NCBI GenBank assembly: GCA_041659805.1 | Contig: JBAZXP010000001.1 | Location: 880,224-944,223, forward strand | Direction of reading: 5' to 3' | DNA: 64,000 nt | DNA from: Microgenomates group bacterium | Lineage (GTDB): Bacteria; Patescibacteriota; Microgenomatia; Daviesbacterales; UBA10151 | In this document: positions 1-64,000 of the stretch, piece by piece | How positions within the stretch are numbered: the first letter of the stretch is position 1 | How the letters are laid out: every line of letters starts with the position of its first letter | Made by a program: the position numbers and the translations under genes | The notes under the pieces: model-generated | What the model saw: only the letters and a program-made list of their open reading frames with translations | Database searches by the model: none | What the model was told of the DNA's origin: nothing

Positions 1-1103
1 GTAACCACCAAATTCTGAAGGTCGTGAGCATGAGCACTGCCTCCAATAGACACTTGTTCAGTGCCTTTTATATAAGTAACCACACCACCCATATAGGTTT
101 TAAAATCCAAATCATATAATGTAGTAGTCCAGCTTGGACTTCCTGAGGACCAATTATCCGACCATTTACTCAAACCCCTAGTATATCCCTGCAGTGAGTC
201 TGCTGACCAAACCCAGTAATTGGAAGCATTATATGAGGTATCAAGCACAATCCAGTAAGAAGTGTCTGCTGCAAGAAAAGGCGAAGAATTAAAAGCAACA
301 TCCACCCAGCTATATTGTGTGGTAACTAAATTTGAAGTTAGAGTACCGGTTGTTAAAACACTATTTTTGTCTGGTTTTCCATTATTATCACTTAATAATC
401 TTACTGTTATATCAGGCGGCGTTCCTACTTTTTTTAGCATGGCTGAAATTTTATTTATATTTCCGCTGACAGTCGGTTTAAAACTTTGAGCAACATCTAA
501 TATATTATTGCCTGCTACGTTTTTCCCAAAAACATAGTCGCTACAACCCGGGCTCACACAGAAGTTTTGCTGATCTGCGGCCGGAGCAGTTCCGCCAGCA
601 ACATAAGCATCTCCGGAGATAGAAGTATTATTGCTCATATTAATATTGCCATTCGAGTAAACGGATCCATAAACATTACTATTATTTTCCATTTCTAAAC
701 CTCCTTCTCCAACCTGCATTGCATAATTAAAAGCATATCCAACTCCCTTTGAAGCAGTGATTTTTACAGTTCTTTGAGACTTCGGATTCGATTTTGACGG
801 AACATAGCCTGTCGCTTCAATAATTTTTGATGATTGATTCGGACTGGTTACTTTAATCGAGATTGATCCTTCATCTAACTTAATTTCTGTGTCCCCAGAA
901 TATGAACCACCTAAATTCAGAGAGGCCAGTGCTTTTTCAACTCCTGCCTCAGCCAAATTAATTGCCTGAGTAGAAGTTACTGAATAATTAGTATTCTGGG
1001 AATAAATATTTGCTCCGCCAATAATTGCCAGAGAATTTACCAACACCAAACCGACTACAATAATTGCCAAAACTAATACTTGTCCAGATTGGTTGTGTTT
1101 CAT
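1..1103 (-). CDS. PilX-like type IV pilus assembly protein, partial (C-terminus beyond window edge)
   Basis: Reverse-strand ATG at 1101-1103 gives MKHNQSGQVLVLAIIVVGLVL..., a PilX_N-like N-terminus with a TM helix. It is a paralog of the 2088..3029 product. The open frame runs off the window and is not in the ORF track. It overlaps the next gene by 4 nt. Confidence 0.5.
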   Translation of the reverse strand, partial: MKHNQSGQVLVLAIIVVGLVLVNSLAIIGGANIYSQNTNYSVTSTQAINLAEAGVEKALASLNLGGSYSGDTEIKLDEGSISIKVTSPNQSSKIIEATGYVPSKSNPKSQRTVKITASKGVGYAFNYAMQVGEGGLEMENNSNVYGSVYSNGNINMSNNTSISGDAYVAGGTAPAADQQNFCVSPGCSDYVFGKNVAGNNILDVAQSFKPTVSGNINKISAMLKKVGTPPDITVRLLSDNNGKPDKNSVLTTGTLTSNLVTTQYSWVDVAFNSSPFLAADTSYWIVLDTSYNASNYWVWSADSLQGYTRGLSKWSDNWSSGSPSWTTTLYDLDFKTYMGGVVTYIKGTEQVSIGGSAHAHDLQNLVV

Positions 1104-1666
1104 ATATTTCTTAAATTAGTCACGATAACTGAGTTTCTTGATTTATCTGCTACCCCTCCGGTCGGCTGTACATTTACTTCAGTTTTTACCTTTACAGCAG
1201 ACGTGGGGGAGACGATATTGTCGTTTTGATCTAAATAGGTAAATGCAATTGATTGTAAAATACTGGAAAGAACCTTGGTTTGCGAAATTCTTTTACTAGC
1301 AGAATCAGGAAAAACATAGAGCATAAGGAGGTTTGTTTTCACCGCATCTTTAGTAATTACTACATAATCATATGTATTATTAATAATTCCGCTGACATCA
1401 AAAGAAGGAATTTTAAGAACCAGGGTAGTTCCATTTGTAGTATAAAGAGGAGTAATTAGTGGATAACTATTTACAACAGCTGACGCCTGTCTGATGTTAG
1501 TTTCAATTTCACTAACAGCATCGTTTATACTCAAGCCTGATGTAACCAATGACGTTTGCTTATTATATAGACCAGTGTTATTTACCAAAATACTTGCCAA
1601 AAGCGTTCCTACAATAATAAAAACAGCAGCCACAACCAATGTCTCCACAAATGTGAAGCCTCTCAT
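1100..1666 (-). CDS. prepilin-type N-terminal cleavage/methylation domain protein (minor pilin/pseudopilin)
   Basis: N-terminus MRGFTFVETLVVAAVFIIV matches the class III signal (G|FT.E + hydrophobic helix). Confidence 0.7.
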   Translation of the reverse strand: MRGFTFVETLVVAAVFIIVGTLLASILVNNTGLYNKQTSLVTSGLSINDAVSEIETNIRQASAVVNSYPLITPLYTTNGTTLVLKIPSFDVSGIINNTYDYVVITKDAVKTNLLMLYVFPDSASKRISQTKVLSSILQSIAFTYLDQNDNIVSPTSAVKVKTEVNVQPTGGVADKSRNSVIVTNLRNI

Positions 1667-2091
1667 TGTCCCAAACCTCTTTCTGTCATAAGAGTTGAAA
1701 GTTCAACTTTTTTTACAACTCCTGCTTCTTGCCAAAAAACCGTTACCTTTATTTTCTTTGCAACCTCGCCTGATGCACAAACTTCTATAGGACAATCTGA
1801 TACTTCATATTGAGCGGCAGGGGAGGGGAGCTTAAATAAACTCGCGTCAGTAAAAGTATTCATACCGTTTGATAAACCTGAGTAAGGTTGCTTCCTTAAA
1901 AGATCAATTTCTTTATTGGCAATCTCTTTTGCCAAAGAGGTATTTCCGCTATTCCTAATGCTTTGAATTGAAGCTGGAAGAGATGCAATAAGAACGGCAA
2001 GTACTCCCACTGCAACAACGACTAGTATAAGTTCTATTAATGAGATTCCTCTCTGATTTTTAATTTTAAGCACCGGGTTTATATTGTTCAC
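1663..2091 (-). CDS. prepilin-type pseudopilin
   Basis: KNQRGISLIELILVVVAVGVL prepilin motif. Confidence 0.65.
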   Translation of the reverse strand: MNNINPVLKIKNQRGISLIELILVVVAVGVLAVLIASLPASIQSIRNSGNTSLAKEIANKEIDLLRKQPYSGLSNGMNTFTDASLFKLPSPAAQYEVSDCPIEVCASGEVAKKIKVTVFWQEAGVVKKVELSTLMTERGLGQ

Positions 2092-3029
2092 TCTTTTTTT
2101 AAGTTGCTTGCGGAAAATAATACATAGTCAAAAAGCTGAGGCATCACCCCGCGGTAATTTGTCACCTCAAGAGATCTCTTTACATCACCTGAAGTACCTG
2201 AGGCTCTGTAAATATTAGCCTGAGTCGGAAGGGAACCTATTCCGGGTTTTAAAGCAACAGGATGTTCAGTATCAGTGTAAAGTAACCTGACCCTTACCAT
2301 GATCAATATATTATTACCTGAGTGGGGCAAGATGCTGGGAACATCAGAGGTTGAAGGAACACGGACCTGGCAGTAATAATTAGCTGTTGCACCATCATCA
2401 ATAAGTGTAGAAGTGTCGCGCACGTCGCAAGAAGAAATACTCGATTGAGTAGTATTATTTATACGCGGAGCATTAATAAGACTTCCGTCCCTGTACGAAT
2501 CATAGTATTTCTTTAGAGTCTTATATTTTTTGTCAGTATCATCCCAATACACGATATCCAATTCAACCGCGGGCTGATTGGCCAATCTGCCTCCTTTAGT
2601 CTCATCGTACTTATCGTGATTAGGATCTCCGAAGTAAAGATAAAAGTAATCTTCATTATACGAACGCGCCATTGTCTCGGGATTAGCTAACCAAAACTGG
2701 GCAAAGGTGCGTTTGGTATAAGGAGCAAAACTGAGAGCATTACTCCCAACAGGGGTTGCACCAGCTGAAGCAGAGGCAGCAGCAGCATTGCTTAAATTAA
2801 AAGGATTTACCTGAGTAGTAGTAGTTCCTCCAATATTATTCTCGTTTTGTTTTATCGCTTTTTCTATAGCAGCTTCTGCAGCAGAAAAAGCCCGGGAAGA
2901 GTCTTCGCTTTTCCTTGAGGTTGATACTTCGAGGATGCTTCGTCCTATGGTTGATAAACCAATAGCAAGTGCTACTACCATAATCAACAGAAGCAATATC
3001 ACAACCTGTCCTGAACTATTATTTTTCAT
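2088..3029 (-). CDS. PilX-like pilus assembly protein
   Basis: MKNNSSGQVVILLLLIMVVALAIG...AAEAAIEKA, a PilX N-terminal-like region, followed by a Ser/Thr/Asn-rich extracellular part. Confidence 0.5.
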   Translation of the reverse strand: MKNNSSGQVVILLLLIMVVALAIGLSTIGRSILEVSTSRKSEDSSRAFSAAEAAIEKAIKQNENNIGGTTTTQVNPFNLSNAAAASASAGATPVGSNALSFAPYTKRTFAQFWLANPETMARSYNEDYFYLYFGDPNHDKYDETKGGRLANQPAVELDIVYWDDTDKKYKTLKKYYDSYRDGSLINAPRINNTTQSSISSCDVRDTSTLIDDGATANYYCQVRVPSTSDVPSILPHSGNNILIMVRVRLLYTDTEHPVALKPGIGSLPTQANIYRASGTSGDVKRSLEVTNYRGVMPQLFDYVLFSASNLKKE

Positions 3030-3691
3030 CTTATGCCCCCTCTTACTTGTACGGAAGTTGCAAAAGGTATCCCGTTATCCGCAACAGTCACGTCATAAGC
3101 ATAACCTGCCAAAACTCCGGCTGACGCATTAAATTTGATTAATACATTATCTCCTCGTCTGTCAAAAATATCTTGCCCAGGTGGGGTATAATCAATAGAA
3201 ACACCGTTTACAGGATCAGCATCTGTTAAAGACTGAATAAAATTACTTCCTGTATTTAAATTGGTTTCATCATGTTCTGTACAAAGCTGATCATCAGTTA
3301 CATCACCGGCAAGATCATTTCTAATAAAATTAATTTTTTGGATTTTACCGTTCAACATAGCAGAAGGAGAGGAAAACTTATACTGAGTATACGTTCCTCC
3401 CTTAGTTATGACAAGCGTATCTTTGGGAGACACTCCTGGATTATGAAATTTATCAACACAAACTATACCGTCAGCATCCCTAATCTCATTTGATAATTTA
3501 TCCAGTACAACCTGTCCGTTCTGCTTCACCTGATTGATTGCCTTAACCTTATTCCTCCCCCTTAAAGCATCAATCAATATATTAGTAAAAATTACGCCCA
3601 AAACAACCATAATAGACACTACAACAAGTAACTCTATAATGGTAAAACCGTTATTTTTATTATTTATATTTTTATCTTTATATACAATCAT
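3026..3691 (-). CDS. prepilin-type pseudopilin
   Basis: NNKNNGFTIIELLVVVSIMVVLGV. The likely start is the internal Met (MIVYKDKN...). The track ORF extends to 3736. Confidence 0.6.
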   Translation of the reverse strand: MIVYKDKNINNKNNGFTIIELLVVVSIMVVLGVIFTNILIDALRGRNKVKAINQVKQNGQVVLDKLSNEIRDADGIVCVDKFHNPGVSPKDTLVITKGGTYTQYKFSSPSAMLNGKIQKINFIRNDLAGDVTDDQLCTEHDETNLNTGSNFIQSLTDADPVNGVSIDYTPPGQDIFDRRGDNVLIKFNASAGVLAGYAYDVTVADNGIPFATSVQVRGGIR

Positions 3692-4247
3692 AATTTGGTT
3701 TTGTAATAACTGTTTCCAAATCAGAACTATGTGCACCAGACGTATCGCTCCAACTTACACCTACAGTTACGTTAACATAGTCTGTCGCAACGGCACGATT
3801 TGGCTGACTCACTTGGATTTGCCTTGTAAATATACTATCCGGTATTTTGACGCTTTTTGCAAAGGGGGGACTATCTGTATTACCCAGAAAGGCAAGGGTT
3901 CCACTTTCGGTTAAATCATAGTAGCATACTTTACCTGGTAGGCCGCAAAAAAAGTCTGTACCACTTGTATTATTCCATAGCTCCATAAAACACTTAGATA
4001 CTGTCGGGCTAGTTAAAGTATTGTAAGCATTGTTATCCCGGAGAATCCTAATTCTATCTATCGTATCTTGAGCTAATTTTGTTGCCTGAGTCTGATTTTG
4101 TGCAAACTGGGCATTTTTAAGGCTCGATAAAATAATCATTACTAAAGCAATAATCATTATGGCAGATACAACTCCTACTACCAGTACTTCAATTAAACTC
4201 TGACCTTTTTCATTGATTCTTAACATAAATACCTCCTCCTTTTTCAA
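3678..4247 (-). CDS. prepilin-type pseudopilin
   Basis: INEKGQSLIEVLVVGVVSAIMIIALV. The track start looks like TTG; the ATG (MLRINEKGQS) about 20 nt downstream is the probable start and overlaps the TGA stop of the upstream gene. Confidence 0.55.
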   Translation of the reverse strand: MKKEEVFMLRINEKGQSLIEVLVVGVVSAIMIIALVMIILSSLKNAQFAQNQTQATKLAQDTIDRIRILRDNNAYNTLTSPTVSKCFMELWNNTSGTDFFCGLPGKVCYYDLTESGTLAFLGNTDSPPFAKSVKIPDSIFTRQIQVSQPNRAVATDYVNVTVGVSWSDTSGAHSSDLETVITKPNYDCI

Positions 4248-4782
4248 CTACCACCTTCCTTGTATTCCCGGATGAAGATAAGGTAATCTCCAAATTAGAA
4301 TTAGTTTCATCCACGCATCTCGGTGAATTTGGATCATTAAAGGATATGTTTGAGGTAATATTGTTAAACTTTACTTGAAGCGGTAAGGTGCCCGCTACAT
4401 TACATGGAGTAGTGCTACCGCTGATTACCACAGGAACAATTGCTACATTAGATACAATGACTCCTGCACTAAGATCGGTTTCCACTGCCGGTTGAGAACC
4501 CCCTTCGCAAACAGGGGATAGCGAATAGAATGTATTGAGACTAGGATCACTACTTATATCTATGCGCCAATAAAGTGCTCTGCTGTCATCTTTACAAACA
4601 GTGCCGGTTTGGGCGTTATTTTGGGCGTGACGCAACACAGCCTGCAACTGATTAACAGCCTCAGCTAATTTTTGATTATTGCTGTAATCATTATAGGAAG
4701 GCACTGCTACAACTACGATAATGGCTATAATTGCAATTACCACCATTAATTCTATCAGAGTAAAACCCCTATATCCCCGCAT
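4210..4782 (-). CDS. type IV pilin-like protein (GspH/FimT-like)
   Basis: MRGYRGFTLIELMVVIAIIAII with a short leader before G. It ends in a TGA stop. Confidence 0.65.
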   Translation of the reverse strand: MRGYRGFTLIELMVVIAIIAIIVVVAVPSYNDYSNNQKLAEAVNQLQAVLRHAQNNAQTGTVCKDDSRALYWRIDISSDPSLNTFYSLSPVCEGGSQPAVETDLSAGVIVSNVAIVPVVISGSTTPCNVAGTLPLQVKFNNITSNISFNDPNSPRCVDETNSNLEITLSSSGNTRKVVVEKGGGIYVKNQ

Positions 4783-4820
4783 ACATTAAACGTACCAATT
4801 TTTAGCGCAATTAGCAATTA

Positions 4821-5300
4821 TTACTGCGAAGAAAGTCCGATATTACAATTTTCTCCACATGTTCCGGCCGGTAAATCACCACAAGCTACAAGATCATTGG
4901 AAGTATCTGAGCTTTCTCTGCTGGCACAAAGATTAAAATTAGTACAAGCTGTTTCTTTGGAAAGATTGTCGCAAGCACCAGACGGACCATAAGCAGAATA
5001 ATAATAATTTCTATTTGAATCCATGTCTTTGGGAACCGATGCAAGATAAACAGTATTCCCATTTGTTAACGTAATACCGTTTGTGGTTAAGATAAAAATA
5101 TCTGCCAGAGGATAACTATGCACATCCCCCCGATAAAGCTCCAGCGCCTGTTTTATAGTCTGTAAATCCCTTAATCTTTGGGAATCTCTGCTTCTAGATA
5201 GAACTCCTCCAAAAAAAACCATGGCAACAGCAGAGAGGATACCAATAATTGCCACTGTGATTATTAATTCGACTAGAGTGAAACCATCTTTCTTAACCAT
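4821..5300 (-). CDS. type IV pilin / GspG-like pseudopilin
   Basis: MVKKDGFTLVELIITVAIIGILSAVA...RDSQRLRDLQTIKQALELY, a GspG/PulG-type motif. Confidence 0.7.
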   Translation of the reverse strand: MVKKDGFTLVELIITVAIIGILSAVAMVFFGGVLSRSRDSQRLRDLQTIKQALELYRGDVHSYPLADIFILTTNGITLTNGNTVYLASVPKDMDSNRNYYYSAYGPSGACDNLSKETACTNFNLCASRESSDTSNDLVACGDLPAGTCGENCNIGLSSQ

Positions 5301-5303
5301 ATT

Positions 5304-5765
5304 TCATGGTGCACTAACCTGATACTGAGCTGATGCAGAGGCACAAGGAGGATCAGAAGCCAAAACAGCATTCGATTCGTTTTCCACATTCGCAAAAAGA
5401 CAATAATTTGTGCAGTAGGTATTAGGATCATTGTCATTGTCAGTACAAGAACCGGGGTACTTTGCGTAGAAGTAAGTTCCCGGCGGTATCTCTTGGGGAA
5501 CTTTTGACATATATACCTTAGCTCCTCCGGGATCTACCAAAGTTGTACCTAAGGTTAGAGGGTAATATCCCTGATCTGCATGATATTGTTCCAAAGCTGA
5601 TTGGATTGTTGATATGTCTGATTTTCGTCTGGCATCCCGACCATTTTTTTGGATATTTCCATAGGAAATTAAAGCAATTGTCATTAGAACCGACAATATA
5701 GAAATGGTAACCAAAAGCTCAATAAGGGTAAAACCCTCACAAAATCTTTTACATTTTCCCCTCAT
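5304..5765 (-). CDS. type IV pilin / GspG-like pseudopilin
   Basis: EGFTLIELLVTISILSVL...RDARRKSDISTIQSALEQY. Confidence 0.7.
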   Translation of the reverse strand: MRGKCKRFCEGFTLIELLVTISILSVLMTIALISYGNIQKNGRDARRKSDISTIQSALEQYHADQGYYPLTLGTTLVDPGGAKVYMSKVPQEIPPGTYFYAKYPGSCTDNDNDPNTYCTNYCLFANVENESNAVLASDPPCASASAQYQVSAP

Positions 5766-5856
5766 ATTATTATATTAGCACATATATTTTGTTTATTTAC
5801 AGCATTATCTATTTACACAGTCAACATGATCGTGTATACATTAAGTCTATAAAAAT

Positions 5857-8010
5857 ATGACATATAGTAATATACTTTCATTTTTAAATAAAAAGATTGT
5901 ACATATTATTGTGCTGCTTCTGATAGTTGCTGCTGCTTATGTAAATATCTTTCAAAATGATTTTGCCTTTGATGATCCAACATTTATTACCGGATGGAAA
6001 GACATACAAACCACAACAGAGATTCCTTATTTATTAAAAGGAAGTCTTCCTTTGGGACATACGGGATTATATAGACCCTTAAGGAGCATGTTCTATGTCC
6101 TAAGTTACCATTTGTGGGGCGAAAATACCTTCGGCTATCACTTACAATCGTTATTTATAATAATAAGCCTGACATTGCTCACATATCTTATTGTTTCAAA
6201 TCTGACAAAAAAACATTTTACGGCAATGGTTGCAGCCATGCTATTTGGTTTACATCCGATTCACACCGAATCAATTACATTTATGACTGCCAGTTTTGAT
6301 GCAATAGGAACAGTTTTCTTTTTCCTTTCCTTTTACCTATATATTAAATACAGAAACAATAGCGAAAGGGTTCTTTTTTTACTATCTATTCTTACCGCGA
6401 CTATTGCATTTTTTACATATGAAGTTACGCTTACATTACCGCTACTATTATTTTTATATGATTCATTGTTTTTAAAAAAGAGTTTTCAGTTCAAATCAAA
6501 AATAATGTTAAGTCAGATATCTCCATATATTCCATACTTAACGATTCTTGCTTTCTATCTTTATACCAGGATGTTTTATTTGCAAATCGTAGAAAGGGGA
6601 GCTTACCTTTTAGGAAGCCCGTTTATTACTTTCTTAGTCCAGGTTCAAGCCATTACCTTATACATCAGGTTACTATTTTTACCAGTAAACTTAACAGTAA
6701 ATCACTTGATAGCACCCGGTATTGTTGCGTTCACCTGGGCTGAAATATCTGAAAAAGCACTCAGGGCTCAATCTCTTTTTTCCATAGAAGTTCTAACCTC
6801 AATTATTTTAATAATAAGTATATTTACAATCGCCATAGTATGTTTCAGAACAAGATCGTGGGTGACATTTTGTATTTTCTGGTTTTTTATTTCCTTGGCA
6901 CCTGTATTAAATATTATTCCACAAGGTGCTGTCATGACTGAAAGATATTTGCTAATTCCATCTTTTGGTTTTTGCACATTGATTGCTGTCATTATCGGAA
7001 ACGTTTATAAATTAAAAGCTAAGAATTTAAACTATAAATATCTGATAATCACTTTTCTGATCATCACATCCGGTTTCTTTTTTATACAAACTGTTTACAG
7101 AAATTCTGAGTGGAGAAGCAGCATAACGCTTTGGGAAAGTGCAAATAGGTTAAACTCAAATAGCTATATTAACGTCACAAATCTGGCAGTAGGCTATGCA
7201 ATCGCCAACAATCCTCAAAAAGCTTTAAATCTATTTCAAAAGGCGGAGAATATTGCATCTAATAACTACCACACTCATCAAAATCTTGGGGTACAGTACT
7301 TTAAAATGAAGAAATACGACCTAGCAATCGAAGAATATTATAAGACAATTCAATTGGAGCCAAAATTGTCATATTTATACACTGCATTAAGCGTCGCTTA
7401 TCTGGAAAAAGAAGATTATGATAGGGCAATCACTTCTTCTAAAAAAGCGATTGAGGTTAGTGAAGGCTTGGATCCGATGGCTTATTTCCATTTAGGGGAA
7501 GCTTACAGCAAACAAAATAGAACTGATCTGGCAATTGATAATTATAAAAAAGCTCTTCATGTTGATCCCAAAAACCCAACAACTCATTTCAGACTCGGCT
7601 ACACCTACTATGAGCAGGGGAAATATAAAGAGGCTATTTCTGAATACGAAGAAGCATTAATCTTTAATCCTAAATCGTCTGAAATTTATTACAATATGGG
7701 GAAATCCCTGGAGAGTCTTAACCGGCCGGATTTAGCATTACAACAATATAAAAAAGCTATTGAGCTTGATCCTAAATCAGCAGCTGCTCACAATAATGCC
7801 GGAATTATTTATACCGGCTATAATAGATCGGATGAAGCTGAAAAAGAATTTAACACAGCAATTTCTCTTGATCCAAATTTAGCTGAAGCATATTTTAATC
7901 TCGCATACATATATAAAACACAAAACAAAATAGACCTAGCAACAATACAATTACAGAAGGGTTTACTTTTGGATCCTACAAACGAAAAAGCTAAAAAATT
8001 GTTAAACTAA
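5857..8010 (+). CDS. polytopic membrane protein (GT-C/PMT-like glycosyltransferase fold suspected) with a C-terminal TPR-repeat domain
   Basis: About 12 predicted TM helices in the N-terminal 450 aa, with FDD near the N-terminus. The C-terminal 270 aa consists of canonical 34-aa TPR repeats (AxxxLGxxYxxxxxYxxAIxxYxKALxLDP). Confidence 0.5.
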   Translation: MTYSNILSFLNKKIVHIIVLLLIVAAAYVNIFQNDFAFDDPTFITGWKDIQTTTEIPYLLKGSLPLGHTGLYRPLRSMFYVLSYHLWGENTFGYHLQSLFIIISLTLLTYLIVSNLTKKHFTAMVAAMLFGLHPIHTESITFMTASFDAIGTVFFFLSFYLYIKYRNNSERVLFLLSILTATIAFFTYEVTLTLPLLLFLYDSLFLKKSFQFKSKIMLSQISPYIPYLTILAFYLYTRMFYLQIVERGAYLLGSPFITFLVQVQAITLYIRLLFLPVNLTVNHLIAPGIVAFTWAEISEKALRAQSLFSIEVLTSIILIISIFTIAIVCFRTRSWVTFCIFWFFISLAPVLNIIPQGAVMTERYLLIPSFGFCTLIAVIIGNVYKLKAKNLNYKYLIITFLIITSGFFFIQTVYRNSEWRSSITLWESANRLNSNSYINVTNLAVGYAIANNPQKALNLFQKAENIASNNYHTHQNLGVQYFKMKKYDLAIEEYYKTIQLEPKLSYLYTALSVAYLEKEDYDRAITSSKKAIEVSEGLDPMAYFHLGEAYSKQNRTDLAIDNYKKALHVDPKNPTTHFRLGYTYYEQGKYKEAISEYEEALIFNPKSSEIYYNMGKSLESLNRPDLALQQYKKAIELDPKSAAAHNNAGIIYTGYNRSDEAEKEFNTAISLDPNLAEAYFNLAYIYKTQNKIDLATIQLQKGLLLDPTNEKAKKLLN

Positions 8011-8022
8011 AATAGATAAAAG

Positions 8023-8406
8023 TTAGCGTTGTTGACTCTTCTGGCAGTAGCTTCCACCTGCTTCTAAGACAGCGCAGATGTTGTATCCTGTTGTATTAGA
8101 GGTAGCTGATGGAATATCCCAATATGGAGCTGCTCCTGCTAAACCTGTAGGAATAGATCCTGAAGCAAACATTGAACCTGCTGCAGGTGTATAAAGGTTT
8201 GTGCTGGTGTTGTAATTTGCCTCCATAGCGTTAGCAATTGCCTGAATTTCTGATCTTCTGGAAGCATCTCTGGCATTTCTTTGTAAACCTGAGAATACAG
8301 CAGTCCCGATAACAGCTAAAATGGCGATAATTGCAATAACAACCAGAAGTTCAACTAAAGTAAAACCTTGAGGATTTTCAGATGTCTTGGGCAGTAGTTT
8401 TTTCAT
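8023..8406 (-). CDS. type IV pilin (major pilin candidate)
   Basis: MKKLLPKTSENPQGFTLVELLVVIAIIAILAVIG...RRSEIQAIANA. It is a monocistronic small gene, and a TTGACA -35-like hexamer lies upstream. The track ORF extends to 8439. Confidence 0.7.
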   Translation of the reverse strand: MKKLLPKTSENPQGFTLVELLVVIAIIAILAVIGTAVFSGLQRNARDASRRSEIQAIANAMEANYNTSTNLYTPAAGSMFASGSIPTGLAGAAPYWDIPSATSNTTGYNICAVLEAGGSYCQKSQQR

Positions 8407-8454
8407 TTGTTTTATCTTTATCTTTCTAATTATTGACATACAGAATAAACTCTG

Positions 8455-9369
8455 TCAATAGACCAATTTGAAGCTGGAAATGTACCAATTTAAAATTTGA
8501 GTACCCCAAATTAGAGCAATATATGCACCGACGCTTAAAAAAGGTCCAAAAGGAATTGTTTGTCCAAAATGCTTTTTCCTAAAAAGTAATAGTGCTATAG
8601 AAAATAGAGCACCAATTAAAAACGCCAGAAAAAGACCAATTATTGCATTTGGAAAACCCAATGCAATCCCTAAAAATAAAACAAATTTCACATCGCCCCA
8701 ACCCATCCCTTTTCCTTTTGTAATTATTATCAAAAAAACAAAAAAGAGAGACGCAATAATTCCAGCTGAAACTGCATATAGAGCAGGTTGCCAAATTCTA
8801 TATATTAAAGTCCAGATATAGTTAGAATATGGAGGCAGAAAATATTTTCCAATAAGATCAACTTTCAAACTTGTATACAAAAAATAAGAGTTCAAACCTG
8901 AAACAACAAGCCAATAAGTAATCGCAGCGTAAACAGAAGGGTAAGTTATTTTGTCTGGAAGTAAACCTGTTTTTAGGTCTGTCAAAAAAAGAATAAACAA
9001 AATCGTTACTATAAATATTTTAAATAAGAAATTAATAAAAAAGGGCAATGATTGAATGGTGGGATTTATAAGTAAGGTTTGGTCAAATGTTTGAGTCAAA
9101 AAAATACCGGCGACTAAAATTCCCACTATTATTTCTGCGGTAAAATTCGCAAAGGGAATATGTTTATGACAATATCTGCATTTTCCGAATAACATAAGGT
9201 ATGAGAGAATAGGAAAAAGGTCGTACCAGGCAAGAGTATGTTTACAACTCGCGCAATACGACCTTCCCCTCAAAGTGTTTTGCGTTTTTAACCTATCAGC
9301 CATAGCTTTCGCAAAACTTCCTAAAACCGTACCTATAAAAAACCCTAAAACAATAAATCCGATAGACAT
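8455..9369 (-). CDS. pilD: prepilin peptidase (A24 family)
   Basis: N-terminal CxxC...CxxC zinc motif (CASCKHTLAWYDLFPILSY...CRYCHKHI), polytopic membrane protein, and an GMGWGDVKF active-site region. Confidence 0.85.
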   Translation of the reverse strand: MSIGFIVLGFFIGTVLGSFAKAMADRLKTQNTLRGRSYCASCKHTLAWYDLFPILSYLMLFGKCRYCHKHIPFANFTAEIIVGILVAGIFLTQTFDQTLLINPTIQSLPFFINFLFKIFIVTILFILFLTDLKTGLLPDKITYPSVYAAITYWLVVSGLNSYFLYTSLKVDLIGKYFLPPYSNYIWTLIYRIWQPALYAVSAGIIASLFFVFLIIITKGKGMGWGDVKFVLFLGIALGFPNAIIGLFLAFLIGALFSIALLLFRKKHFGQTIPFGPFLSVGAYIALIWGTQILNWYISSFKLVY

Positions 9370-9375
9370 GATAAT

Positions 9376-9909
9376 TTAATAGGTACAGGTTGCGATAACA
9401 GCAGTAGTCATGTCTGATCCTACTTCATACATAGTATCGCTTAAGCCTCCATCAGCCAACATCTTTGGTTTCTGTTGATCAGATTCCAAGACTGTTTCAA
9501 TTCTCCAAGTTTCTCCATTTCCACAATATGTGTAATGATATGCAGTGCTGTTAATTGGATCTATAGGCAGTGTTGGAACAGAAACACTTTTCTGGTTCGC
9601 GAAATTTATTTTAACCCAACCATTTCCGTCTATACCACGATATCCTGTAACGTTATTTGTACTTTTATCAGTACAATCACCTGCAACTGTGTTACAAGCA
9701 ATATATTGGCTGGATTGTGTTGATTCCTGTACAGCAACATTAATAGCTGTTTGCAGGTTAGCAAGATCAGTTAACCTGGCAGCATCACGACTTCTTTTCA
9801 TAAGTTCTAATGGATTAATAATCAACACCACAACAGCGGCTAAAATAGCAATAATTGCGATAACTACTAAAAGTTCTACTAACGTAAAACCACGGGCAGT
9901 TTTTTTCAA
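9376..9909 (-). CDS. type IV pilin
   Basis: MKKTARGFTLVELLVVIAIIAILAAVVV. Confidence 0.7.
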   Translation of the reverse strand: MKKTARGFTLVELLVVIAIIAILAAVVVLIINPLELMKRSRDAARLTDLANLQTAINVAVQESTQSSQYIACNTVAGDCTDKSTNNVTGYRGIDGNGWVKINFANQKSVSVPTLPIDPINSTAYHYTYCGNGETWRIETVLESDQQKPKMLADGGLSDTMYEVGSDMTTAVIATCTY

Positions 9910-9983
9910 ATTCTTTCACCTCCTTTCATCTCTTATTTAAGATTGTCATAGTTTTAAATTTTCGTCAAGAGTTCCAAAGCTCG

Positions 9984-11192
9984 TTACTTTATGTTTGTTG
10001 TCAACTGGTAAATAGGCAGGATTATTGAAATAACCAAGAAACCAACCCCAATACCTAAAACCACCAAAACAATCGGCTCAATCAATGTAGTTACGTTTTT
10101 TAATGAGTTATCTGATTCTGACTCAAAATAATCAGCCAATTTGAACATAATTTCATCTAGTTTTCCTGTCTCTTCGCCGGTTTTAATCATCTGCCCGATA
10201 ATCCGGGGGAATTCTTTCAGCCTCAAAATCTGACTTGAAAAGGATAATCCTCTTTCAACACCCTGATAAGCAAGCTCTAAACCATCCTGATAAACACGGT
10301 TCCCGGTTATTGCTGCCACTATTTTAATTGAATCCAAAATTGATAATCCGGAAGAAACCAATAAACCAAATGTTCTGGTAAAACTTGTTAAAATAATAAG
10401 GGAAGTGATCTTACCGATAACAGGAGCCCTCAGTAAAAAAGAATCGATCCTTAAACGTCCATCAGCTGTTTGGGAATATCTTCTGAAAGAGATAATCATA
10501 ATTACTAAAACTATCAGCAAGGCCCACCAATAACCCAGCATAAAATTAGAAAAACCAATCATGATTTGTGTAGGTAACGGAAGCTCAATATTAGATTCAC
10601 TATATAAGCCCAACAGCTTAGGCATAACAAAAAATACCATTATTAACATCACACCAATCATCATGGTCATAACCACAACCGGATAAATCATTGCTCCTCG
10701 GATTTTGCCCTGAAATTCTCTTTCTTTTTCCAGATTGGTTGCCAATTGCAAAAGTATAGTATCTAATTTTCCTGATGCCTGACCGGCTGCAACTAACTGG
10801 CTATAAATTGGAGGGAAAACTTCCGGAAATTTTTGTAAAGCTGAAGCAAAATCTAAACCGCCTTTAATATCTGCCAAGATATCTGCCAAAACCTTCTTAA
10901 ACTTCTTATTTTCCTGTTGGTCCTGCAAAATATCCAAGGCCTCTGATAAAACAAGTCCTGCCTGAATCATCGTAGCCAACTGACGGGTCATAATAACAAC
11001 CGCGCTAAACGGGATTTTATTAAAGGTCTTTTCAAAAAGATTCTCTTTATTTTTATTTTTTTCTTTGATGGAAATGATAATTAATCTTTTGCGTCGGAGT
11101 AGGGTAGCAGCTTGAAATTCATCGACAGTTTCAACATCACCCTTGTGATATTCTCCGTTCATGTCTTTGGCTGTGTATGAAAATACAGGCAT
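9984..11192 (-). CDS. pilC: type IV pilus platform protein PilC (GspF family)
   Basis: 402 aa with two T2SF-like repeats and 3 TM segments. It sits between pilT and the pilin genes. Confidence 0.85.
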   Translation of the reverse strand: MPVFSYTAKDMNGEYHKGDVETVDEFQAATLLRRKRLIIISIKEKNKNKENLFEKTFNKIPFSAVVIMTRQLATMIQAGLVLSEALDILQDQQENKKFKKVLADILADIKGGLDFASALQKFPEVFPPIYSQLVAAGQASGKLDTILLQLATNLEKEREFQGKIRGAMIYPVVVMTMMIGVMLIMVFFVMPKLLGLYSESNIELPLPTQIMIGFSNFMLGYWWALLIVLVIMIISFRRYSQTADGRLRIDSFLLRAPVIGKITSLIILTSFTRTFGLLVSSGLSILDSIKIVAAITGNRVYQDGLELAYQGVERGLSFSSQILRLKEFPRIIGQMIKTGEETGKLDEIMFKLADYFESESDNSLKNVTTLIEPIVLVVLGIGVGFLVISIILPIYQLTTNIK

Positions 11193-11196
11193 AATA

Positions 11197-12249
11197 TTAC
11201 CCTAAAATTTTGGCTAACAAGTCCGGCCTTAAACTGTAAGCCTGGGCCATCTCAAAAGTTATTTTGCCTTCTCTTACCAACTTAGCAAGAGACGCCTCCA
11301 TCGAGATCATTCCCAGCTCACCGGAAGTTTGAATCAAATTATCAATCATATGAGTTTTTGCGTCACGGATCAAAGATGAAAGCGCATTGTTTTTAAGCAA
11401 CAATTCAACTGCTAAAACTCGTCCCGGGATAATTGTCGGAATCAGTCTTTGAGAAATAATTGCCTCTAAAACCGCGGCCAATTGTAACCTGATTTGGGGC
11501 TGTTGGTTTTCAGGAAAAACATCGATCATACGGTCGATTGATTGAGCCGCAGAATTGGTATGTAATGTGGCAAATACCAAATGACCTGTTTCTGCAATAG
11601 TTATTGCCGCAGCAATTGTTTCGTAATCACGCATTTCTCCCACCAACACAACATCAGGATCTTCACGAAGAGCTGCTCTTAAGGCGTTCGGCCAGGTTTT
11701 GGTATCCAGTAAAAGCTCTCTTTGAGAAACTATTGATTTGCCCTTCGGATAAACGTACTCAATCGGATCTTCTATTGTTAATATATGAGACGTGTGTTCC
11801 TTGTTAATCTGGTTAATCATAGAAGCGAGTGTTGTTGATTTACCGTGGCCGGTCGGACCGGTAACTAAAATAAAACCCTGACGGGGAATAATTAACTTTT
11901 TAGTTGCATCAGGTAAGCCCAATGTGCTCATATCCGGAATTTGTAATGGAATTAGCCTTAAGGCAGCCGCCAAATGACCCTGCTCTTTAAAAAGATTCAC
12001 CCTGAACCTGGCTTTATCTTCAAAAGACATGCCAAAATCAAGTTCCAGATTTTCATCAAAAGCCTTCTTTTGATTTACCGAAAGCAGGGGAGTTACCAAA
12101 CCGATAACATCAGAATTAGAAAGAGGAGTAGTGCCTGCAATTGGCAATAGCTCTGAATGAATGCGGAGGGATGGTGGATAACCCACCACAAGATGTAAAT
12201 CTGAAGCTTTTCTGGCAACTGCAATATCTAATAGTTGATGTATATTCAT
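11197..12249 (-). CDS. pilT: twitching-motility retraction ATPase PilT
   Basis: Walker A GPTGHGKSTT, about 350 aa, PilT-type Asp and His boxes. Confidence 0.85.
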   Translation of the reverse strand: MNIHQLLDIAVARKASDLHLVVGYPPSLRIHSELLPIAGTTPLSNSDVIGLVTPLLSVNQKKAFDENLELDFGMSFEDKARFRVNLFKEQGHLAAALRLIPLQIPDMSTLGLPDATKKLIIPRQGFILVTGPTGHGKSTTLASMINQINKEHTSHILTIEDPIEYVYPKGKSIVSQRELLLDTKTWPNALRAALREDPDVVLVGEMRDYETIAAAITIAETGHLVFATLHTNSAAQSIDRMIDVFPENQQPQIRLQLAAVLEAIISQRLIPTIIPGRVLAVELLLKNNALSSLIRDAKTHMIDNLIQTSGELGMISMEASLAKLVREGKITFEMAQAYSLRPDLLAKILG

Positions 12250-12250
12250 T

Positions 12251-13960
12251 TTATTCTTCAGCCACCCTCAGAACTTCTTCCAGGCTGGTAACTCCTTCTA
12301 ATGCCTTCATATACCCGTCTTGTTTTAAAGTTATCATACCTTCTGCTATTGATTCAGTTTCGATTGCCTGAGCAGAAGCGCGTTCCAAAATCATTTGCAT
12401 TATTTTAGAAGAAACCGTAAGAACTTCGAAGATTCCGATTCTTCCCTGATAACCCGTTCCGCCGCACTCTGCACATCCGCCACCCTTAAAAAGTAAAATC
12501 GGTTTTTCTGCAGGGTAAAGTTTACCTAAAACCTTTCTAAAACTAGCCTGAATTTCAGGCAAAGGAGTATAACTGCTTTTGCAGTGAGGACAAATTTTTC
12601 TTAAGATCCTTTGACCGACACAAGCATTAATAGACGAGGCTAAAAGAAACGGTTCCATACCCATATCTAAAAGTCGAGGCAGAGCACCAGAGGCTGTGTT
12701 TGTATGCAAAGTCGAGAAAACCTGATGACCGGTTAAGGCTGCCTGAATTGCGAGCTCGGCTGTTTCAGCATCCCGAACCTCTCCTACCAACATGATATTA
12801 GGATCCTGTCGCAAAAACGACCTCAAGGCGGATGCAAAAGTTAAACCAATTGTCGGGTTAACCTGAACTTGATTGGCTCCCGGAATCTGGTACTCAACCG
12901 GGTCCTCAACAGTCACCATATTTACTTTTGTGGTTGAAAGTCTGGTCAAAACAGAATAAAGGGTCGTGGTTTTACCGCTACCCGTAGGACCGCAGATTAA
13001 AATGATACCATGAGGTCTTAAAATTTGAACCTCAAAGTTCTTTAAAGCAATACCGCGCAACCCCAATTCCTGTAAAGTCGGAGGAATGGTTGTTTTAGGC
13101 AACAACCTCATCACGACTTTTTCGCCATAAATTGTCGGAACAGTTGAAACACGCAGATCATATATGTCTTTACCGGCACTGTAACTAAAACGTCCGTCTT
13201 GCGGCAATCTTTTCTCTTCAATCTTTAAGTTAGACAATATCTTGATTCTGGAAACAAGGGCATCGTGCACTGTTCTGGGTAAAATAATTTTTTCATGCAA
13301 AATTCCGTCAATACGATAGCGCACTCTAGTCCGGTCATCTAATGGCTCAATATGAATATCTGAAGCCCTGCTTGACACTGCAAATTGAAGAAGTTGGGTA
13401 ATAATGTTGGCCACAGGTGCTTCATGAATAACCTCAGCCTTCTCTTCTTGAGCTTCAGCTGCTTTCTCTGACTGTAGCTCTGACACCTCTTTCAATGCAG
13501 ATGTCACCTCTGAGGTTAGATTTTGAGAATACTGATCATTTATAGCTTTCGTGATATCTTCAGTAACAGCCAAATATGGTTTTACATATAGGGCAGACTT
13601 TTTCTCAATGAATTGAATAACCTGTAAGTCCAAAGGATCTGCCATAGCCACAAATAATTTATCGCCTTTTTTGTCAAAAGGAATAATGCGGTATCGCCTG
13701 GCAACCACCTCCGGAACAAAATTTAAAACTTCAGAGGAAACAGCTTTACCTTCGAGGTTAATAAAAGGAACTCCCATCAAAGTAGCTCTGGCAGCTGCCA
13801 TTTTAGCCGGAGCGACCAATTGATGTTGAGCAAGTATCTGTTCTGTTGTTTGACCGCTGTTAATTGCTTCTAATTTAATTGCAGAAAGTTGCTGTTGAGT
13901 AATAATACCCTGCTTAAATAAAACATCTTCTATACCAAATTGTTCTTGGGCAGTTGCCAT
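12251..13960 (-). CDS. pilB: type IV pilus assembly ATPase PilB (GspE family)
   Basis: GPTGSGKTTTLY Walker A, N-terminal GspE_N-like region, and a C-terminal tetracysteine CPHC...CAEC. Confidence 0.85.
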   Translation of the reverse strand: MATAQEQFGIEDVLFKQGIITQQQLSAIKLEAINSGQTTEQILAQHQLVAPAKMAAARATLMGVPFINLEGKAVSSEVLNFVPEVVARRYRIIPFDKKGDKLFVAMADPLDLQVIQFIEKKSALYVKPYLAVTEDITKAINDQYSQNLTSEVTSALKEVSELQSEKAAEAQEEKAEVIHEAPVANIITQLLQFAVSSRASDIHIEPLDDRTRVRYRIDGILHEKIILPRTVHDALVSRIKILSNLKIEEKRLPQDGRFSYSAGKDIYDLRVSTVPTIYGEKVVMRLLPKTTIPPTLQELGLRGIALKNFEVQILRPHGIILICGPTGSGKTTTLYSVLTRLSTTKVNMVTVEDPVEYQIPGANQVQVNPTIGLTFASALRSFLRQDPNIMLVGEVRDAETAELAIQAALTGHQVFSTLHTNTASGALPRLLDMGMEPFLLASSINACVGQRILRKICPHCKSSYTPLPEIQASFRKVLGKLYPAEKPILLFKGGGCAECGGTGYQGRIGIFEVLTVSSKIMQMILERASAQAIETESIAEGMITLKQDGYMKALEGVTSLEEVLRVAEE

Positions 13961-14020
13961 AATAATATATGTCCGATATTACGGACCCCTCTTTATCTAT
14001 TATTGCCTGAGTGAGTATAG

Positions 14021-14704
14021 GTGTCAATGATATATAATCTGTTCATGATTCCGAAATTAATTATCCACCCACAGATAAGTGAACGGGAACAGCATATTCA
14101 AAATTTGGTTTCTGATTTAGGGTTTAATCAAAACCATCCTGATTTATTATGGTTCGGACCCGAAGAAAAAATGGGTATGGATCAGGCTAAAAAAATCAAA
14201 AACTTTCTTAAACTTAAGCCCTATCAGGCTTCAGGACAAATGATAGTCATTGTTGCTTCTGAAAAACTGACGTCTGACGCCCAAAATGCATTACTTAAAA
14301 CCCTTGAGGAACACGCTGATGGAGTTAATTTAATTCTGGGAGCGGGCCAAGAAGATCAATTACTTGAAACTCTAATTTCCCGCTGCCAAATAATTAATTT
14401 AAATCAAAATACTAACAGAGAAAGCCCGGAAGCATTAAATAAATTATCCAAACAAATAGAAACTTTAGCAACGTCTTCCACAGAGGAACGTTTTAAATTT
14501 ATTGAAAAATTGGAGGATAAAGATTTATTTTTATTGGCATTAACTCATTATTTCAGAGATAAGCTTCCACGAGAAGAGTCTGTCTACTTTTTAAAGGACT
14601 TACTGACTGCTCAAAAATGGGCAAATCAGAATGTTAATATCAGGGCAATTTTAGAATATTTAATGCTGAAAATGCCTAAAAAAAATTTAAGGCAAAAATG
14701 TTAG
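14021..14704 (+). CDS. holB: DNA polymerase III delta-prime-like subunit (short form)
   Basis: HPDLLWFGPEE...QNALLKTLEE matches the conserved clamp-loader delta-prime motifs (ANALLKTLEEP). Only 227 aa. Confidence 0.55.
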   Translation: MSMIYNLFMIPKLIIHPQISEREQHIQNLVSDLGFNQNHPDLLWFGPEEKMGMDQAKKIKNFLKLKPYQASGQMIVIVASEKLTSDAQNALLKTLEEHADGVNLILGAGQEDQLLETLISRCQIINLNQNTNRESPEALNKLSKQIETLATSSTEERFKFIEKLEDKDLFLLALTHYFRDKLPREESVYFLKDLLTAQKWANQNVNIRAILEYLMLKMPKKNLRQKC

Positions 14705-14705
14705 A

Positions 14706-14731
14706 GTTTAGATTGTTAAAACAATCTAAAC
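14706..14731. promoter_or_regulatory. perfect 12-bp inverted repeat (gtttagattgtt-aa-aacaatctaaac) between holB-like and gyrB
   Basis: Read directly from the sequence. No T-run follows, so it is an operator-like site or a protein-dependent terminator. Confidence 0.4.
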
Positions 14732-14744
14732 CAACTACACATAT

Positions 14745-14773
14745 TTGCATAAATTTAACTAACCTGTTAATAT
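14745..14773 (+). promoter_or_regulatory. sigma70-like promoter for gyrB (TTGCAT-17-TAATAT)
   Basis: Hexamers with 17-nt spacing, 8 nt upstream of the gyrB ATG. Confidence 0.4.
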
Positions 14774-14775
14774 AA

Positions 14776-16737
<1,962 letters not shown>

Positions 16738-16745
16738 TCCCAGAA

Positions 16746-17510
16746 ATGGACAAATTTGATCCAAGTAATTTAGCCGCCATTGTGCTTGCAGGAGGCAAGG
16801 GAACCCGAATGCAGACAACTCTACCCAAAGTTTTACATCACATTGTTGATAAACCGATGATTTTTTATACACTGGAAAACATCAACAAACTGGGCTTAAA
16901 CCAAATTTATGTTGTTGTGGGCCACCAATCTGAAAAAGTAAAAGAAAAAATCTGTTCCAAATTTAATTGTGAATTTGCCTTACAGGAAAAACCAATAGGA
17001 ACAGCTGATGCAGTCAGAACAGGACTTGAAAATGTTGACGAAAATGTTGAAGAGATTATTGTAATGAATGGTGATGATTCAGCGTTTTATAAAGTTTCAA
17101 CATTGAAAAATTTTTTAGCATCGCATATCGGAAGTAAATGTCCGGTCAGTATGATGACAATTAATATCAAAAGAGAAAGAAGACTGGGAAGAATCATCAG
17201 AGACATAAAGGGTAATTTTGAAAGTATCATCGAAGCAGAAAAAGATCCTTCAAAGGGAATCACCAGTGATGAAATTAATTGCGGACTATATGTTTTTAGT
17301 AACGAATGGCTAAAGGCAAATATCAATAAAATTAAGTTGAGTGATAAAGGAGAGTATTATTTAACTGATATTTTTAACCTGGCAAAGAAAAAAGGAGACT
17401 GTATCAACCTATTCCAACTTAAAAATAAAGATGAATGGGTGGGAGTAAATACGCCTGATGAACTGATGTTAGCAAACGAAAAAATGAAGAAAAAATTAAT
17501 TAAGAAATGA
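16746..17510 (+). CDS. N-acetylglucosamine-1-phosphate uridylyltransferase domain protein (GlmU N-terminal-like; no acetyltransferase domain)
   Basis: AIVLAGGKGTRMQTTLPKVLH...GEYYLTDI matches the GlmU pyrophosphorylase domain. The TGA stop overlaps the murC ATG (ATGA). Confidence 0.7.
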   Translation: MDKFDPSNLAAIVLAGGKGTRMQTTLPKVLHHIVDKPMIFYTLENINKLGLNQIYVVVGHQSEKVKEKICSKFNCEFALQEKPIGTADAVRTGLENVDENVEEIIVMNGDDSAFYKVSTLKNFLASHIGSKCPVSMMTINIKRERRLGRIIRDIKGNFESIIEAEKDPSKGITSDEINCGLYVFSNEWLKANINKIKLSDKGEYYLTDIFNLAKKKGDCINLFQLKNKDEWVGVNTPDELMLANEKMKKKLIKK

Positions 17511-18796
17511 AAAAGGTACATTTTTTAGGGATTGGGGGGTCCGGTACTTCAGCTGTTGCTAAAATTGCAGAAGCTCAAGGGTTTAAAATAACAGGCTGTG
17601 ACCTTGATATTGATAATGAATTTACAACAGGCTTTAAAAAAGACCAGCTCTTCATAGGCCATTCTCCTAAACACCTTGAAAACATTGATATTCTAGCGAT
17701 AACTCCTGCGATTTATTCACTTAATCCTGATAATCCTGAACTTTTAGAAGCCAAGAAAAAAGGAATAGAGATTTTAACCTGGCAGGAATTTATGGGTAAA
17801 TACCTGGAAAAGGGGAAGTTCGTCATTGCTGTTTGCGGAACGCATGGAAAATCCACCACCACTGCTATGATTGGAAAAATATTGGAAGATGCCGGCCTTG
17901 ATCCGACAGTAGAGTTGGGAGCAATTGTTCCAGAGTGGGGAACTAATTACCGTGTGGGACAAAGCCAGTATTTTGTGACAGAAGCTGATGAATTTAATGA
18001 TAATTTTCTTACTTCACATCCTGATATTACAGTTGTCACAACGATAGAAATGGATCATCCTGAATATTTTAAAGATTTTGAAACTTACAAGGGATCTTTC
18101 GGTAAATTCTTAGGACAAACAAAAGAAAAAATTATTGCCAATTTATCAGATAAGGGAGTAACAGAGGTTTTAGCTTTACACACCGGGAGTCACTCCCGAT
18201 GTGTAGGCACAGTTATTAATTATTCAAAGATATTAATTGATTTTCCCTTAAAAATACCCGGGGGATTTAATATTTTAAATGCTTCAGCAGCTTTTCAGGT
18301 TGGACTAGCTTTGGGAATTGAACCAAAAATTATAAAAAAGAGTTTAGAAAAGTTTACTGGAATTGGTAGGAGATTTGAATATTTAGGAGAAACCCGGGGT
18401 GCAAAAATATATAGTGATTTTGGACATCATCCAACGGAAATAAAACTGACTTTAGAGACAGCACGAATGGAATTTCCTGAAAAAAAAATCACAATTATTT
18501 TCCAACCCCATATGTTTTCCAGAACTAAAGCCTTGTTTGATGATTTTGTAAATGTTTTGAAAAAAGCCCCTGTTGATGAAATTTTTATACTTGATATTTA
18601 TCCGTCCCGTGAAGTAGATACAGGGCTTGTCACAAGTAAACAATTGGTTGAAGCAATAAACGAAACAAATGTGATCTATATTCCTGAAAATAAAATATTA
18701 GAAAAAGTTGAATCTGAGCCTGAAAAATATGATATCTTATTTTTCCTGGGAGCAGGGAATACGCATAACTTAGCAAAAGAGCTGCTTAAAGATTAG
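17507..18796 (+). CDS. murC: UDP-N-acetylmuramate--L-alanine ligase
   Basis: VHFLGIGGSGTSAVA N-terminus and the GTHGKSTTTAMI Mur ligase P-loop. Confidence 0.85.
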   Translation: MKKVHFLGIGGSGTSAVAKIAEAQGFKITGCDLDIDNEFTTGFKKDQLFIGHSPKHLENIDILAITPAIYSLNPDNPELLEAKKKGIEILTWQEFMGKYLEKGKFVIAVCGTHGKSTTTAMIGKILEDAGLDPTVELGAIVPEWGTNYRVGQSQYFVTEADEFNDNFLTSHPDITVVTTIEMDHPEYFKDFETYKGSFGKFLGQTKEKIIANLSDKGVTEVLALHTGSHSRCVGTVINYSKILIDFPLKIPGGFNILNASAAFQVGLALGIEPKIIKKSLEKFTGIGRRFEYLGETRGAKIYSDFGHHPTEIKLTLETARMEFPEKKITIIFQPHMFSRTKALFDDFVNVLKKAPVDEIFILDIYPSREVDTGLVTSKQLVEAINETNVIYIPENKILEKVESEPEKYDILFFLGAGNTHNLAKELLKD

Positions 18797-19592
18797 TTAG
18801 AATAACTTTTTTGAGTCCTCCCGGAAGAGGATTCCCCAAAAACTGCTCAACCAAAAGCTGCACTCTATCTGGAGCATCAGTCACATAAATTTCAAGGCTA
18901 CCCTTAACTGGTTCATTATTCAATAATTCTTTTTCTTTTAAAATTGATTTTAAAGTTTCAGCTGTTGGATGAGCAGAATCAACTACTATCACATCGCTAC
19001 CTACCTCTTTTTGAATGGTGTTTAGCAAAAGAGGGTAGTGTGTACAACCTAAAATTAAAATATCTAGTGCTGCATTTTTAAATTCAGCCAAATATTCCCT
19101 GGCCAGAAGTTCTGTTGCAGGATGATCACCCAAACCCTCTTCAGCAATTGGCACAAATAAAGGACAACTTGCCGTAATAACATTAGATTCTGGATTTTTA
19201 TTTTTAATTTCTGTTTCATAAACCTTACTGCCAATTGTAGCCCTGGTTCCGATTACGCCAATCGTATTACCTTTACTTTTTCGAAGAGCATAATCAACAG
19301 TCGGATCAATCACACCTAAAACAGGTACTGGAGAAACCTCGATAATTTTATCCAAACAAACAGCAGAGATAGTATTACAAGCAACTACCAAAAACTTCAC
19401 TTTTTTGGAAAGCAAAAAATCTACCATTTCCAAGGCAAATTTTGTAATTACTTCTTTGCCTCTGGTCCCGTACGGGACACGGGCAGTATCACCTAGATAA
19501 GTAATATCTTCATGAGGCAAAGCTTTAACTATTTCTTTTACTACAGTTAAGCCGCCAATACCTGAATCAAGTACACCGATTGAACCTTGCAT
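18786..19592 (-). CDS. murI: glutamate racemase
   Basis: MQGSIGVLDSGIGGLTV...YLGDTARVPYG...GCTHYP. The start is set at the internal Met; the track ORF extends to 19670. Confidence 0.85.
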   Translation of the reverse strand: MQGSIGVLDSGIGGLTVVKEIVKALPHEDITYLGDTARVPYGTRGKEVITKFALEMVDFLLSKKVKFLVVACNTISAVCLDKIIEVSPVPVLGVIDPTVDYALRKSKGNTIGVIGTRATIGSKVYETEIKNKNPESNVITASCPLFVPIAEEGLGDHPATELLAREYLAEFKNAALDILILGCTHYPLLLNTIQKEVGSDVIVVDSAHPTAETLKSILKEKELLNNEPVKGSLEIYVTDAPDRVQLLVEQFLGNPLPGGLKKVILTNL

Positions 19593-19633
19593 AGTGTTGT
19601 TAATTTTAACAGATTTGTCTAAAATATATCCAT

Positions 19634-20992
19634 ATGACGGATTTACACACAGAAGACAACACCCAGACAAGATTCAAAGGGAAAAAAGTATTGATTTTAG
19701 GATTGGGAGTCAACCAAGGTGGAGTAGGGGCAACCAAGTTTTTCGTTAAAGCAGGGGCGCAAGTAAAAGTAACAGATATCAAAAACAAAGAAAGCTTAGC
19801 CAGCTCACTGCAAGAATTGGAAGAATTTGCAGGAATAGAATACACTCTTGGAGAACATAAATACGAAGATCTCGATTGGGCGGATCTAATTATTAAAAAC
19901 CCAGCCATTAAACCTGACAATCCATACCTGTTATATGCTATAAATCATGATAAACAAATTGAGATGGACATGGGTATTTTCCTACAACTCGTGTCTCCGG
20001 CTCAACTCATAGGGATAACCGGCACTAAAGGAAAATCAACTACTTCTACTCTAATTTACGAAATCCTGAAAAAATCTAATGATAATGTAATATTTGCAGG
20101 AAATATCGGTAAAAGCATCCTCGATACAGTCCCAATAATGAATGCTGAGAGTACAATTGTTCTGGAGTTATCTTCTTTTCAGCTGGAAGCTTTTGCCTTA
20201 CATCACATCTCACCTCATATTGCAGTCATAACAAATATTTTTCCAGACCACTTAAATTATTACAATACGATAGAAGAGTACATTGAAGCCAAAAGATTAA
20301 TTGCTAGAGAACAAGAATTAACTGATTATTTAGTTCTCCGCAAAAATGATACTATTACCAGCTCTCCTCATTTTCAAAACAATTTGGTGGGTAAAATAAT
20401 TTATTTTTCTCCTGAGGATTTACCTTCAGATATTCAACTCAAAATACCTGGAGAATACAATCTTTATAATGCTGCAGCAGCACTCGCAGTTGCAAAAATC
20501 CAAGGAATAGATGAAAAAGATGCCCTAGATACAATCAAGAACTTTAGTGGAGTAGAGTATCGGCTGCAATTGGTAAAAGAAACAAATGGTATAAAAATTT
20601 ATAATGATTCAGCCTCAACCATGCCTGAATCTGCAATTTGGGCAATTAAAAGCCTTAAAAATAGCATCATGATTTGTGGTGGAATGAATAAAAATCTGAA
20701 TTACAAGGAAATGGCAGGAGCATTAGCCTCTGACGCCAAAATGATTTATTTTATTGACGGCGATGCAACAGATGAAATAAAAAAACAGCTATCAGCCATC
20801 AGTCCTCAGTCGTCAGACAAGATAAAAGGGACGTATAGCGATTTAGAAAAACTTCTGACTGATGTAAAAGCAGTTGCAAAACCAGGAGATACTATTGTAT
20901 TTTCACCCGGCGCAACTTCTTTTAATTTCTTTCAAAATGAGTTTGACAGAGCCCGTAGATTTAACACTGCTGTTGAAAAAGTCTTTGGTTAA
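19634..20992 (+). CDS. murD: UDP-N-acetylmuramoylalanine--D-glutamate ligase
   Basis: KVLILGLGVNQGGVGATKF...GITGTKGKSTTSTLI Mur ligase motifs. Confidence 0.8.
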   Translation: MTDLHTEDNTQTRFKGKKVLILGLGVNQGGVGATKFFVKAGAQVKVTDIKNKESLASSLQELEEFAGIEYTLGEHKYEDLDWADLIIKNPAIKPDNPYLLYAINHDKQIEMDMGIFLQLVSPAQLIGITGTKGKSTTSTLIYEILKKSNDNVIFAGNIGKSILDTVPIMNAESTIVLELSSFQLEAFALHHISPHIAVITNIFPDHLNYYNTIEEYIEAKRLIAREQELTDYLVLRKNDTITSSPHFQNNLVGKIIYFSPEDLPSDIQLKIPGEYNLYNAAAALAVAKIQGIDEKDALDTIKNFSGVEYRLQLVKETNGIKIYNDSASTMPESAIWAIKSLKNSIMICGGMNKNLNYKEMAGALASDAKMIYFIDGDATDEIKKQLSAISPQSSDKIKGTYSDLEKLLTDVKAVAKPGDTIVFSPGATSFNFFQNEFDRARRFNTAVEKVFG

Positions 20993-21774
20993 TTTACAGC
21001 CCACAGCATTTCAAAAATAGCTCTTTGAGAAGCGGCTATTGGCTGGCTTTCTAAAATAACCCCAATAATATCCTTGTTATAATCCAAAATTGCTACCTTA
21101 TTATCATAAATATAAGTTTCAGGACTAAATTTATATCCTTCTGGCAAAAGCTTTGTCTGACGTAAGCATTTACCATCAGATTTGATTAAAAGTTTCCCTT
21201 CTTTATTATTAACTGCCAAAACCCTGATGGGAATATTTCGTCTTACTCTTTCTTCAATAAATTTCAGGTGTAAATTTTCATTAAAAAATAAATTTTCTGT
21301 TTCCTGATTAGTCCAAAGCAAGACCTCACCCTTTGATGATAAAATATCTTTCCAGACAGAAAGTAAACCGTTGTTGCCTTCAAAAACCTTTGCCTTTGGA
21401 CGAATTTCAGAAACTTGATACATACTTTGTAATTCAGGCAAATTTTCCTCAAGCTCTACTTCTTGTCTGCGTAAGCTGCGTTGTTTAGCTGCAACCATTC
21501 TTAAAATATCTTTTGGTTCTGCTGTAAATATTGTTTTTTTATATGATTTTAAATCCTCTTTAATAAAACCCTTATTAGTAAGAGACTCTACCATCAGGTA
21601 AGCAGTAGAACGCTCAAGCTTTGATTCTTTGATCACTTCATTAATAGAAGCAGGTCCAACTTTAAAACATGCCAAGAAAAATTTAATTTCCTTGGGTGTT
21701 AAATCCAAAGACTGAAGCGATTTAATAATTATCTTATCCATATAAGTAGGACTTATTTTACACCTATACTTCAT
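20989..21774 (-). CDS. TrmB-family-like transcriptional regulator (wHTH)
   Basis: LTPKEIKFFLACFKVGPASINEVIKESKLERSTAYLMVESLTNKGFI winged-helix region. The start may be the Met at 21741. Confidence 0.5.
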   Translation of the reverse strand: MKYRCKISPTYMDKIIIKSLQSLDLTPKEIKFFLACFKVGPASINEVIKESKLERSTAYLMVESLTNKGFIKEDLKSYKKTIFTAEPKDILRMVAAKQRSLRRQEVELEENLPELQSMYQVSEIRPKAKVFEGNNGLLSVWKDILSSKGEVLLWTNQETENLFFNENLHLKFIEERVRRNIPIRVLAVNNKEGKLLIKSDGKCLRQTKLLPEGYKFSPETYIYDNKVAILDYNKDIIGVILESQPIAASQRAIFEMLWAVN

Positions 21775-21888
21775 TGATGTCCAATGTTTTTGGACAACTT
21801 GTCTTTTAGGTTCAATTTAAAGCTAATAAAAAATATCAAATCCAGTGATTCTTGTGAACCATAGTTATTCAACGTAGAATAACTATCT

Positions 21889-22980
21889 ATGAGTAAACTA
21901 AAACCTGTTTGTTTGGGGCAGGGGACACCATATTTAGATTCTGATCAAGCTATCAGGAAATTCGTCATAAAAGCGATTAATGATAATAAGGTTGATAAAT
22001 ACACTGATTCACAAGGAGTTTTAGGAATACGCGAATTAATCAGTAAAAAACTAAAGGAGGAGGGGATGGAATATAATCCCGAGGAAATTGTCTTAACAAC
22101 AGGGGCACTTGAAACAATTCATTGTATATTCTTATCACTTCAAAAATATAAAAATCCCGAAGTTCTAATTCCTGTTCCAACATATTTTAGATATTTTGAG
22201 CTAGCTAAACTTGCAGGAGTAAATCTAATTCCTGTCCCTTTAAATGAAGAAAAAAACTGGGATTTGGATATCGATCTTTTGAAACAAAAAATTACTCCTA
22301 ACACAAAGGCAATTTTAATTTGTAGCCCCAACAACCCCACAGGAAATATAATTCCCAAAGATAAAATTTTGGAAGTTTGTAAACTGGCGAAATCCAAAAA
22401 TATTAAAGTGATTATGGATGATATCTATTCCACTTTTTGTTTTGAAGGAAAGTTATTTAATCCTGCAACAAAATCAGAATTTAAGGATACAATCATAAGG
22501 GTAGTCAGTTTTTCTAAAACATATTCCTTAACAGGGTGGAGAATTGGATATGTCCATAGTGATATAAAAAATATCCAACCGATTTTTGATATGCATTCCA
22601 CAATTTCAATTTGTGCTCCAGCTGTTTCACAATATGCAGGAATGGGTGCATTACTTTCCGGAGAAAGAATTGCTAAAGAAACGTTTGAAATTTACAAAAT
22701 GAACAGGACATTAATGGGAGATTGCCTGGAAAAAATGCCACAACTAGAGGTAGCTTGGCCTCAAGGGGGATATTATTTTTTTCCTAAAATTAAGGGATTA
22801 AAAAATGATGTAATTTTTTGTCGGGAATTAAAAAGACAACAAAATCTGACAGTTTCACCTGGTTCTTCATTTGGAAGCGGGGGAGAAGGACATGTTAGAA
22901 TATGTTTTGGTAAATCTGAGTCAGATATTAAAGAAGGCATGAAAAGATTGGCAAATTTTTTAAAGGATTTTAAAAATTAG
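21889..22980 (+). CDS. pyridoxal-phosphate-dependent aminotransferase, class I/II
   Basis: ICSPNNPTGN...SFSKTYSLTGWRIGY, with the PLP lysine in SFSK. Confidence 0.75.
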   Translation: MSKLKPVCLGQGTPYLDSDQAIRKFVIKAINDNKVDKYTDSQGVLGIRELISKKLKEEGMEYNPEEIVLTTGALETIHCIFLSLQKYKNPEVLIPVPTYFRYFELAKLAGVNLIPVPLNEEKNWDLDIDLLKQKITPNTKAILICSPNNPTGNIIPKDKILEVCKLAKSKNIKVIMDDIYSTFCFEGKLFNPATKSEFKDTIIRVVSFSKTYSLTGWRIGYVHSDIKNIQPIFDMHSTISICAPAVSQYAGMGALLSGERIAKETFEIYKMNRTLMGDCLEKMPQLEVAWPQGGYYFFPKIKGLKNDVIFCRELKRQQNLTVSPGSSFGSGGEGHVRICFGKSESDIKEGMKRLANFLKDFKN

Positions 22981-23874
22981 ATGAATATTTTACTTATTAC
23001 AGGAGGATTATCCAGCGAAAGAAGTGTTTCTTTGATCTCTGCCAGTGAAGTAAAAAAAGCATTGGAAAAAAATAACCACCATGTTCAGATGTTTGATATT
23101 AAAAACAGTGCTAAAAAACTGTCTGAATTAATTAACAATTGCGACGTAGTTTTTCCGGTACTTCATGGTGAAGATGGCGAAGGAGGAGAGTTGCAGAAAT
23201 TTTTACTAAAATCTGGCAAACCTTATGTCGGGGGGGACCCTAAGGGATTAAAACTTGGTTGGTATAAAATTCCTTTTAAAGAATTTTGTGATAAAAATAA
23301 TATTCCAACTGCTTCCTGGAAAAAAATCAAAACTATTCAAGATGTTATAGACTTTGGACTTCCCTGTGTTGCAAAAAGCACTAATGGAGGATCATCTAAG
23401 GAAGTAGCTATCTTAAAAAACTCCATTGATTTAAAAAAGAAAATATTTTTAAATTTATTTAAATTAAATCAGTCTTTATATACAGAAAGATTTTTACCAG
23501 GAACAGAGATAACTGTAGGCATTTTAGGTGATAAGGCTTTGCCTGTTGTAGAAATCATACCTCCTGAAGGAAGTTGGTTTGATTTTAAAAATAAATATTC
23601 AGGAAAAACAAAAGAAATAGTTGACACACCAAATTTAAGCGCAAAGATAAAAAAACAATCTCAGGAGATTGCTCTAAAAATACATCAAACTCTAAACCTT
23701 GGTCAATATTCCAGAATAGATTTTATTGTAGTAAATGATATTCCTTATGTTTTAGAAGTAAATATTATTCCTGGCATGACTCCAAACAGTCTTTTTCCAA
23801 AAGCCGCCCTAGCTGCAGGTTTCACTTTCCCAAAATTAATCCAAAAGTTAGTTGAATTAAGCCTGCACAAATAA
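22981..23874 (+). CDS. ddl: D-alanine--D-alanine ligase
   Basis: MNILLITGGLSSERSVSLISA...ATP-grasp domain. Confidence 0.85.
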   Translation: MNILLITGGLSSERSVSLISASEVKKALEKNNHHVQMFDIKNSAKKLSELINNCDVVFPVLHGEDGEGGELQKFLLKSGKPYVGGDPKGLKLGWYKIPFKEFCDKNNIPTASWKKIKTIQDVIDFGLPCVAKSTNGGSSKEVAILKNSIDLKKKIFLNLFKLNQSLYTERFLPGTEITVGILGDKALPVVEIIPPEGSWFDFKNKYSGKTKEIVDTPNLSAKIKKQSQEIALKIHQTLNLGQYSRIDFIVVNDIPYVLEVNIIPGMTPNSLFPKAALAAGFTFPKLIQKLVELSLHK

Positions 23875-23896
23875 CCTATTTTTACCCCTAAAAGGC

Positions 23897-23926
23897 TTGC
23901 CTTTATACACTCAAAAAGGGTATAAT
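23897..23926 (+). promoter_or_regulatory. sigma70-like promoter for gyrA (TTGCCT-18-TATAAT)
   Basis: Hexamers read directly from the sequence upstream of gyrA. Confidence 0.4.
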
Positions 23927-23952
23927 AATTAAAGAGCTTAAGGCTTTTTTTT

Positions 23953-26544
23953 ATGTCTAATATAGGTAAAATAGAATTAACCCCAATTGTAGAAGAGATG
24001 CGCAGGTCATACCTTGACTATGCCATGTCTGTTATTGTTTCCCGTGCTTTGCCTGATGTACGAGATGGCTTAAAGCCTGTGCAAAGAAGAATAATCTTTG
24101 TTATGTATGAGCTAGGCCTTTTACATTCTTCAACTTTTAGAAAATGTGCCAAAATTGCAGGTGACACTTCTGGAAATTACCATCCACACGGTGAATCAAA
24201 TGTTTATGGCGCTTTGGTAAATTTAGTGCAGGACTTTTCCATGCGTTATCCATTAATTGACGGTCAGGGAAACTTTGGTTCAGTTGATGGAGACATGCCT
24301 GCTGCCATGAGGTACACTGAAGCGCGTTTGGCAAATATTTCTGAGGAAATGCTCAGAGATATTAACAAAGGTACTGTTGATTTTATTCCAAACTATGACC
24401 AAACAAAAAATGAACCAACAGTTTTACCTGCAGGAATTCCAAATTTATTACTTAATGGTGCGTCAGGTATTGCTGTTGGTATGGCAACTCAAATTCCACC
24501 TCATAATTTAGGAGAGTTAATTAATGCATTGACTTTCATGATTGATCATCCAGTAAAGCCAGAGGTTCAGCAAAAGTCAGCAAATCAGCAAATCAGCACG
24601 TCAGCGGATCAGCAGGAAAAAGACACTAATTCTGCCGATACTCCGACACTCCGACCTACTGACATTCAGATTCCAGCTGAAACTACTGGAAAATTCCGCT
24701 CAGAAGCCACGGTTGAAGATTTATTAGAATTTGTAAAAGGCCCTGATTTTCCAACAGGTGGATCAATTTATGATCAATCAGAAATTATTAATGCTTATGC
24801 AACTGGTAAGGGCAGAATTGTAATGAGGGCTAAAGCAGAAATTGAAGAAGCCAAAAATGGCAGATTTGATATTATCGTGACAGAACTTCCATACCAGGTT
24901 AATAAGGCAACCTTAATCACCAGAATTGCAGAATTACACAAAGACAAAAAAATAGAAGGAATTTCAGATCTCCGGGATGAATCAGATAGAAGGGGAATGA
25001 GGATTGTAATGGAGTTAAAGCGCGATGCAAAGCCCCAATCTCTACTTAATAACCTTTATAAACACACCTCAATGCAGTCAGTTTTTAATGTAAATATGGT
25101 GGCTTTAGTTGATGGAGTACCTCATTTACTACCACTCAAATATATTCTGGAAGAATTTATCACCCACAGACAAATTATTGTCAGGCGTAGATCAGAGTTT
25201 GAATTAGCAGAAGCCAGAGCCCGTGAACATATCCTGGAAGGGTTAAAAATTGCTGTTGATAATATTGATGAGGTTATTGCCACAATCAGAAAAAGCAAGG
25301 ATGCAGATGACGCCAAGACTAATTTGATGACCAAATTTAAGCTAAGTGACTTGCAAGCTCAGGCAATTTTGGACATGCAACTGCGCAGGTTGGCAGCCTT
25401 GGAAAGACAAAAAATTGAAGATGAGCTTAAGATGGTTCGCGAAACCATTGCCTACTTAGTAGACCTCTTGGCACATCCTGAAAAAATACTGGGAGTTATC
25501 AAAGATGAACTGGCAAAAATTAAGGATAAATTTGCAGACGAGAGAAAAACCCGCGTTTACAAACAAAAAATTGGCGAATTCTCTGAAGAAGATTTAGTGG
25601 CAGATGAACAAACAATAGTAACAATCACTGAAGGAGGTTATATTAAAAGACAACCACCTTCAACTTTTAGAATACAAAATAGGGGAGGAAAGGGTGTTTC
25701 TGGTATTACTACCAAAGAAGAAGATGCAGTTTCCCATATTTTCTACACCAAAACATTAGATAATATTTTGTTCTTTACAGATAAGGGTAGGGTTTTCCAA
25801 ATGAAGGTCTGGGAGATACCAGAAGCCTCCAGAATAGCCAAAGGGCAGGCGATTGTTAATTTAATTAACATTGAGCAAGGAGAAAAAATTACTGCTATTT
25901 TAACGCTCCGACAAAAAGATTCAACTAAATACTTATTCATGTGTACTAAATTCGGTAATGTTAAGAAAACAGAAATAGGAGAATACTCTTCTATTCGGAA
26001 AAATGGTTTAATTTCCATTAAACTGGACGAAAACGACGAGCTGGGATGGGTAAATCCGACAACAGGGGAAGACGAGATGATTATTGTGTCCCGTGATGGT
26101 CAATCAATCAGGTTTAGTGAACACGATGTCAGATCTACACACAGAGATACTGCCGGGGTTAGAGGAGTGAAGCTAAATAAAGGAGATACTGTTGTTTCAG
26201 CTCAAAAGATTGATGATCCAAAATCAGATACAGTTTTAGTGGTTATGGCAAATGGCTTAGGCAAAAAAACCATGATCGCCAATTGGACCAGACAAATTAG
26301 AGGAGGAATGGGTGTTAAAGCAGCCCAGGTAACAGAGAAGACAGGCCCAATTATGACAGCCCAGATTGTTGAAAAAGGCGTTGATACATTGGTGCTTACT
26401 TCTAACAAAGGTCAGATTATTAAATTAAATTTAAATGATGTTCCAACACTTCAAAGACAAACTCAGGGGGTAATCCTCATGAGAATGCGGGAAGGTGAAA
26501 AAGTAGCTGCAGCAGCTATTGTTTCATCCAAGGAAAAAGAGTAA
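23953..26544 (+). CDS. gyrA: DNA gyrase subunit A, with an in-frame low-complexity insertion
   Basis: LPDVRDGLKPVQRRI...QIPPHNL...GPDFPTGG and C-terminal beta-pinwheel repeats. There is a ~45-aa Q/S/T/D-rich insertion between IDHP and VEDLLEFVKGPDFPTGG. Confidence 0.95.
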   Translation: MSNIGKIELTPIVEEMRRSYLDYAMSVIVSRALPDVRDGLKPVQRRIIFVMYELGLLHSSTFRKCAKIAGDTSGNYHPHGESNVYGALVNLVQDFSMRYPLIDGQGNFGSVDGDMPAAMRYTEARLANISEEMLRDINKGTVDFIPNYDQTKNEPTVLPAGIPNLLLNGASGIAVGMATQIPPHNLGELINALTFMIDHPVKPEVQQKSANQQISTSADQQEKDTNSADTPTLRPTDIQIPAETTGKFRSEATVEDLLEFVKGPDFPTGGSIYDQSEIINAYATGKGRIVMRAKAEIEEAKNGRFDIIVTELPYQVNKATLITRIAELHKDKKIEGISDLRDESDRRGMRIVMELKRDAKPQSLLNNLYKHTSMQSVFNVNMVALVDGVPHLLPLKYILEEFITHRQIIVRRRSEFELAEARAREHILEGLKIAVDNIDEVIATIRKSKDADDAKTNLMTKFKLSDLQAQAILDMQLRRLAALERQKIEDELKMVRETIAYLVDLLAHPEKILGVIKDELAKIKDKFADERKTRVYKQKIGEFSEEDLVADEQTIVTITEGGYIKRQPPSTFRIQNRGGKGVSGITTKEEDAVSHIFYTKTLDNILFFTDKGRVFQMKVWEIPEASRIAKGQAIVNLINIEQGEKITAILTLRQKDSTKYLFMCTKFGNVKKTEIGEYSSIRKNGLISIKLDENDELGWVNPTTGEDEMIIVSRDGQSIRFSEHDVRSTHRDTAGVRGVKLNKGDTVVSAQKIDDPKSDTVLVVMANGLGKKTMIANWTRQIRGGMGVKAAQVTEKTGPIMTAQIVEKGVDTLVLTSNKGQIIKLNLNDVPTLQRQTQGVILMRMREGEKVAAAAIVSSKEKE

Positions 26545-26555
26545 ATTTAATATAG

Positions 26556-26759
26556 ATGGAAAAAAAATTAACTGCCATAGCTGTTTTTTATTTTGTGATT
26601 GGATTAGTCTTTGCCATTGCCTTCGCTATTTTTTACCACTGGCCAACACTTTCATACTTTAGCCCAAATTTTTATTCAGTGGTCTTAACCTGGCCATTTC
26701 AAATTCCGGGATTTATAACTGATTTTCAATACTACGGCCTAGCCGGAAAATTATATTAA
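26556..26759 (+). CDS. small hydrophobic protein (hypothetical)
   Basis: 67 aa with one TM helix. It overlaps the convergent recombinase gene by 4 nt. Confidence 0.3.
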   Translation: MEKKLTAIAVFYFVIGLVFAIAFAIFYHWPTLSYFSPNFYSVVLTWPFQIPGFITDFQYYGLAGKLY

Positions 26760-27682
26760 GATATATCCTTATTCCCACTATGAAAAGTCTTATGCACATC
26801 TTTTAAGTGTTTATTGGTTACATGAGTATAGATTTGAGTTGTGGAGATATTGGAATGACCAAGCATTTCCTGCACAGACCTGATATCAGCCCCATTAATA
26901 AGCAAATCTGTGGCAAAAGAATGCCTTAAGGTATGTGGTGTAGCTTTTACTAAAATCCCGGCAGCTTTAACATATTTTTCTACAATTCTTTCAATTGATC
27001 GGGGAGTGAGCCTCATTCCTTCACCTCCAGGACTAACATCAACTGTGCCCTGAAACCTGATAAACAAAGGTGAAAAACTATCTTTTCTGTTTTTTAAATA
27101 CTGATCAAGCCAGTAAATTGCAGACTCACTCAAAAATACCACCCTTTCCTTGGATCCTTTTCCGACAACAGAAAACTCTGCCCGGTCTAAATTTATTGAA
27201 TCGCGGTTTAAAGAAGCTAATTCTGCCACACGAAGCCCTGTTGAAAAAAGAGTTTCCAGAAGAGATCTATCACGCAAACCTCCGATTGTATTTGTTTGGG
27301 GAGATTCAAGCAGTTTTTTTAAGGATTCGTCATCGAGAACTTTAATAGGGGAGGCATCAGTCTCACCAAGCTCAATTTGTTCTGCTGAGAGCGATTCTAT
27401 GCCTTGTTTTGACAAATACCTTAAAAAAGCACGCAGGGCAATCATAAAAAAATTTTGAGTAACTCGCTTTAGTGGCTCTTTTGTTTTGGGATCTGTCCAG
27501 CGGTTTAAAAAAAGGCGGTATTTGCGAACTAAGCTTAAGTTAATATCTGATGGTTTAATATCACCGGCAAAATCCAGAAACCGTTTTAAATAATGATCAT
27601 AATTTTGGATTGTTTTTTGAGACGTATTACGCTCAATTTCCAGATATTCCAAAAAGTCTGTTATAGTTGCAGAAAGAGTCAT
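26756..27682 (-). CDS. tyrosine recombinase XerC/XerD family
   Basis: C-terminal HTLRHSFATDLLINGADIRSVQEMLGHSNISTTQIYTHV (R..H..R..Y catalytic residues). It abuts the cohesin gene. Confidence 0.8.
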   Translation of the reverse strand: MTLSATITDFLEYLEIERNTSQKTIQNYDHYLKRFLDFAGDIKPSDINLSLVRKYRLFLNRWTDPKTKEPLKRVTQNFFMIALRAFLRYLSKQGIESLSAEQIELGETDASPIKVLDDESLKKLLESPQTNTIGGLRDRSLLETLFSTGLRVAELASLNRDSINLDRAEFSVVGKGSKERVVFLSESAIYWLDQYLKNRKDSFSPLFIRFQGTVDVSPGGEGMRLTPRSIERIVEKYVKAAGILVKATPHTLRHSFATDLLINGADIRSVQEMLGHSNISTTQIYTHVTNKHLKDVHKTFHSGNKDIS

Positions 27683-28381
27683 TTAGCGTCTTGCCAAAGA
27701 AATAAAACCCAGGAAAGTTAAAACCCCACCGACTGCAATCAACATTAGAGTAGTATTTAAATCCGCGGTACCGGGTAGCGGCGCAGCTGGGGCTCTTGTA
27801 ATCGGAGCTTCTGTTATAGTTGCAGAAGGTGTTGATATTGGCGCTCCTGTACCGCTACAAGCTCCGGTACCGATAACAAAATTACCATTAACAACCTGAT
27901 TTAAAGTTTCTGCCATAGTTCCTACTTCTACAACATTCGAATCAGTGGTTTTGCTTTTATCATTTGCATCGAAATCGAATTTAATTTGAGTTGCCCCTAC
28001 AGGTGCGGTTTCCAGGACTGTAAAATCAACTGTTGCTAATGTTCCTGAGCCTTTATAGGAAGAAGTCGCAGACGCTAAACCTGAAACTAAAACAGTTCCG
28101 GTAGCTGTATCAATGTTGTTACCGGGGTAATCAGGATAAATACTGCCATTATTTATTTTATTTGCAATAAAGCGGGTTGTATCGTAATTTAAAATCACAT
28201 CTGTGCCTGCAGTATCATAACCACCGGTATCCAGTAAAATCTGCAAAGAAAACTTACAATTTTTGTTAAATGTCCCAGTAGCAGGGGAGAGTGAAAGAGT
28301 AGACCCAGCAGCAAACACCACAGCAGGACTCGTAAAAAGAACGCTTATTATGCTTAAGATTGTTAAAATTACTTTTTTCAT
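27683..28381 (-). CDS. cohesin-like domain protein with a C-terminal LPXTG-type (LPGTA) sorting signal
   Basis: Signal peptide. A cohesin-like beta-sandwich segment (DVILNYDTTRF...GTLATVDFTVLETAPVGATQIKFDF). C-terminus LPGTAD + hydrophobic stretch + ARR. Confidence 0.6.
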   Translation of the reverse strand: MKKVILTILSIISVLFTSPAVVFAAGSTLSLSPATGTFNKNCKFSLQILLDTGGYDTAGTDVILNYDTTRFIANKINNGSIYPDYPGNNIDTATGTVLVSGLASATSSYKGSGTLATVDFTVLETAPVGATQIKFDFDANDKSKTTDSNVVEVGTMAETLNQVVNGNFVIGTGACSGTGAPISTPSATITEAPITRAPAAPLPGTADLNTTLMLIAVGGVLTFLGFISLARR

Positions 28382-29007
28382 TGAGTTATTGTTATATCCA
28401 GGTTTTTAACTTCCTCCAAGACATCATCAGAAGTTTTACTGTCAATTAGGTTTGTATCGTTTGTTCTTTTGGGCGCAAACTCAAGAAAAATCTTAGCTTT
28501 CCCTGCAGCCTTAGCCTGAAAAATAATTGTACCAAATAACCCCTTGGGTACAACTCCTCCAACTTTATTGGTAATTCCTGAAACTGTAATAACTCCGTTT
28601 TTTTCATCAACAGAATTAATAGGGTATTCATCATAAAGATTTCCCAAACTAACAGGAGTTTTTGATGCGTTTGAGGCTAAACTCAAAAGGTTGGCATCAT
28701 AATGAATAATCAAATCTGCGCCGGCCGTCATTTTGTTTGAATCTATATTTATTCCGATCGGCACAACCTCACCAATTTTAAATTGAGTTTTAGGTGAGGT
28801 TAAAGAAATAGTATTTGAGTTCCCAGTTTGTGCCACAGAGGTAGATGTTGAGGTTGCGGTTGGTTGGTTTTGGTTCTGTTTGTTAATTGCCTGATAAGCC
28901 CAAACCCCTTCAGCACCTATTATAATCACAACCAAAATTATTAAATAAATTGGCTTAATATTGCTTAGTATTGATGATATTTTTGTTTGTATATTGGACA
29001 GGTCCAT
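28378..29007 (-). CDS. cohesin-like domain protein with an N-terminal membrane anchor
   Basis: N-terminal TM (IYLIILVVIIIGAEGVWAY), a Q/N/T/S linker, then ADLIIHYDANLL...GTIIFQAKAAGKAKIFLEF, which is cohesin-like. Confidence 0.55.
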   Translation of the reverse strand: MDLSNIQTKISSILSNIKPIYLIILVVIIIGAEGVWAYQAINKQNQNQPTATSTSTSVAQTGNSNTISLTSPKTQFKIGEVVPIGINIDSNKMTAGADLIIHYDANLLSLASNASKTPVSLGNLYDEYPINSVDEKNGVITVSGITNKVGGVVPKGLFGTIIFQAKAAGKAKIFLEFAPKRTNDTNLIDSKTSDDVLEEVKNLDITITQ

Positions 29008-29070
29008 TAAATAAAAATCCTTACTTTAATTGAATCACAAAGGGTTGTCTTCTGTCTAGTTTTATCATAT

Positions 29071-29340
29071 TTATTGTGTTGCTGCTGAAGTCGATTCTGG
29101 TGCAGGAGGACCAAGAGGAGAACGCAGTTCAACGGTTAAAGCAGTTGAGCTGGTTGTTCTTTTATCAGGACTAACATTATCTCCTGTAAATGTAATTGGA
29201 TCTGCTGCTGCTTTTGACCTTAGGAACTGTTGCTCTGAAGCTAATTTTACTCCGACAGGAATTACCAGCACCATAATTCCGATAATCAACAGGGTTATAA
29301 TATTTTTCTTATTTAATGTGCGTGTATTATTCTCGTCCAT
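29071..29340 (-). CDS. truncated paralog of the 31879..32583 product (shares the N-terminal TM + QQFLRSKAA..ITF signal)
   Basis: 89 aa that align with the first ~90 aa of the 234-aa protein. It may be a gene fragment. Confidence 0.4.
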   Translation of the reverse strand: MDENNTRTLNKKNIITLLIIGIMVLVIPVGVKLASEQQFLRSKAAADPITFTGDNVSPDKRTTSSTALTVELRSPLGPPAPESTSAATQ

Positions 29341-29342
29341 AT

Positions 29343-31877
29343 TTAATCTCCACTCTTATTATAATTATTTTGTAAGCAAGAGTAATCAACAGAGTTAACC
29401 CTACCATCATTATTTAAATCACCAGGTCTGGTAACATCAGAATTAATTGCCCATTCTCTGGACATCTCACCTTTATCAAAAGCATTAACTTTATTATCAG
29501 GGGAGGAAACTGGATAGATATCTCCTACGTATAGAACAATTTCACCCAGATTAGTCGTTCCTTCTTCTGCCACAAACTCAACTCTTCTACTGACAGTTTT
29601 AGGAGCTTTAAGACTCAACACATAAGTTTTTCCGATTTCAATACCAGGTGTAAAATCAACAGGTTTACCTTCTTTATCAATTTTAATCTTTTTATTAATC
29701 AGGGATTTAGCACCTTCAACCTTTTCTTTGATATCAACCGCTACATTATCCATTGATAAATCACCGCCAGAAGCCAAACAAGTAGTTTTCTCTGTAAAAT
29801 CGACTGTTGTCAGGTCCAGTGAACAATAACCATTTACCACAGTACCATCATCCAAAGTGAGCACAATTTGATGACGACCTCCGGTTAGTTTCTCATTCAC
29901 ACTGGATCTAATCTCATACCTGGTATCATTGTTTGCTCGGACAGCACCAGACTGAGTTGCAGACCCAGAAGAAGTTGTTTCCCTCCCCAAAGCTATCCAG
30001 GAACTAATATTTGCCCGCTTACCTTCAACGCTAATATTCCCAGAACCTTGTTCATCGTGTGGTCCAATATTTATACCTCTGACGTTCACCAATGTTCCGG
30101 TTCCTAAAGGATTAAATGTGCAGGTTGCTGAAGTAACTCTTGGTTGACCACCAATATATTTAATACTTTTTGTAACAACAGGACTTTTATTGCCTTTATT
30201 ATCTCTAAACTGACAAAACAGGTTCAAATTTCCACCAGGGACAACGTTATAAGTAAACTCATAATTAAATAATATAGGGGCGCCAGATCCATCTTGATTC
30301 CTGTACGTCTTCCATTGTGGGGCGCTTGAACCAGCATCATCCTTATCAAAACTTTGTTCTGAACACCTGTAATCCGTGGTATAGGTAGGAATTGTAGGAG
30401 TTGGCGGAGGAGGAGTAGGAGTAGGAGTAACATAAGTAATTTGACGTTGGCTAACTTCACTGGTGGTAGTCTGATCAGATTTTTTAAACTGAACAAATAC
30501 AGTATAAACTTTTCCTCCTACAGGATTGGATAGGGTATGACCAAAGAGTGTTAAAGTATCACTGCCGCCTGCAGGAGAATATGATCTCCAGGGATATGAA
30601 GCGTTTTCAGGATCTCCACCATTAAAAGGCACATCAACAGAATAGCGGTATTGGTAAGTTCTGTCGGTGGAAGATGGGGGATTTGTGACTGTAGGAGCAT
30701 CATTCCTTACAATGATTGTTTTTACACTAGAGCCCCCGCAAGAAGTAACATTACCCGTATTCCCTGGGATACCAGTACCACAATCTATACAATTTATGCC
30801 CGCAGGACAACTCGTAGCCGAAAATGACCATTTACAAAAAGCGTTGCCTGAACATGATATTCTGGCTGAACCATTTACCTCTGAGCTATGTGAAGTTATA
30901 AAAGGACCTACATAATATGTACCTGCAATAGTTGGGGTAAACCCACCTGAAAATGAACCGGAATTAGGGCCAGACCTTCTGTCTGCAGAGTTTGTTAAGT
31001 CTGCAGGCACTGCGCTTACATTACAATAGATATTATTACTACCGCCACCCTCCAAATTACTTGTAGGACAACCTGTCGTATCTCTATTTTGGCGACTCCA
31101 AAAAAGTTTGGTGCTTGCTAACCCTCCGGGAACATTACCCCCATTAACATCAACCCTAAAATCAAGCCTTGTACCAGGACGGACATTATTCGGATCAACA
31201 CCAGAGGTAGTAAGGTTCACTACTGCTGAAATTGGACCTGAACCATCAGTGCTACCTGGAGCAGCATTAGCATCTCTAGAAAACCAAACGTGATTCCATC
31301 TACAATTACCCCAATCGTCTGTAGATGATGTAGGTTTCCTAATAGCTTTAATTTCTATAGACTGGTCATTAGAAGGTGTTGCAAAAGTTCCTTGCTGAAT
31401 AGGAATTCCACAATCGTTACCTAAATTATCAGTCAGTTTATGAAACCATTTGGTTAACTTAAAATTAGGATCATCAACATGTATTGACACTCTTGTTGGT
31501 ACACCATCCGCTGTACCCAAAGGAATACTTATACGTTCAAAAGTATAAAAAGGCTCATCATGGACAAAAGTACTACCTTTTCCAGAAGGGTCAGGGTTAC
31601 AGCCACTTGAAAATGAATCACCATCAGTTCCTTGACTCCAAGTCACCTTATAAGTTGGACCGCCTTGACAAGAAAGGCCTCCGCAAGAACCGCCAATTAT
31701 TTTTCTTTGGTTAGGACAACTACCATAAAGTGATGAATCCTCATCTGTCACTTCACCAAGTAAAACAGCTCCCTCTCGTGAACCGTTCCAAACAGCTGAT
31801 GCTTTTTGGGCAGAAAAAACAAAACAGACTGTTAATATTAAGCTAAATAAATATGTAAATACTTTAATTTTTTTCAT
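29343..31877 (-). CDS. large secreted cysteine-rich protein with a C-terminal dockerin-like Ca-binding repeat
   Basis: Sec signal peptide (…SAQKASA|V), a PTPTPPPPTPT linker, and C-terminal GDLNNDGRVNSVDYSCLQNNY, which matches the dockerin repeat consensus. Confidence 0.6.
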   Translation of the reverse strand: MKKIKVFTYLFSLILTVCFVFSAQKASAVWNGSREGAVLLGEVTDEDSSLYGSCPNQRKIIGGSCGGLSCQGGPTYKVTWSQGTDGDSFSSGCNPDPSGKGSTFVHDEPFYTFERISIPLGTADGVPTRVSIHVDDPNFKLTKWFHKLTDNLGNDCGIPIQQGTFATPSNDQSIEIKAIRKPTSSTDDWGNCRWNHVWFSRDANAAPGSTDGSGPISAVVNLTTSGVDPNNVRPGTRLDFRVDVNGGNVPGGLASTKLFWSRQNRDTTGCPTSNLEGGGSNNIYCNVSAVPADLTNSADRRSGPNSGSFSGGFTPTIAGTYYVGPFITSHSSEVNGSARISCSGNAFCKWSFSATSCPAGINCIDCGTGIPGNTGNVTSCGGSSVKTIIVRNDAPTVTNPPSSTDRTYQYRYSVDVPFNGGDPENASYPWRSYSPAGGSDTLTLFGHTLSNPVGGKVYTVFVQFKKSDQTTTSEVSQRQITYVTPTPTPPPPTPTIPTYTTDYRCSEQSFDKDDAGSSAPQWKTYRNQDGSGAPILFNYEFTYNVVPGGNLNLFCQFRDNKGNKSPVVTKSIKYIGGQPRVTSATCTFNPLGTGTLVNVRGINIGPHDEQGSGNISVEGKRANISSWIALGRETTSSGSATQSGAVRANNDTRYEIRSSVNEKLTGGRHQIVLTLDDGTVVNGYCSLDLTTVDFTEKTTCLASGGDLSMDNVAVDIKEKVEGAKSLINKKIKIDKEGKPVDFTPGIEIGKTYVLSLKAPKTVSRRVEFVAEEGTTNLGEIVLYVGDIYPVSSPDNKVNAFDKGEMSREWAINSDVTRPGDLNNDGRVNSVDYSCLQNNYNKSGD

Positions 31878-31878
31878 C

Positions 31879-32583
31879 TTAGTGCTGTGGCGGTACCGTC
31901 AATAAATCGTTCGGCCCACAACGTGGGTTTTGCGGAATAGTAGCAACCGGATTACCAGTACAATAAACCATACCATTAAGTGTCTGTGCGTTAGCTACAA
32001 TGTAATAACGTTGACTATCATTTGGGTATACCCATGTACCAGAAGCTGTACATGTACTGGCTCCGCCACAATCATTATTAACCGCTACCTGAGTCCAGGA
32101 ACTTGCCAGTGTTAAATTAGATGCTTGATTAGCTACATATACCCATGCTTTTCTGAGATTTACTCCTGTTGCAGTAGTGGTATATGTATTATTTGGTCCG
32201 GAAGATACAGAAGCAGAAAGTCCTGGAAACGGAGAAGGAGAAATTGGAGCTGAAGTTGGTACTTGTGTCACACTAGCTGTGGGTACTGTGGTAGTAGTTG
32301 GATTTGCTGTCGCAGTAGGGGTTACAGAACCGGGTTCTCCATATGGGCCAAAAGGAGAATGAAAAGCTATATCTACATTAGGCGAAGTAGTTCTACAACC
32401 GCTAGTATCACAAGTAACGCCTGTCCCACCAAAAGTAATTGCCTCACCTGCAGCCCTGGAGCGAAGTCTTTGTTGCTGTTGAACTAAATAAACGCTTAGA
32501 GGAACTGCTACAACTACTAAGATTAAAACAACAGCAGCTATGATATTTCTTCGAGTTAAAAAGGATTTTATAGAGTCATTCAT
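31879..32583 (-). CDS. surface protein with a conserved N-terminal TM + QQQQRLRSRAAGEAITF motif, a T/P-rich linker and a Cys-containing C-terminal domain
   Basis: First gene of the cohesin/dockerin operon. It is a paralog of the 89-aa product. Confidence 0.55.
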   Translation of the reverse strand: MNDSIKSFLTRRNIIAAVVLILVVVAVPLSVYLVQQQQRLRSRAAGEAITFGGTGVTCDTSGCRTTSPNVDIAFHSPFGPYGEPGSVTPTATANPTTTTVPTASVTQVPTSAPISPSPFPGLSASVSSGPNNTYTTTATGVNLRKAWVYVANQASNLTLASSWTQVAVNNDCGGASTCTASGTWVYPNDSQRYYIVANAQTLNGMVYCTGNPVATIPQNPRCGPNDLLTVPPQH

Positions 32584-32635
32584 GTAAAGTAGGGCATTAG
32601 ATCCAGATTAGAGCAAAAGGACAACGATTGTCAAG

Positions 32636-32772
32636 CACAGTTCAGCAAATCAGCAGTTCAGCAAATCGGCAAATTCAGCGAGTCAGCAAGACAGAATGTC
32701 AAATGAGTGGTTTATATTGTACGACAAGACATCAGTAGATCAGCATGTCGGCGAATCGGCAAATTCAGCAGA
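32636..32772. repeat. iteron-like degenerate direct repeats (cagcaaatc[a/g]gcaaattcagcgagtcagcaag family) in a divergent promoter region
   Basis: At least five tandem or dispersed copies are visible. Inverted copies lie at 33163-33203 and 33961-34030, and a related copy inside gyrA at 24568-24616. Confidence 0.6.
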
Positions 32773-32801
32773 GTAATAGATCTGATAATATATAAATTAG
32801 C

Positions 32802-33152
32802 ATGATAAAAGATGTGACAGATTTGGAGGTTTACAAAGAATCAATGTATTTGTTGCATGAAGTAAATACTTTAACAAGTTTAATCTCACAAACAGAAAAG
32901 GATTTGATCTCGCAGATTAAAAGAGCCTCGAGATCTATTCCTGCAAACTTAGCAGAAGGGTTTGCAAAAAAATCTTCTACAAAGGAATTTAAGCGCTACC
33001 TGATGATCTCCTTAGGCTCAAGCGATGAACTTATAACTCATTTCAGGGTCTTAATAATAATTAATCCAGGTTTACAAAGTCAGTCCGAAGATATTTTAAA
33101 AAAATACCAAATTTTATCTAAAAGACTTAACGTCCTATACCACAAATGGTAG
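32802..33152 (+). CDS. four-helix-bundle protein of the 23S rRNA intervening-sequence / DGR Avd (accessory variability determinant) family
   Basis: SQIKRASRSIPANLAEGFAKKSSTKEFKRYLMISLGSSDEL matches the family signature (SQ..RAa.Si..NIAEG..r.s..ef..fl.iA.GS..E). Confidence 0.75.
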   Translation: MIKDVTDLEVYKESMYLLHEVNTLTSLISQTEKDLISQIKRASRSIPANLAEGFAKKSSTKEFKRYLMISLGSSDELITHFRVLIIINPGLQSQSEDILKKYQILSKRLNVLYHKW

Positions 33153-34031
33153 TTTTTATTAATACTGACTCGCTGAAACTCCGATCTCCCGATACTCTGA
33201 AGCTCCGTAGCCACGAGACCCTAGAAGGCCCCTAAAACGGCCGGAAAGCAGGGAAGTGGTATGGTAAGCTATCTAAAGATTAGGTTGTCCTAAAGCCCCA
33301 AACTCATTAGAGGCAAAACATAAGTAAGACGAAAAATTAGTGGACAAATTATCAGGAAAAAGTGGCAAAAATAGCACGAATAAAACCGGCTTAAAAATCT
33401 ATAAAAAAATCATTCATGCGCAAATTTATGGATTTATACCTCTTCCCTTAAGCGTGTGTCCGTCGTCGCATAAGATACATTGTACGACTAGATAATTGGG
33501 AAGTATAATCAAAATGCATATTCCCGGGAGTGGAGTTAAACATACACTAAGAGAGGGGCGTGCTTCTGTTCCTCTTAACCAGTCCTTGCCATAGATATGA
33601 ACAGAAGCTATTTACTCTCTCCTCCATTCATGTAGATCCTCTTTTTTCACGCGTGAAAACTCAATTAGCACTAACTATATCATTTTGACAGTATTAGCCT
33701 CAAAACAGAGTACTCTACCCTCAAAAATATTAAAGAAAATTGCTATTTTTTGAGGCTAAATCGAAGCTAAAAATTAAACCCAGAAGAGTACTATACCCTA
33801 TAGTTTTAGCTTCAAAGTTATCCACAGTTTATTCTCTATCTGTATCAAACTATATCAACTATACTACCCTATAGTTTTTATGTTCGGGTTTTGTTCAATA
33901 CTATCAAACTATATCATTTAAACCTAAAATCACCATTTCTCTCTCCTCCACTTTCTTTCTGATTTTGCCGATTCTCTGATACTTCGACTCTTGCTGATTC
34001 TCTGACCCCGCCGATACCCCGATATTCTGAA
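33153..34031. other. ~880-bp ORF-free region rich in repeats and stem-loops; possible ncRNA or decayed element
   Basis: No ORF of 60 aa or more in any frame. Stem-loops at 33719-33755 and 33763-33813. Direct repeats aactatatca (x3), taccctatagttttt (x2) and agagtact[c/a]taccct (x2). Terminal inverted copies of the 32636-32772 repeat family. Confidence 0.4.
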
Positions 34032-34871
34032 CTATCCTGTCCAGGAAGTTGTGATTAATGCAATTAAAAATATTCCCAATCCAAATCCAAGAAATAACCA
34101 AATATCTACTTCGGTAATCCTCTCTTTCAAAGTATGAGTCGCTATCCCCAATGTTACATAAAGTCCTGTTGAAACAATTAAGGATGACATTGGCTTGGCA
34201 ATCGGCCAAAACGACAGAGCAATTGCCATCTCCCCTATTATTAAGGCTAAAACAGCTGAGTAAACTAAAATAAAAGCACTTATACCCTCCATATCCAGAG
34301 ACCAAATCACCTGTAAAATTAATGGAAATCCAATTAAAAATACCGCTAACCCATTCCAAATAAAAAATAAATTTAAAGAAAATACTACGTTGAACAACAT
34401 AAAAGCAGTTATAAGAGTTAGCACGAAAACCGTTGTTGAAGCCACTCTATATAAAGGAATAGTTCTGATGGAAGCCACATTAAACACATTTTGTGAAAGT
34501 AGCAAAGTATAAAAAACTAGGCCAAAGGCAAAAGCCACTGGTAATCTGGTAAGCCATCTGACCGGCAAAAGAAAATAATAGCTGGCAACAGCCAAAGTAA
34601 ATGCCATCGGGAGTATCATTAATATAATTGCTTTCAAGCTATTTAAACCTTCCCATAAAGCCCAAATTGATAGGACAAAGGAAAGTAATGCTAACCCTAC
34701 AATAAAGCGGTTTGTTAAAAAAACCGGCACTAATTGGGTTGATAAAAGCCCCAAGGAAAGTATGATAGAAACTAAAATAATTTTATGCCTTTTTTCAAAA
34801 GATAATTTCTCACGGGTTAGGGTAAGGAATATTTTTATTAGAAAATCACTGAATCTAAAAATTAAATTCAT
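34032..34871 (-). CDS. polytopic membrane protein (hypothetical)
   Basis: About 8 TM helices. Co-oriented and overlapping with ruvC (4 nt). Confidence 0.5.
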   Translation of the reverse strand: MNLIFRFSDFLIKIFLTLTREKLSFEKRHKIILVSIILSLGLLSTQLVPVFLTNRFIVGLALLSFVLSIWALWEGLNSLKAIILMILPMAFTLAVASYYFLLPVRWLTRLPVAFAFGLVFYTLLLSQNVFNVASIRTIPLYRVASTTVFVLTLITAFMLFNVVFSLNLFFIWNGLAVFLIGFPLILQVIWSLDMEGISAFILVYSAVLALIIGEMAIALSFWPIAKPMSSLIVSTGLYVTLGIATHTLKERITEVDIWLFLGFGLGIFLIALITTSWTG

Positions 34872-35419
34872 TTTGCGACTAATTTTAAAACATGACAGAT
34901 GGCAATAGCAAGTGCATCCACTGCGTCATCGGAAAATTTCTTATCTCTTCTTTTTAAACCAGACATAGGCTTTAAAAGTTCTCTGGTTTTATTTCCATTT
35001 TTACCCAAAAATTTTCTAACTCCTTCGTGAACTTCTTTCTTATCAGCTCTTCCCCCACCTGCTACCATTAATTTAACCTGAGGGCCTGTGTATTCATGAA
35101 TAGGTATATTTCTCATCCCCGCAGATAACATTATGACTCCCCTGGCCTGACCGACAGATATTGCTGTTCTGGTGTTTGATCCGAAAAATAACATCTCAAT
35201 TACAATCATATCAGGATTAAAATTCTCTACAATTTTTTCCAGTTCATGGTGTAATACCACCAACCTTTTTTCCATCACCTGATCTTTTTCTGTAGTAATA
35301 AAACCGTAATCTACAAGTTCTATATCATAGTTAAATTCCCGTTCCAAAATATCATCAGGAATTTTAATCAAACCATAACCGGTAGTGGCTGTCCCCGGGT
35401 CAATGCCTAAAATTATCAT
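34868..35419 (-). CDS. ruvC: crossover junction endodeoxyribonuclease RuvC
   Basis: MIILGIDPGTATTGYGLI N-terminus with an RNase H-like fold. Confidence 0.85.
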   Translation of the reverse strand: MIILGIDPGTATTGYGLIKIPDDILEREFNYDIELVDYGFITTEKDQVMEKRLVVLHHELEKIVENFNPDMIVIEMLFFGSNTRTAISVGQARGVIMLSAGMRNIPIHEYTGPQVKLMVAGGGRADKKEVHEGVRKFLGKNGNKTRELLKPMSGLKRRDKKFSDDAVDALAIAICHVLKLVAK

Positions 35420-35422
35420 AAA

Positions 35423-36166
35423 TTAAGTGAGAATCTCAAAATTTGCCCAAACTTTATGGATATCATCATGATCTTCTAGTTTTTCTGCAAAGTTCATCAC
35501 CTTTTCTGCTATAGCTTCATCTTTTATTTCCACTAAAATATTTGGTTTAAAAATTATTTCAGACTCCTCAATCTCATATCCGGCCTGAGTAATTTTTGTA
35601 CCCATAGTATTTAGTTCCAGGCTTGTTACATATACTAAATACATTTGCTTTCCTTCGTCCAAATAATCTTCAACATCCTCGGCTCCAAAATCTATAAGCT
35701 CAAGCATTTCATCATCCACACTTTTCCCTTTCCCCTTCACCCTTACCTCTCCCTTTTTATCAAACATGTAAGATGTGGAACCATTTGCTCCCAACACTCC
35801 CCCGTTTTTATCAAATATAAATTTAATTTCCTGGTTAGTTCTTAAACGGTTGTCCGTTACACCTTCAAGTAAAAATGCTACTTTACCTGGCCCAAAACCT
35901 TCGTAAACAACTTCCTCCAGTGTTTGGCCCGGTAACTTTCCCAAGCCTCTGTCTATAGCCCTCTGAACGTTTTCTTTGGGCATGTTAACTTTTTTAGCTG
36001 CTTCCAGTTCCATCCGAAGTCTGGGGTTAAAATCCGGGTCTCCGGAATTTCCAAGCCTGGCTGCGATAGAAATTGCATTTGCTGTTTTAGTAAAAGTTGC
36101 AGAACGTTTTATATCGGCAACGCCTTTAGCGCGCTTGATGGTGCTCCATTTGCTGTGTCCTGACAT
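35423..36166 (-). CDS. yebC: YebC/PmpR family DNA-binding transcriptional regulator
   Basis: MSGHSKWSTIKRAKGVADIKRSATFTK signature N-terminus. Confidence 0.9.
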   Translation of the reverse strand: MSGHSKWSTIKRAKGVADIKRSATFTKTANAISIAARLGNSGDPDFNPRLRMELEAAKKVNMPKENVQRAIDRGLGKLPGQTLEEVVYEGFGPGKVAFLLEGVTDNRLRTNQEIKFIFDKNGGVLGANGSTSYMFDKKGEVRVKGKGKSVDDEMLELIDFGAEDVEDYLDEGKQMYLVYVTSLELNTMGTKITQAGYEIEESEIIFKPNILVEIKDEAIAEKVMNFAEKLEDHDDIHKVWANFEILT

Positions 36167-36197
36167 AACGTTTAGATATTACTGTATATATTTGGGA

Positions 36198-36227
36198 TTG
36201 ACAAGGTACTCAAAAAACCGATATACT
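36198..36227 (+). promoter_or_regulatory. sigma70-like promoter (TTGACA-18-TATACT)
   Basis: Consensus -35 hexamer. It sits 10 nt upstream of the ATG at 36237. Confidence 0.45.
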
Positions 36228-36236
36228 CGTTCCTTG

Positions 36237-36980
36237 ATGACTAATGATTCCACTATCGAATTACAACAACTGGCAATTAAAGCTGCTTTAAACTCAAACT
36301 GGCAACAAGCAATTGATTTTAATTTACAAATTTTAGAAGAAGAACCCAAAAGTGTTGAAAGCTTAAACCGTCTTGGAAGAGCTTATTTTGAAATAGGAGA
36401 ACTTGCTAAATCAAAAGAATCTTTTGATAAATCCTTGGAAATTGATCCGTACAATCAAATTGCAGCAAAATTTATTAAACGGATCGAAACATGCAAGAAA
36501 AAAGGATCAAAAAACATAAATACACTCGGCTCCAGTCATAACTGTGCGCAAGTTGACAGTGATCTGTTTATTGAAGAACCGGGCAAAACTAAATTAGTTA
36601 CCCTTTTAAAGGTTGCAGAACCACAAAAACTTTCATTACTGTCCCCTGGTGCTTTAGTCAATTTGAATATTAAAAATAAAGTCGTTGCTATTAATGACGC
36701 TGACGGAGAATATCTTGGTGTTCTACCGGATGATTTATCCCGCCATTTAGTCAGACTAATTCATGGTGGTAATAAATATCAGGCAATTATTAAGACTGCC
36801 AAAATCAATGGCTTAACAATTTTAATCAGGGAAACATATCGCTCTGCCAGATTTAAAAACCAACCTTCATTTTTGGATAATCTGAATATGGCTCAAACCT
36901 ATTCTTCTGATAATATCGTAATTTTAGATGAAGGCGAAGAGGATGCAGGCACTGATTCAGATGAAGAAGAAAGAGCTTAA
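36237..36980 (+). CDS. TPR-repeat protein with an acidic C-terminal tail
   Basis: Start reset to MTNDSTIELQQLAIKAAL. The upstream part of the track ORF overlaps yebC on the opposite strand. TPR-like helices are present and the C-terminus is EGEEDAGTDSDEEERA. Confidence 0.5.
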   Translation: MTNDSTIELQQLAIKAALNSNWQQAIDFNLQILEEEPKSVESLNRLGRAYFEIGELAKSKESFDKSLEIDPYNQIAAKFIKRIETCKKKGSKNINTLGSSHNCAQVDSDLFIEEPGKTKLVTLLKVAEPQKLSLLSPGALVNLNIKNKVVAINDADGEYLGVLPDDLSRHLVRLIHGGNKYQAIIKTAKINGLTILIRETYRSARFKNQPSFLDNLNMAQTYSSDNIVILDEGEEDAGTDSDEEERA

Positions 36981-36983
36981 GTC

Positions 36984-37748
36984 CTAGTTTAACAAATCTT
37001 TTATATCCTCAATTGTTACCACAAAATGCCCACCCTCTTTATTCAAAGTATTTTGAGGTAAAGCTCTTTTTTGATAATGTTTCAATATTTGTATTGTTGA
37101 AAAAGCCTGTGGAACAGTAACCAGATTTGTATTTTTCACTTTTTCATCTATCTCAGATTTAATCATCCTGGCTTTGCCATCATCACCGGTTATTACAACA
37201 ACTCTAATTAAGGTTTTAAATAAAATCTGCAAGCCATCTCTTTCACACTTTGGCTGGGTAACTACCTGCCACCATAGCTCCTCTGAATCAGACAAATCAG
37301 CAGAAACTTCCTTCAAACCTAAAATTGGATCATCTTTTCCTTCGTATTCTAAAGGCTTATCCTCTTTCCGGAAGTCCTTAGAGCTAATTTCCCAGGCTAA
37401 AACGCCTTTGGGAATTGTGTCACCATATTTTACACTGTAGTCTTCCAATTCTACCAAGTCCAACTGAGTGATAAATTGTTTTAAAATCACGGTTGGCCCG
37501 TAAACCACCAATGCTTTTTTAGAACCTTTATACAACCTTTCAAAAGATACAATTAATCTTTTCTGATTGATGATTTTATCTATTTTTTCTAAAATTTCCT
37601 TATTTAAACCTGCTTCGTTTTTGACCAAGTATAAAGAATAAACAGTATCTGAATGAATAGGCATGCTGGCATAATCGCGCATAGACCTTAAAGCTAAAAT
37701 CAGAGAAGCCACAATAATAAAACCGAATAGAATAACCCAAATGATCAT
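36984..37748 (-). CDS. hypothetical membrane-anchored protein
   Basis: N-terminal TM; no recognisable motif. Confidence 0.45.
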   Translation of the reverse strand: MIIWVILFGFIIVASLILALRSMRDYASMPIHSDTVYSLYLVKNEAGLNKEILEKIDKIINQKRLIVSFERLYKGSKKALVVYGPTVILKQFITQLDLVELEDYSVKYGDTIPKGVLAWEISSKDFRKEDKPLEYEGKDDPILGLKEVSADLSDSEELWWQVVTQPKCERDGLQILFKTLIRVVVITGDDGKARMIKSEIDEKVKNTNLVTVPQAFSTIQILKHYQKRALPQNTLNKEGGHFVVTIEDIKDLLN

Positions 37749-37785
37749 AATAACCCCTATATAATACCATAGAGGCTAGCCTGGA

Positions 37786-38937
37786 TCACTTTTGATACTT
37801 TAGAAAGGAGTCTTCTCCTAAAATGATAGTAATATCGGCCCGCGATGAATCGAGAGATACAGCATCAGAAGCACAAGCTTCACCCTGGTCTAAACCAAAT
37901 AATGGAATCTTTTGCCAAAAGGAAGAAGTTTTGGGTTGCGGACAATATAGATTCAATGCCTTAGAAATATAGTTTGAGGTATAGCTTTTTTTAGAAATAA
38001 TCGTGCTTTTGCTAACTTTATCAAGATGATTAGATGTGAAAATCACTCTGCCACCCATATTAGTCAATACTCTCGCAGCTCTTTCGGCCAAACCAGGAAC
38101 ATCGGTCGCATTAAAAATTCCAATTGATAATCCTTCTTTTTTAATCTTTTCAGTTTCAAAATAACCAACTTCAAATTGATCCAACTTAATTTCATCAATC
38201 GCAATCACCCTACTACCATCAGGCAAAAGCAACCATTTTGTTAGTTCTGATTTTTCTAAATCAATTGTTTTAATCTTGTCTCCCCTAACCTCTTTTATTG
38301 CCCACCAAACTTTAAAAAACTCTACTAAGTTAAGATCTGTCTTTGCTTTTGACAAAATATCAATTCCGGGCAAAAAGCTAGCTCTTTCTGAGTTAATTAA
38401 ATCAGGCAAGCTTTCCCGTTTATCATTAAAGATTAAATAACCGTCTGCCAAAATATCAAAAGAAATATTAATTGAGTCTCTTAAAAGATACGGTCCCATC
38501 GGTGGTTTTTCTGCCTGTCCCAAATCATAGATACTGCGCATAGGCCAGTTTCCAAAACCGTATGGCACATCCAAATTCAAATCTTCAGGAAATTTAATTA
38601 TGGTTAACTCTTTTCCCGCTGGCTGATATGATAAAAGATAAGAATTATCCATCTTTACCACCAAATTGAAATCACTTTGTCCATCCCAGGAATTTAGTTT
38701 AGGATGATTATTTATTGATAGCTGCGGATTTAAACCACCTAAAAATCCAAATATTTTTCCGAATATAATCAGCGCAATTAAGAAAAATATTGCTGTTATC
38801 CCCAATGCAATTGGGTTATTCGAACGCGTTGATTTTATTTTTTTCTTTTTAGGAGTTGCCGCAAGACGAATCGAGGCTTTTCGTTCATATTTTTTCCAAT
38901 TTAAAGTAGCAGTCTTTTTCCGGGCAGGCTTAGACAT
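37786..38937 (-). CDS. LytR-CpsA-Psr (LCP)-like cell-envelope protein with a LytR_C-like C-terminus
   Basis: Basic N-terminal tail + TM, an LCP-like core (FNLVVKMDN...RSIYDLG), and a C-terminus LSIGIFNATDVPGLAERAARVLTNMGGRV that is LytR_C-like. Confidence 0.5.
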   Translation of the reverse strand: MSKPARKKTATLNWKKYERKASIRLAATPKKKKIKSTRSNNPIALGITAIFFLIALIIFGKIFGFLGGLNPQLSINNHPKLNSWDGQSDFNLVVKMDNSYLLSYQPAGKELTIIKFPEDLNLDVPYGFGNWPMRSIYDLGQAEKPPMGPYLLRDSINISFDILADGYLIFNDKRESLPDLINSERASFLPGIDILSKAKTDLNLVEFFKVWWAIKEVRGDKIKTIDLEKSELTKWLLLPDGSRVIAIDEIKLDQFEVGYFETEKIKKEGLSIGIFNATDVPGLAERAARVLTNMGGRVIFTSNHLDKVSKSTIISKKSYTSNYISKALNLYCPQPKTSSFWQKIPLFGLDQGEACASDAVSLDSSRADITIILGEDSFLKYQK

Positions 38938-38950
38938 AAAAATTGCTTAT

Positions 38951-39082
38951 TTACCTTTCCTTTTTTTCCTTGCTGATTACCTCAGGTGGAGTAAAAACAG
39001 GAGCAAAACCGGTATATGAATCTGAAACATTTTTCTTCTTTTTCTTTTTTTCGCCTTTATAAAAGCTACCAAATGATCCCAT
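38951..39082 (-). CDS. small lysine-rich protein (43 aa), hypothetical
   Basis: ATG preceded by a strong Shine-Dalgarno, aagaaGGAGGTGtgatatATG. Product: MGSFGSFYKGEKKKKKKNVSDSYTGFAPVFTPPEVISKEKKER. It is below the ORF-track length cutoff. Confidence 0.3.
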   Translation of the reverse strand: MGSFGSFYKGEKKKKKKNVSDSYTGFAPVFTPPEVISKEKKER

Positions 39083-39104
39083 ATATCACACCTCCTTCTT
39101 TGTG

Positions 39105-39299
39105 TCACATAAACAAATACAACAATACTGTCATTAAAAGTAAGGCAATACCGGAATATAAAGTTAATATAGGTGTAAGTTGTATTAAACCCATACCAGC
39201 CAGTGTTAAAAGAAGACCTGAGACTCCTGTTAATACAATTAAGATTACCTTTTTGAACCTGTTAAATAAATTCTGTAAAGAAAATTTTATTCCATCCAT
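39105..39299 (-). CDS. small membrane protein (64 aa), hypothetical
   Basis: Two predicted TM helices. It lies directly upstream of the 43-aa ORF and the LCP gene. Confidence 0.3.
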   Translation of the reverse strand: MDGIKFSLQNLFNRFKKVILIVLTGVSGLLLTLAGMGLIQLTPILTLYSGIALLLMTVLLYLFM

Positions 39300-39448
39300 A
39301 TTATAAGTTTAGAGTAAAAGTCATCTTCAAATCAAGTATCAGTCACAAATTTAGATTAGTTAGCTGTACACCTCTCAGGTGTACAATGCGTACACCTGGC
39401 AATTTAGCTACACAAACCGAAGACTGGGTCTCCATCCAGAATTATTTT

Positions 39449-41158
39449 TTAGTTGAAAGTAGTGTGCTTGTGGGAAAGTTTGTTAAGCTCAATTTTAGAA
39501 CGGTCTTTGAAAAAATCCATATTAGGCCAATGGTTTCTAAGCATTTGAGTCACAAAATCACCGGAAACTACATCCGGCAGGATCACATAATCAACTCCAA
39601 CCTTGTAAAGAGCCTTTGCTTCTTCCTGGTCTGTGGCCCTAATCACAATTGCTGCTCTGGAATTCTTACGTCGGAGTTCTGTAGCCAACACCAAGTTATC
39701 TTCAGGGCTATCTGTTGTGGAAATAATTAACTTTGCCCTGTGCAAATCCAAAAACTCCAAAACCTCAGGGTCTCCGATATCCCCAAATAGCACATGCACT
39801 CTTTCGCTAACTAATTTTTTTACAACATCCGGATCTATATCAACCACCAAAAAAGGGATTCCTTCACGTTTTAAATACTTTATTATTTCACCGCCCATCC
39901 ATTTTGCTCCGACTAAAACTACATGATCTTCCATGGAGGCTGATTTTTTCTCTATTGGTTTAGTTGATCCTCCGTGCTCAAAAAACCCGACGAAGTCCTC
40001 CATTTTTTCATAAATCTGTCTTGAATAAGAGATTAAGATAGATGAAAAGATTATAGAAATAACCCCTACCAATGCCATAGCAGTTAACGTACTTTGAGGA
40101 ACCATACCAAGACGCACACCAACTACCATAATTATTAATGAGAACTCAGAAATTTGAGAAAGATTAATTGCTGTTTGAAACATTGTATGTTTACGGAAAC
40201 CAAAAGATCCCAAAATTAAAAGAAATATTAACGGCTTAATAACTATGGCATAGAGAGTAAAAAGAATTATGATTGGTAATACCTCTGAAACATTAGAAAA
40301 CATGACCTGAGAACCTAAATACACAAAAAATAAGGTCACAAAAAAATCACGGAGCGGTTTAACTTTACCCTGAATTTCAAAATGAAATGGCGAATTAGCT
40401 AAAGCTATTCCTGCCAAAAACGCACCGATTACTACTGAAAAGCCCATTGCTTGTGCTAAAACAATATAAATAAAACACCAAGCCAAAGAGGATAAAAATA
40501 AAAGCTCTGCAGATTTAGCTACCGCATTAAAAATTTTGGTTAAAAAATACCGGGATAATATTATTGACAGTAGGAAAAGCAGGATTCCTTTTGCAAACAA
40601 GGCAACCAGAGGTAAGCTGCTTTGCAGACCGGTATGTGCAAAAGAGGAAGAAACAGTCATGGCCATTAAAACCATGATTGCAACTAAATCTTCCACCAAT
40701 AAAATACCGATACTTAATTTCCCGTATAAAGAGCTGAGATCTTTTTTCTCAAGCAGCATTTTAACTACAACTATAGTTGAAGAAAATGAAAGTCCAGCAC
40801 CTAAGTAAAAACTAACAGTTTGCGAGTATCCTAAGAATGTTGAAATTAAAAATCCAGTTAAAAAAGCAAATAAAATTTGCCCCAATGAGGCTGCAGCAAT
40901 AGGCTTGCCTAAGGATTTTAATTCTTTCAGATCAAGCTCCATTCCGATAAAGAACAATACAAAAGCCACACCAATATCAGGTAAAAATGTGGCGAACTGA
41001 AAAGTGGCTGAATTAAAAATTTGAAAAAGAGATAAAATTACTCCAGCTACCAAATAAGCAATAACCAAGGGAAACTTAAAAATCCTGACTAAAAACCCCA
41101 AGACAGATGATAAACCCAAAACTATTGCCAGTTGTATAAATAAAGAGCTTGATGCCAT
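39449..41158 (-). CDS. Kef-type K+/H+ antiporter (CPA2 family) with a C-terminal RCK/TrkA-N domain
   Basis: About 12 TM helices, then VVLVGAKWMGGEIIKYLKREGIPFLVVDID, a Rossmann-type regulatory domain. Confidence 0.8.
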   Translation of the reverse strand: MASSSLFIQLAIVLGLSSVLGFLVRIFKFPLVIAYLVAGVILSLFQIFNSATFQFATFLPDIGVAFVLFFIGMELDLKELKSLGKPIAAASLGQILFAFLTGFLISTFLGYSQTVSFYLGAGLSFSSTIVVVKMLLEKKDLSSLYGKLSIGILLVEDLVAIMVLMAMTVSSSFAHTGLQSSLPLVALFAKGILLFLLSIILSRYFLTKIFNAVAKSAELLFLSSLAWCFIYIVLAQAMGFSVVIGAFLAGIALANSPFHFEIQGKVKPLRDFFVTLFFVYLGSQVMFSNVSEVLPIIILFTLYAIVIKPLIFLLILGSFGFRKHTMFQTAINLSQISEFSLIIMVVGVRLGMVPQSTLTAMALVGVISIIFSSILISYSRQIYEKMEDFVGFFEHGGSTKPIEKKSASMEDHVVLVGAKWMGGEIIKYLKREGIPFLVVDIDPDVVKKLVSERVHVLFGDIGDPEVLEFLDLHRAKLIISTTDSPEDNLVLATELRRKNSRAAIVIRATDQEEAKALYKVGVDYVILPDVVSGDFVTQMLRNHWPNMDFFKDRSKIELNKLSHKHTTFN

Positions 41159-41164
41159 AAAATA

Positions 41165-41947
41165 TTATTTTACTTCTTGTAAGCTATCCAACGCTTCCTG
41201 CAAATCTTTTGGAAGAGGACTATCAAAGCTCATCCTTTTTGCAGTTTGAGGGTGGTTAAATTCAAGATGAGCAGCATGCAAAAACTGCCTACTAATCCAT
41301 CTATGATCTAATCTGGTGGTTTTTCTGCCACCGTATTTATCATCCCCCACTATTGGAAAACCTAGGTATTTTAAATGTACCCTAATTTGATGTGTCCGTC
41401 CAGTCAGGGGATAACACCTAACCAGGGTAAATTCTTTGTAATTCATGGCTCCCAGTTTCCTTATTTGGATTTTTGAATAATCAGAAAATAACTCTGACAG
41501 TTTTTCATCACTGAATTCAAATCTTTCGATTGGTTTATACTCCGTCACTGCTTCCCGAGCGTTTATCCCCTCACTTTTAAACTTAAGCTGATCTATTGTG
41601 GTAAATTTTTCACGGTCTCCGGGATGTCTTAAAATGCTGGCGTTAACCATCCCCTCTTTCACGATACAACCATGAACTAAAGCCAGATACTCTTTTTTAA
41701 CCCCCCGTTCCTTAAACTGGGTTTGCAAACTCTCTAAAGAGCTTTCTGTCTTAGCAACTACCAGTAAACCTGAGGTATCTTTATCAAGCCGATGAACAAT
41801 TCCTCCTCTCTCAATATTAATTTTAAATTCTGAAACAAGGATATCCTGTAAGGAAGGTTCTATTTGCGTTTCCGAAGAAGTAGTTACAAGTCCTGCAGGC
41901 TTTTCAATCACCAAAAGGCTGTCATCTTGAAAAACTACAGGAATCAT
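41165..41947 (-). CDS. RluA-family pseudouridine synthase
   Basis: HRLDKDTSGLLVVAK catalytic-Asp motif. Confidence 0.8.
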   Translation of the reverse strand: MIPVVFQDDSLLVIEKPAGLVTTSSETQIEPSLQDILVSEFKINIERGGIVHRLDKDTSGLLVVAKTESSLESLQTQFKERGVKKEYLALVHGCIVKEGMVNASILRHPGDREKFTTIDQLKFKSEGINAREAVTEYKPIERFEFSDEKLSELFSDYSKIQIRKLGAMNYKEFTLVRCYPLTGRTHQIRVHLKYLGFPIVGDDKYGGRKTTRLDHRWISRQFLHAAHLEFNHPQTAKRMSFDSPLPKDLQEALDSLQEVK

Positions 41948-42327
41948 TATTTAGATAAAAAATTCTTAATTTCTTTTATAACTTCTTCAGGATTTAAGGC
42001 TGATTTTATTAAATACCCGGAAGCTCCTAAACTAAAAGCCTCATTGATAATTGTATTATTTCCTAAGTTTGTCAAAACAATAATGGGACCAATATTTAAA
42101 GATGATGATTTAAGGTTGAGGTTTTTTAAAATTTGTATCCCGTCCATTTTAGGTAACATAATATCCAACAAAACAATATTCCACCCACCCTGTTTAATTT
42201 TGTCCAAAGCCATCTCCCCGTCAGACGCTGTTTCAACCTTATACCCTTCCTGAGTGAATAACTCCTCGTAAAATTCTCTTATAAACTGATCGTCCTCGAC
42301 AATTAATATTCTTGTGGTGTTTGCCAT
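41947..42327 (-). CDS. single-domain response regulator (CheY-like receiver)
   Basis: ILIVEDD...LLDIMLPKMDG...receiver fold. It is adjacent to the histidine kinase. Confidence 0.75.
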   Translation of the reverse strand: MANTTRILIVEDDQFIREFYEELFTQEGYKVETASDGEMALDKIKQGGWNIVLLDIMLPKMDGIQILKNLNLKSSSLNIGPIIVLTNLGNNTIINEAFSLGASGYLIKSALNPEEVIKEIKNFLSK

Positions 42328-42376
42328 ATATTAAATATATATCATAATCCAGTAAATACTTACATACATCCGTTTA

Positions 42377-44611
42377 CTAAATTGTTACCATAGCTAATTC
42401 CTTAGCTTCTCCGATAGGTTTTTTAGCATAGTGTTCAGCATTAGCCAATACTTCAGGTGTTAAAACCGGAAGAGTAAAAGTAAATGTCGACCCTTTCCCT
42501 GTTCCTTCTGAAACAGCCCAAATTTTACCATGCATCAAATCTATCAAGCTTTTCGAAATAAATAGACCAAGACCAGTTCCTCCGGAAGTAGCTGCTGCAG
42601 CATAAGAATTATCTAACCTCCCGAATTTCTGGAATAATTTAGCCAAATCGTCCCTGGAAATTCCCACTCCGTTGTCACGGATTGATGCTTCCACTACTTT
42701 ACCATCGGTAAAAAAACTAATAGAAACTTTTCCGTCAACCGGAGTAAACTTCAAAGCGTTACCCAACAAATTTAAGATCACCTGAGTTATCTTATCCGGA
42801 TCAGCAAAAACAGTCGGAACCTTGCTTTTAACAACTTCTACTTTTATATTCTTTTCACCTGCTTTTGGTAAGACCATTGAGACAATTTCTTCTGCTAAAG
42901 ACTGAATATCAAACTCTTTTGGTTTAATTTCAATACTGCCTGATTCAATTCGGGAAACATTCAACATATCATTTACTAAATTAATCAAACGTTCTGTTGA
43001 AATATATGCCCTGGATAAATATTTTTCCATTTTCAGGGATAATGGAGAATCCGGTCTTTTGAGTGCCATCCAAAGATAAGACCTAATGGCTGTCATAGGA
43101 GTGCGAAGCTCATGGGAAGCTATACTTACAAAATCATTTTTTAAACGGTCAAGTTCTTTTAAGCGTAAATTAGCTTTTTGTAAATCAAAAGTTGCCTTTT
43201 TAACCTCTTCTTCTAAAGTAACATTAAAGCGCTTTATTTTTTCATAAGACTCTGCATTTTGAATAGCCACAGAAAGCTCCGGTGACAAAATATCAAATAC
43301 TTTTAGATCCCTTTCTGCATATGTTTCTCCTGAAGATTTTTCACCCAATATCAAAGAACCGACAACATCATTATTAATATGTAAGACCTTAACAATAGAT
43401 ATTCCCAACACCCTCATAGAGTCTTTTAACTTACCTTCTTCCAAATCATCAAAAACAACAATTTTGTGTATATCTAAATCAAATGTAAAACAACAGTTAA
43501 AAGTTGTGAGTTGTTGGGTAAATCCTTCTGAAATAATTTCATACTGATTATTACTTGTATTTAAAATTAATGCACCCCTGGAAATCCTCATTTCTTTTAG
43601 AATTGACTGTAGCGTTTGACTCACAAGGGGTCTGATTTCTATATTTGTACTCATAATATGGGATAAAACAGAAAGAACCTGATTTTCATCATAATGGCTG
43701 TGATAAAAAATCCTGTCGGTAAACCTCTCCAACATTTCCTTAAGAGATTGAAAAGTAAAAGCGACAAATAAAGTCAAGGTTGTTGAAATAACCAAACTAA
43801 TGACACTAGTTTGCTGTTTGATAAGATAAGTACTTACAAGAAATAGACCCCCTGTATAAAAAGAACCGATAATTACAAGCAAAACTATATAAGCAACCGA
43901 GCGCGCCACAATAAAACGTATGTCCAAAAAATGATGTCTGACAATTACATAAGTTGCAACAAAAGTGAAAAATAGACTGGCGACACTACTTGTCGAAAAT
44001 AAACTCGTGTTATTATAGGCAATCGGTAAAATAATATCGGAGATTGTTGCAAAAATACCAAATAAACTAAAGCTACTTAAAAAATATATTAGCTGAGTTC
44101 TGTTTCTTCCTTGAAGATTTTTAATATTAAGTAAAAAAATACTAATAGCCAAAAATAATTCACCCCAAATAGCAGATGCCCACCAAATATAATTTTTACC
44201 GATAACTGTATGCAAACCTTTAACAGGATCTATAACTACATCTACTACCCAGGTATCGGTAAAAAATAAAAGATAAACTGTTAAACTTATAAAAAACAAG
44301 CTATAGAGACCGCCTACAGGCCATAATCGCCTGAAAGATGGTTTTGGAAAAATAAAGGCAAATGCCATAATAGAGATTTCATTTATCGAAATTACCAAAT
44401 AAGTTGCCTTAATCCAAAAAATACTGTTAAAAATAACAGGAAATTCATAAAACAGCAAACAAAAAGCCCAAACACCGTAAAGAAAACTAATAAAGAAAAA
44501 AATCTGGTTGATTAAATTCTTGGAGTTACGTCCTAAAACCAAAAACGCCAAGAATATATTGATTATTCCTGTTAAAGAGATAACTGTAACTTTAATTAAA
44601 TCTAAGGGCAT
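42377..44611 (-). CDS. sensor histidine kinase with an N-terminal multi-TM sensor domain
   Basis: At least 7 TM helices, a central GAF-like region, an H-box SHELRTPMTAIRSYL, and an HATPase G-box GTGLGLFISKSLIDLMHGKIWAVSEGTGKGSTFTF. Confidence 0.8.
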   Translation of the reverse strand: MPLDLIKVTVISLTGIINIFLAFLVLGRNSKNLINQIFFFISFLYGVWAFCLLFYEFPVIFNSIFWIKATYLVISINEISIMAFAFIFPKPSFRRLWPVGGLYSLFFISLTVYLLFFTDTWVVDVVIDPVKGLHTVIGKNYIWWASAIWGELFLAISIFLLNIKNLQGRNRTQLIYFLSSFSLFGIFATISDIILPIAYNNTSLFSTSSVASLFFTFVATYVIVRHHFLDIRFIVARSVAYIVLLVIIGSFYTGGLFLVSTYLIKQQTSVISLVISTTLTLFVAFTFQSLKEMLERFTDRIFYHSHYDENQVLSVLSHIMSTNIEIRPLVSQTLQSILKEMRISRGALILNTSNNQYEIISEGFTQQLTTFNCCFTFDLDIHKIVVFDDLEEGKLKDSMRVLGISIVKVLHINNDVVGSLILGEKSSGETYAERDLKVFDILSPELSVAIQNAESYEKIKRFNVTLEEEVKKATFDLQKANLRLKELDRLKNDFVSIASHELRTPMTAIRSYLWMALKRPDSPLSLKMEKYLSRAYISTERLINLVNDMLNVSRIESGSIEIKPKEFDIQSLAEEIVSMVLPKAGEKNIKVEVVKSKVPTVFADPDKITQVILNLLGNALKFTPVDGKVSISFFTDGKVVEASIRDNGVGISRDDLAKLFQKFGRLDNSYAAAATSGGTGLGLFISKSLIDLMHGKIWAVSEGTGKGSTFTFTLPVLTPEVLANAEHYAKKPIGEAKELAMVTI

Positions 44612-44650
44612 TAAGATTTATTATAGCGGGAAGTAGATAAAATAAAAATA

Positions 44651-46081
44651 CTAGCGGACTTTTTGAAGGGCTTCAAAAACTTCTTTGCTCGAAGTTGTAG
44701 TAGAAGTTACAAGTAAAGGGTTTGTATATTTTACGATATTAAAAAACCGTGGAGCATTACTTAAATAGCTTCCAACAACTCTGTATAAATCATCAAGGTC
44801 AGCAAATGTCTTCCCCTCTCCTATTTGTGAAAATAGTCCTTTTTCATGTATCTTCCTGACTTCTTCCCCATTCCTCCGGAGCATTGCCATTGGCAACATA
44901 CCTGATCTTTCAGCTACTTTAGTCGCTGTATTAAATGCAACCGTATTATATAAACCATATTTTTCGGCAGCATAGACAGGCACACCAAGTCCTGCAACCG
45001 ACTCCCATTTACGGACAGGATCAGTTGCAAATTCTAATAAGCTGTATTGTTCATTAAAAGTTCTTCTGATTGCAGGTAAATAACGCTTGTCATCTTCAGT
45101 TGCCTGATCCGTTAGCTCCCAAGCCCATGGTTCTACAAAATATTTACCGTCTCTTTTAAAAACAGTGGCTTTACCTTCCAACTCTGCTCCTGGTTGAGGT
45201 ATTTGTACAATTCCATTACTCGCATTATAAATTTCATCATCCAATAGTAGAGTAGTTCTATAAACATCCCCAAAGATTGTTTCTTTTGCCTCACCTTCCA
45301 GTTTTAGGTTTACCCCTGTATATCCATCAAAATATAAAAGACGGCTGGATTTTAAAGGCAAAATCCCGGATGTAATATTTTCTTCAGTTATTTCAATCGG
45401 TGAATGAATAACATCACCATTAATACCTGCAACACCACAATGACTCATTAGCCATTCAACAGTTCCTGCCGGACCACCATCGTATTGAGAAGCAAGGGAT
45501 AAAACTGAAATATCGCCCTTTACTCCATTCAGATAGTTATGGTCACCTGGGTATATTTCAATTCCTTCTGAATTCAACAAACCTGCATTTTCAAAAGCTA
45601 AGACTGATGCCTTAGCTGCTGCTACAATAAAGGGAATATTATCAAGACCCTTCATAAATCCCGGTTGCAACTTCTTAGGCATCTGCGGCAGATGTGCACA
45701 AAAAGAAGTCCCTAGTTCTATCATTGAATAGCCTGGTCTTATTGCCCCACAAGCCATTAAAGCACCGATTGATTTGTGATAAAAATCAGGATGAAATGCT
45801 CCAGATAACATCACCAACCTTCCTACTTCTCCTTTAACTATTTCATCAGCAGGAATATGAGGGTTACATTCCCTCATTGATTTTTCAATTTCCGGTTGTT
45901 GGATAATACCAGTCACCCGCTGCAGTAAAGCACCATCAAATGTAGGAACATAGAGCTCGTTTGATGCAACAGGTGCATGGTAACTTCTTCTTATCAAGGA
46001 TTGTTCTATCATTTTCTTTAGATTTGAATAATTGTACTGTTCGAACCGTAAATTTTCAATATCCCCTTGTATAGCAATCAA
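44651..46081 (-). CDS. conserved hypothetical protein (476 aa), family not recognised
   Basis: Long clean ORF with codon usage consistent with its neighbours. I do not recognise a motif. Confidence 0.5.
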   Translation of the reverse strand: MIAIQGDIENLRFEQYNYSNLKKMIEQSLIRRSYHAPVASNELYVPTFDGALLQRVTGIIQQPEIEKSMRECNPHIPADEIVKGEVGRLVMLSGAFHPDFYHKSIGALMACGAIRPGYSMIELGTSFCAHLPQMPKKLQPGFMKGLDNIPFIVAAAKASVLAFENAGLLNSEGIEIYPGDHNYLNGVKGDISVLSLASQYDGGPAGTVEWLMSHCGVAGINGDVIHSPIEITEENITSGILPLKSSRLLYFDGYTGVNLKLEGEAKETIFGDVYRTTLLLDDEIYNASNGIVQIPQPGAELEGKATVFKRDGKYFVEPWAWELTDQATEDDKRYLPAIRRTFNEQYSLLEFATDPVRKWESVAGLGVPVYAAEKYGLYNTVAFNTATKVAERSGMLPMAMLRRNGEEVRKIHEKGLFSQIGEGKTFADLDDLYRVVGSYLSNAPRFFNIVKYTNPLLVTSTTTSSKEVFEALQKVR

Positions 46082-46106
46082 AGAACCAATTAGTTAAAAT
46101 AAATAA

Positions 46107-46550
46107 ATGAAATCTATAAAATCAGATGATTTTGAATGTATAAATTGCTACAAAAAGATAAGTGCCTCTGCTATTGGGACTGCAAACAGAAATCATTGCC
46201 CTGATTGTTTATATTCAAAACATGTTGATTTTTGTTCACCAGGTGACCGCAAAGCAACTTGTCAACAAAAAATGAAACCGATCGGGCTTACTTTTAAAAA
46301 CGAAGGCAAAGACAAATATGGAAATGACAAACATGGAGAAATTATGATTATCCATCAATGTTTGGGCTGTAATAGAATATCGATTAACAGGATTGCGGGC
46401 GATGATGATCCCCAATCAATCTTTGATATTTTAAATGAATCAAAAAACCTTGATTTATCTTCCAAACTTGAACTTGAATCAGCCAATATAAGATTAATAA
46501 CCGACTCTGATCTAAACGAGGTGAATACCCAGCTATTCGGCAAAAAATAG
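46107..46550 (+). CDS. RNHCP-domain zinc-ribbon protein
   Basis: Contains the literal RNHCPDC motif plus additional CxxC pairs (CINC...CPDC...CLGC). Confidence 0.6.
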   Translation: MKSIKSDDFECINCYKKISASAIGTANRNHCPDCLYSKHVDFCSPGDRKATCQQKMKPIGLTFKNEGKDKYGNDKHGEIMIIHQCLGCNRISINRIAGDDDPQSIFDILNESKNLDLSSKLELESANIRLITDSDLNEVNTQLFGKK

Positions 46551-46561
46551 TATAATTAGAA

Positions 46562-47152
46562 ATGGAACAAACAGGAAAATTAATTGTTATCACAGGTGCC
46601 ACTGTTTCCGGCAAAGATACAGTTGTTGCTTCCCTTCTAAAGGCCCACCCTTTCTGGAAAAGAGTTGTAACCACCACAACCAGACCCATCAGAACCGAAG
46701 AAACCAATGGAATTGACTACAATTTTATTGATAAAGAAACATTCCAAAAGATGAAGGAAAATGATGAATTCCTTGAAACGGTTGAGTATGCAGATAATTA
46801 TTATGGCACTACAAAATCTATTTTAGACCCGGCTCTACAAGGTCAGATTCTTATCTGGAGAATTGATGCTTCCCGTGCTGCACAAGTTAACAAACTATTT
46901 GAGGATTCGTTTGACGCCAAAATTGCTAATTATTTAAAAGCCAACACAAAAGTCATTTATCTTAAGTTGGAAAATAATTCAGTCCGACAAAAACATTTTT
47001 TAGAAAGAGGCATGATTAAAGACGATATCAATAAAAGACTTAAACAAGATGAAATCGATTATCACGTCGGTAATTTTAAAAATATAGTTATAAATTACGA
47101 AGGAAAGCTGGAACAAACTATGGCAAGTGTAGAAGAAATTATAAATTCTTAA
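46562..47152 (+). CDS. gmk: guanylate kinase-like protein
   Basis: GATVSGKDT P-loop and TTTRPIRTEETNGIDYNFIDKETF (GMP-binding TTR motif). Confidence 0.7.
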   Translation: MEQTGKLIVITGATVSGKDTVVASLLKAHPFWKRVVTTTTRPIRTEETNGIDYNFIDKETFQKMKENDEFLETVEYADNYYGTTKSILDPALQGQILIWRIDASRAAQVNKLFEDSFDAKIANYLKANTKVIYLKLENNSVRQKHFLERGMIKDDINKRLKQDEIDYHVGNFKNIVINYEGKLEQTMASVEEIINS

Positions 47153-47526
47153 ACGTGTTCTACAATATAATTTTTAACTTCTGCCACAAATTGATCAGGG
47201 GTTAATTCCGGTTTATGCAAAAACCCACTGGCTCCCAATGATATTGCTTCATTGATTACTGTATTTTGATCTAAGGCAGACAACATAACAATCGGTCCGT
47301 TTTTTGGAGGAGGGTTAATAGCTTTTAATCTTCTAAGTACCTCTAGCCCGTCAATCTTTGGCATCATGATATCCAAAATAATTAAATCATAACCCCCGGC
47401 AGTAATTTTTGCCAAAGCTGTCTGCCCATCAACTGCTGTTTCAACAATATAGCCTGCAGTGATTAGAAGCTCTTCATAGAGATTACGTAATTCAGTATCA
47501 TCATCTACTAATAATATTCTGGCCAT
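47149..47526 (-). CDS. single-domain response regulator (CheY-like receiver), paralog of 41947..42327
   Basis: ILLVDDD...LILDIMMPKIDG. About 45% identity to the other receiver. Confidence 0.75.
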   Translation of the reverse strand: MARILLVDDDTELRNLYEELLITAGYIVETAVDGQTALAKITAGGYDLIILDIMMPKIDGLEVLRRLKAINPPPKNGPIVMLSALDQNTVINEAISLGASGFLHKPELTPDQFVAEVKNYIVEHV

Positions 47527-47539
47527 ATATTTTTAATTA

Positions 47540-47902
47540 TTACCTATTTTTCTTTTTAGAGCAAGACAGGCAAAGAGTGGCAGTAGGCATAGCTTCAAGC
47601 CTTTCTATCTCTATCTGTTTGCCACAATTTTCACATTTCCCATAAGTTCCTTTTTTAAGTTTAACTAAGGATTCTGCAATTCTCTTTGAGAGGTAGGTCA
47701 AATCACCTTTCACCATTGAAAGCCTGCTATGAACATCTGCCATCCAGGAATCTGTACCTGATTCAGAAGCTTCAGGAGCCAAATCTTTATTGGTAACAGG
47801 ATCGTCTTTTTCGATTCCTTCAAGTTGTTTTTCAACAGACTTTTTCTGCCTTTGCAGCACTTTTTTAATCTTATTAATAGTTTCTCGGGGTAGATTTAAC
47901 AT
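47540..47902 (-). CDS. DksA/TraR-family C4-type zinc-finger protein
   Basis: Coiled-coil N-terminus and C-terminal CENCGKQIEIERLEAMPTATLCLSC. Confidence 0.7.
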   Translation of the reverse strand: MLNLPRETINKIKKVLQRQKKSVEKQLEGIEKDDPVTNKDLAPEASESGTDSWMADVHSRLSMVKGDLTYLSKRIAESLVKLKKGTYGKCENCGKQIEIERLEAMPTATLCLSCSKKKNR

Positions 47903-48854
47903 TTAGCTTTTTCTTAAGTTTCCTTGGAAGTACTCTTAGGTTAGTTTTTGTTGTTCCGAACCTGATCCTCCAACTTATTTTAGCATTATAACAATGTTTA
48001 ATTAATCTTTGTAGTACCAAGTTTCGCTTTTTACCCGAGGTCATTGCACGGGCAATTAGCGATAAATCCTGTATAAAAACCCTTTTAGAACGATTATAAA
48101 ATACGACCACACCGATAATAAATATTACTAGCGGCGCAAGAGCATCCTGGAAATAACCGCCCCGCAATAAATACTCTGCAAGAAACCTTTCCAGACCCAA
48201 AAGCATCAGAGTAATTGATACGATTTTCCCGTTGAAATGAAAACGGGTAGCATTTTTCCATAGCCAAAAGAAAAATAATAAGTATATAAAACTTTCAAAA
48301 ATATTTACAGGAAGTCTTTTGCCGATTAAACCTACCACAGGTACTGCAACCGGCAAAGAAGAAACTACTCCATAACCACACCCTCCAAGAAAACAACCGA
48401 AGCTGCCAAAAACCAAGCCCATCATAAGCCCCACAGCAGCCATGTCAGCAATCTGCCAAAAATTTAATTTAGCCCTCATGGTTAATAACTTAAGTGTAAG
48501 CACACCACCAATCAGCGCACCCCATAAAGCAAGCCCCGGATAAAGATTAATCAAAAAAATATGGGAAAGATTAGTAAAATATCGGAGATTCAAGAGTATA
48601 AAATATGCTCTTGCAAAAATTAAACCTCCGAAAAAAGTAAGCAAACCTAAATCTAAAATTTTACTTTCATCCAGATCATATGCTTTAGCCAGTCTCCATG
48701 CAACAAAAGTAGCAGCTAAAAAACCCAGGGCTAAGAATAATCCGAAAGAAGAAACCGGAATGGCACCTATAGAAAATAAAATCGGTAACATAATTGGTAT
48801 GATACCAAATTTTGACTTATACTTCCTCCCCTTGTTATACTGATTATTAGACAA
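47874..48854 (-). CDS. lgt: prolipoprotein diacylglyceryl transferase-like membrane protein
   Basis: Multi-TM protein with Lgt-like segments (FGGLIFARAYFIL; G-rich GCFLGGCGYG). The assignment is tentative. Confidence 0.45.
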   Translation of the reverse strand: MSNNQYNKGRKYKSKFGIIPIMLPILFSIGAIPVSSFGLFLALGFLAATFVAWRLAKAYDLDESKILDLGLLTFFGGLIFARAYFILLNLRYFTNLSHIFLINLYPGLALWGALIGGVLTLKLLTMRAKLNFWQIADMAAVGLMMGLVFGSFGCFLGGCGYGVVSSLPVAVPVVGLIGKRLPVNIFESFIYLLFFFWLWKNATRFHFNGKIVSITLMLLGLERFLAEYLLRGGYFQDALAPLVIFIIGVVVFYNRSKRVFIQDLSLIARAMTSGKKRNLVLQRLIKHCYNAKISWRIRFGTTKTNLRVLPRKLKKKLNVKSTPRNY

Positions 48855-48859
48855 AAGTT

Positions 48860-49303
48860 ATGACTGCAACTGCACACGCATTAATCGGAGGAGCTGTTGC
48901 CTCAACAATATCCAGCCCGGAGCTTGGCTTAAGCCTTGCTTTTATTTCACACCCCCTGCTTGATCTAATCCCACATTGGGATTTTGCCAACAATTGGAGA
49001 ACAAAAAATAAAACAAAATTATTTATTGAGGCATCGCTTGATCTGTCCTTTGGAGTAATCCTGACTTATATATTATTTGGCCAGGGTGTAAATATGTGGT
49101 ATTTTTTTGGCTGTATCTTTGTGAGCGAAGTATGGGATATTATTGAAGCACCTTATTGGCTTCTTAATTGGAAATTCCCACCAATCTCCTGGGTTTATAA
49201 TATTCAATCAAGAATGCAGGGAAAAGCTCCGCTTCCATGGGGAATAATTACACAAATAGTAACTGTTGTGTTGGCAACAGTTGTACTACAAAGCCTTACT
49301 TAA
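48860..49303 (+). CDS. hypothetical membrane protein
   Basis: 147 aa with 3-4 TM helices. Confidence 0.4.
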   Translation: MTATAHALIGGAVASTISSPELGLSLAFISHPLLDLIPHWDFANNWRTKNKTKLFIEASLDLSFGVILTYILFGQGVNMWYFFGCIFVSEVWDIIEAPYWLLNWKFPPISWVYNIQSRMQGKAPLPWGIITQIVTVVLATVVLQSLT

Positions 49304-49856
49304 CTCTTTCAATATATTGACCTGAACGGGTATCTACTTTTACTTTATCTCCGACTTTCATAAACATCGGAACTTTAACAGTCAAACCATTATCCAAAGT
49401 TGCGTCTTTGTAAACATTGGAAACTGTATTTCCTTTTTCACCAGGACCTGTTTCTGAAATTTCATAGATTAGAGTATTCGGAAGCTCTAAACCAAGTGCA
49501 GTATCATCAGCCACAATCAATATAACATCCAGCCCGTCCTTTAGGAATTTACCAGCATCCCCCACTGTATCTTTGGAAATTGGGAATTGCTCAAATGAAA
49601 CAGGGTCCATGAAATTGTATGTTTCACCATCTGCATACAAAAACTGGGTTTTTTTCTTCTCTACTCCTGCTTCTTCAACCCTGGCTCCTGTGATAAAAGA
49701 TTTTTCTGATGTGGCTCCTGTTTTTAAATTTCTGATCTTAACTTTAATATTCCCTGATCCCCTACCCATTTTTATGTGCTCATAAGTAACAACCTGCCAG
49801 AGCTGGTTGTCTTCTTTAAAAACCACACCATTTCTTAAATCGTTTACGTTTATCAT
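49296..49856 (-). CDS. efp: translation elongation factor P
   Basis: MINVNDLRNGVVFKEDNQLWQVVTYEHIKMGRGSGNIKVKIRNLKTGA. The ATG overlaps the pepA TGA stop (ATGA). The track ORF extends to 49937. Confidence 0.85.
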   Translation of the reverse strand: MINVNDLRNGVVFKEDNQLWQVVTYEHIKMGRGSGNIKVKIRNLKTGATSEKSFITGARVEEAGVEKKKTQFLYADGETYNFMDPVSFEQFPISKDTVGDAGKFLKDGLDVILIVADDTALGLELPNTLIYEISETGPGEKGNTVSNVYKDATLDNGLTVKVPMFMKVGDKVKVDTRSGQYIERVK

Positions 49857-51313
49857 TGTGAGATTAATTCTACCAAAGTTTTTATGCCTATTCCAGTAGC
49901 TCCCGGTGAACTGTAAGGACTGGCATTTAAGTCCCAAGCTGTACCTGCAATATCTAAATGAATCCAGGGGGTATTTTCTTCTATTACAGTTTCAATAAAT
50001 TTAGCTGCAGTAATCGATCCTGCTGAAGAAGGAATAGGACCTCCATGAGCTATATTAGAAATATCGGCAATATCAGATTTAATCATGTCAGTATACTCTT
50101 CTCCCAAAGGCATCTTCCAAAATTTTTCGCCTACAGTTGCTCCCAAATTTATAAATTTTTCTGAAAACATATCATTATTACTAAAAAGACCGGTAATTTT
50201 ATGGCCCAAAGACACAACCATTGCTCCTGTTAAAGTAGCCAAATCGATTACTTTGGTTGCTTTTAAATCTTTTTGAGCTAAGGTAACCACATCCATCAAA
50301 ACCAGCCTTCCTTCGGCGTCAGTATTTAAAATTTCTACGGTTTTACCATTGTAACTTTTTATAATATCCCCCGGTTTTAAGGCTTTACCTGAAGGTAAAT
50401 TTTCAGTTAATGCTAAAACAGCCGAAACATTAACACGGGGTTTAAGTTCACCAATAATTTGCATCACTCCTAAAACATTGGCAGCCCCGCACATATCATA
50501 TTTCATCTCATGCATACCTGAACTTGGTTTTATGGAGATTCCGCCTGAATCAAAAGTTAAGCCTTTTCCGACTAATCCGTATTTGTCCTTACTTCTGGGA
50601 TTTCCTAAATATTCCATCGTCACAATAAAGGACGGTTCGTCTGATCCTTTTGCAACTCCTGCAAATCCACCCATACCCTTTTTTGAAGCCATTTTCTCAT
50701 CAATTACAGCAATTTTCAGTTTATAATCTTTGGCAATTTTTTTAGCTGCTTCCACAAAATATGAAGGCGTTACTTCATTTGCAGGCAAATCCCCCAGCAT
50801 TCTGGCCAAATTTATGCCACCTGCAACAACGGAAGCTTTTTTAATTGCAATTTTATCTTCTCCCCTAGCTTTTTCCAGATAAATTTGTAAACCGCCAAGT
50901 TTTGTAGGTTCTTTTTCTGTTTTGAATCTGGTTGAAGGATCATGAAAAGCAATTTCTGCACCCAGGACAAGCGCATAAATCACAGCATCTGAAGATAATT
51001 GTTCTGACTCAGCTGGTGGAATTAATGTAGCGTCCTTGAATTTATTAATTAAATATTTAGAAACCGTGCCTCCGAAATTCTGACAAGTTTCAAAATTAAA
51101 TTTGTCCTTCTCCCCCACTCCAACCAAAAGAAAACTTTGCTCAGCATTAAATAAGAGTTGTAGCTCATTGGGTTGTCCAAATTTAGGATTATCCTTCAAA
51201 AAATCCTGAATCAGCTGATTCTTGAATTGTGGCACTTCATTTAAAAAAACCGGGATAGCAATAATCTTAACTTCTTTCAGAGACTCTTGGTCTGTAGATA
51301 GCTGAATTCTCAT
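49853..51313 (-). CDS. pepA: leucyl aminopeptidase (M17 family)
   Basis: NTDAEGRLVLMD signature and Zn ligands. Confidence 0.85.
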   Translation of the reverse strand: MRIQLSTDQESLKEVKIIAIPVFLNEVPQFKNQLIQDFLKDNPKFGQPNELQLLFNAEQSFLLVGVGEKDKFNFETCQNFGGTVSKYLINKFKDATLIPPAESEQLSSDAVIYALVLGAEIAFHDPSTRFKTEKEPTKLGGLQIYLEKARGEDKIAIKKASVVAGGINLARMLGDLPANEVTPSYFVEAAKKIAKDYKLKIAVIDEKMASKKGMGGFAGVAKGSDEPSFIVTMEYLGNPRSKDKYGLVGKGLTFDSGGISIKPSSGMHEMKYDMCGAANVLGVMQIIGELKPRVNVSAVLALTENLPSGKALKPGDIIKSYNGKTVEILNTDAEGRLVLMDVVTLAQKDLKATKVIDLATLTGAMVVSLGHKITGLFSNNDMFSEKFINLGATVGEKFWKMPLGEEYTDMIKSDIADISNIAHGGPIPSSAGSITAAKFIETVIEENTPWIHLDIAGTAWDLNASPYSSPGATGIGIKTLVELISQ

Positions 51314-51339
51314 GAGGCTAATGATACGCTTATGTGCTC

Positions 51340-52122
51340 AGTAAGTCAATTCCAGCCTTGTAAGGACCAACCTTGCACGGCTAATAAAAATTTAGTAAGT
51401 TATTCTTATGCCATCAAGAAACAGAGTTAAGCAATATCTTGATAATGGTTATTACCATATCTACAACAGAGGTGTTGAAAAAAGGTTGATCTTTCTTGAT
51501 GAACAAGATTATGCAGTTTTCGTCTCTTATTTACGGGATTACTTATCACCAAAAGATGAAAAGACATTAATAACTAAGCTTTCTGACCCAAGCACATACT
51601 ATAAAGACAAGGATAAGATTCTAAAATTACTCCGATTAAAAAACTTTGCTGACAATATAACTTTATTAGCTTATTGTCTTATGCCAAATCATTTCCATTT
51701 ATTTATAAAACAAACTGAAGCAAAATCAATTGATAAATTTATGAGATCCCTTGCCACAAGATATACTATGTACTTCAACCAAAAATATAAAAGGGTAGGC
51801 AATTTATGTCAGGATATTTATAAGGCAGTACTTGTAAACACCACAGAACAATTTCTTTATCTCTCTGCCTATATTCATTCCCAAGCTTTACCCTTGCAAG
51901 GACCAACCCTACGAGGCTATAAATATATATCATCTTATTCAGAATATCTTGGAATACAACAAACGGAATGGATTCGTCCTGAAGAAATTCTTTCTCTCTT
52001 CTCTAAAACTAACCCCAATCTTTCTTACAAATCATTTGTAGAAAAAACTAATGATTTCTCTATCATTCAGCAAATTACTGTTGATATCTAGCCTCTCAAG
52101 GACCAACCCTGCAAGGCTAACA
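51340..52122 (+). mobile_element. IS200/IS605-family / REP-associated tyrosine transposase (RAYT)-like element with subterminal hairpins
   Basis: A single HUH-transposase ORF. It is flanked by direct copies of an imperfect palindrome, ccttg[c/t]aaggaccaacc[c/t]tgca[a/c]ggct, at 51355-51383 and 52091-52118, with a third copy inside the ORF at 51891-51918. Confidence 0.65.
51408..52091 (+). CDS. HUH-superfamily Y1 transposase (IS200-like / RAYT)
   Basis: YYHIYNRG...LLAYCLMPNHFHLFIK (HUH) ...RYTMYFNQKY (catalytic Tyr region). Confidence 0.75.
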   Translation: MPSRNRVKQYLDNGYYHIYNRGVEKRLIFLDEQDYAVFVSYLRDYLSPKDEKTLITKLSDPSTYYKDKDKILKLLRLKNFADNITLLAYCLMPNHFHLFIKQTEAKSIDKFMRSLATRYTMYFNQKYKRVGNLCQDIYKAVLVNTTEQFLYLSAYIHSQALPLQGPTLRGYKYISSYSEYLGIQQTEWIRPEEILSLFSKTNPNLSYKSFVEKTNDFSIIQQITVDI

Positions 52123-52191
52123 ATGACAAAGTAGTTTATTTTAAGTATAATTTCAGAGTAAATGCCGAAGTGCTATAGCACTGAGCTTTTT

Positions 52192-52274
52192 GCCGAAGTG
52201 GCGGAATGGTATACGCGGTAGTCTCAAAAACTACTGATCGCAAGGTCTTGTGGGTTCGACTCCCACCTTCGGCA
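52192..52274 (+). tRNA. tRNA-Leu(CAA)
   Basis: Acceptor stem GCCGAAG/CTTCGGC + discriminator A. Anticodon stem GTAGT/ACTAC with loop CTCAAAA. Long variable arm. T-arm GTGGG-TTCGACT-CCCAC. No encoded CCA. Confidence 0.8.
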
Positions 52275-52307
52275 CACAATAGGTCAAGTTTTATTTTTTT
52301 GATTCTT

Positions 52308-53030
52308 ATGAGTAAAAATATAAAACTTATAACTGATCCGGAAAAATCCTCACAACAACCTCATAAATATTTAGGTATTTTAGGAATGATCTGGTTAACT
52401 TTTTTAATTATTGCTGTATTTACAGCTGCCAAGACATTTTCTGTAGGTCAAATTACTTTTTCTGTCGCGATTCTTAATTATCCATTCGTGTATATTTTTG
52501 CAGATATTTTTACTGAAGTTTATGGGTATAGAGTTACCCGCAAAATTGTATGGACAGGATTTTTTTGCATACTTCTTGCCACTTCAATTGCTTACCTCTA
52601 TAGTCTCATCCCTCCAACCCCTACTTTTACTAGCAATGATGCTTTCACTATTATTTTCCGGGCCAGTCCAATCATTGCTTTAGCAAATATCGTTAGTACT
52701 TTTTCAGGTGAGATAACCAATTCATTTGTCGTTGCTAAAGTAAAATTATTAACCGGTAATTCACATAAGTGGTTAAGGTGGATAAGTTCAACTTTTTTTG
52801 GACAAATAGTTGATAATGGAATTTTTTTCACTGCAACTTTTCTTGCTGCCGGATTATACACAGCCAAAGAAATTTTCCCATTAATTTTAAGTTCAGTAAT
52901 TTTTTGTACTACTTGGGAGATATTTGCACTCCCCATAACTTACAGAGTAATTAAGCTGATAAAACAAAAAGAGGGTCTTGATACTTATGACCATGGAACA
53001 GATTTTAATCCGCTTAATCTGCGCCAGTAG
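52308..53030 (+). CDS. queuosine-precursor transporter-like protein (YhhQ/DUF165, VUT family)
   Basis: Start reset to MSKNIKL, because the track ORF begins inside the tRNA. Motif PFVYIFADIFTEVYGY and 6 TM helices. Confidence 0.55.
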   Translation: MSKNIKLITDPEKSSQQPHKYLGILGMIWLTFLIIAVFTAAKTFSVGQITFSVAILNYPFVYIFADIFTEVYGYRVTRKIVWTGFFCILLATSIAYLYSLIPPTPTFTSNDAFTIIFRASPIIALANIVSTFSGEITNSFVVAKVKLLTGNSHKWLRWISSTFFGQIVDNGIFFTATFLAAGLYTAKEIFPLILSSVIFCTTWEIFALPITYRVIKLIKQKEGLDTYDHGTDFNPLNLRQ

Positions 53031-53280
53031 TTTTATCTAAATATTTAAATCTGGGGACTGATTTGCCCTCCACAACTATGTTTTCCAAGAACATTTTCTT
53101 TGGTCTTACCCATAAAGCATTTTCGTCGTAATCAGGGTGATTATATAAAGCCTTATAAACTACCAGCTCTTCCAGAGTTTCACTATGATGTGCTATTCCC
53201 ACAACTTCATAAAAGTTTCCCTTGAAATGCTGATATCTGCCTAGTTTAACTTTAGGACTATTTGCCATCTGATTCTTCAT
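53014..53280 (-). CDS. DUF1653-family protein
   Basis: KLGRYQHFKGNFYEVVGIAHHSETLEELVVYKALY. The start is set downstream of the dnaB stop. Confidence 0.5.
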   Translation of the reverse strand: MKNQMANSPKVKLGRYQHFKGNFYEVVGIAHHSETLEELVVYKALYNHPDYDENALWVRPKKMFLENIVVEGKSVPRFKYLDKTTGAD

Positions 53281-54607
53281 GAGGCGGTCTTCCTCTTCCT
53301 CTTTCCATACCATAAAACTTTACCTTTTCTGGGATAAACATTAATTTAATCTCTCCTGTAGGACCATTTCTGTGTTTTTGAATATCCAAAGTTGTGTCTT
53401 TCATATTGTCTGCGTCCTCTCGATAGATAAACATAACAACGTCGGCATCCTGTTCAATTGCTCCTGATTCCCTAAGGTCAGCCAATTGCGGTCTTCTTGA
53501 ACCCCTTGACTCAACAGCACGAGATAGCTGAGACACACAAAGAACAGGCACTTTTAATTCCCTGGCTAAATTTTTAAGTCCCTGTGAAATTTCAGAAACC
53601 TCCTGAACCCTGTTTTCCTGTCCCCTACCATGAATAAGTTGCAAATAGTCCACAATCAGGAGTTTCAAACCATGTTCCATCTGCAATCTTCTGGCCTTTG
53701 TCCTGATATCTGCTAAAGATACACCCGGAGTATCATCAATAAATAAAGGTGCCTCCGCCAATTCTCCGTAAGCATGGGAGATTCTATCAAAATCATTATC
53801 ATCCAGCTTTCCTGTTTTTAATTTCCAGGCTTCAATTTCAGATTTTGAAACAATAATCCTATCTACCAACTCTTCCTGAGACATTTCCAAAGAAAAAATA
53901 CCTACAGGCATACCTGCTTTTACAGCCACATGTTCTGCCACATTAAGCACGAACGATGTTTTTCCCTGACCGGGACGGGCAGCAAAAATAATCAAGTTTG
54001 ATTCCTGCATACCAGCCAATTTATTGTCTAAATCCTTAAACCCTGTCGGAACTCCACGTAATTTTCCTGAAGTTTTTTGCAACTCATCTAATCTATCAAA
54101 TGAAACAGTTAATAAATCCTTAAGAGGCACAAAATCACGTTTCAAACTAGCTTGGGACAGAGAAAAAATCCCCTGCTCAGCGTTTTCCAGTAAAGTGGGA
54201 ACAGGCACCGACTCGTCATAAGCCGTTTCTACCAATTTAGTTGCCTGAGAAATTAACCCGCGGCGGATGGCGTGTTCCTTGATAATCCTGGCATAATGTT
54301 CAATATGTGCAGAGGTTGGGACAATATTAACCAAGGTTGACAGGTAGGCTGATCCTCCTACAATATCCAGACTTTCTCCCTGACGGAGTTTTTCCGTAAC
54401 CGTCACCAAATCAATCGGTTCACGCTTATCATAAAGATTAAGGATTGCTTCATAAATCTTGCCGTGTTGTTCGGAACGGTAAAAATGGTGGGGAGCAACT
54501 ATTTCAGCAATCTTGATTACAGCATCTTTATCAATAAGAAGTGCCCCTAAAAGGGACTGTTCAGCTTCAATATTTTGCGGCGGAAGTTTCGATGTTTGAC
54601 TAGCCAT
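53258..54607 (-). CDS. dnaB: replicative DNA helicase
   Basis: PPQNIEAEQSLLGALL N-terminus and a RecA-like C-terminal domain with GARPGQGKT. Confidence 0.9.
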   Translation of the reverse strand: MASQTSKLPPQNIEAEQSLLGALLIDKDAVIKIAEIVAPHHFYRSEQHGKIYEAILNLYDKREPIDLVTVTEKLRQGESLDIVGGSAYLSTLVNIVPTSAHIEHYARIIKEHAIRRGLISQATKLVETAYDESVPVPTLLENAEQGIFSLSQASLKRDFVPLKDLLTVSFDRLDELQKTSGKLRGVPTGFKDLDNKLAGMQESNLIIFAARPGQGKTSFVLNVAEHVAVKAGMPVGIFSLEMSQEELVDRIIVSKSEIEAWKLKTGKLDDNDFDRISHAYGELAEAPLFIDDTPGVSLADIRTKARRLQMEHGLKLLIVDYLQLIHGRGQENRVQEVSEISQGLKNLARELKVPVLCVSQLSRAVESRGSRRPQLADLRESGAIEQDADVVMFIYREDADNMKDTTLDIQKHRNGPTGEIKLMFIPEKVKFYGMERGRGRPPHEESDGK

Positions 54608-54621
54608 AAAGCTTATTTATC

Positions 54622-55266
54622 TTAGCTTTTGGACAGAACCACAACTATTGTGGCTTCAGGCAGTTTATCACGGGTTATTGATAATTTTGGTTGCACTTCT
54701 GCGTTTTCCGCACCCATTTCTTTTAGAAACGCATCTACTTTTTCAAGCCCCTCAATTTTTAATTCCGGAATCAGGTAATGCATTGGGATGACGATTTTTG
54801 GCTCCAACTGAGCCACAACTTCTACAGCCAGTTCTGCATCCAAGGAAAATTTACCACCCACAGGAATCATTAATATATCTGTGCTATCAATTTTACTCAA
54901 CTGACTCTCAGTTAATTTATGTCCTAAATCCCCAAGATGCACAATGTTAATTCCATCCACTAATAAATGATATGCAGTATTTGTGCCTTTTTCTGCGCCG
55001 TTTGCATTGTCATGAAAAGTGGCAATCCCTTCAACGCTTACCCCGGCAACCTCATATTCACCTGGTCCGGCAATCACCAAAGGCGATCCGGTTACAGCCG
55101 CAACATTATTATGATCTTCATGAGAATGAGTGGATAGCGCAACTTGAGCATCTAAATCCTTAGGTAATTTTAATCCTGTGAATTCGGGATTAAAGGGATC
55201 AATAACTATGGTTGCGGTTTTACCTTTAATTTTAAAACAAGATTGGCCAAGCCAATAAATATCCAT
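54622..55266 (-). CDS. MBL-fold metallo-hydrolase
   Basis: HSHEDHNN (HxHxDH) motif. Confidence 0.7.
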   Translation of the reverse strand: MDIYWLGQSCFKIKGKTATIVIDPFNPEFTGLKLPKDLDAQVALSTHSHEDHNNVAAVTGSPLVIAGPGEYEVAGVSVEGIATFHDNANGAEKGTNTAYHLLVDGINIVHLGDLGHKLTESQLSKIDSTDILMIPVGGKFSLDAELAVEVVAQLEPKIVIPMHYLIPELKIEGLEKVDAFLKEMGAENAEVQPKLSITRDKLPEATIVVVLSKS

Positions 55267-55442
55267 GGCGAAATATTACCATAAATTTTGCCACAATCAC
55301 AAGATGACTTTAATATATTAATCTATTGCTTCTGGGGTATAATAGATTGGTGCATCTGACCCGAGTAACTGAAAATTCTGTCCAAACTGAACCTGACAAG
55401 ATATCCCTTGAGGTAAGCAATTTTGATAAGTTAAAACAAAAA

Positions 55443-55868
55443 ATGACTAAAAATTTAGGTACTAGCTCTTTTATTTTTTCAATGATCTTAATTTTGCTTG
55501 TGGCTTTGGGATTTTTTATGTATCTACATTTTTTTGTAAACCCTAAAGAAGAACCCTCAACCATTCTTAATTACCAACCAGTTACCACCAATCCCTTAAG
55601 CTTAACTTTAAACCTTTCCAGTCCTGATGATAACTTGTTGGTATACGATACCAATCTTCTTGTTTCAGGCCAAACTACATCCGGAACTTTGGTTTTAATA
55701 ACTATTAATGAAAACAATCAAACCTTAAACGCCTCAAAGCAGGGAGATTTTTCTCAAACCGTTAAATTGCAGTCAGGAATCAATCAAGTAATCGTGTCTG
55801 TTTTTGATAATCAGGGAAATTATAAAAGTGAAGAAAGATCCATTTACTATTCAGAGGAGAAGCTATAA
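55443..55868 (+). CDS. hypothetical membrane-anchored / secreted protein
   Basis: The internal Met precedes a TM helix (SSFIFSMILILLVALGFFMY), and the remainder is an extracellular beta-rich domain. The track ORF begins at 55326. Confidence 0.4.
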   Translation: MTKNLGTSSFIFSMILILLVALGFFMYLHFFVNPKEEPSTILNYQPVTTNPLSLTLNLSSPDDNLLVYDTNLLVSGQTTSGTLVLITINENNQTLNASKQGDFSQTVKLQSGINQVIVSVFDNQGNYKSEERSIYYSEEKL

Positions 55869-55872
55869 AAAA

Positions 55873-56661
55873 ATGTATAATTTAAAATTTAAAATTAATA
55901 ATTTCAGGAAAATAATAATTATTTTTGTTTTCTCATTCTTCATTCTTCATTCTTCATTCTTCATTCCCAAAGCTTTTGCTGCAGATTCCTCACCCAGCGC
56001 TGACATAAAAGAAAAGCTCAAACTCCTGCAAGAAGAAATTGCCTCACGAGCTGCAAACATTAAAAATGAAGTCAGTAAAAAACTTTTGAACAAAGCTTAT
56101 ATTGGAGAAATTACAACAAAAGATACAACTTCATTAACTGTAAACCTGAAATCAGGCCCAGGAAATATAACCATAAATGAATTTACTGAATATATTATTA
56201 AATCAAAAACATATACAGGAGATGCAGGATTGAAAAATCTGAATATTTCAGATTTCATTGCTGCTTTAGGAGACGCTGATGATAAAGGAGTTGTAACTGC
56301 CAAACAAATCGTTAAAATCACCAAACCAAACCCTAAAAAGATTGTTTATGGAATTTTAATAACTGTTGGCAAAGACTCAACCACTTTAAAAACCAACCAA
56401 AACGATCAGTTTTCAATAAATTTTGATAAAAATACTGATTATCAATTAAATAGCGTAGACAGCAGTTTTAAAGAAATTAAAGAAAACAGATGGATTATTG
56501 TAGTGGGAGAAGAAATTAAACCAGTTGAAAACAAAGCTAGCACGGTCTCTGCAACTCCTGCACCTCCCCCTGTTCTTTTGGCAAAATTCGTCTATATTTT
56601 CCCGAGTGGTATTACACCCAAACCTAAAGCTTCTACTCCCTCAACTACTATAAAACCTTAA
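55873..56661 (+). CDS. secreted hypothetical protein with a signal peptide
   Basis: MYNLKFKINNFRKIIIIFVFSFFILHSSFFIPKAFA|ADSS. The signal-peptide codons contain a heptanucleotide tandem repeat. Confidence 0.5.
   Translation: MYNLKFKINNFRKIIIIFVFSFFILHSSFFIPKAFAADSSPSADIKEKLKLLQEEIASRAANIKNEVSKKLLNKAYIGEITTKDTTSLTVNLKSGPGNITINEFTEYIIKSKTYTGDAGLKNLNISDFIAALGDADDKGVVTAKQIVKITKPNPKKIVYGILITVGKDSTTLKTNQNDQFSINFDKNTDYQLNSVDSSFKEIKENRWIIVVGEEIKPVENKASTVSATPAPPPVLLAKFVYIFPSGITPKPKASTPSTTIKP
55930..55967. repeat. heptanucleotide tandem repeat (CATTCTT)x4.7 inside a coding sequence
   Basis: ttctCATTCTTCATTCTTCATTCTTCATTCTTCATTCcc, read directly from the sequence. Confidence 0.8.
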
Positions 56662-57773
56662 AGATATTCTTCCTGATTGTTTTCTTTGAGTTTTTCTATC
56701 ACTTTTTTTACATCCTGAGTTTTATCCTTATGACAAATTAAAATGGCATCTTTGGTATCAACCACAACAATATCTTTTAAGCCAATCATGGCAATTAATT
56801 TTTGATTTCCTTCCACTAAACAATTCTCACTGTTTACATTAATCAGTAGACCATCTTCATCATCTACCACGTTGCCATTTTCATCTTTTTGTTTGGTATC
56901 ATAAATAACTTTCCAATCCCCCACATCATTCCAACCAAAATCCCCAGGGATTACCACCAAATTATCAATTTTTTCAGAGACAGCCACGTCAATTTGAACA
57001 TTTTCTGCTTTCTCATAAATATTCTTAACCACTTCCTTCTCGTCTTGTGTTTCAAGACTATCATATATCCTTTCTAATTCTTTATTTAAAGCAGGTGCAT
57101 TTTTACCTATTGCCTTAGAGATTACCTCAACTGACCAGCAATACAAATTTGCGTTCCATAAATAGTTGCCCGAATCCAAAAATTTCTGGGCAGTTTCCAA
57201 GTCAGGCTTTTCTTTAAAACCATCTCCTTTATATACAGATACAGTTTCATTGGAATATTTATCTAAGTGTGTTCCTGTTTTTATATAACCCAAACCGGTA
57301 TGAGCGAATGTCGGTTTAATCCCGATTGAAACAATATGATCATCTGAACCTGCAACCACCAAAGCACCATTAATCGTTTGCCTGAAAGTATTTTCATCCT
57401 CAATTAATTGATCTGCTGCCAGATTTACGATTACTGCTTTTGGATCTCTTTTTCTGACAACAGTTGAGGCATAACCCATGGCCAAAGCTGTATTTTTACC
57501 CATCGGCTCTGCAATAATGTTTTCTTCCAAAAGTTCTGGAAGCTGCTCTTTTATATCATTAACATAACTTTCCAGGGTAATTAAAAAAATTCTTTCTTTG
57601 GGAATAAGAGGCACAATTCTATCAAAAGTTTGTTGCACCATGGTTTTTTTACCATAAAGTTTTAGTAAATGTTTAGGAGTTTTTTTGCGGGATTTTGGCC
57701 ATAATCTGGTTCCCCCACCCCCTGCTAAAATCACAGCATAAAAATTATCAGAATTTCCCATTCGCTTACCCAA
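56658..57773 (-). CDS. mannose-1-phosphate guanylyltransferase-like sugar nucleotidyltransferase
   Basis: YAVILAGGGGTRLWPKSRKKTPKHLL N-terminus plus a C-terminal LbH-like region. Confidence 0.75.
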   Translation of the reverse strand: MGKRMGNSDNFYAVILAGGGGTRLWPKSRKKTPKHLLKLYGKKTMVQQTFDRIVPLIPKERIFLITLESYVNDIKEQLPELLEENIIAEPMGKNTALAMGYASTVVRKRDPKAVIVNLAADQLIEDENTFRQTINGALVVAGSDDHIVSIGIKPTFAHTGLGYIKTGTHLDKYSNETVSVYKGDGFKEKPDLETAQKFLDSGNYLWNANLYCWSVEVISKAIGKNAPALNKELERIYDSLETQDEKEVVKNIYEKAENVQIDVAVSEKIDNLVVIPGDFGWNDVGDWKVIYDTKQKDENGNVVDDEDGLLINVNSENCLVEGNQKLIAMIGLKDIVVVDTKDAILICHKDKTQDVKKVIEKLKENNQEEYL

Positions 57774-57816
57774 TATACACCACCCTTTATAAATCTTTCA
57801 AGTCTTGAGTAGATTT

Positions 57817-57844
57817 CATCCCACCCCAAGGGTGGGATGTTTTA
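57817..57844 (+). terminator. hairpin (catcccaccc-caa-gggtgggatg) followed by TTTT
   Basis: Perfect 10-bp stem with a T-run on the plus strand. It sits between convergent-side manC and the hisS leader. Confidence 0.4.
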
Positions 57845-57895
57845 CACAATAGCCTTTTTGCGCTAAACCTGCTTTTTATGAGATAATAACTTAAT

Positions 57896-59161
57896 ATGAA
57901 ACAAATTATTCCACCAGTAAAAGGCACCAGAGATTTTTATCCGGAACAAATGGCTTTCCGGAACTGGCTGTATGAAAAAATTCAAGTTTTGAGTCAAAAA
58001 TATGGATATCAGGAATATGATGGACCTGTTTTAGAATATCTTGACCTTTATACAAATAAAACAAGCGAAGAAATATTAAAAACCCAGGCTTTTACCTTGC
58101 AGGATCGTGACGGGCGTTTCCTAATCCTGCGCCCCGAACTTACCCCTACTTTTGCCCGAATGGTTGCTCAAAAAGCTGAACAATTACCTAAAGAAATACG
58201 TTGGTTCTCTTTTGGCAGAGCCTGGAGGTATGAACAACCACAAAAAGGAAGAGGTAGAGAATTTTTTCAGTGGGAAATTAATCTTTTAGGCCCGGAAAGT
58301 CCGGAAGCTGATGCTGAAATTTTGGCGATAGCAGCAGATTACCTAAAATCCCTGAATCTTACTCCAAAAGAAGTAGTTATCAAGGTCAGCGACAGGAGTT
58401 TTATGCAGGAGGAATTAAAATCATATGGTTTAACAGAAGAACAAATTATGCCTGTTTTTAGAATTATCGACCGCAAAAATAAAATTTCTGCAGAACAATT
58501 TAATCAGGATTTAGCCAAAGAAGGTATAAATTTAGAACAAGCCAAAAAAATTGAAAAACTTTTAAGTGAAAAAGATTTCTCTAAATCACCTTGGCTTTCT
58601 AAGATTTTTGAATCCTTAAAGTTATATGAAGATATTTTTGAGTATTTTGAATTTGATCCTACCATTATCCGCGGTTTTGATTATTACACAAAAACTGTTT
58701 TTGAAGCCTGGGATAGAGGTGAAGGATTTAAAAGAGCCTTATTTGGAGGAGGAAGATTTGATAATTTAACTTCACAAATAGGTGGCCCAAAAGTCCCTGG
58801 TGTGGGCATGGCTCCCGGTGATTATGCTGCTCAGGTAATTTTAGAGGAGTACGGGAAGATGCCAAATATTTCTCCCAAAACTGCGGCTGTTTTAGTGACT
58901 GTTTTTAATCCTGAACTATCCTCAGAATCCTTAAAATTAGCAGCTGAGTTACGAAAAGCTAATATTAATACAGAACTTTGGGCAGAAAACGAAGCTAAAT
59001 TAGATAAACAATTAAAATATGCAGATCAAAAAGGCATCCCTTATGTGCTAATTATTGGTCCTGAAGAAGCAGAAAAAAATCTTGTTACCTTAAAAGACCT
59101 GGAAAATAAATCCCAGCAAACTTTATCACTTGACGAAGCCATCTCCAAACTGACATCATAA
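57896..59161 (+). CDS. hisS: histidine--tRNA ligase
   Basis: GTRDFYPEQM...FRYEQPQKGRGREFFQ class II motifs and an anticodon-binding C-terminus. Confidence 0.9.
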   Translation: MKQIIPPVKGTRDFYPEQMAFRNWLYEKIQVLSQKYGYQEYDGPVLEYLDLYTNKTSEEILKTQAFTLQDRDGRFLILRPELTPTFARMVAQKAEQLPKEIRWFSFGRAWRYEQPQKGRGREFFQWEINLLGPESPEADAEILAIAADYLKSLNLTPKEVVIKVSDRSFMQEELKSYGLTEEQIMPVFRIIDRKNKISAEQFNQDLAKEGINLEQAKKIEKLLSEKDFSKSPWLSKIFESLKLYEDIFEYFEFDPTIIRGFDYYTKTVFEAWDRGEGFKRALFGGGRFDNLTSQIGGPKVPGVGMAPGDYAAQVILEEYGKMPNISPKTAAVLVTVFNPELSSESLKLAAELRKANINTELWAENEAKLDKQLKYADQKGIPYVLIIGPEEAEKNLVTLKDLENKSQQTLSLDEAISKLTS

Positions 59162-59167
59162 ATATAG

Positions 59168-60199
59168 ATGTTTTCATCAACTTTAAAAAAGTCCTGGCCT
59201 TATATTGCAATCTTACTTGCCCATACAATCTGGGGTGTTAATTTTATAATTGCCAAATTAACTTTGCAGGAAATCCCTCCTATGACAATCGCTTTTATAA
59301 GATTTACTTTTGCAAGCCTTTTATTGCTTCCCTTTTTAATTATTGCCCGTGAATCACCATGGAACGATCTCAGAAAAGTTTTTAAATTCCTTCCTCAGGG
59401 AGACGGATTTAAGAAAAACTCCATTGATATGATGGAAGGAAATACCCAAAATCATATTGATAAAAAAGATTTACCAAAAATTATTGCTGTTGGTGTTTTG
59501 ATGATTACTTTAAATACCTCATTTTTTTTACTGGGACTTGAAAGAACCACTGCTACCTCAGCTTCAATCTTGTCTTTAAGTGTTCCAATTTTATCAGTCA
59601 TTGTGGGATGGACAATACTCAAAGAAAAAGTCTATGTAGTAAATGTTTTTGGAGTAATTGCAGGCCTTGCAGGAACTATTGCAGTCCTTGGAGTTCCTTT
59701 AATTTCAATTGGTGCCGGTTTATCTGCTGAAGCTATGATTGGAAATTTGCTAATTATTTTAGCAGCTGTTACATGGGTAACAGGTGCCTTGTTTTCGAAG
59801 CAACTATTGCAGAAATATTCCACATTAACTCTAACCTCAATGATGTTTTTTACAGGATCTGTAACTTTTTTAATCCCTGCAATCAATGAATATTTCCAAA
59901 ACCCTTCATGGACTCAACATGTCACATTTTTAGGAATGTTCGGCATCTTCTATATGACGCTGGCTTCATCAATTGCTGCTTATTTCCTTTTTGAGTGGAG
60001 TATGGATCAAATCGGCTTAGTCAAAGCAGATTTCTTCCAATATCTGGAGCCTTTAGTTGCAATTAGCCTGGGAATCTTCATTTTAGGAGAACAGCTACGC
60101 TTCTCCTTTGTAATAGGAGCAGTATTAATCATTTTGGGTTCCTATTGGAGCACTCTGGCTAAAACAGCCCATAAGTACCATAAGGCACACCGGCATTAG
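59168..60199 (+). CDS. EamA/DMT-family transporter
   Basis: Ten TM helices in two EamA-like halves. Confidence 0.7.
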   Translation: MFSSTLKKSWPYIAILLAHTIWGVNFIIAKLTLQEIPPMTIAFIRFTFASLLLLPFLIIARESPWNDLRKVFKFLPQGDGFKKNSIDMMEGNTQNHIDKKDLPKIIAVGVLMITLNTSFFLLGLERTTATSASILSLSVPILSVIVGWTILKEKVYVVNVFGVIAGLAGTIAVLGVPLISIGAGLSAEAMIGNLLIILAAVTWVTGALFSKQLLQKYSTLTLTSMMFFTGSVTFLIPAINEYFQNPSWTQHVTFLGMFGIFYMTLASSIAAYFLFEWSMDQIGLVKADFFQYLEPLVAISLGIFILGEQLRFSFVIGAVLIILGSYWSTLAKTAHKYHKAHRH

Positions 60200-60262
60200 C
60201 CTCGTACCTTGCGACCTTCGGTCTTAAAGCCCATAGGAACTGAACAGACATTAATCTGTGGC

Positions 60263-60291
60263 TAGCTTCTTGAAAAAAATTCTGATATAAT
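60263..60291 (+). promoter_or_regulatory. extended -10 promoter (TAGCTT-17-TGATATAAT) for rpmE
   Basis: TGnTATAAT, read directly from the sequence. Confidence 0.4.
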
Positions 60292-60311
60292 CACTAACGA
60301 AAGTTATAAAT

Positions 60312-60638
60312 ATGAAAGCCAGCGTCCATCCTGATTGGAATAAAGAAGCCAAAGTAACCTGTGTCTGCGGGAATACATTTACCGTAGGCTCAGTCTTACC
60401 TGAAATAAGGGTAGAAATCTGCAGTGCCTGTCACCCGTTCTTCACCGGCCAACAAAAATTCGTTGATACTCAGGGACAGGTTGAAAAGTTCAGTAAGGCA
60501 TTAGAAACCGCTAAAGCTAAAAAAGAAGTCAGAGAACAAATCCTTGCAAACCGCGCTGCCAAAGTTCAAACAGAAAAAACAGAAAAACCCTCACTCCGCG
60601 ATCTTTTAATGCAGGCCCGCAAAAAAACCGCTTCTTAG
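60312..60638 (+). CDS. rpmE: 50S ribosomal protein L31 with a lysine-rich C-terminal extension
   Basis: MKASVHPDW...CVCGN...[13 protein letters not shown]. Confidence 0.85.
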
Positions 60639-60689
60639 ACTAGCTTTCAGTCTTCAGCCATCAGTCTTCAGACTATGTATAATTAACCT

Positions 60690-61631
60690 ATGGATAACTA
60701 TCTTGAACAACAAATTAATGACTTAAAAACAAGAATCGACGAGGCTAAAAAGCTGATCAATGACCCTGAACTAAAAGATTTGGCCCAAATGGAAATCGAA
60801 GAACTTGAGGCTCAAATTGAAGAATTGGAAAATTCTGCCTCAACCCCCATGGAAACAAGTTCAGAAGCAGAAGAAGATTTTGAATCAGACATTAACCCCA
60901 ATATCGCTATTTTGGAAATCAGATCAGCTGCCGGTGGAGATGAAGCAGGGCTTTTTGCCAATGATTTACTTAGAATGTATACCAGGTTTGTTGCTATTAA
61001 AAACTGGAAAATGGAAGAGCTTTCCCGTTCAGAAGGAAAATTAGGACAAATCAAAGAAATAGATTTAAAAATTAACGGGAAGAGTGCCTATGACAGCTTA
61101 AAGTTCGAATCAGGTGTGCACCGTGTTCAAAGAGTTCCGGAAACAGAATCTGGAGGCAGAATTCATACATCCACTGCAACTGTAGCGGTTTTACCAGAAG
61201 TTAATCCTACTCAAATTTTTATTAATCCCTCTGATATAGAATTTGATTCTTTCAGATCAGGTGGAGCTGGTGGACAAAATGTTAATAAAGTTAATACTGC
61301 TGTCAGAATAAAACATATTCCCACAGGAATTGTGGTTACTGCTCAAACAGAACGTTCACAGCTACAAAACAGAGAAAATGCCATGAATTTACTCCGGGCA
61401 AAGCTTTGGGATTTAGAAAATGAAGAAAAAATGAAAAACGTTGGCGGTCAAAGATCCAATCAGGTTGGCTCAGGAGACAGATCAGAAAAAATCAGAACCT
61501 ATAATTTCCCTCAAAACAGAATTACAGATCACAGAATAGGCAAATCCTGGCATAATTTAGAAACTATTTTAGAAGGAAATTTGGAACCTGTAATTAAATC
61601 CTTACAAGAAGCAGAAAATAATGAAAATTAA
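60690..61631 (+). CDS. prfA: peptide chain release factor 1
   Basis: GGQ motif (SGGAGGQNVNK) and an RF1-type PxT tripeptide (PET) in RVPETESGGRIHTS. Confidence 0.85.
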   Translation: MDNYLEQQINDLKTRIDEAKKLINDPELKDLAQMEIEELEAQIEELENSASTPMETSSEAEEDFESDINPNIAILEIRSAAGGDEAGLFANDLLRMYTRFVAIKNWKMEELSRSEGKLGQIKEIDLKINGKSAYDSLKFESGVHRVQRVPETESGGRIHTSTATVAVLPEVNPTQIFINPSDIEFDSFRSGGAGGQNVNKVNTAVRIKHIPTGIVVTAQTERSQLQNRENAMNLLRAKLWDLENEEKMKNVGGQRSNQVGSGDRSEKIRTYNFPQNRITDHRIGKSWHNLETILEGNLEPVIKSLQEAENNEN

Positions 61632-62325
61632 TTCTAATATTCCTGATGCTTACCAAAAAGGCTGGGTGGAATTCTACAAATTAAAATTCAAAGTCACTCC
61701 TGATGTTTTAATCCCCAGACCGGAAACAGAGCTTTTGGTAGATGCTGTCTTGGAACGTATCAAGTATAAAGAATCCGGTATAAAGGGAAACGGAATTATG
61801 GTTTTAGATATAGGAACAGGCTCTGGAGCAATTGCCATCTCTGTCGCCAAGAATCTAACCTCGGGGGTTAGAGTAAAAATAATTGCAACAGATATATCTG
61901 CAAAAGCACTGAAAATTGCAAAACAAAATGCAAAACTTCACAGAGTTGAAGATAAAATAACTTTTAAACAAAGCAATCTACTTACAAAAATTTCCTATAC
62001 CCTAATTCCTAAAACCTGTACCCTAATCATTGTCACAAATTTGCCTTATATCCCCACAGACCGTATCGCCTATCTTGATTCATCTGTAAAAGATTTTGAG
62101 CCTTTTATAGCTTTAGATGGAGGTGAGGATGGTTTTCAGCTTTACAGAAAATTATTTTCTCAAATTATTAAAAAGGGGTTAAAACCAAAATTAATTGTGG
62201 GAGAAATTGATTATACCCAGGGTGAAACAGCAATTTATGAAGGACAAAAATATTTTCCTGAAGCAAATGTGGAAGTTAAAAAAGATCTCGCCCACTTACA
62301 AAGAATTTTAAATATTTCATCCTAG
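61621..62325 (+). CDS. prmC: release-factor glutamine N5-methyltransferase
   Basis: IVTNLPYIP (NPPY-type motif), a SAM-binding DIGTGSGAIAI motif, and co-location with prfA. Confidence 0.8.
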   Translation: MKINSNIPDAYQKGWVEFYKLKFKVTPDVLIPRPETELLVDAVLERIKYKESGIKGNGIMVLDIGTGSGAIAISVAKNLTSGVRVKIIATDISAKALKIAKQNAKLHRVEDKITFKQSNLLTKISYTLIPKTCTLIIVTNLPYIPTDRIAYLDSSVKDFEPFIALDGGEDGFQLYRKLFSQIIKKGLKPKLIVGEIDYTQGETAIYEGQKYFPEANVEVKKDLAHLQRILNISS

Positions 62326-62368
62326 ACATCCCTTTTTACAAAAAGTATAATTTTTAAGACTTAAATTT

Positions 62369-63094
62369 ATGACAAATGATAAATTGAAATACGACAGAGT
62401 CTTATTAAAAATCTCCGGAGAACTTTTCGGAGATGATAGTGGTCATGGGATTAATTTTTCTGCTTTTGAGAAAATTGCCAGGGATTTAATAGACATCAGA
62501 GAAAAAACCAAGGTTGAACTGGCTTTAGTGGTTGGCGGAGGAAATATATTCCGGGGCAGGTATAAAGCAGAACACGTTGATGAAGCTACAGCAGACTATA
62601 TGGGTATGATGGCAACAGTTATCAACGGTCTGGGCTTGCAGGAGGCTTTAGAACGTCTAGGAGCACCCACCAGAATGATGACTGCAATTGAAATAAAAGC
62701 AGTGGCTGAGCCATATATCAGAAGAAAAGCCTTGAAACACTTATCCAGAGGCAGAATTGTCATATTCACAGCCGGTACAGGCAATCCTTTCTTTACCACA
62801 GATTCAGGTGCAGCACTCCGGGCTGCTGAGTTAAATTGCGATGTAATCTTAAAGGCTACTAATGTTGATGGCGTTTATACCTCAGATCCGAATAAAAATC
62901 CTAATGCCAAATTACTCACTAAAATCACTTATCAGGAAGCAATTGAGAAAAATTTAGAAGTAATGGATGCAACAGCTTTTGCCCTTTGTAAAAGACAAAA
63001 AATCCCAATAGTAGTTTTTAATATTGATAAGCTGGACGACATTGATAATATATTAAACGGACATAATTTCGGAACACTGGTTACAGAAGATTAA
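62369..63094 (+). CDS. pyrH: uridylate kinase
   Basis: RVLLKISGE...VVGGGNIFRG. Confidence 0.9.
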   Translation: MTNDKLKYDRVLLKISGELFGDDSGHGINFSAFEKIARDLIDIREKTKVELALVVGGGNIFRGRYKAEHVDEATADYMGMMATVINGLGLQEALERLGAPTRMMTAIEIKAVAEPYIRRKALKHLSRGRIVIFTAGTGNPFFTTDSGAALRAAELNCDVILKATNVDGVYTSDPNKNPNAKLLTKITYQEAIEKNLEVMDATAFALCKRQKIPIVVFNIDKLDDIDNILNGHNFGTLVTED

Positions 63095-64000
63095 ATTTGT
63101 TTCTCTATTACCTCTAAAGCCTTCTCTAATTGATTATCTTTTAAAGGATTCTTATCATCGGCTTTAAATTCAACAACCACGTCTGGTGTTAAACCTGTTC
63201 CGTGAATCCATCTGCCCAACGGAGTCAGCCATTTGGCTGTGGTGATATGAATCCCTGTTCCCTGAGGCAAATCTTCTGTTGATTGGATAGTACCTTTTCC
63301 AAATGATTGTTCACCGACAATTGTTGCCCTCTTATCATCCTGCATTGCCCCGGCTAAAATTTCTGAAGCGGAAGCAGATCCTTTATTAATCATAACTACC
63401 AAAGGAATTTTTAACATTCTGCCCTGTCTTACAACCCTCAACTCCTGTTTTTGACCTGATGAATTTTCCTGTAATACAACAGGACCGGACCCAATAAATT
63501 CCGAAGCTAAATAAACAGCAGATTCCAAATACCCGCCAGGATTGTTCCTGACATCAACAATCACTCCCTGGGTATTTTTAGTTAAGGCCTCTGAAATAGC
63601 ACCATCCCATTCATTATCAGTCTTATCTCCAAATCCTGATAATCTGATATAGGCAATATTTTTACCCAGGGGAGATGTTTTCATGGTTAAATCAACAGTC
63701 CGAACAATAATCGTATCCCGGGAAAGAGTAACATCCCGTGGTTTATCGGTATTTTCGCTAAAAATAGAAAGAGCAACAGATGTTCCTTTTGGTCCGCGGA
63801 TCATGGCAACAGCGTCAGGCAAAGAAATGTTTGAAACATCTTTTTTATCAACCGTAAGTATTAAATCACCGGCTTTTATTCCTGCTTTATCTGCAGGAGT
63901 ATCTTTCAAAGGAGCGATTACCACCAATCTTTTATCCTTGTTGTACCCTAATTGCATCCCGACGCCTTCAAAAGACCCGTTCAATTGTTCCTTAGTATTT
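63091..64000 (-). CDS. C-terminal processing peptidase (S41 family), partial (N-terminus beyond window edge)
   Basis: PDZ segment (KAGIKAGDLIL) and the S41 core VVDVRNNPGGYLESAVYLASEF. The frame is open to the window edge. Confidence 0.8.
   Translation of the reverse strand, partial: NTKEQLNGSFEGVGMQLGYNKDKRLVVIAPLKDTPADKAGIKAGDLILTVDKKDVSNISLPDAVAMIRGPKGTSVALSIFSENTDKPRDVTLSRDTIIVRTVDLTMKTSPLGKNIAYIRLSGFGDKTDNEWDGAISEALTKNTQGVIVDVRNNPGGYLESAVYLASEFIGSGPVVLQENSSGQKQELRVVRQGRMLKIPLVVMINKGSASASEILAGAMQDDKRATIVGEQSFGKGTIQSTEDLPQGTGIHITTAKWLTPLGRWIHGTGLTPDVVVEFKADDKNPLKDNQLEKALEVIEKQI

Follow-up and report, generated by a model that had tools for sequence, protein, structure and literature searches.

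A PF05635 four-helix-bundle gene next to a predicted dif site in a Microgenomates genome: probable cargo of an intervening-sequence cassette outside rRNA

The 64,000-nt stretch of Microgenomates DNA analysed here (the window) carries a gene of the PF05635 family, which is very large and whose members are usually annotated as proteins of rRNA intervening sequences (IVSs) or as accessory factors of diversity-generating retroelements (DGRs). The first-pass annotation had described it as an orphan relative of the DGR accessory protein Avd and had offered three readings, namely a decayed DGR, an Avd acting with a distant reverse transcriptase (RT), or a paralog of the rRNA-IVS type. The 116-aa ORF is intact, with ATG and stop codon present, and its translation contains both strings that had been quoted as the family signature, SQIKRASRSIPANLAEGF and EFKRYLMISLGSSDEL. 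The protein matched Pfam PF05635 (23S_rRNA_IVP) with 79.5 bits against a cut-off of 33.8 (E 2.6e-22), residues 7-110 aligning with positions 2-105 of the 106 in the profile and thus with nearly its entire length, and NCBIfam TIGR02436 ('four helix bundle protein') with 73.2 bits against a cut-off of 24. Membership in both families is full-length and well above the curated HMM thresholds. An AlphaFold2 model (28 homologs) displayed four helices, at residues 7-25, 30-55, 60-87 and 89-115, with a mean pLDDT of 94; Foldseek aligned it to 2GSC and 2RLD with TM scores of 0.86 and 0.85, respectively, at 22-28% identity, and the up-down four-helix-bundle fold of these structures is present in the model. 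These results confirm that the ORF is a genuine PF05635/TIGR02436 four-helix-bundle gene. It is located between DUF5656-ruvC-yebC and an operon that codes for cohesin and dockerin proteins, the surface-protein operon already noticed in the first pass. Two other assemblies with the gene are 100% identical to the window and hence uninformative with respect to strain variation. No match to PADLOC defence models was obtained.

DGRs comprise a reverse transcriptase, a template repeat (TR), a variable repeat (VR) and, usually, Avd (PMC10053308). The earlier statement that no RT ORF exists nearby was borne out. Among the genes called on an identical public contig spanning positions 23277-41798 of the window, Pfam matches included gyrase, a tyrosine recombinase, cohesin proteins, DUF5656, RuvC and YebC, with no RT, and Pfam detected none in 10 further unassigned ORFs of the window. 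The combination of RT motifs 4 and 5 was absent from all open frames of at least 150 aa in the six frames of the 64-kb window, tblastn and ORF inspection yielded no RT fragments, and an RT motif was found in 0 of 83 homolog loci, each searched with 2.5-kb flanks. An adenine-tolerant search for TR/VR pairs, as proposed in the first pass, was performed as a diagonal scan over both strands of the whole window, surface-protein genes included, and was negative: no 60-nt stretch of 32584-34031 agreed at 93% or more of the non-A (or non-T) positions with any part of the window. The neighbouring 844-aa surface protein has a dockerin at its C-terminal end and contains no lectin-type VR domain. No DGR was found in the 64-kb window, and we concluded that the gene is very probably not an orphan or decayed part of one.

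The designation 'Avd-like' was examined at the level of the protein. A PDB search with the family profile retrieved 2GSC and 2RLD and missed Bordetella Avd even at E 10. In structural comparison with Avd of Bordetella phage BPP-1 (4DWL, 8UB7), Foldseek gave TM scores of 0.70-0.76 at 9-10% identity and E values of 0.1-0.5, and Avd ranked alongside generic four-helix bundles such as copper-storage and designed bundles, no better than these. On this evidence the designation extends no further than the fold, which the two proteins share together with a similar size. Avd is a pentamer, and the depositions of the structural relatives 2GSC and 2RLD contain five chains each. Unlike an Avd locus, the locus studied here has no RT, TR, VR or target gene within the 64-kb window.

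Inverted arrays of 8-nt units enclose the ORF; those on the upstream side consist of TCRGnnnn units, with TCAGCAAA as the consensus, and those on the downstream side of CYGAnnnn units (Table 1). A period of 8 was assigned by TRF to the upstream arrays both at this locus and in gyrA. Three successive TCRG motifs at 8-nt spacing occurred 13 times on the two strands of the window and not once in 300 block shuffles, and all 13 occurrences fall either at the four-helix-bundle locus or at a single site in gyrA. For every combination of a left with a right array, pairing was stronger than in shuffled controls (-36 to -52 kcal/mol, z -3.4 to -5.3), the duplex between the two outer arrays reaching -52.2 kcal/mol (z -4.8); in addition, a stretch within the inner right arm is perfectly complementary to 32674-32686 over 13 nt. 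The arm helices of the window copy are short and broken by internal loops, and the arms look eroded; in this reduced state, efficient processing by RNase III is doubtful. Known RNA families contributed nothing relevant when 32400-34300 was searched against Rfam at E values up to 10. Two other explanations of the arms were rejected. FtsK-orienting (KOPS-like) octamers around a dif site do not account for arrays that also flank rRNA homologs and occur in gyrA, and the IS200-like Y1 transposase gene at 51408-52091 has its own, unrelated REP-like hairpins.

Table 1. Features of the four-helix-bundle locus and related elements, in coordinates of the window
Feature	Position	Strand	Basis
ORF-less arm pair in frame inside gyrA: TCAGCAAA array, short loop, CCGAnnnn array	24566..24680	+	TRF, RNA fold
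Xer-type tyrosine recombinase gene, 5.8 kb from predicted dif	26756..27682	-	Pfam Phage_integrase 1.8e-42 plus N-terminal SAM-like domain
Outer left array, TCAGCAAA x ~6	32642..32700	+	TRF period 8, 5.9 copies
Half-site ATA-TTGTACGAC-A, direct copy of predicted dif right arm (ATATTGTACGACA)	32714..32726	+	Repeat analysis, metagenome loci
Inner left arm, 8-nt TCRGnnnn units	32732..32777	+	Pairs with inner right arm, -35.8 kcal/mol, z -3.4 versus shuffles
Extended -10-like element TGATAATAT, no Shine-Dalgarno	32783..32791	+	TGnTAnnAT conservation
Four-helix-bundle (PF05635/TIGR02436, 'IVS protein') gene, 116 aa	32802..33152	+	HMM profiles, AlphaFold2, Foldseek, pN versus pS
Inner right arm, 8-nt CYGAnnnn units (inverse complement of left-arm units)	33165..33212	+	Repeat and duplex analysis
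Conserved non-coding block, AGGCACGAG..CCCTAAAACGGC..GGGGAG..	33213..33462	.	Alignments; fixed ~235-261 nt from dif-like site
Predicted dif site, TCGTCGCATAA-GATACA-TTGTACGACTA, 11-6-11 inverted arms, 28 bp	33463..33490	+	Copy number, gene orientation, GC skew
Outer right array, CYGAnnnn units, ending at DUF5656 stop codon	33959..34038	+	Repeat and duplex analysis

Alignment of 33 cassettes on the start codon revealed a conserved TGnTAnnAT motif, whose TG occupies positions -15/-14 relative to the ATG in 22 cassettes. A Shine-Dalgarno sequence was not visible in this set. The window element lies four bases further upstream than in most copies, and the form TTCTGATATAAT also precedes rpmE (60277-60296). 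The motif is shaped like an extended -10 promoter from which transcription would begin at the ATG or right beside it, and the ORF would be served by a self-promoted mRNA that is leaderless or has a short leader. Transcription from such an internal promoter would leave the left arm outside the mRNA and restrict any role of the arms to read-through RNA or to the DNA itself. A scan of the locus for consensus promoters and terminators was uninformative.

Homologs were analysed as the best 80 of 357 confirmed loci in species-representative genomes (individual loci are designated L followed by a number). The nearest 43 loci consisted of three additional contigs and the top 40 of these 80, mostly from Microgenomates and other CPR. 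At the 38 nearest loci with full 150-nt flanks, the upstream 150 nt contained on average 4.9 TCRG versus 1.1 CYGA motifs, and the downstream 150 nt 4.3 CYGA versus 1.1 TCRG. The contrast was nearly gone at 37 remoter, mostly non-CPR loci (1.6 TCRG versus 1.4 CYGA upstream, 2.2 CYGA versus 0.7 TCRG downstream). The inverted octamer-array architecture is common to most of the nearest CPR homologs, and in a well-preserved copy (L009) the arms form a very long helix of -133 kcal/mol (z -15.5).

The best match in the homolog collection (L004, 55% identity) is located inside a 23S rRNA gene according to an Rfam LSU match. Using the 23S sequence of L004, blastn placed L005, L010, L013 and L034 inside 23S genes as well and located the homolog at a second position in 23S at 17 remoter loci. 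Other cassettes are intergenic, between protein genes. The loci L008 and L033, L018 and L019, and L007 and L016 form pairs that each share their flanking genes across different genomes, indicating that these cassettes are old residents rather than recent insertions. In a neighbour-joining tree calculated without bootstrap, the window protein belongs to a clade of orthologs that are likewise adjacent to a dif-like site, and the sister of this clade is a CPR clade in which proteins of 23S-embedded and intergenic cassettes are mixed. Placement with rRNA-IVS proteins, which the first-pass annotation had set against its own DGR interpretation, was thus what we obtained, the CPR clade holding the 23S-encoded L004, L005, L010 and L013. 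ORFs of the 23S_rRNA_IVP type have already been recorded in CPR 16S and 23S rRNA insertions (PMC11270868); a term search of that article returned no mention of inverted or tandem repeats. The PF05635 IVS as a kind, CPR rRNA insertions included, is therefore already known, and we regard the window cassette, with its octamer arms and its place outside rRNA, as a variant of it.

Intact syntenic orthologs are present in the window and at L001, L002, L003, L011/L102, L028, L030 and L031. Among the syntenic orthologs pN was 0.17-0.38 versus a saturated pS of 0.65-0.87, and dN/dS, where computable, was 0.13-0.27; the low pN against saturated pS indicates purifying selection on the protein where it is intact. 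Between the same flanking genes, the gene is cut down to its first codons in L095, has suffered an internal deletion in L203, appears disrupted in L155 and is gone from L110, L120, L132, L139 and L168, with part of the left arm retained in L132. Some lineages profit from the four-helix-bundle gene or tolerate it, and others can do without it.

The 880 nt that separate the gene from the convergent DUF5656-ruvC-yebC operon are non-coding, and the order and spacing of blocks in them are conserved across genomes whose four-helix-bundle proteins are 44-74% identical. For the conserved block of 250 nt, RNAalifold on 13 orthologous sequences gave no structured ncRNA: it predicted the dif palindrome only, with no covariation, and a GGGGAG/CTCCCC pairing that had been suspected by eye was not supported. 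The block had no match in Rfam. The most conserved element of the 880-nt stretch is the 28-bp palindrome that follows the block, which lies 313 nt downstream of the gene, and a gene-to-site distance of ~310-330 nt is fixed in at least eight lineages. The full site occurs once in the 64-kb window. A metagenome scan with TCGCATAANNNNCATTGTRCGAC identified at least 119 contigs with exactly one copy each, in many different gene contexts, from which the logo GTCGCATAA-nnTACA-TTGTGCGAC was derived.

The core of Xer/dif sites is ~28 bp long and consists of two ~11-bp arms with dyad symmetry and a 6-8-bp centre (PMC5357621). The palindrome has this architecture, its 11-bp arms being imperfectly symmetrical around a 6-bp centre, and resembles known dif sites further in its single copy, the convergence of genes upon it and the presence of a Xer-type recombinase gene nearby. 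Twenty metagenome loci extended for at least 3 kb to either side of the site. The majority gene orientation converged on the site in 15 of them and in no case diverged from it (P ~4e-6 against an expectation of 25%), and GC skew was higher on the left than on the right in all 20; the second measure is not independent of the first, since the skew of these genomes tracks the orientation of their genes. The local switch in orientation is less clean in the window and its closest relatives, where the Xer gene and the cohesin/dockerin operon form a minus-strand block of 6 kb left of the site. A Xer-type recombinase gene is located directly beside the site in L086, L122 and L193 and, with synteny kept, 5-9 kb from it in the window, L139 and L168. 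Based on single copy, convergent orientation and architecture, we predict that the palindrome is the dif site of these CPR genomes. Among the papers searched, none combined a dif site with CPR or Patescibacteria, and none described such a site. The near-identical arms would suggest a single recombinase, as in the XerS, XerH and XerA systems.

Taking these data together, we favour, with a probability of roughly 0.72, the reading that the gene is the cargo of a CPR-type IVS cassette outside rRNA, and that the window copy has long resided in the terminus region, was inherited vertically and works without an RT. The cassette is ordered as a left array of 8-9-nt TCRG units, the putative extended -10 promoter, the PF05635 ORF and a right array of CYGA units as the inverse complement, with the promoter placed such that the mRNA would begin at the ATG or a few bases before it. 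In a read-through transcript, the arms could pair into a long imperfect helix, which in an rRNA context would, judging from IVS biology, be of the kind removed by RNase III. The cassette's own promoter and a leaderless or short-leader mRNA would render the ORF expressible wherever the cassette sits. The most economical guess for the protein is a small oligomeric nucleic-acid-binding factor that probably benefits the cassette or the host; that it binds its own arm repeats is speculation.

Removal of such helices by RNase III is known for the IVSs of Salmonella and Leptospira. The IVS of Coxiella is likewise excised by RNase III, and its encoded homolog, S23p, is reportedly not synthesised in vivo, in a context of reductive evolution (PMC4990558). 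With the 23S IVSs whose ORF is of the 'S23p'/PF05635 type (Leptospira, Coxiella burnetii, Xanthomonas and the CPR 16S/23S insertions), the window cassette shares the protein family, and the closest homologs of its protein truly reside inside 23S genes. It also shares the placement of the ORF between inverted repeats that could form an extended stem, although these are eroded in the window copy, and a selfish or neutral pattern with decay in some lineages that recalls Coxiella S23p (PMC4990558). In contrast to these IVSs, the window cassette lies outside rRNA, beside a dif-like site and under purifying selection, and its arms are tandem 8-9-nt TCRG/CYGA units. Furthermore, Coxiella S23p is apparently not made, whereas the conserved extended -10 motif suggests that the window cassette may provide for its own expression. 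IVSs are defined by their location within a 23S or 16S rRNA gene, where they replace a helix tip. This location applies to L004, L005, L010, L013 and L034 but not to the window copy: as the first-pass annotation had stated, the window holds no rRNA, Rfam at the gathering threshold reporting a tRNA-Leu at 52192 and nothing else. This counts against the cassette reading.

Of the three readings initially offered, the paralog of the rRNA-IVS type is the one that gained support; the two that involve a DGR lost it in the absence of RT and TR/VR sequences from the window. DGRs are common in CPR, and the surface-protein operon adjoins the gene; as an orphan Avd, the gene product could assist in trans a DGR RT encoded elsewhere in the genome and diversify the adjacent cohesin/dockerin proteins. 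In the same direction, PF05635 is the Pfam family most often seen in DGR loci, and Avd has been called homologous to its representative 2GSC on the basis of sequence and structure alignment (PMC10053308). We nevertheless consider an orphan Avd very improbable, given that the 64 kb contain neither an RT nor, surface-protein genes included, any adenine-mismatch repeat of 32584-34031, that the 844-aa neighbour has no lectin-type VR domain and that no RT motif occurs within 2.5 kb at any of the 83 homolog loci. Moreover, the nearest relatives are rRNA-embedded or repeat-flanked intergenic genes, and the family profile does not find Avd. A remnant of a decayed DGR from which RT and TR were deleted might explain why 880 nt of non-coding sequence, unusual for a compact genome, follow the gene. 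However, this stretch keeps its block order and spacing across divergent genomes and harbours the dif-like site, the gene is under purifying selection, and tblastn and ORF inspection detected no RT fragments; with RT pseudogene fragments and TR-like sequence also absent from at least 15 syntenic loci of relatives, a decayed DGR is hardly credible.

The fixed spacing to the dif-like site and the purifying selection on the protein would also be expected of a domesticated host protein with a role at the terminus, for example one that modulates Xer/dif recombination in the manner of the small Xer activators encoded by IMEXs; a small Xer activation factor is encoded by TLC phage (PMC6744903). A role of this kind is extremely improbable in our judgement, since about half of the syntenic relatives (L095, L110, L120, L132, L139, L168, L203) have lost the gene or keep a truncated or frameshifted version of it, while the dif-like site is always retained, and close homologs reside in rRNA and at unrelated intergenic sites. 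A further possibility concerns the segment as a whole. The half-site just upstream of the cassette places the cassette between this half-site and the predicted dif. In the metagenome loci, the 1.5 kb that precede the full site contain 18 direct copies of the right arm, and one copy lies downstream, with ~2 expected (P ~9e-12). The cargo between half-site and full site varies: it is the four-helix-bundle cassette in the window lineage, whereas L107 and L131 have unrelated ORFs and other loci have short spacers. Extra dif-like fragments and variable one-sided cargo are traits that the locus has in common with IMEX or dif modules. The segment from half-site to predicted dif contains no integrase gene, and a Xer gene is present in the window. 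Together with the known IMEX elements that are flanked by dif and a degenerate dif-like site (PMC5357621), these features are consistent with a Xer-exploiting, IMEX-like dif module that entered or was kept by Xer recombination and with which the four-helix-bundle cassette travelled or into which it inserted. Yet the upstream copy is a half-site at which no left arm is recognisable, unlike the flanks of IMEX modules, and cannot be a complete recombination site; a simple product of attP x dif recombination would have put a good chromosomal left arm upstream, which was not observed. The arrangement is furthermore syntenic and old in Microgenomates rather than sporadic, and no dif-like sequences lie near the four-helix-bundle cassettes elsewhere, whether in rRNA or intergenic. 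The module appears rather unlikely, but it is compatible with the cassette reading of the gene itself, to which it would be an addition.

A further form of the arm repeat lacks the ORF and is tolerated inside an essential protein. The gyrA element is 115 nt long, adds ~38 residues with the reading frame unbroken, and folds as RNA with -32 kcal/mol (z -2.3). It sits in a loop between MIDHP and ATVEDL whose length varies among CPR GyrA proteins, and the closest GyrA (82% identical protein) has a shorter loop of unrelated sequence without arrays. Rickettsia palindromic elements are miniature palindromic insertions in coding regions, and the gyrA element resembles them as a palindromic repeat inserted in frame into a surface loop of an essential protein. 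It differs in that it represents another sequence family with tandem octamers as arms, has a protein-coding cassette as its relative at another place in the genome and is the only coding-region copy in the window. The first-pass annotation had noticed neither the arms that flank the gene nor the conserved non-coding DNA downstream of it nor this gyrA element.

In CPR, the PF05635 gene accordingly travels as a defined cassette of octamer arms, a putative promoter of its own and the ORF, which is found in rRNA, between genes and, in ORF-less form, inside an essential coding sequence. This anatomy yields concrete hypotheses on what the protein binds, and it advises caution before a lone PF05635 member is called an 'orphan Avd' or a decayed DGR. 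Three by-products are of greater interest, namely the octamer-array architecture, the related element that lies in frame in gyrA, and a dif candidate for much of the CPR, on one side of which small modules seem to accumulate. One could go further and regard the CPR four-helix-bundle cassettes as distinct, self-expressed palindromic selfish elements whose pentameric protein recognises the TCRG arrays as repeated binding sites, rather than as a simple RNase III stem, and whose ORF-less derivatives colonise coding sequence in frame, as in gyrA. The copy next to dif would then belong to an undescribed class of small modules that amass on one side of the CPR dif by Xer recombination. We put this joint reading forward tentatively and rate it as improbable in its entirety.

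An origin of replication at 33640-33950 was considered and rejected, as neither genes nor GC skew diverge there and the neighbouring motif behaves as a marker of the terminus. This region contains a perfect DnaA box, TTATCCACA, at 33818-26, repeats of the TTTTCACG type and the palindrome TTTTCACGCGTGAAAA.

At least 119 metagenome contigs (loci L086-L204) were found to carry the 28-bp palindrome of the dif-like site, each in a single copy. Gene orientation is convergent and the GC skew drops at the position of the palindrome, and in some of the contigs Xer genes adjoin it. In many CPR genomes the palindrome is thus a candidate for the dif site. Only to the left (upstream) of the site do half-sites of the right-arm type pile up, together with cargo that varies. 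In the window, a gene block opposed to the prevailing gene orientation, encoding a Xer-type tyrosine recombinase, then two cohesin-domain proteins, an 844-aa protein ending in a dockerin and a 234-aa Thr/Pro-rich protein, is also located on this side. With this block, a CPR genome encodes a cohesin-dockerin surface system.

The dif-like site is adjoined by a conserved non-coding block whose motif order and length are kept among Microgenomates relatives, and which is retained at locus L168 despite loss of the 4HB gene, the gene for the four-helix-bundle protein (PF05635/TIGR02436). The block had no match in Rfam, and no structure was obtained with RNAalifold. Downstream of the site, a perfect palindrome, a perfect DnaA-box sequence and repeated units follow one another; the related motifs TTTTCACG(C/A) and TTGTCCACA were found again in syntenic loci. 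No origin-like strand switch occurs at this region (33644-33923).

Features of the window and their coordinates
Feature	Position	Sequence or match	Remark
Type IV pilus/pilin cluster	1100-13960
Palindromic element	24566-24680	TCAGCAAA units, short loop, CCGAnnnn units	inside gyrA (23953-26544 +)
Xer/cohesin-dockerin block	26756-32583 (-)
Conserved non-coding block, ~250 nt	33213-33462	AGGCACGAG..CCCTAAAACGGC..GGGGAG..AAATAnGTACAATAA..CYCYTCCCC
28-bp palindrome, 11-6-11	33463-33490	GTCGCATAA-nnTACA-TTGTGCGAC	half-site at 32714-32726
Perfect 16-nt palindrome	33644-33659	TTTTCACGCGTGAAAA	downstream of dif-like site
Perfect DnaA-box sequence	33818-33826	TTATCCACA	downstream of dif-like site
Repeated units	33843-33923	TATCAAACTATATCA	downstream of dif-like site
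476-aa ORF	44651-46081		neighbour of RNHCP-domain gene
Small RNHCP-domain protein	46107-46550	Pfam, 2.1e-26
IS200-like Y1 transposase gene	51408-52091	Pfam Y1_Tnp, 3.2e-11	locus 51349-52122

With regard to copy number of the 4HB family, two diverged repeat-flanked cassettes (L016 and L019) lie 12 kb apart on contig JAGOVG010000004.1 of a Woesebacteria genome, and a deltaproteobacterial MAG carries the 4HB gene on four contigs with 23S rRNA (L044-L047). Therefore, the family can be present in more than one copy per genome.

The palindromic element inside gyrA, 115 nt in length, keeps the reading frame, is located in a hypervariable loop of GyrA and lengthens the protein by about 38 residues. 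It does not occur in the closest gyrA (L205, 82% amino acid identity). The large type IV pilus cluster, called by eye on translations plus a single PilX_N match, comprises a prepilin peptidase, genes like PilB, PilT and PilC, and several prepilin-like genes whose products have GFTLIE motifs at the N-terminus. The ORF next to the RNHCP-domain gene had no Pfam match. Similar hairpins, GCCTTGTAAGGACCAACCTTGCACGGCTAA and GCCTCTCAAGGACCAACCCTGCAAGGCTAA, are situated on either side of the Y1 transposase gene, a layout corresponding to that of a REP-associated tyrosine transposase, and a tRNA-Leu gene adjoins the locus.

Follow-up and report, generated by a model that had tools for sequence, protein, structure and literature searches.

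Introduction

In Neisseria, the opa genes carry CTCTT pentamers within the codons of their leader peptide, and slipped-strand mispairing in this tract leads to frameshifts (PMC3960869). Heptamers of the unit AAGACTC occupy the 5' coding region of neuO in Escherichia coli K1, where the full-length product is read in one of three copy classes; 3 to 53 repeats have been recorded, most commonly 20, and 66% of genomes are in the OFF state (PMC13001214). The promoters of hmw1A and hmw2A in Haemophilus influenzae contain heptamers as well, (ATCTTTC)n, with a copy number that varies between strains (PMC8262952). Lineage-specific predominance of 7-nt repeats is exemplified by the cyanobacterial STRR and by the TAACTGA repeats of marine Beggiatoaceae, where few fixed units recur genome-wide, mostly in 5' UTRs or intergenic DNA, and have been proposed to act as binding sites (PMC4679880). 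As summarised in that same paper, Mrazek et al. (2007) recorded heptamers as the commonest class of long-unit SSRs in many prokaryotes, possibly reflecting a polymerase footprint.

The DNA analysed here, referred to as the window, is the whole of a 64,000-nt stretch from a Microgenomates group bacterium of the Candidate Phyla Radiation (CPR). The initial annotation of this stretch had drawn attention to a heptanucleotide repeat in the signal-peptide codons of a secreted protein as a candidate phase-variation switch with the architecture of a classic contingency locus. Apart from host-adapted pathogens and commensals, hardly any organisms are known, to our knowledge, to possess phase-variable contingency loci. 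In the literature that we searched, no paper brought phase variation together with tandem repeats and the Candidate Phyla Radiation, or heptanucleotide repeats together with Patescibacteria. We have compared the array in the window with those in related loci and with the systems above.

Results

A perfect heptamer array confined to one gene of the window

The features of the locus are given in Table 1. TRF reported the tract at site B with a period of 7, 4.9 copies, 100% matches and the unit TCATTCT; it is the same tract, in another rotation, that the initial annotation had described as CATTCTT x4.7 at 55930-55967, and its unit size, which is not a multiple of three, its position inside an open reading frame on the plus strand and the peptide it encodes, FSFFILHSSFFIPK (residues 20-33), were all as that annotation had given them. 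All five units in the window read TTCATTC, and the tract corresponds to nt 61-94 of the CDS (codons 21-32), in the h-region of the predicted signal peptide. At 34 nt, it is the longest perfect period-7 run in the window, compared with a mean of 15.3 nt and never more than 20 nt for the longest such run in 200 dinucleotide-preserving shuffles of the 64-kb window. Over the 64 kb, no other region reached 24 of 28 self-matches when periods of 4 to 12 were scanned, and among perfect repeats with 3 or more copies the array was accompanied by one hexamer alone.

Upstream of this tract in the same gene lies a second, decayed heptamer array (site A), which still contains a perfect AATTTAA x2.6 at 55879-55896. 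Among the 21 ORFs of the window with signal- or TM-like N-termini, period-7 runs of at least 17 nt were found in this gene only, and the two runs of that length in the window, one at each site, both belong to it. The array of the window is coding and not intergenic; the window has no promoter array, unlike three related loci (L041-L043, see below), and an Rfam search over 54500-57000 gave nothing at or near the gathering score of any family. Elsewhere in the window, a fossil heptamer array is kept in frame within murD (20780-20822).

Table 1. Coordinates of the features of the two-gene locus within the 64,000-nt window.
Feature	Position	Strand	Basis or remark
Partner gene, 141-aa protein with N-terminal TM helix and one Ig-like domain (Glucodextran_B/Big)	55443..55868	+	
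Shine-Dalgarno-like AGAGGAGAA, 13 nt before ATG	55853..55861	+	within 3' end of partner gene
Site A: decayed second heptamer array, AAAATTT-like, about 5 units	55867..55907	+	spans start codon and n-region
CDS of 262-aa predicted secreted protein	55873..56661	+	ORF, homologues and model
Predicted signal-peptide codons, 36 aa, MYNLKFKINNFRKIIIIFVFSFFILHSSFFIPKAFA, predicted cleavage before ADSS	55873..55980	+	n/h/c layout, alignments
Site B: perfect heptanucleotide array (TCATTCT)x4.86, i.e. five TNNATTC units	55933..55966	+	TRF, run scan

The array-bearing gene, its product and its operon

The gene carrying the array is real, as judged by its 234 homologues at E<=1e-10 and by an AlphaFold2 model with a mean pLDDT of 81. 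In this model, a helix at residues 10-30 leads into a disordered stretch, beyond which come a long helix (residues 43-70) and two beta-barrels, and the mature protein is accordingly modelled as a long helix with two DUF5666/OB-like barrels and a Pro/Thr/Lys-rich tail. The N-terminus, MYNLKFKINNFRK-IIIIFVFSFFILHSSFFI-PKAFA, which precedes ADSSPSADIK, shows positive charge in the n-region, then a hydrophobic core and finally an A-x-A site; the boundary, A-x-A followed by (A/V)-D-S, is conserved across the family alignment, and it is there that sequence conservation begins. From the n/h/c layout and the conserved A-x-A boundary, we infer a Sec signal peptide, in agreement with the secreted protein of the initial annotation. 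The product may also be a surface protein, the kind that the initial annotation linked to contingency loci.

Database searches with Pfam, NCBIfam and Foldseek against the PDB yielded sub-threshold or borderline DUF5666 and OB-fold matches and no functional assignment: the window protein has no above-threshold Pfam hit, three homologues (P0013, P0020 and P0022) score 26.6-29.8 bits for DUF5666 (PF18914) vs. a cut-off of 27, and the Foldseek matches are generic OB folds only. The family is found in Daviesbacteria/Microgenomates-type CPR genomes and in metagenomes; the gene looks to be single-copy per genome, and one locus was recovered from each of 39 assemblies. The window protein does not differ from a hypothetical protein encoded in the MAG of a Microgenomates group bacterium with a 1.13-Mb contig. 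Exact-protein look-ups, made for the window protein, for its alternative call of 277 aa and for the neighbouring ManC, returned no record. The closest DNA relatives among the GTDB species representatives and JGI contigs returned are 56-61% identical at the protein level.

In every locus examined, the secreted-protein gene adjoins the partner gene in a two-gene unit with the partner, a membrane-anchored Ig-like protein, first, and in the loci inspected genes for an MBL-fold hydrolase and dnaB lie upstream on the opposite strand. The stop codon of the partner gene (TAA, 55866-55868) is separated from the secreted-protein gene by a 4-nt junction, and several orthologues overlap; the C-terminus of the partner, ...YYS.EK[IL] followed by the stop, is conserved, and in orthologues the segment from the Shine-Dalgarno sequence to the ATG reads in frame as KGENM. 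This tight or overlapping junction, kept in orthologues, suggests that the two genes are translationally coupled. The partner gene itself is free of heptamer arrays, with none in 32 kb from 72 distinct orthologues, the TM helix included. We also considered the partner as PamR, the anchor of the CPR Pam pilus system, and rejected this assignment: it scored 27.5 bits vs. an NCBIfam equivalog cut-off of 300, the Ig-like domain is all that the two have in common, and there are no adjacent pam genes for pilins or chaperones.

Effect of unit number on the reading frame

When the gene was rebuilt in silico with 1.86 to 8.86 copies of the unit, a full-length product was obtained only at 1.86, 4.86 and 7.86 copies, with lengths of 255, 262 and 269 aa, respectively, and the remaining copy counts of the series gave peptides of 38-52 aa. 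Relative to the window allele, a change of one or two units in either direction ended translation at 38-49 aa and a change of three units kept the frame, so that the frameshift predicted by the initial annotation for gain or loss of a unit was reproduced in silico.

On this basis, the following sequence of events may be envisaged. Slipped-strand mispairing at replication would add or remove one 7-nt unit; the frame would then shift past about codon 30, with translation stopping at 38-49 residues and no secreted protein being made (OFF). An opposite one-unit slip, or two more units in the same direction, would bring the frame back (ON), and three-unit changes would leave the gene ON with a hydrophobic core that is longer or shorter by 7 residues.

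Period-7 arrays recur across the family

We fetched 119 related loci (560 kb) and then eight more. When perfect tandem repeats with periods of 2-16 and no fewer than 3 copies were counted over the 119 loci, 43 of 45 had a period of 7, and about 38 of these 43 fall in the orthologous secreted-protein gene, at three sites. Perfect arrays of orthologues at site A, just after the ATG, have the units AATTTAC, AAAAATC, AAAATTC, AAATATC, ACAGGTT and GTATTAT; those at site B, in the h/c-region, have TCATTCT, CATTCTA, TTTTACA, CTATACC, CTTCACC, CACTTTT and TACTTCA; and those at a third site (site C), in the inter-domain linker LLPTTNYQLPT, have ACTACCA and ACTCCCA. Once duplicates had been removed, 89 distinct sequences coding for signal peptides remained (9.3 kb), of which 34 had at least 2.5 perfect period-7 copies and none an equivalent run at periods 4, 5, 8, 10, 11 or 13. 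As controls, the mature codons contained 3 period-7 arrays in 52 kb, the upstream, mostly intergenic DNA 3 in 17.6 kb and the far flank 1 in 116 kb. An assembly or sequencing artefact as the source of these arrays is hardly credible and was rejected, since similar arrays were recovered in assemblies that are independent of each other and come from different assemblers (NODE_ contigs, k141 contigs, Rifle scaffolds, JGI and Logan), and for several loci the sequences from separate data sets agree to 100%.

Across orthologues, one and the same position of the gene carries more than 15 different units. Within the signal-peptide type of the window, the site-B arrays of ON alleles all comprise five TNNATTC units, read as TACATTC in L004 and L120 and as TCCATTG/TCCATTA in L097, with mixed or decayed units in L044, L049, L124, L001 and L122. 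That units are uniform within an array and different between genomes points to ongoing homogenisation of the site-B arrays by slippage, as is typical of tracts that expand and contract repeatedly. As the units vary freely, a fixed-motif binding site for a regulator was rejected, and the same holds for membership in the fixed-unit repeats of the STRR/TAACTGA type, given more than 15 units at one gene position and an array that is coding.

Selection on the peptide could also be invoked, in that a sequence of the form F-x-F-[FY]-I-L-H-S-x-F-[FY]-I-P might be required and the DNA periodicity be incidental. A similar peptide is indeed encoded in P0006, P0013, P0004, L004 and L044; however, a 7-nt period in the DNA brings no benefit at the peptide level, the units are identical within a genome even at would-be synonymous positions while differing between genomes, and other orthologues have entirely different signal peptides. 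We regard this explanation as very improbable and have rejected peptide-level selection as the cause of the periodicity.

A more serious contender is that the array is a by-product of mutation, i.e. that slippage favours 7-nt units and that arrays arise and last where constraint on the protein is weak (signal peptide, linker, intergenic DNA), selection doing no more than keeping the frame. This would make the array a microsatellite that is tolerated, with frameshift variants that are rare, deleterious and purged. This is possible, if on balance unlikely in our judgement. The three intragenic sites (n-region, h-region and linker) are all weakly constrained, decayed arrays are common (e.g. L044, L122 and L001), the array in murD is likewise an in-frame fossil, and a heptamer bias of long-unit bacterial SSRs is on record in the summary of Mrazek et al. 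(2007) given in PMC4679880. On the other hand, arrays per kb are far denser in the signal-peptide codons than in the flanks, the upstream, mostly intergenic DNA included, and they are repeatedly perfect even though the unit differs between species. Tolerance as the explanation is further weakened by the lack of arrays in the TM helix of the partner, some 450 nt upstream, in its 72 distinct orthologues, and in the other 20 signal- or TM-like N-termini of the window.

Length variants among natural alleles

The initial annotation had suggested comparing copy number among related genomes, and variants that differ by whole units were found there. For the source species, the protein cluster comprises two NCBI accessions and two contigs, all with the same protein and the same copy number. 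In L082, the Shine-Dalgarno sequence, the ATG and the signal peptide lie in one frame and an open mature ORF of 242 codons in another; the frames meet at a (CTATACC) array with one unit fewer than its counterparts in L016 and L083, and adding one unit in silico restored an ORF of 256 aa. L127, of the same cassette type as these three, is 21 nt (3 units) shorter and remains in frame, with a signal peptide shortened by 7 aa. Site A of L096 has one unit fewer than that of L047, followed by a frame-restoring insertion, and looks like a compensated frameshift. Variation was also seen in front of the operon: L041, L042 and L043, from three metagenomes, share more than 99.4% identity across 5-6.7 kb, and their sole indels, of 7, 21 and 28 nt, fall in an array of the unit AGCTGAT, present in 8.6, 9.6 and 12.6 copies. 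This array sits in the spacer between the divergent MBL-hydrolase gene and the two-gene operon, directly upstream of the operon's promoter-like TTGACC...TAATAT.

OFF alleles amounted to 1 of about 119 loci (L082); P0020, P0030, P0084 and P0101, which had been considered as OFF alleles, all proved to be in-frame ON genes with late start calls. The initial annotation had also held that an invariant copy number, with the repeat conserved as peptide in orthologues, would speak against a switch. The ON alleles of the window's own type come close to this pattern, all having five units and a similar peptide (F-x-F-Y-I-L-H-S-x-F-Y-I-P). The low copy number of about five, the invariant five-unit length of same-type ON alleles and the single OFF locus are further points in favour of a tolerated microsatellite, and the small number of units, together with the lack of variation among the two accessions and two contigs of the source species, counts against a switch.

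The rate of slippage drops steeply as a tract shortens, and classic contingency loci have many more units than the present array. With about five units, always five in ON alleles of the same type, and one OFF allele in about 119 loci, the switch would probably be of low frequency. These numbers are nevertheless compatible with switching, given that minority alleles would be hidden in consensus assemblies. Taken together, the variant counts argue for a low-to-moderate rate or else for strong selection for the ON state.

Signal-peptide regions behave as cassettes

All of the close, non-identical pairs that we compared had unrelated signal-peptide codons of different length. In L050/L053, L055/L069, L004/L019, L048/L051 and L012/L054, the mature regions are 86-100% identical and the signal regions 36-60%; L050 and L053 in particular show 100% identity across 1598 nt beyond the cleavage site and about 55% in the signal region, which is no better than the background of unrelated pairs. 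Conversely, many distant pairs share 80-89% identity in the signal region vs. only 62-74% in the mature region. About eight recurrent types of signal peptide could be distinguished, and a clustering of the mature proteins does not keep them apart. Slippage by itself does not account for this pattern, which requires either recombination among lineages or allelic classes that have persisted for long.

One may go further and surmise that variation at this locus arises by replacement of cassettes and not by slippage of units, with the signal region as an exchanged mosaic segment, the conserved stretch from Shine-Dalgarno to ATG and AADSTPSADIK as arms of homology, and the arrays as features of long-lived cassette types. 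The unrelated signal codons of close pairs, the near-identical ones of distant pairs and the intermixing of types are what such exchange would produce; it leaves unexplained, however, the exclusive period of 7, the perfect homogeneity within arrays, and the one- and three-unit differences within a single cassette type. As a sole explanation we hold it to be improbable, and exchange of cassettes is in any case compatible with slippage switching rather than an alternative to it.

Discussion

Our data suggest that the five-unit array is prone to slippage and acts as a translational ON/OFF switch by frameshift, an interpretation to which we give a slight preference. For this interpretation to hold, switching would have to be reversible, fast enough at five units to matter, and selected, all of which we infer here; the selected role could be that of a variable surface or host-contact component or of a phage receptor. 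By convention, phase variation denotes switching rates above about 1e-5 per generation. In our view, the designation of a classic contingency locus stands as regards the architecture, a 7-nt array within a signal peptide, but not as regards a high-frequency switch, in light of about five units and one OFF allele in about 119 loci.

The recurrence of period-7 arrays at three sites of the gene and in the promoter region makes mutability appear to be a maintained property of the locus and not an accident. More tentatively, and with less confidence than we place in the switch, we consider that this conserved, single-copy locus may possess a dedicated hypermutable 5' module, in which heptamers and no other repeats would be born, homogenised and decayed at the three intragenic sites and the promoter, and which would be combined with about eight cassette types that appear to be exchanged or maintained independently of the mature protein. 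If so, the cleaved signal peptide or its DNA would be the object of balancing or frequency-dependent selection over long periods, or of targeted recombination, and no contingency-locus system would have been described before in the Candidate Phyla Radiation. The signal-peptide region might even serve a purpose of its own, e.g. as a released peptide signal or as the target of a phage or host factor.

If the array does switch, ultra-small and probably episymbiotic groundwater bacteria would make use of stochastic ON/OFF expression of a secreted or envelope protein, and the two-gene operon would be pointed to as a determinant of host contact or a phage receptor. Across the family, the arrays also offer a clean natural record of how heptamers are born, become homogenised and decay, and one that bears on why the 7-nt period predominates.

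Among described systems, the locus resembles opa in that a repeat whose unit is not a multiple of three lies in signal or leader codons, where a change of one unit frameshifts the mature protein. The differences are that 1) opa has a 5-nt unit in many copies and the present array a 7-nt unit in about five; and 2) opa, with a measured switching rate of about 1e-3, is a multigene family of a host-adapted pathogen, whereas the gene described here is single-copy and belongs to an uncultivated groundwater CPR bacterium. With neuO, it shares a heptanucleotide unit at the 5' end of an ORF; unlike in neuO, where the repeats encode part of the mature enzyme and have a single unit sequence, the repeats here fall in a predicted cleaved signal peptide, number about five, are OFF in about 1% of loci and have many different units. 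The strain-variable (AGCTGAT)8.6-12.6 array upstream of the operon in L041-L043 is akin to the promoter heptamers of hmw1A/hmw2A, an element that the window itself does not have. In contrast to STRR and TAACTGA, the units at this locus vary freely, with the period alone being kept, and are concentrated in one coding region. Diversity-generating retroelements introduce adenine-specific changes in a C-terminal variable region; here, by contrast, the changes involve all bases as well as length and are found at the N-terminus. In the literature searched, the CPR/Patescibacteria lineage, the restriction to heptamers with free turnover of units, the concentration in a single conserved gene, present once per genome, and the cassette behaviour have not been described; the mechanism itself is, by analogy with the systems compared here, of a known kind.

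Repeat variation upstream of and within the operon

In four related loci, (AGCTGAT)n arrays occupy the spacer that separates the operon from the divergently oriented MBL-hydrolase gene, directly upstream of a promoter-like TTGACC...TAATAT. Their copy number was 8.6, 9.6 and 12.6 among L041, L042 and L043, contigs that are more than 99.4% identical, and 5.3 in L033; the sole indels among the former three, of 7, 21 and 28 nt, all fall within the array.

Within the orthologous gene, we noticed that the signal-peptide codons are wholly unrelated and of differing length between near-identical strains (L050/L053, L055/L069, L004/L019, L048/L051 and L012/L054), pairs in which the flanks and mature region are 86-100% identical. 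Conversely, signal-peptide DNA 80-89% identical can be common to distant orthologues, and about 8 cassette types (recurrent kinds of signal-peptide coding sequence) are shuffled vs. the mature-protein tree. Farther along the gene, perfect heptamer arrays (ACTACCA x4.1-4.4 or ACTCCCA x3.3) encode the entire inter-domain linker ('PTTNYQLPT' / 'PTPNSQP') in four orthologues; the linkers of other orthologues resemble decayed arrays of these types.

Location of repeat arrays and other features in the window and in related loci (L numbers)
Feature	Location	Strand	Context
(AGCTGAT)n	L041 2326-2392; L042 2305-2392; L043 2335-2392; L033 2460-2496		promoter region
Perfect heptamer arrays	L014 3351-3381; L017 3429-3459; L023 3363-3391; L106 619-641		inter-domain linker
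(AATTTCT)x4.4	L100 1726-1756		directly upstream of dnaB start codon; outside operon
(AGATTCA)x3.9	L007 5927-5953		spacer downstream of hisS; outside operon
Decayed array CAGCTAT CAGCCAT CAGTCCT CAGTCGT CAGACAA	window 20780-20822	+	inside murD (19634-20992)
Degenerate TTCAGTC TTCAGCC ATCAGTC TTCAGAC	window 60646-60671		rpmE-prfA spacer
Like run AGTCGTC AGTAGTC AGTCGTT AGTCTTC	L042 2262-2292		adjoins L042 promoter array
Imperfect octamers TCAGCAAA x ~5-6	window 24569-24617	+	gyrA (23953-26544)
8/16-mer related to gyrA octamer	window 32637-32677		intergenic, divergent spacer
ORFs with type IV pilin-like N-termini (G-F-T-L-[IV]-E-L-[LM]-V)	window 1100-5765 and 8023-8406	-	cluster

Repeat traces elsewhere

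Two further heptamer arrays in related loci lie outside the operon (Table). In the window, the decayed array inside murD codes for 'QLSAISPQSSD' and has a unit reverse-complementary to that of the promoter arrays. Some signal peptides of orthologues (e.g., that of the homologous protein P0050) have the same unit-derived peptide, as 'ISYQLSA', in their n-region; in L033 it occurs upstream of the hydrolase gene. The TCAG-containing heptamers of the rpmE-prfA spacer and the like run of L042 may represent a recurrent upstream promoter element; a TATAAT-like box lies directly downstream of the former. Octamer repeats are present as well, GyrA carrying an in-frame insertion, 'QQKSANQQISTSADQQ', made up of imperfect copies; the gene downstream of the related 8/16-mer, at 31879-32583 on the minus strand, encodes a secreted protein.

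Many contigs with the Daviesbacteria-type operon (L002, L007-L009, L014, L015 and others) carry the record title 'uncultured Gammaproteobacteria bacterium' (TPA_asm MAGs), probably a mistaken taxonomic label.

Weak family matches of the operon proteins

The target protein matched the LMxysn_1693 colonisation-protein family weakly (22 bits; cut-off 70), and the partner protein (55443-55868, plus strand), comprising a TM helix and an Ig-like domain, scored a sub-threshold 27.5 bits against PamR (NCBIfam; cut-off 300). PamR has been proposed to anchor the recently described Pam pilus of CPR bacteria in the membrane. We regard both matches as leads only.
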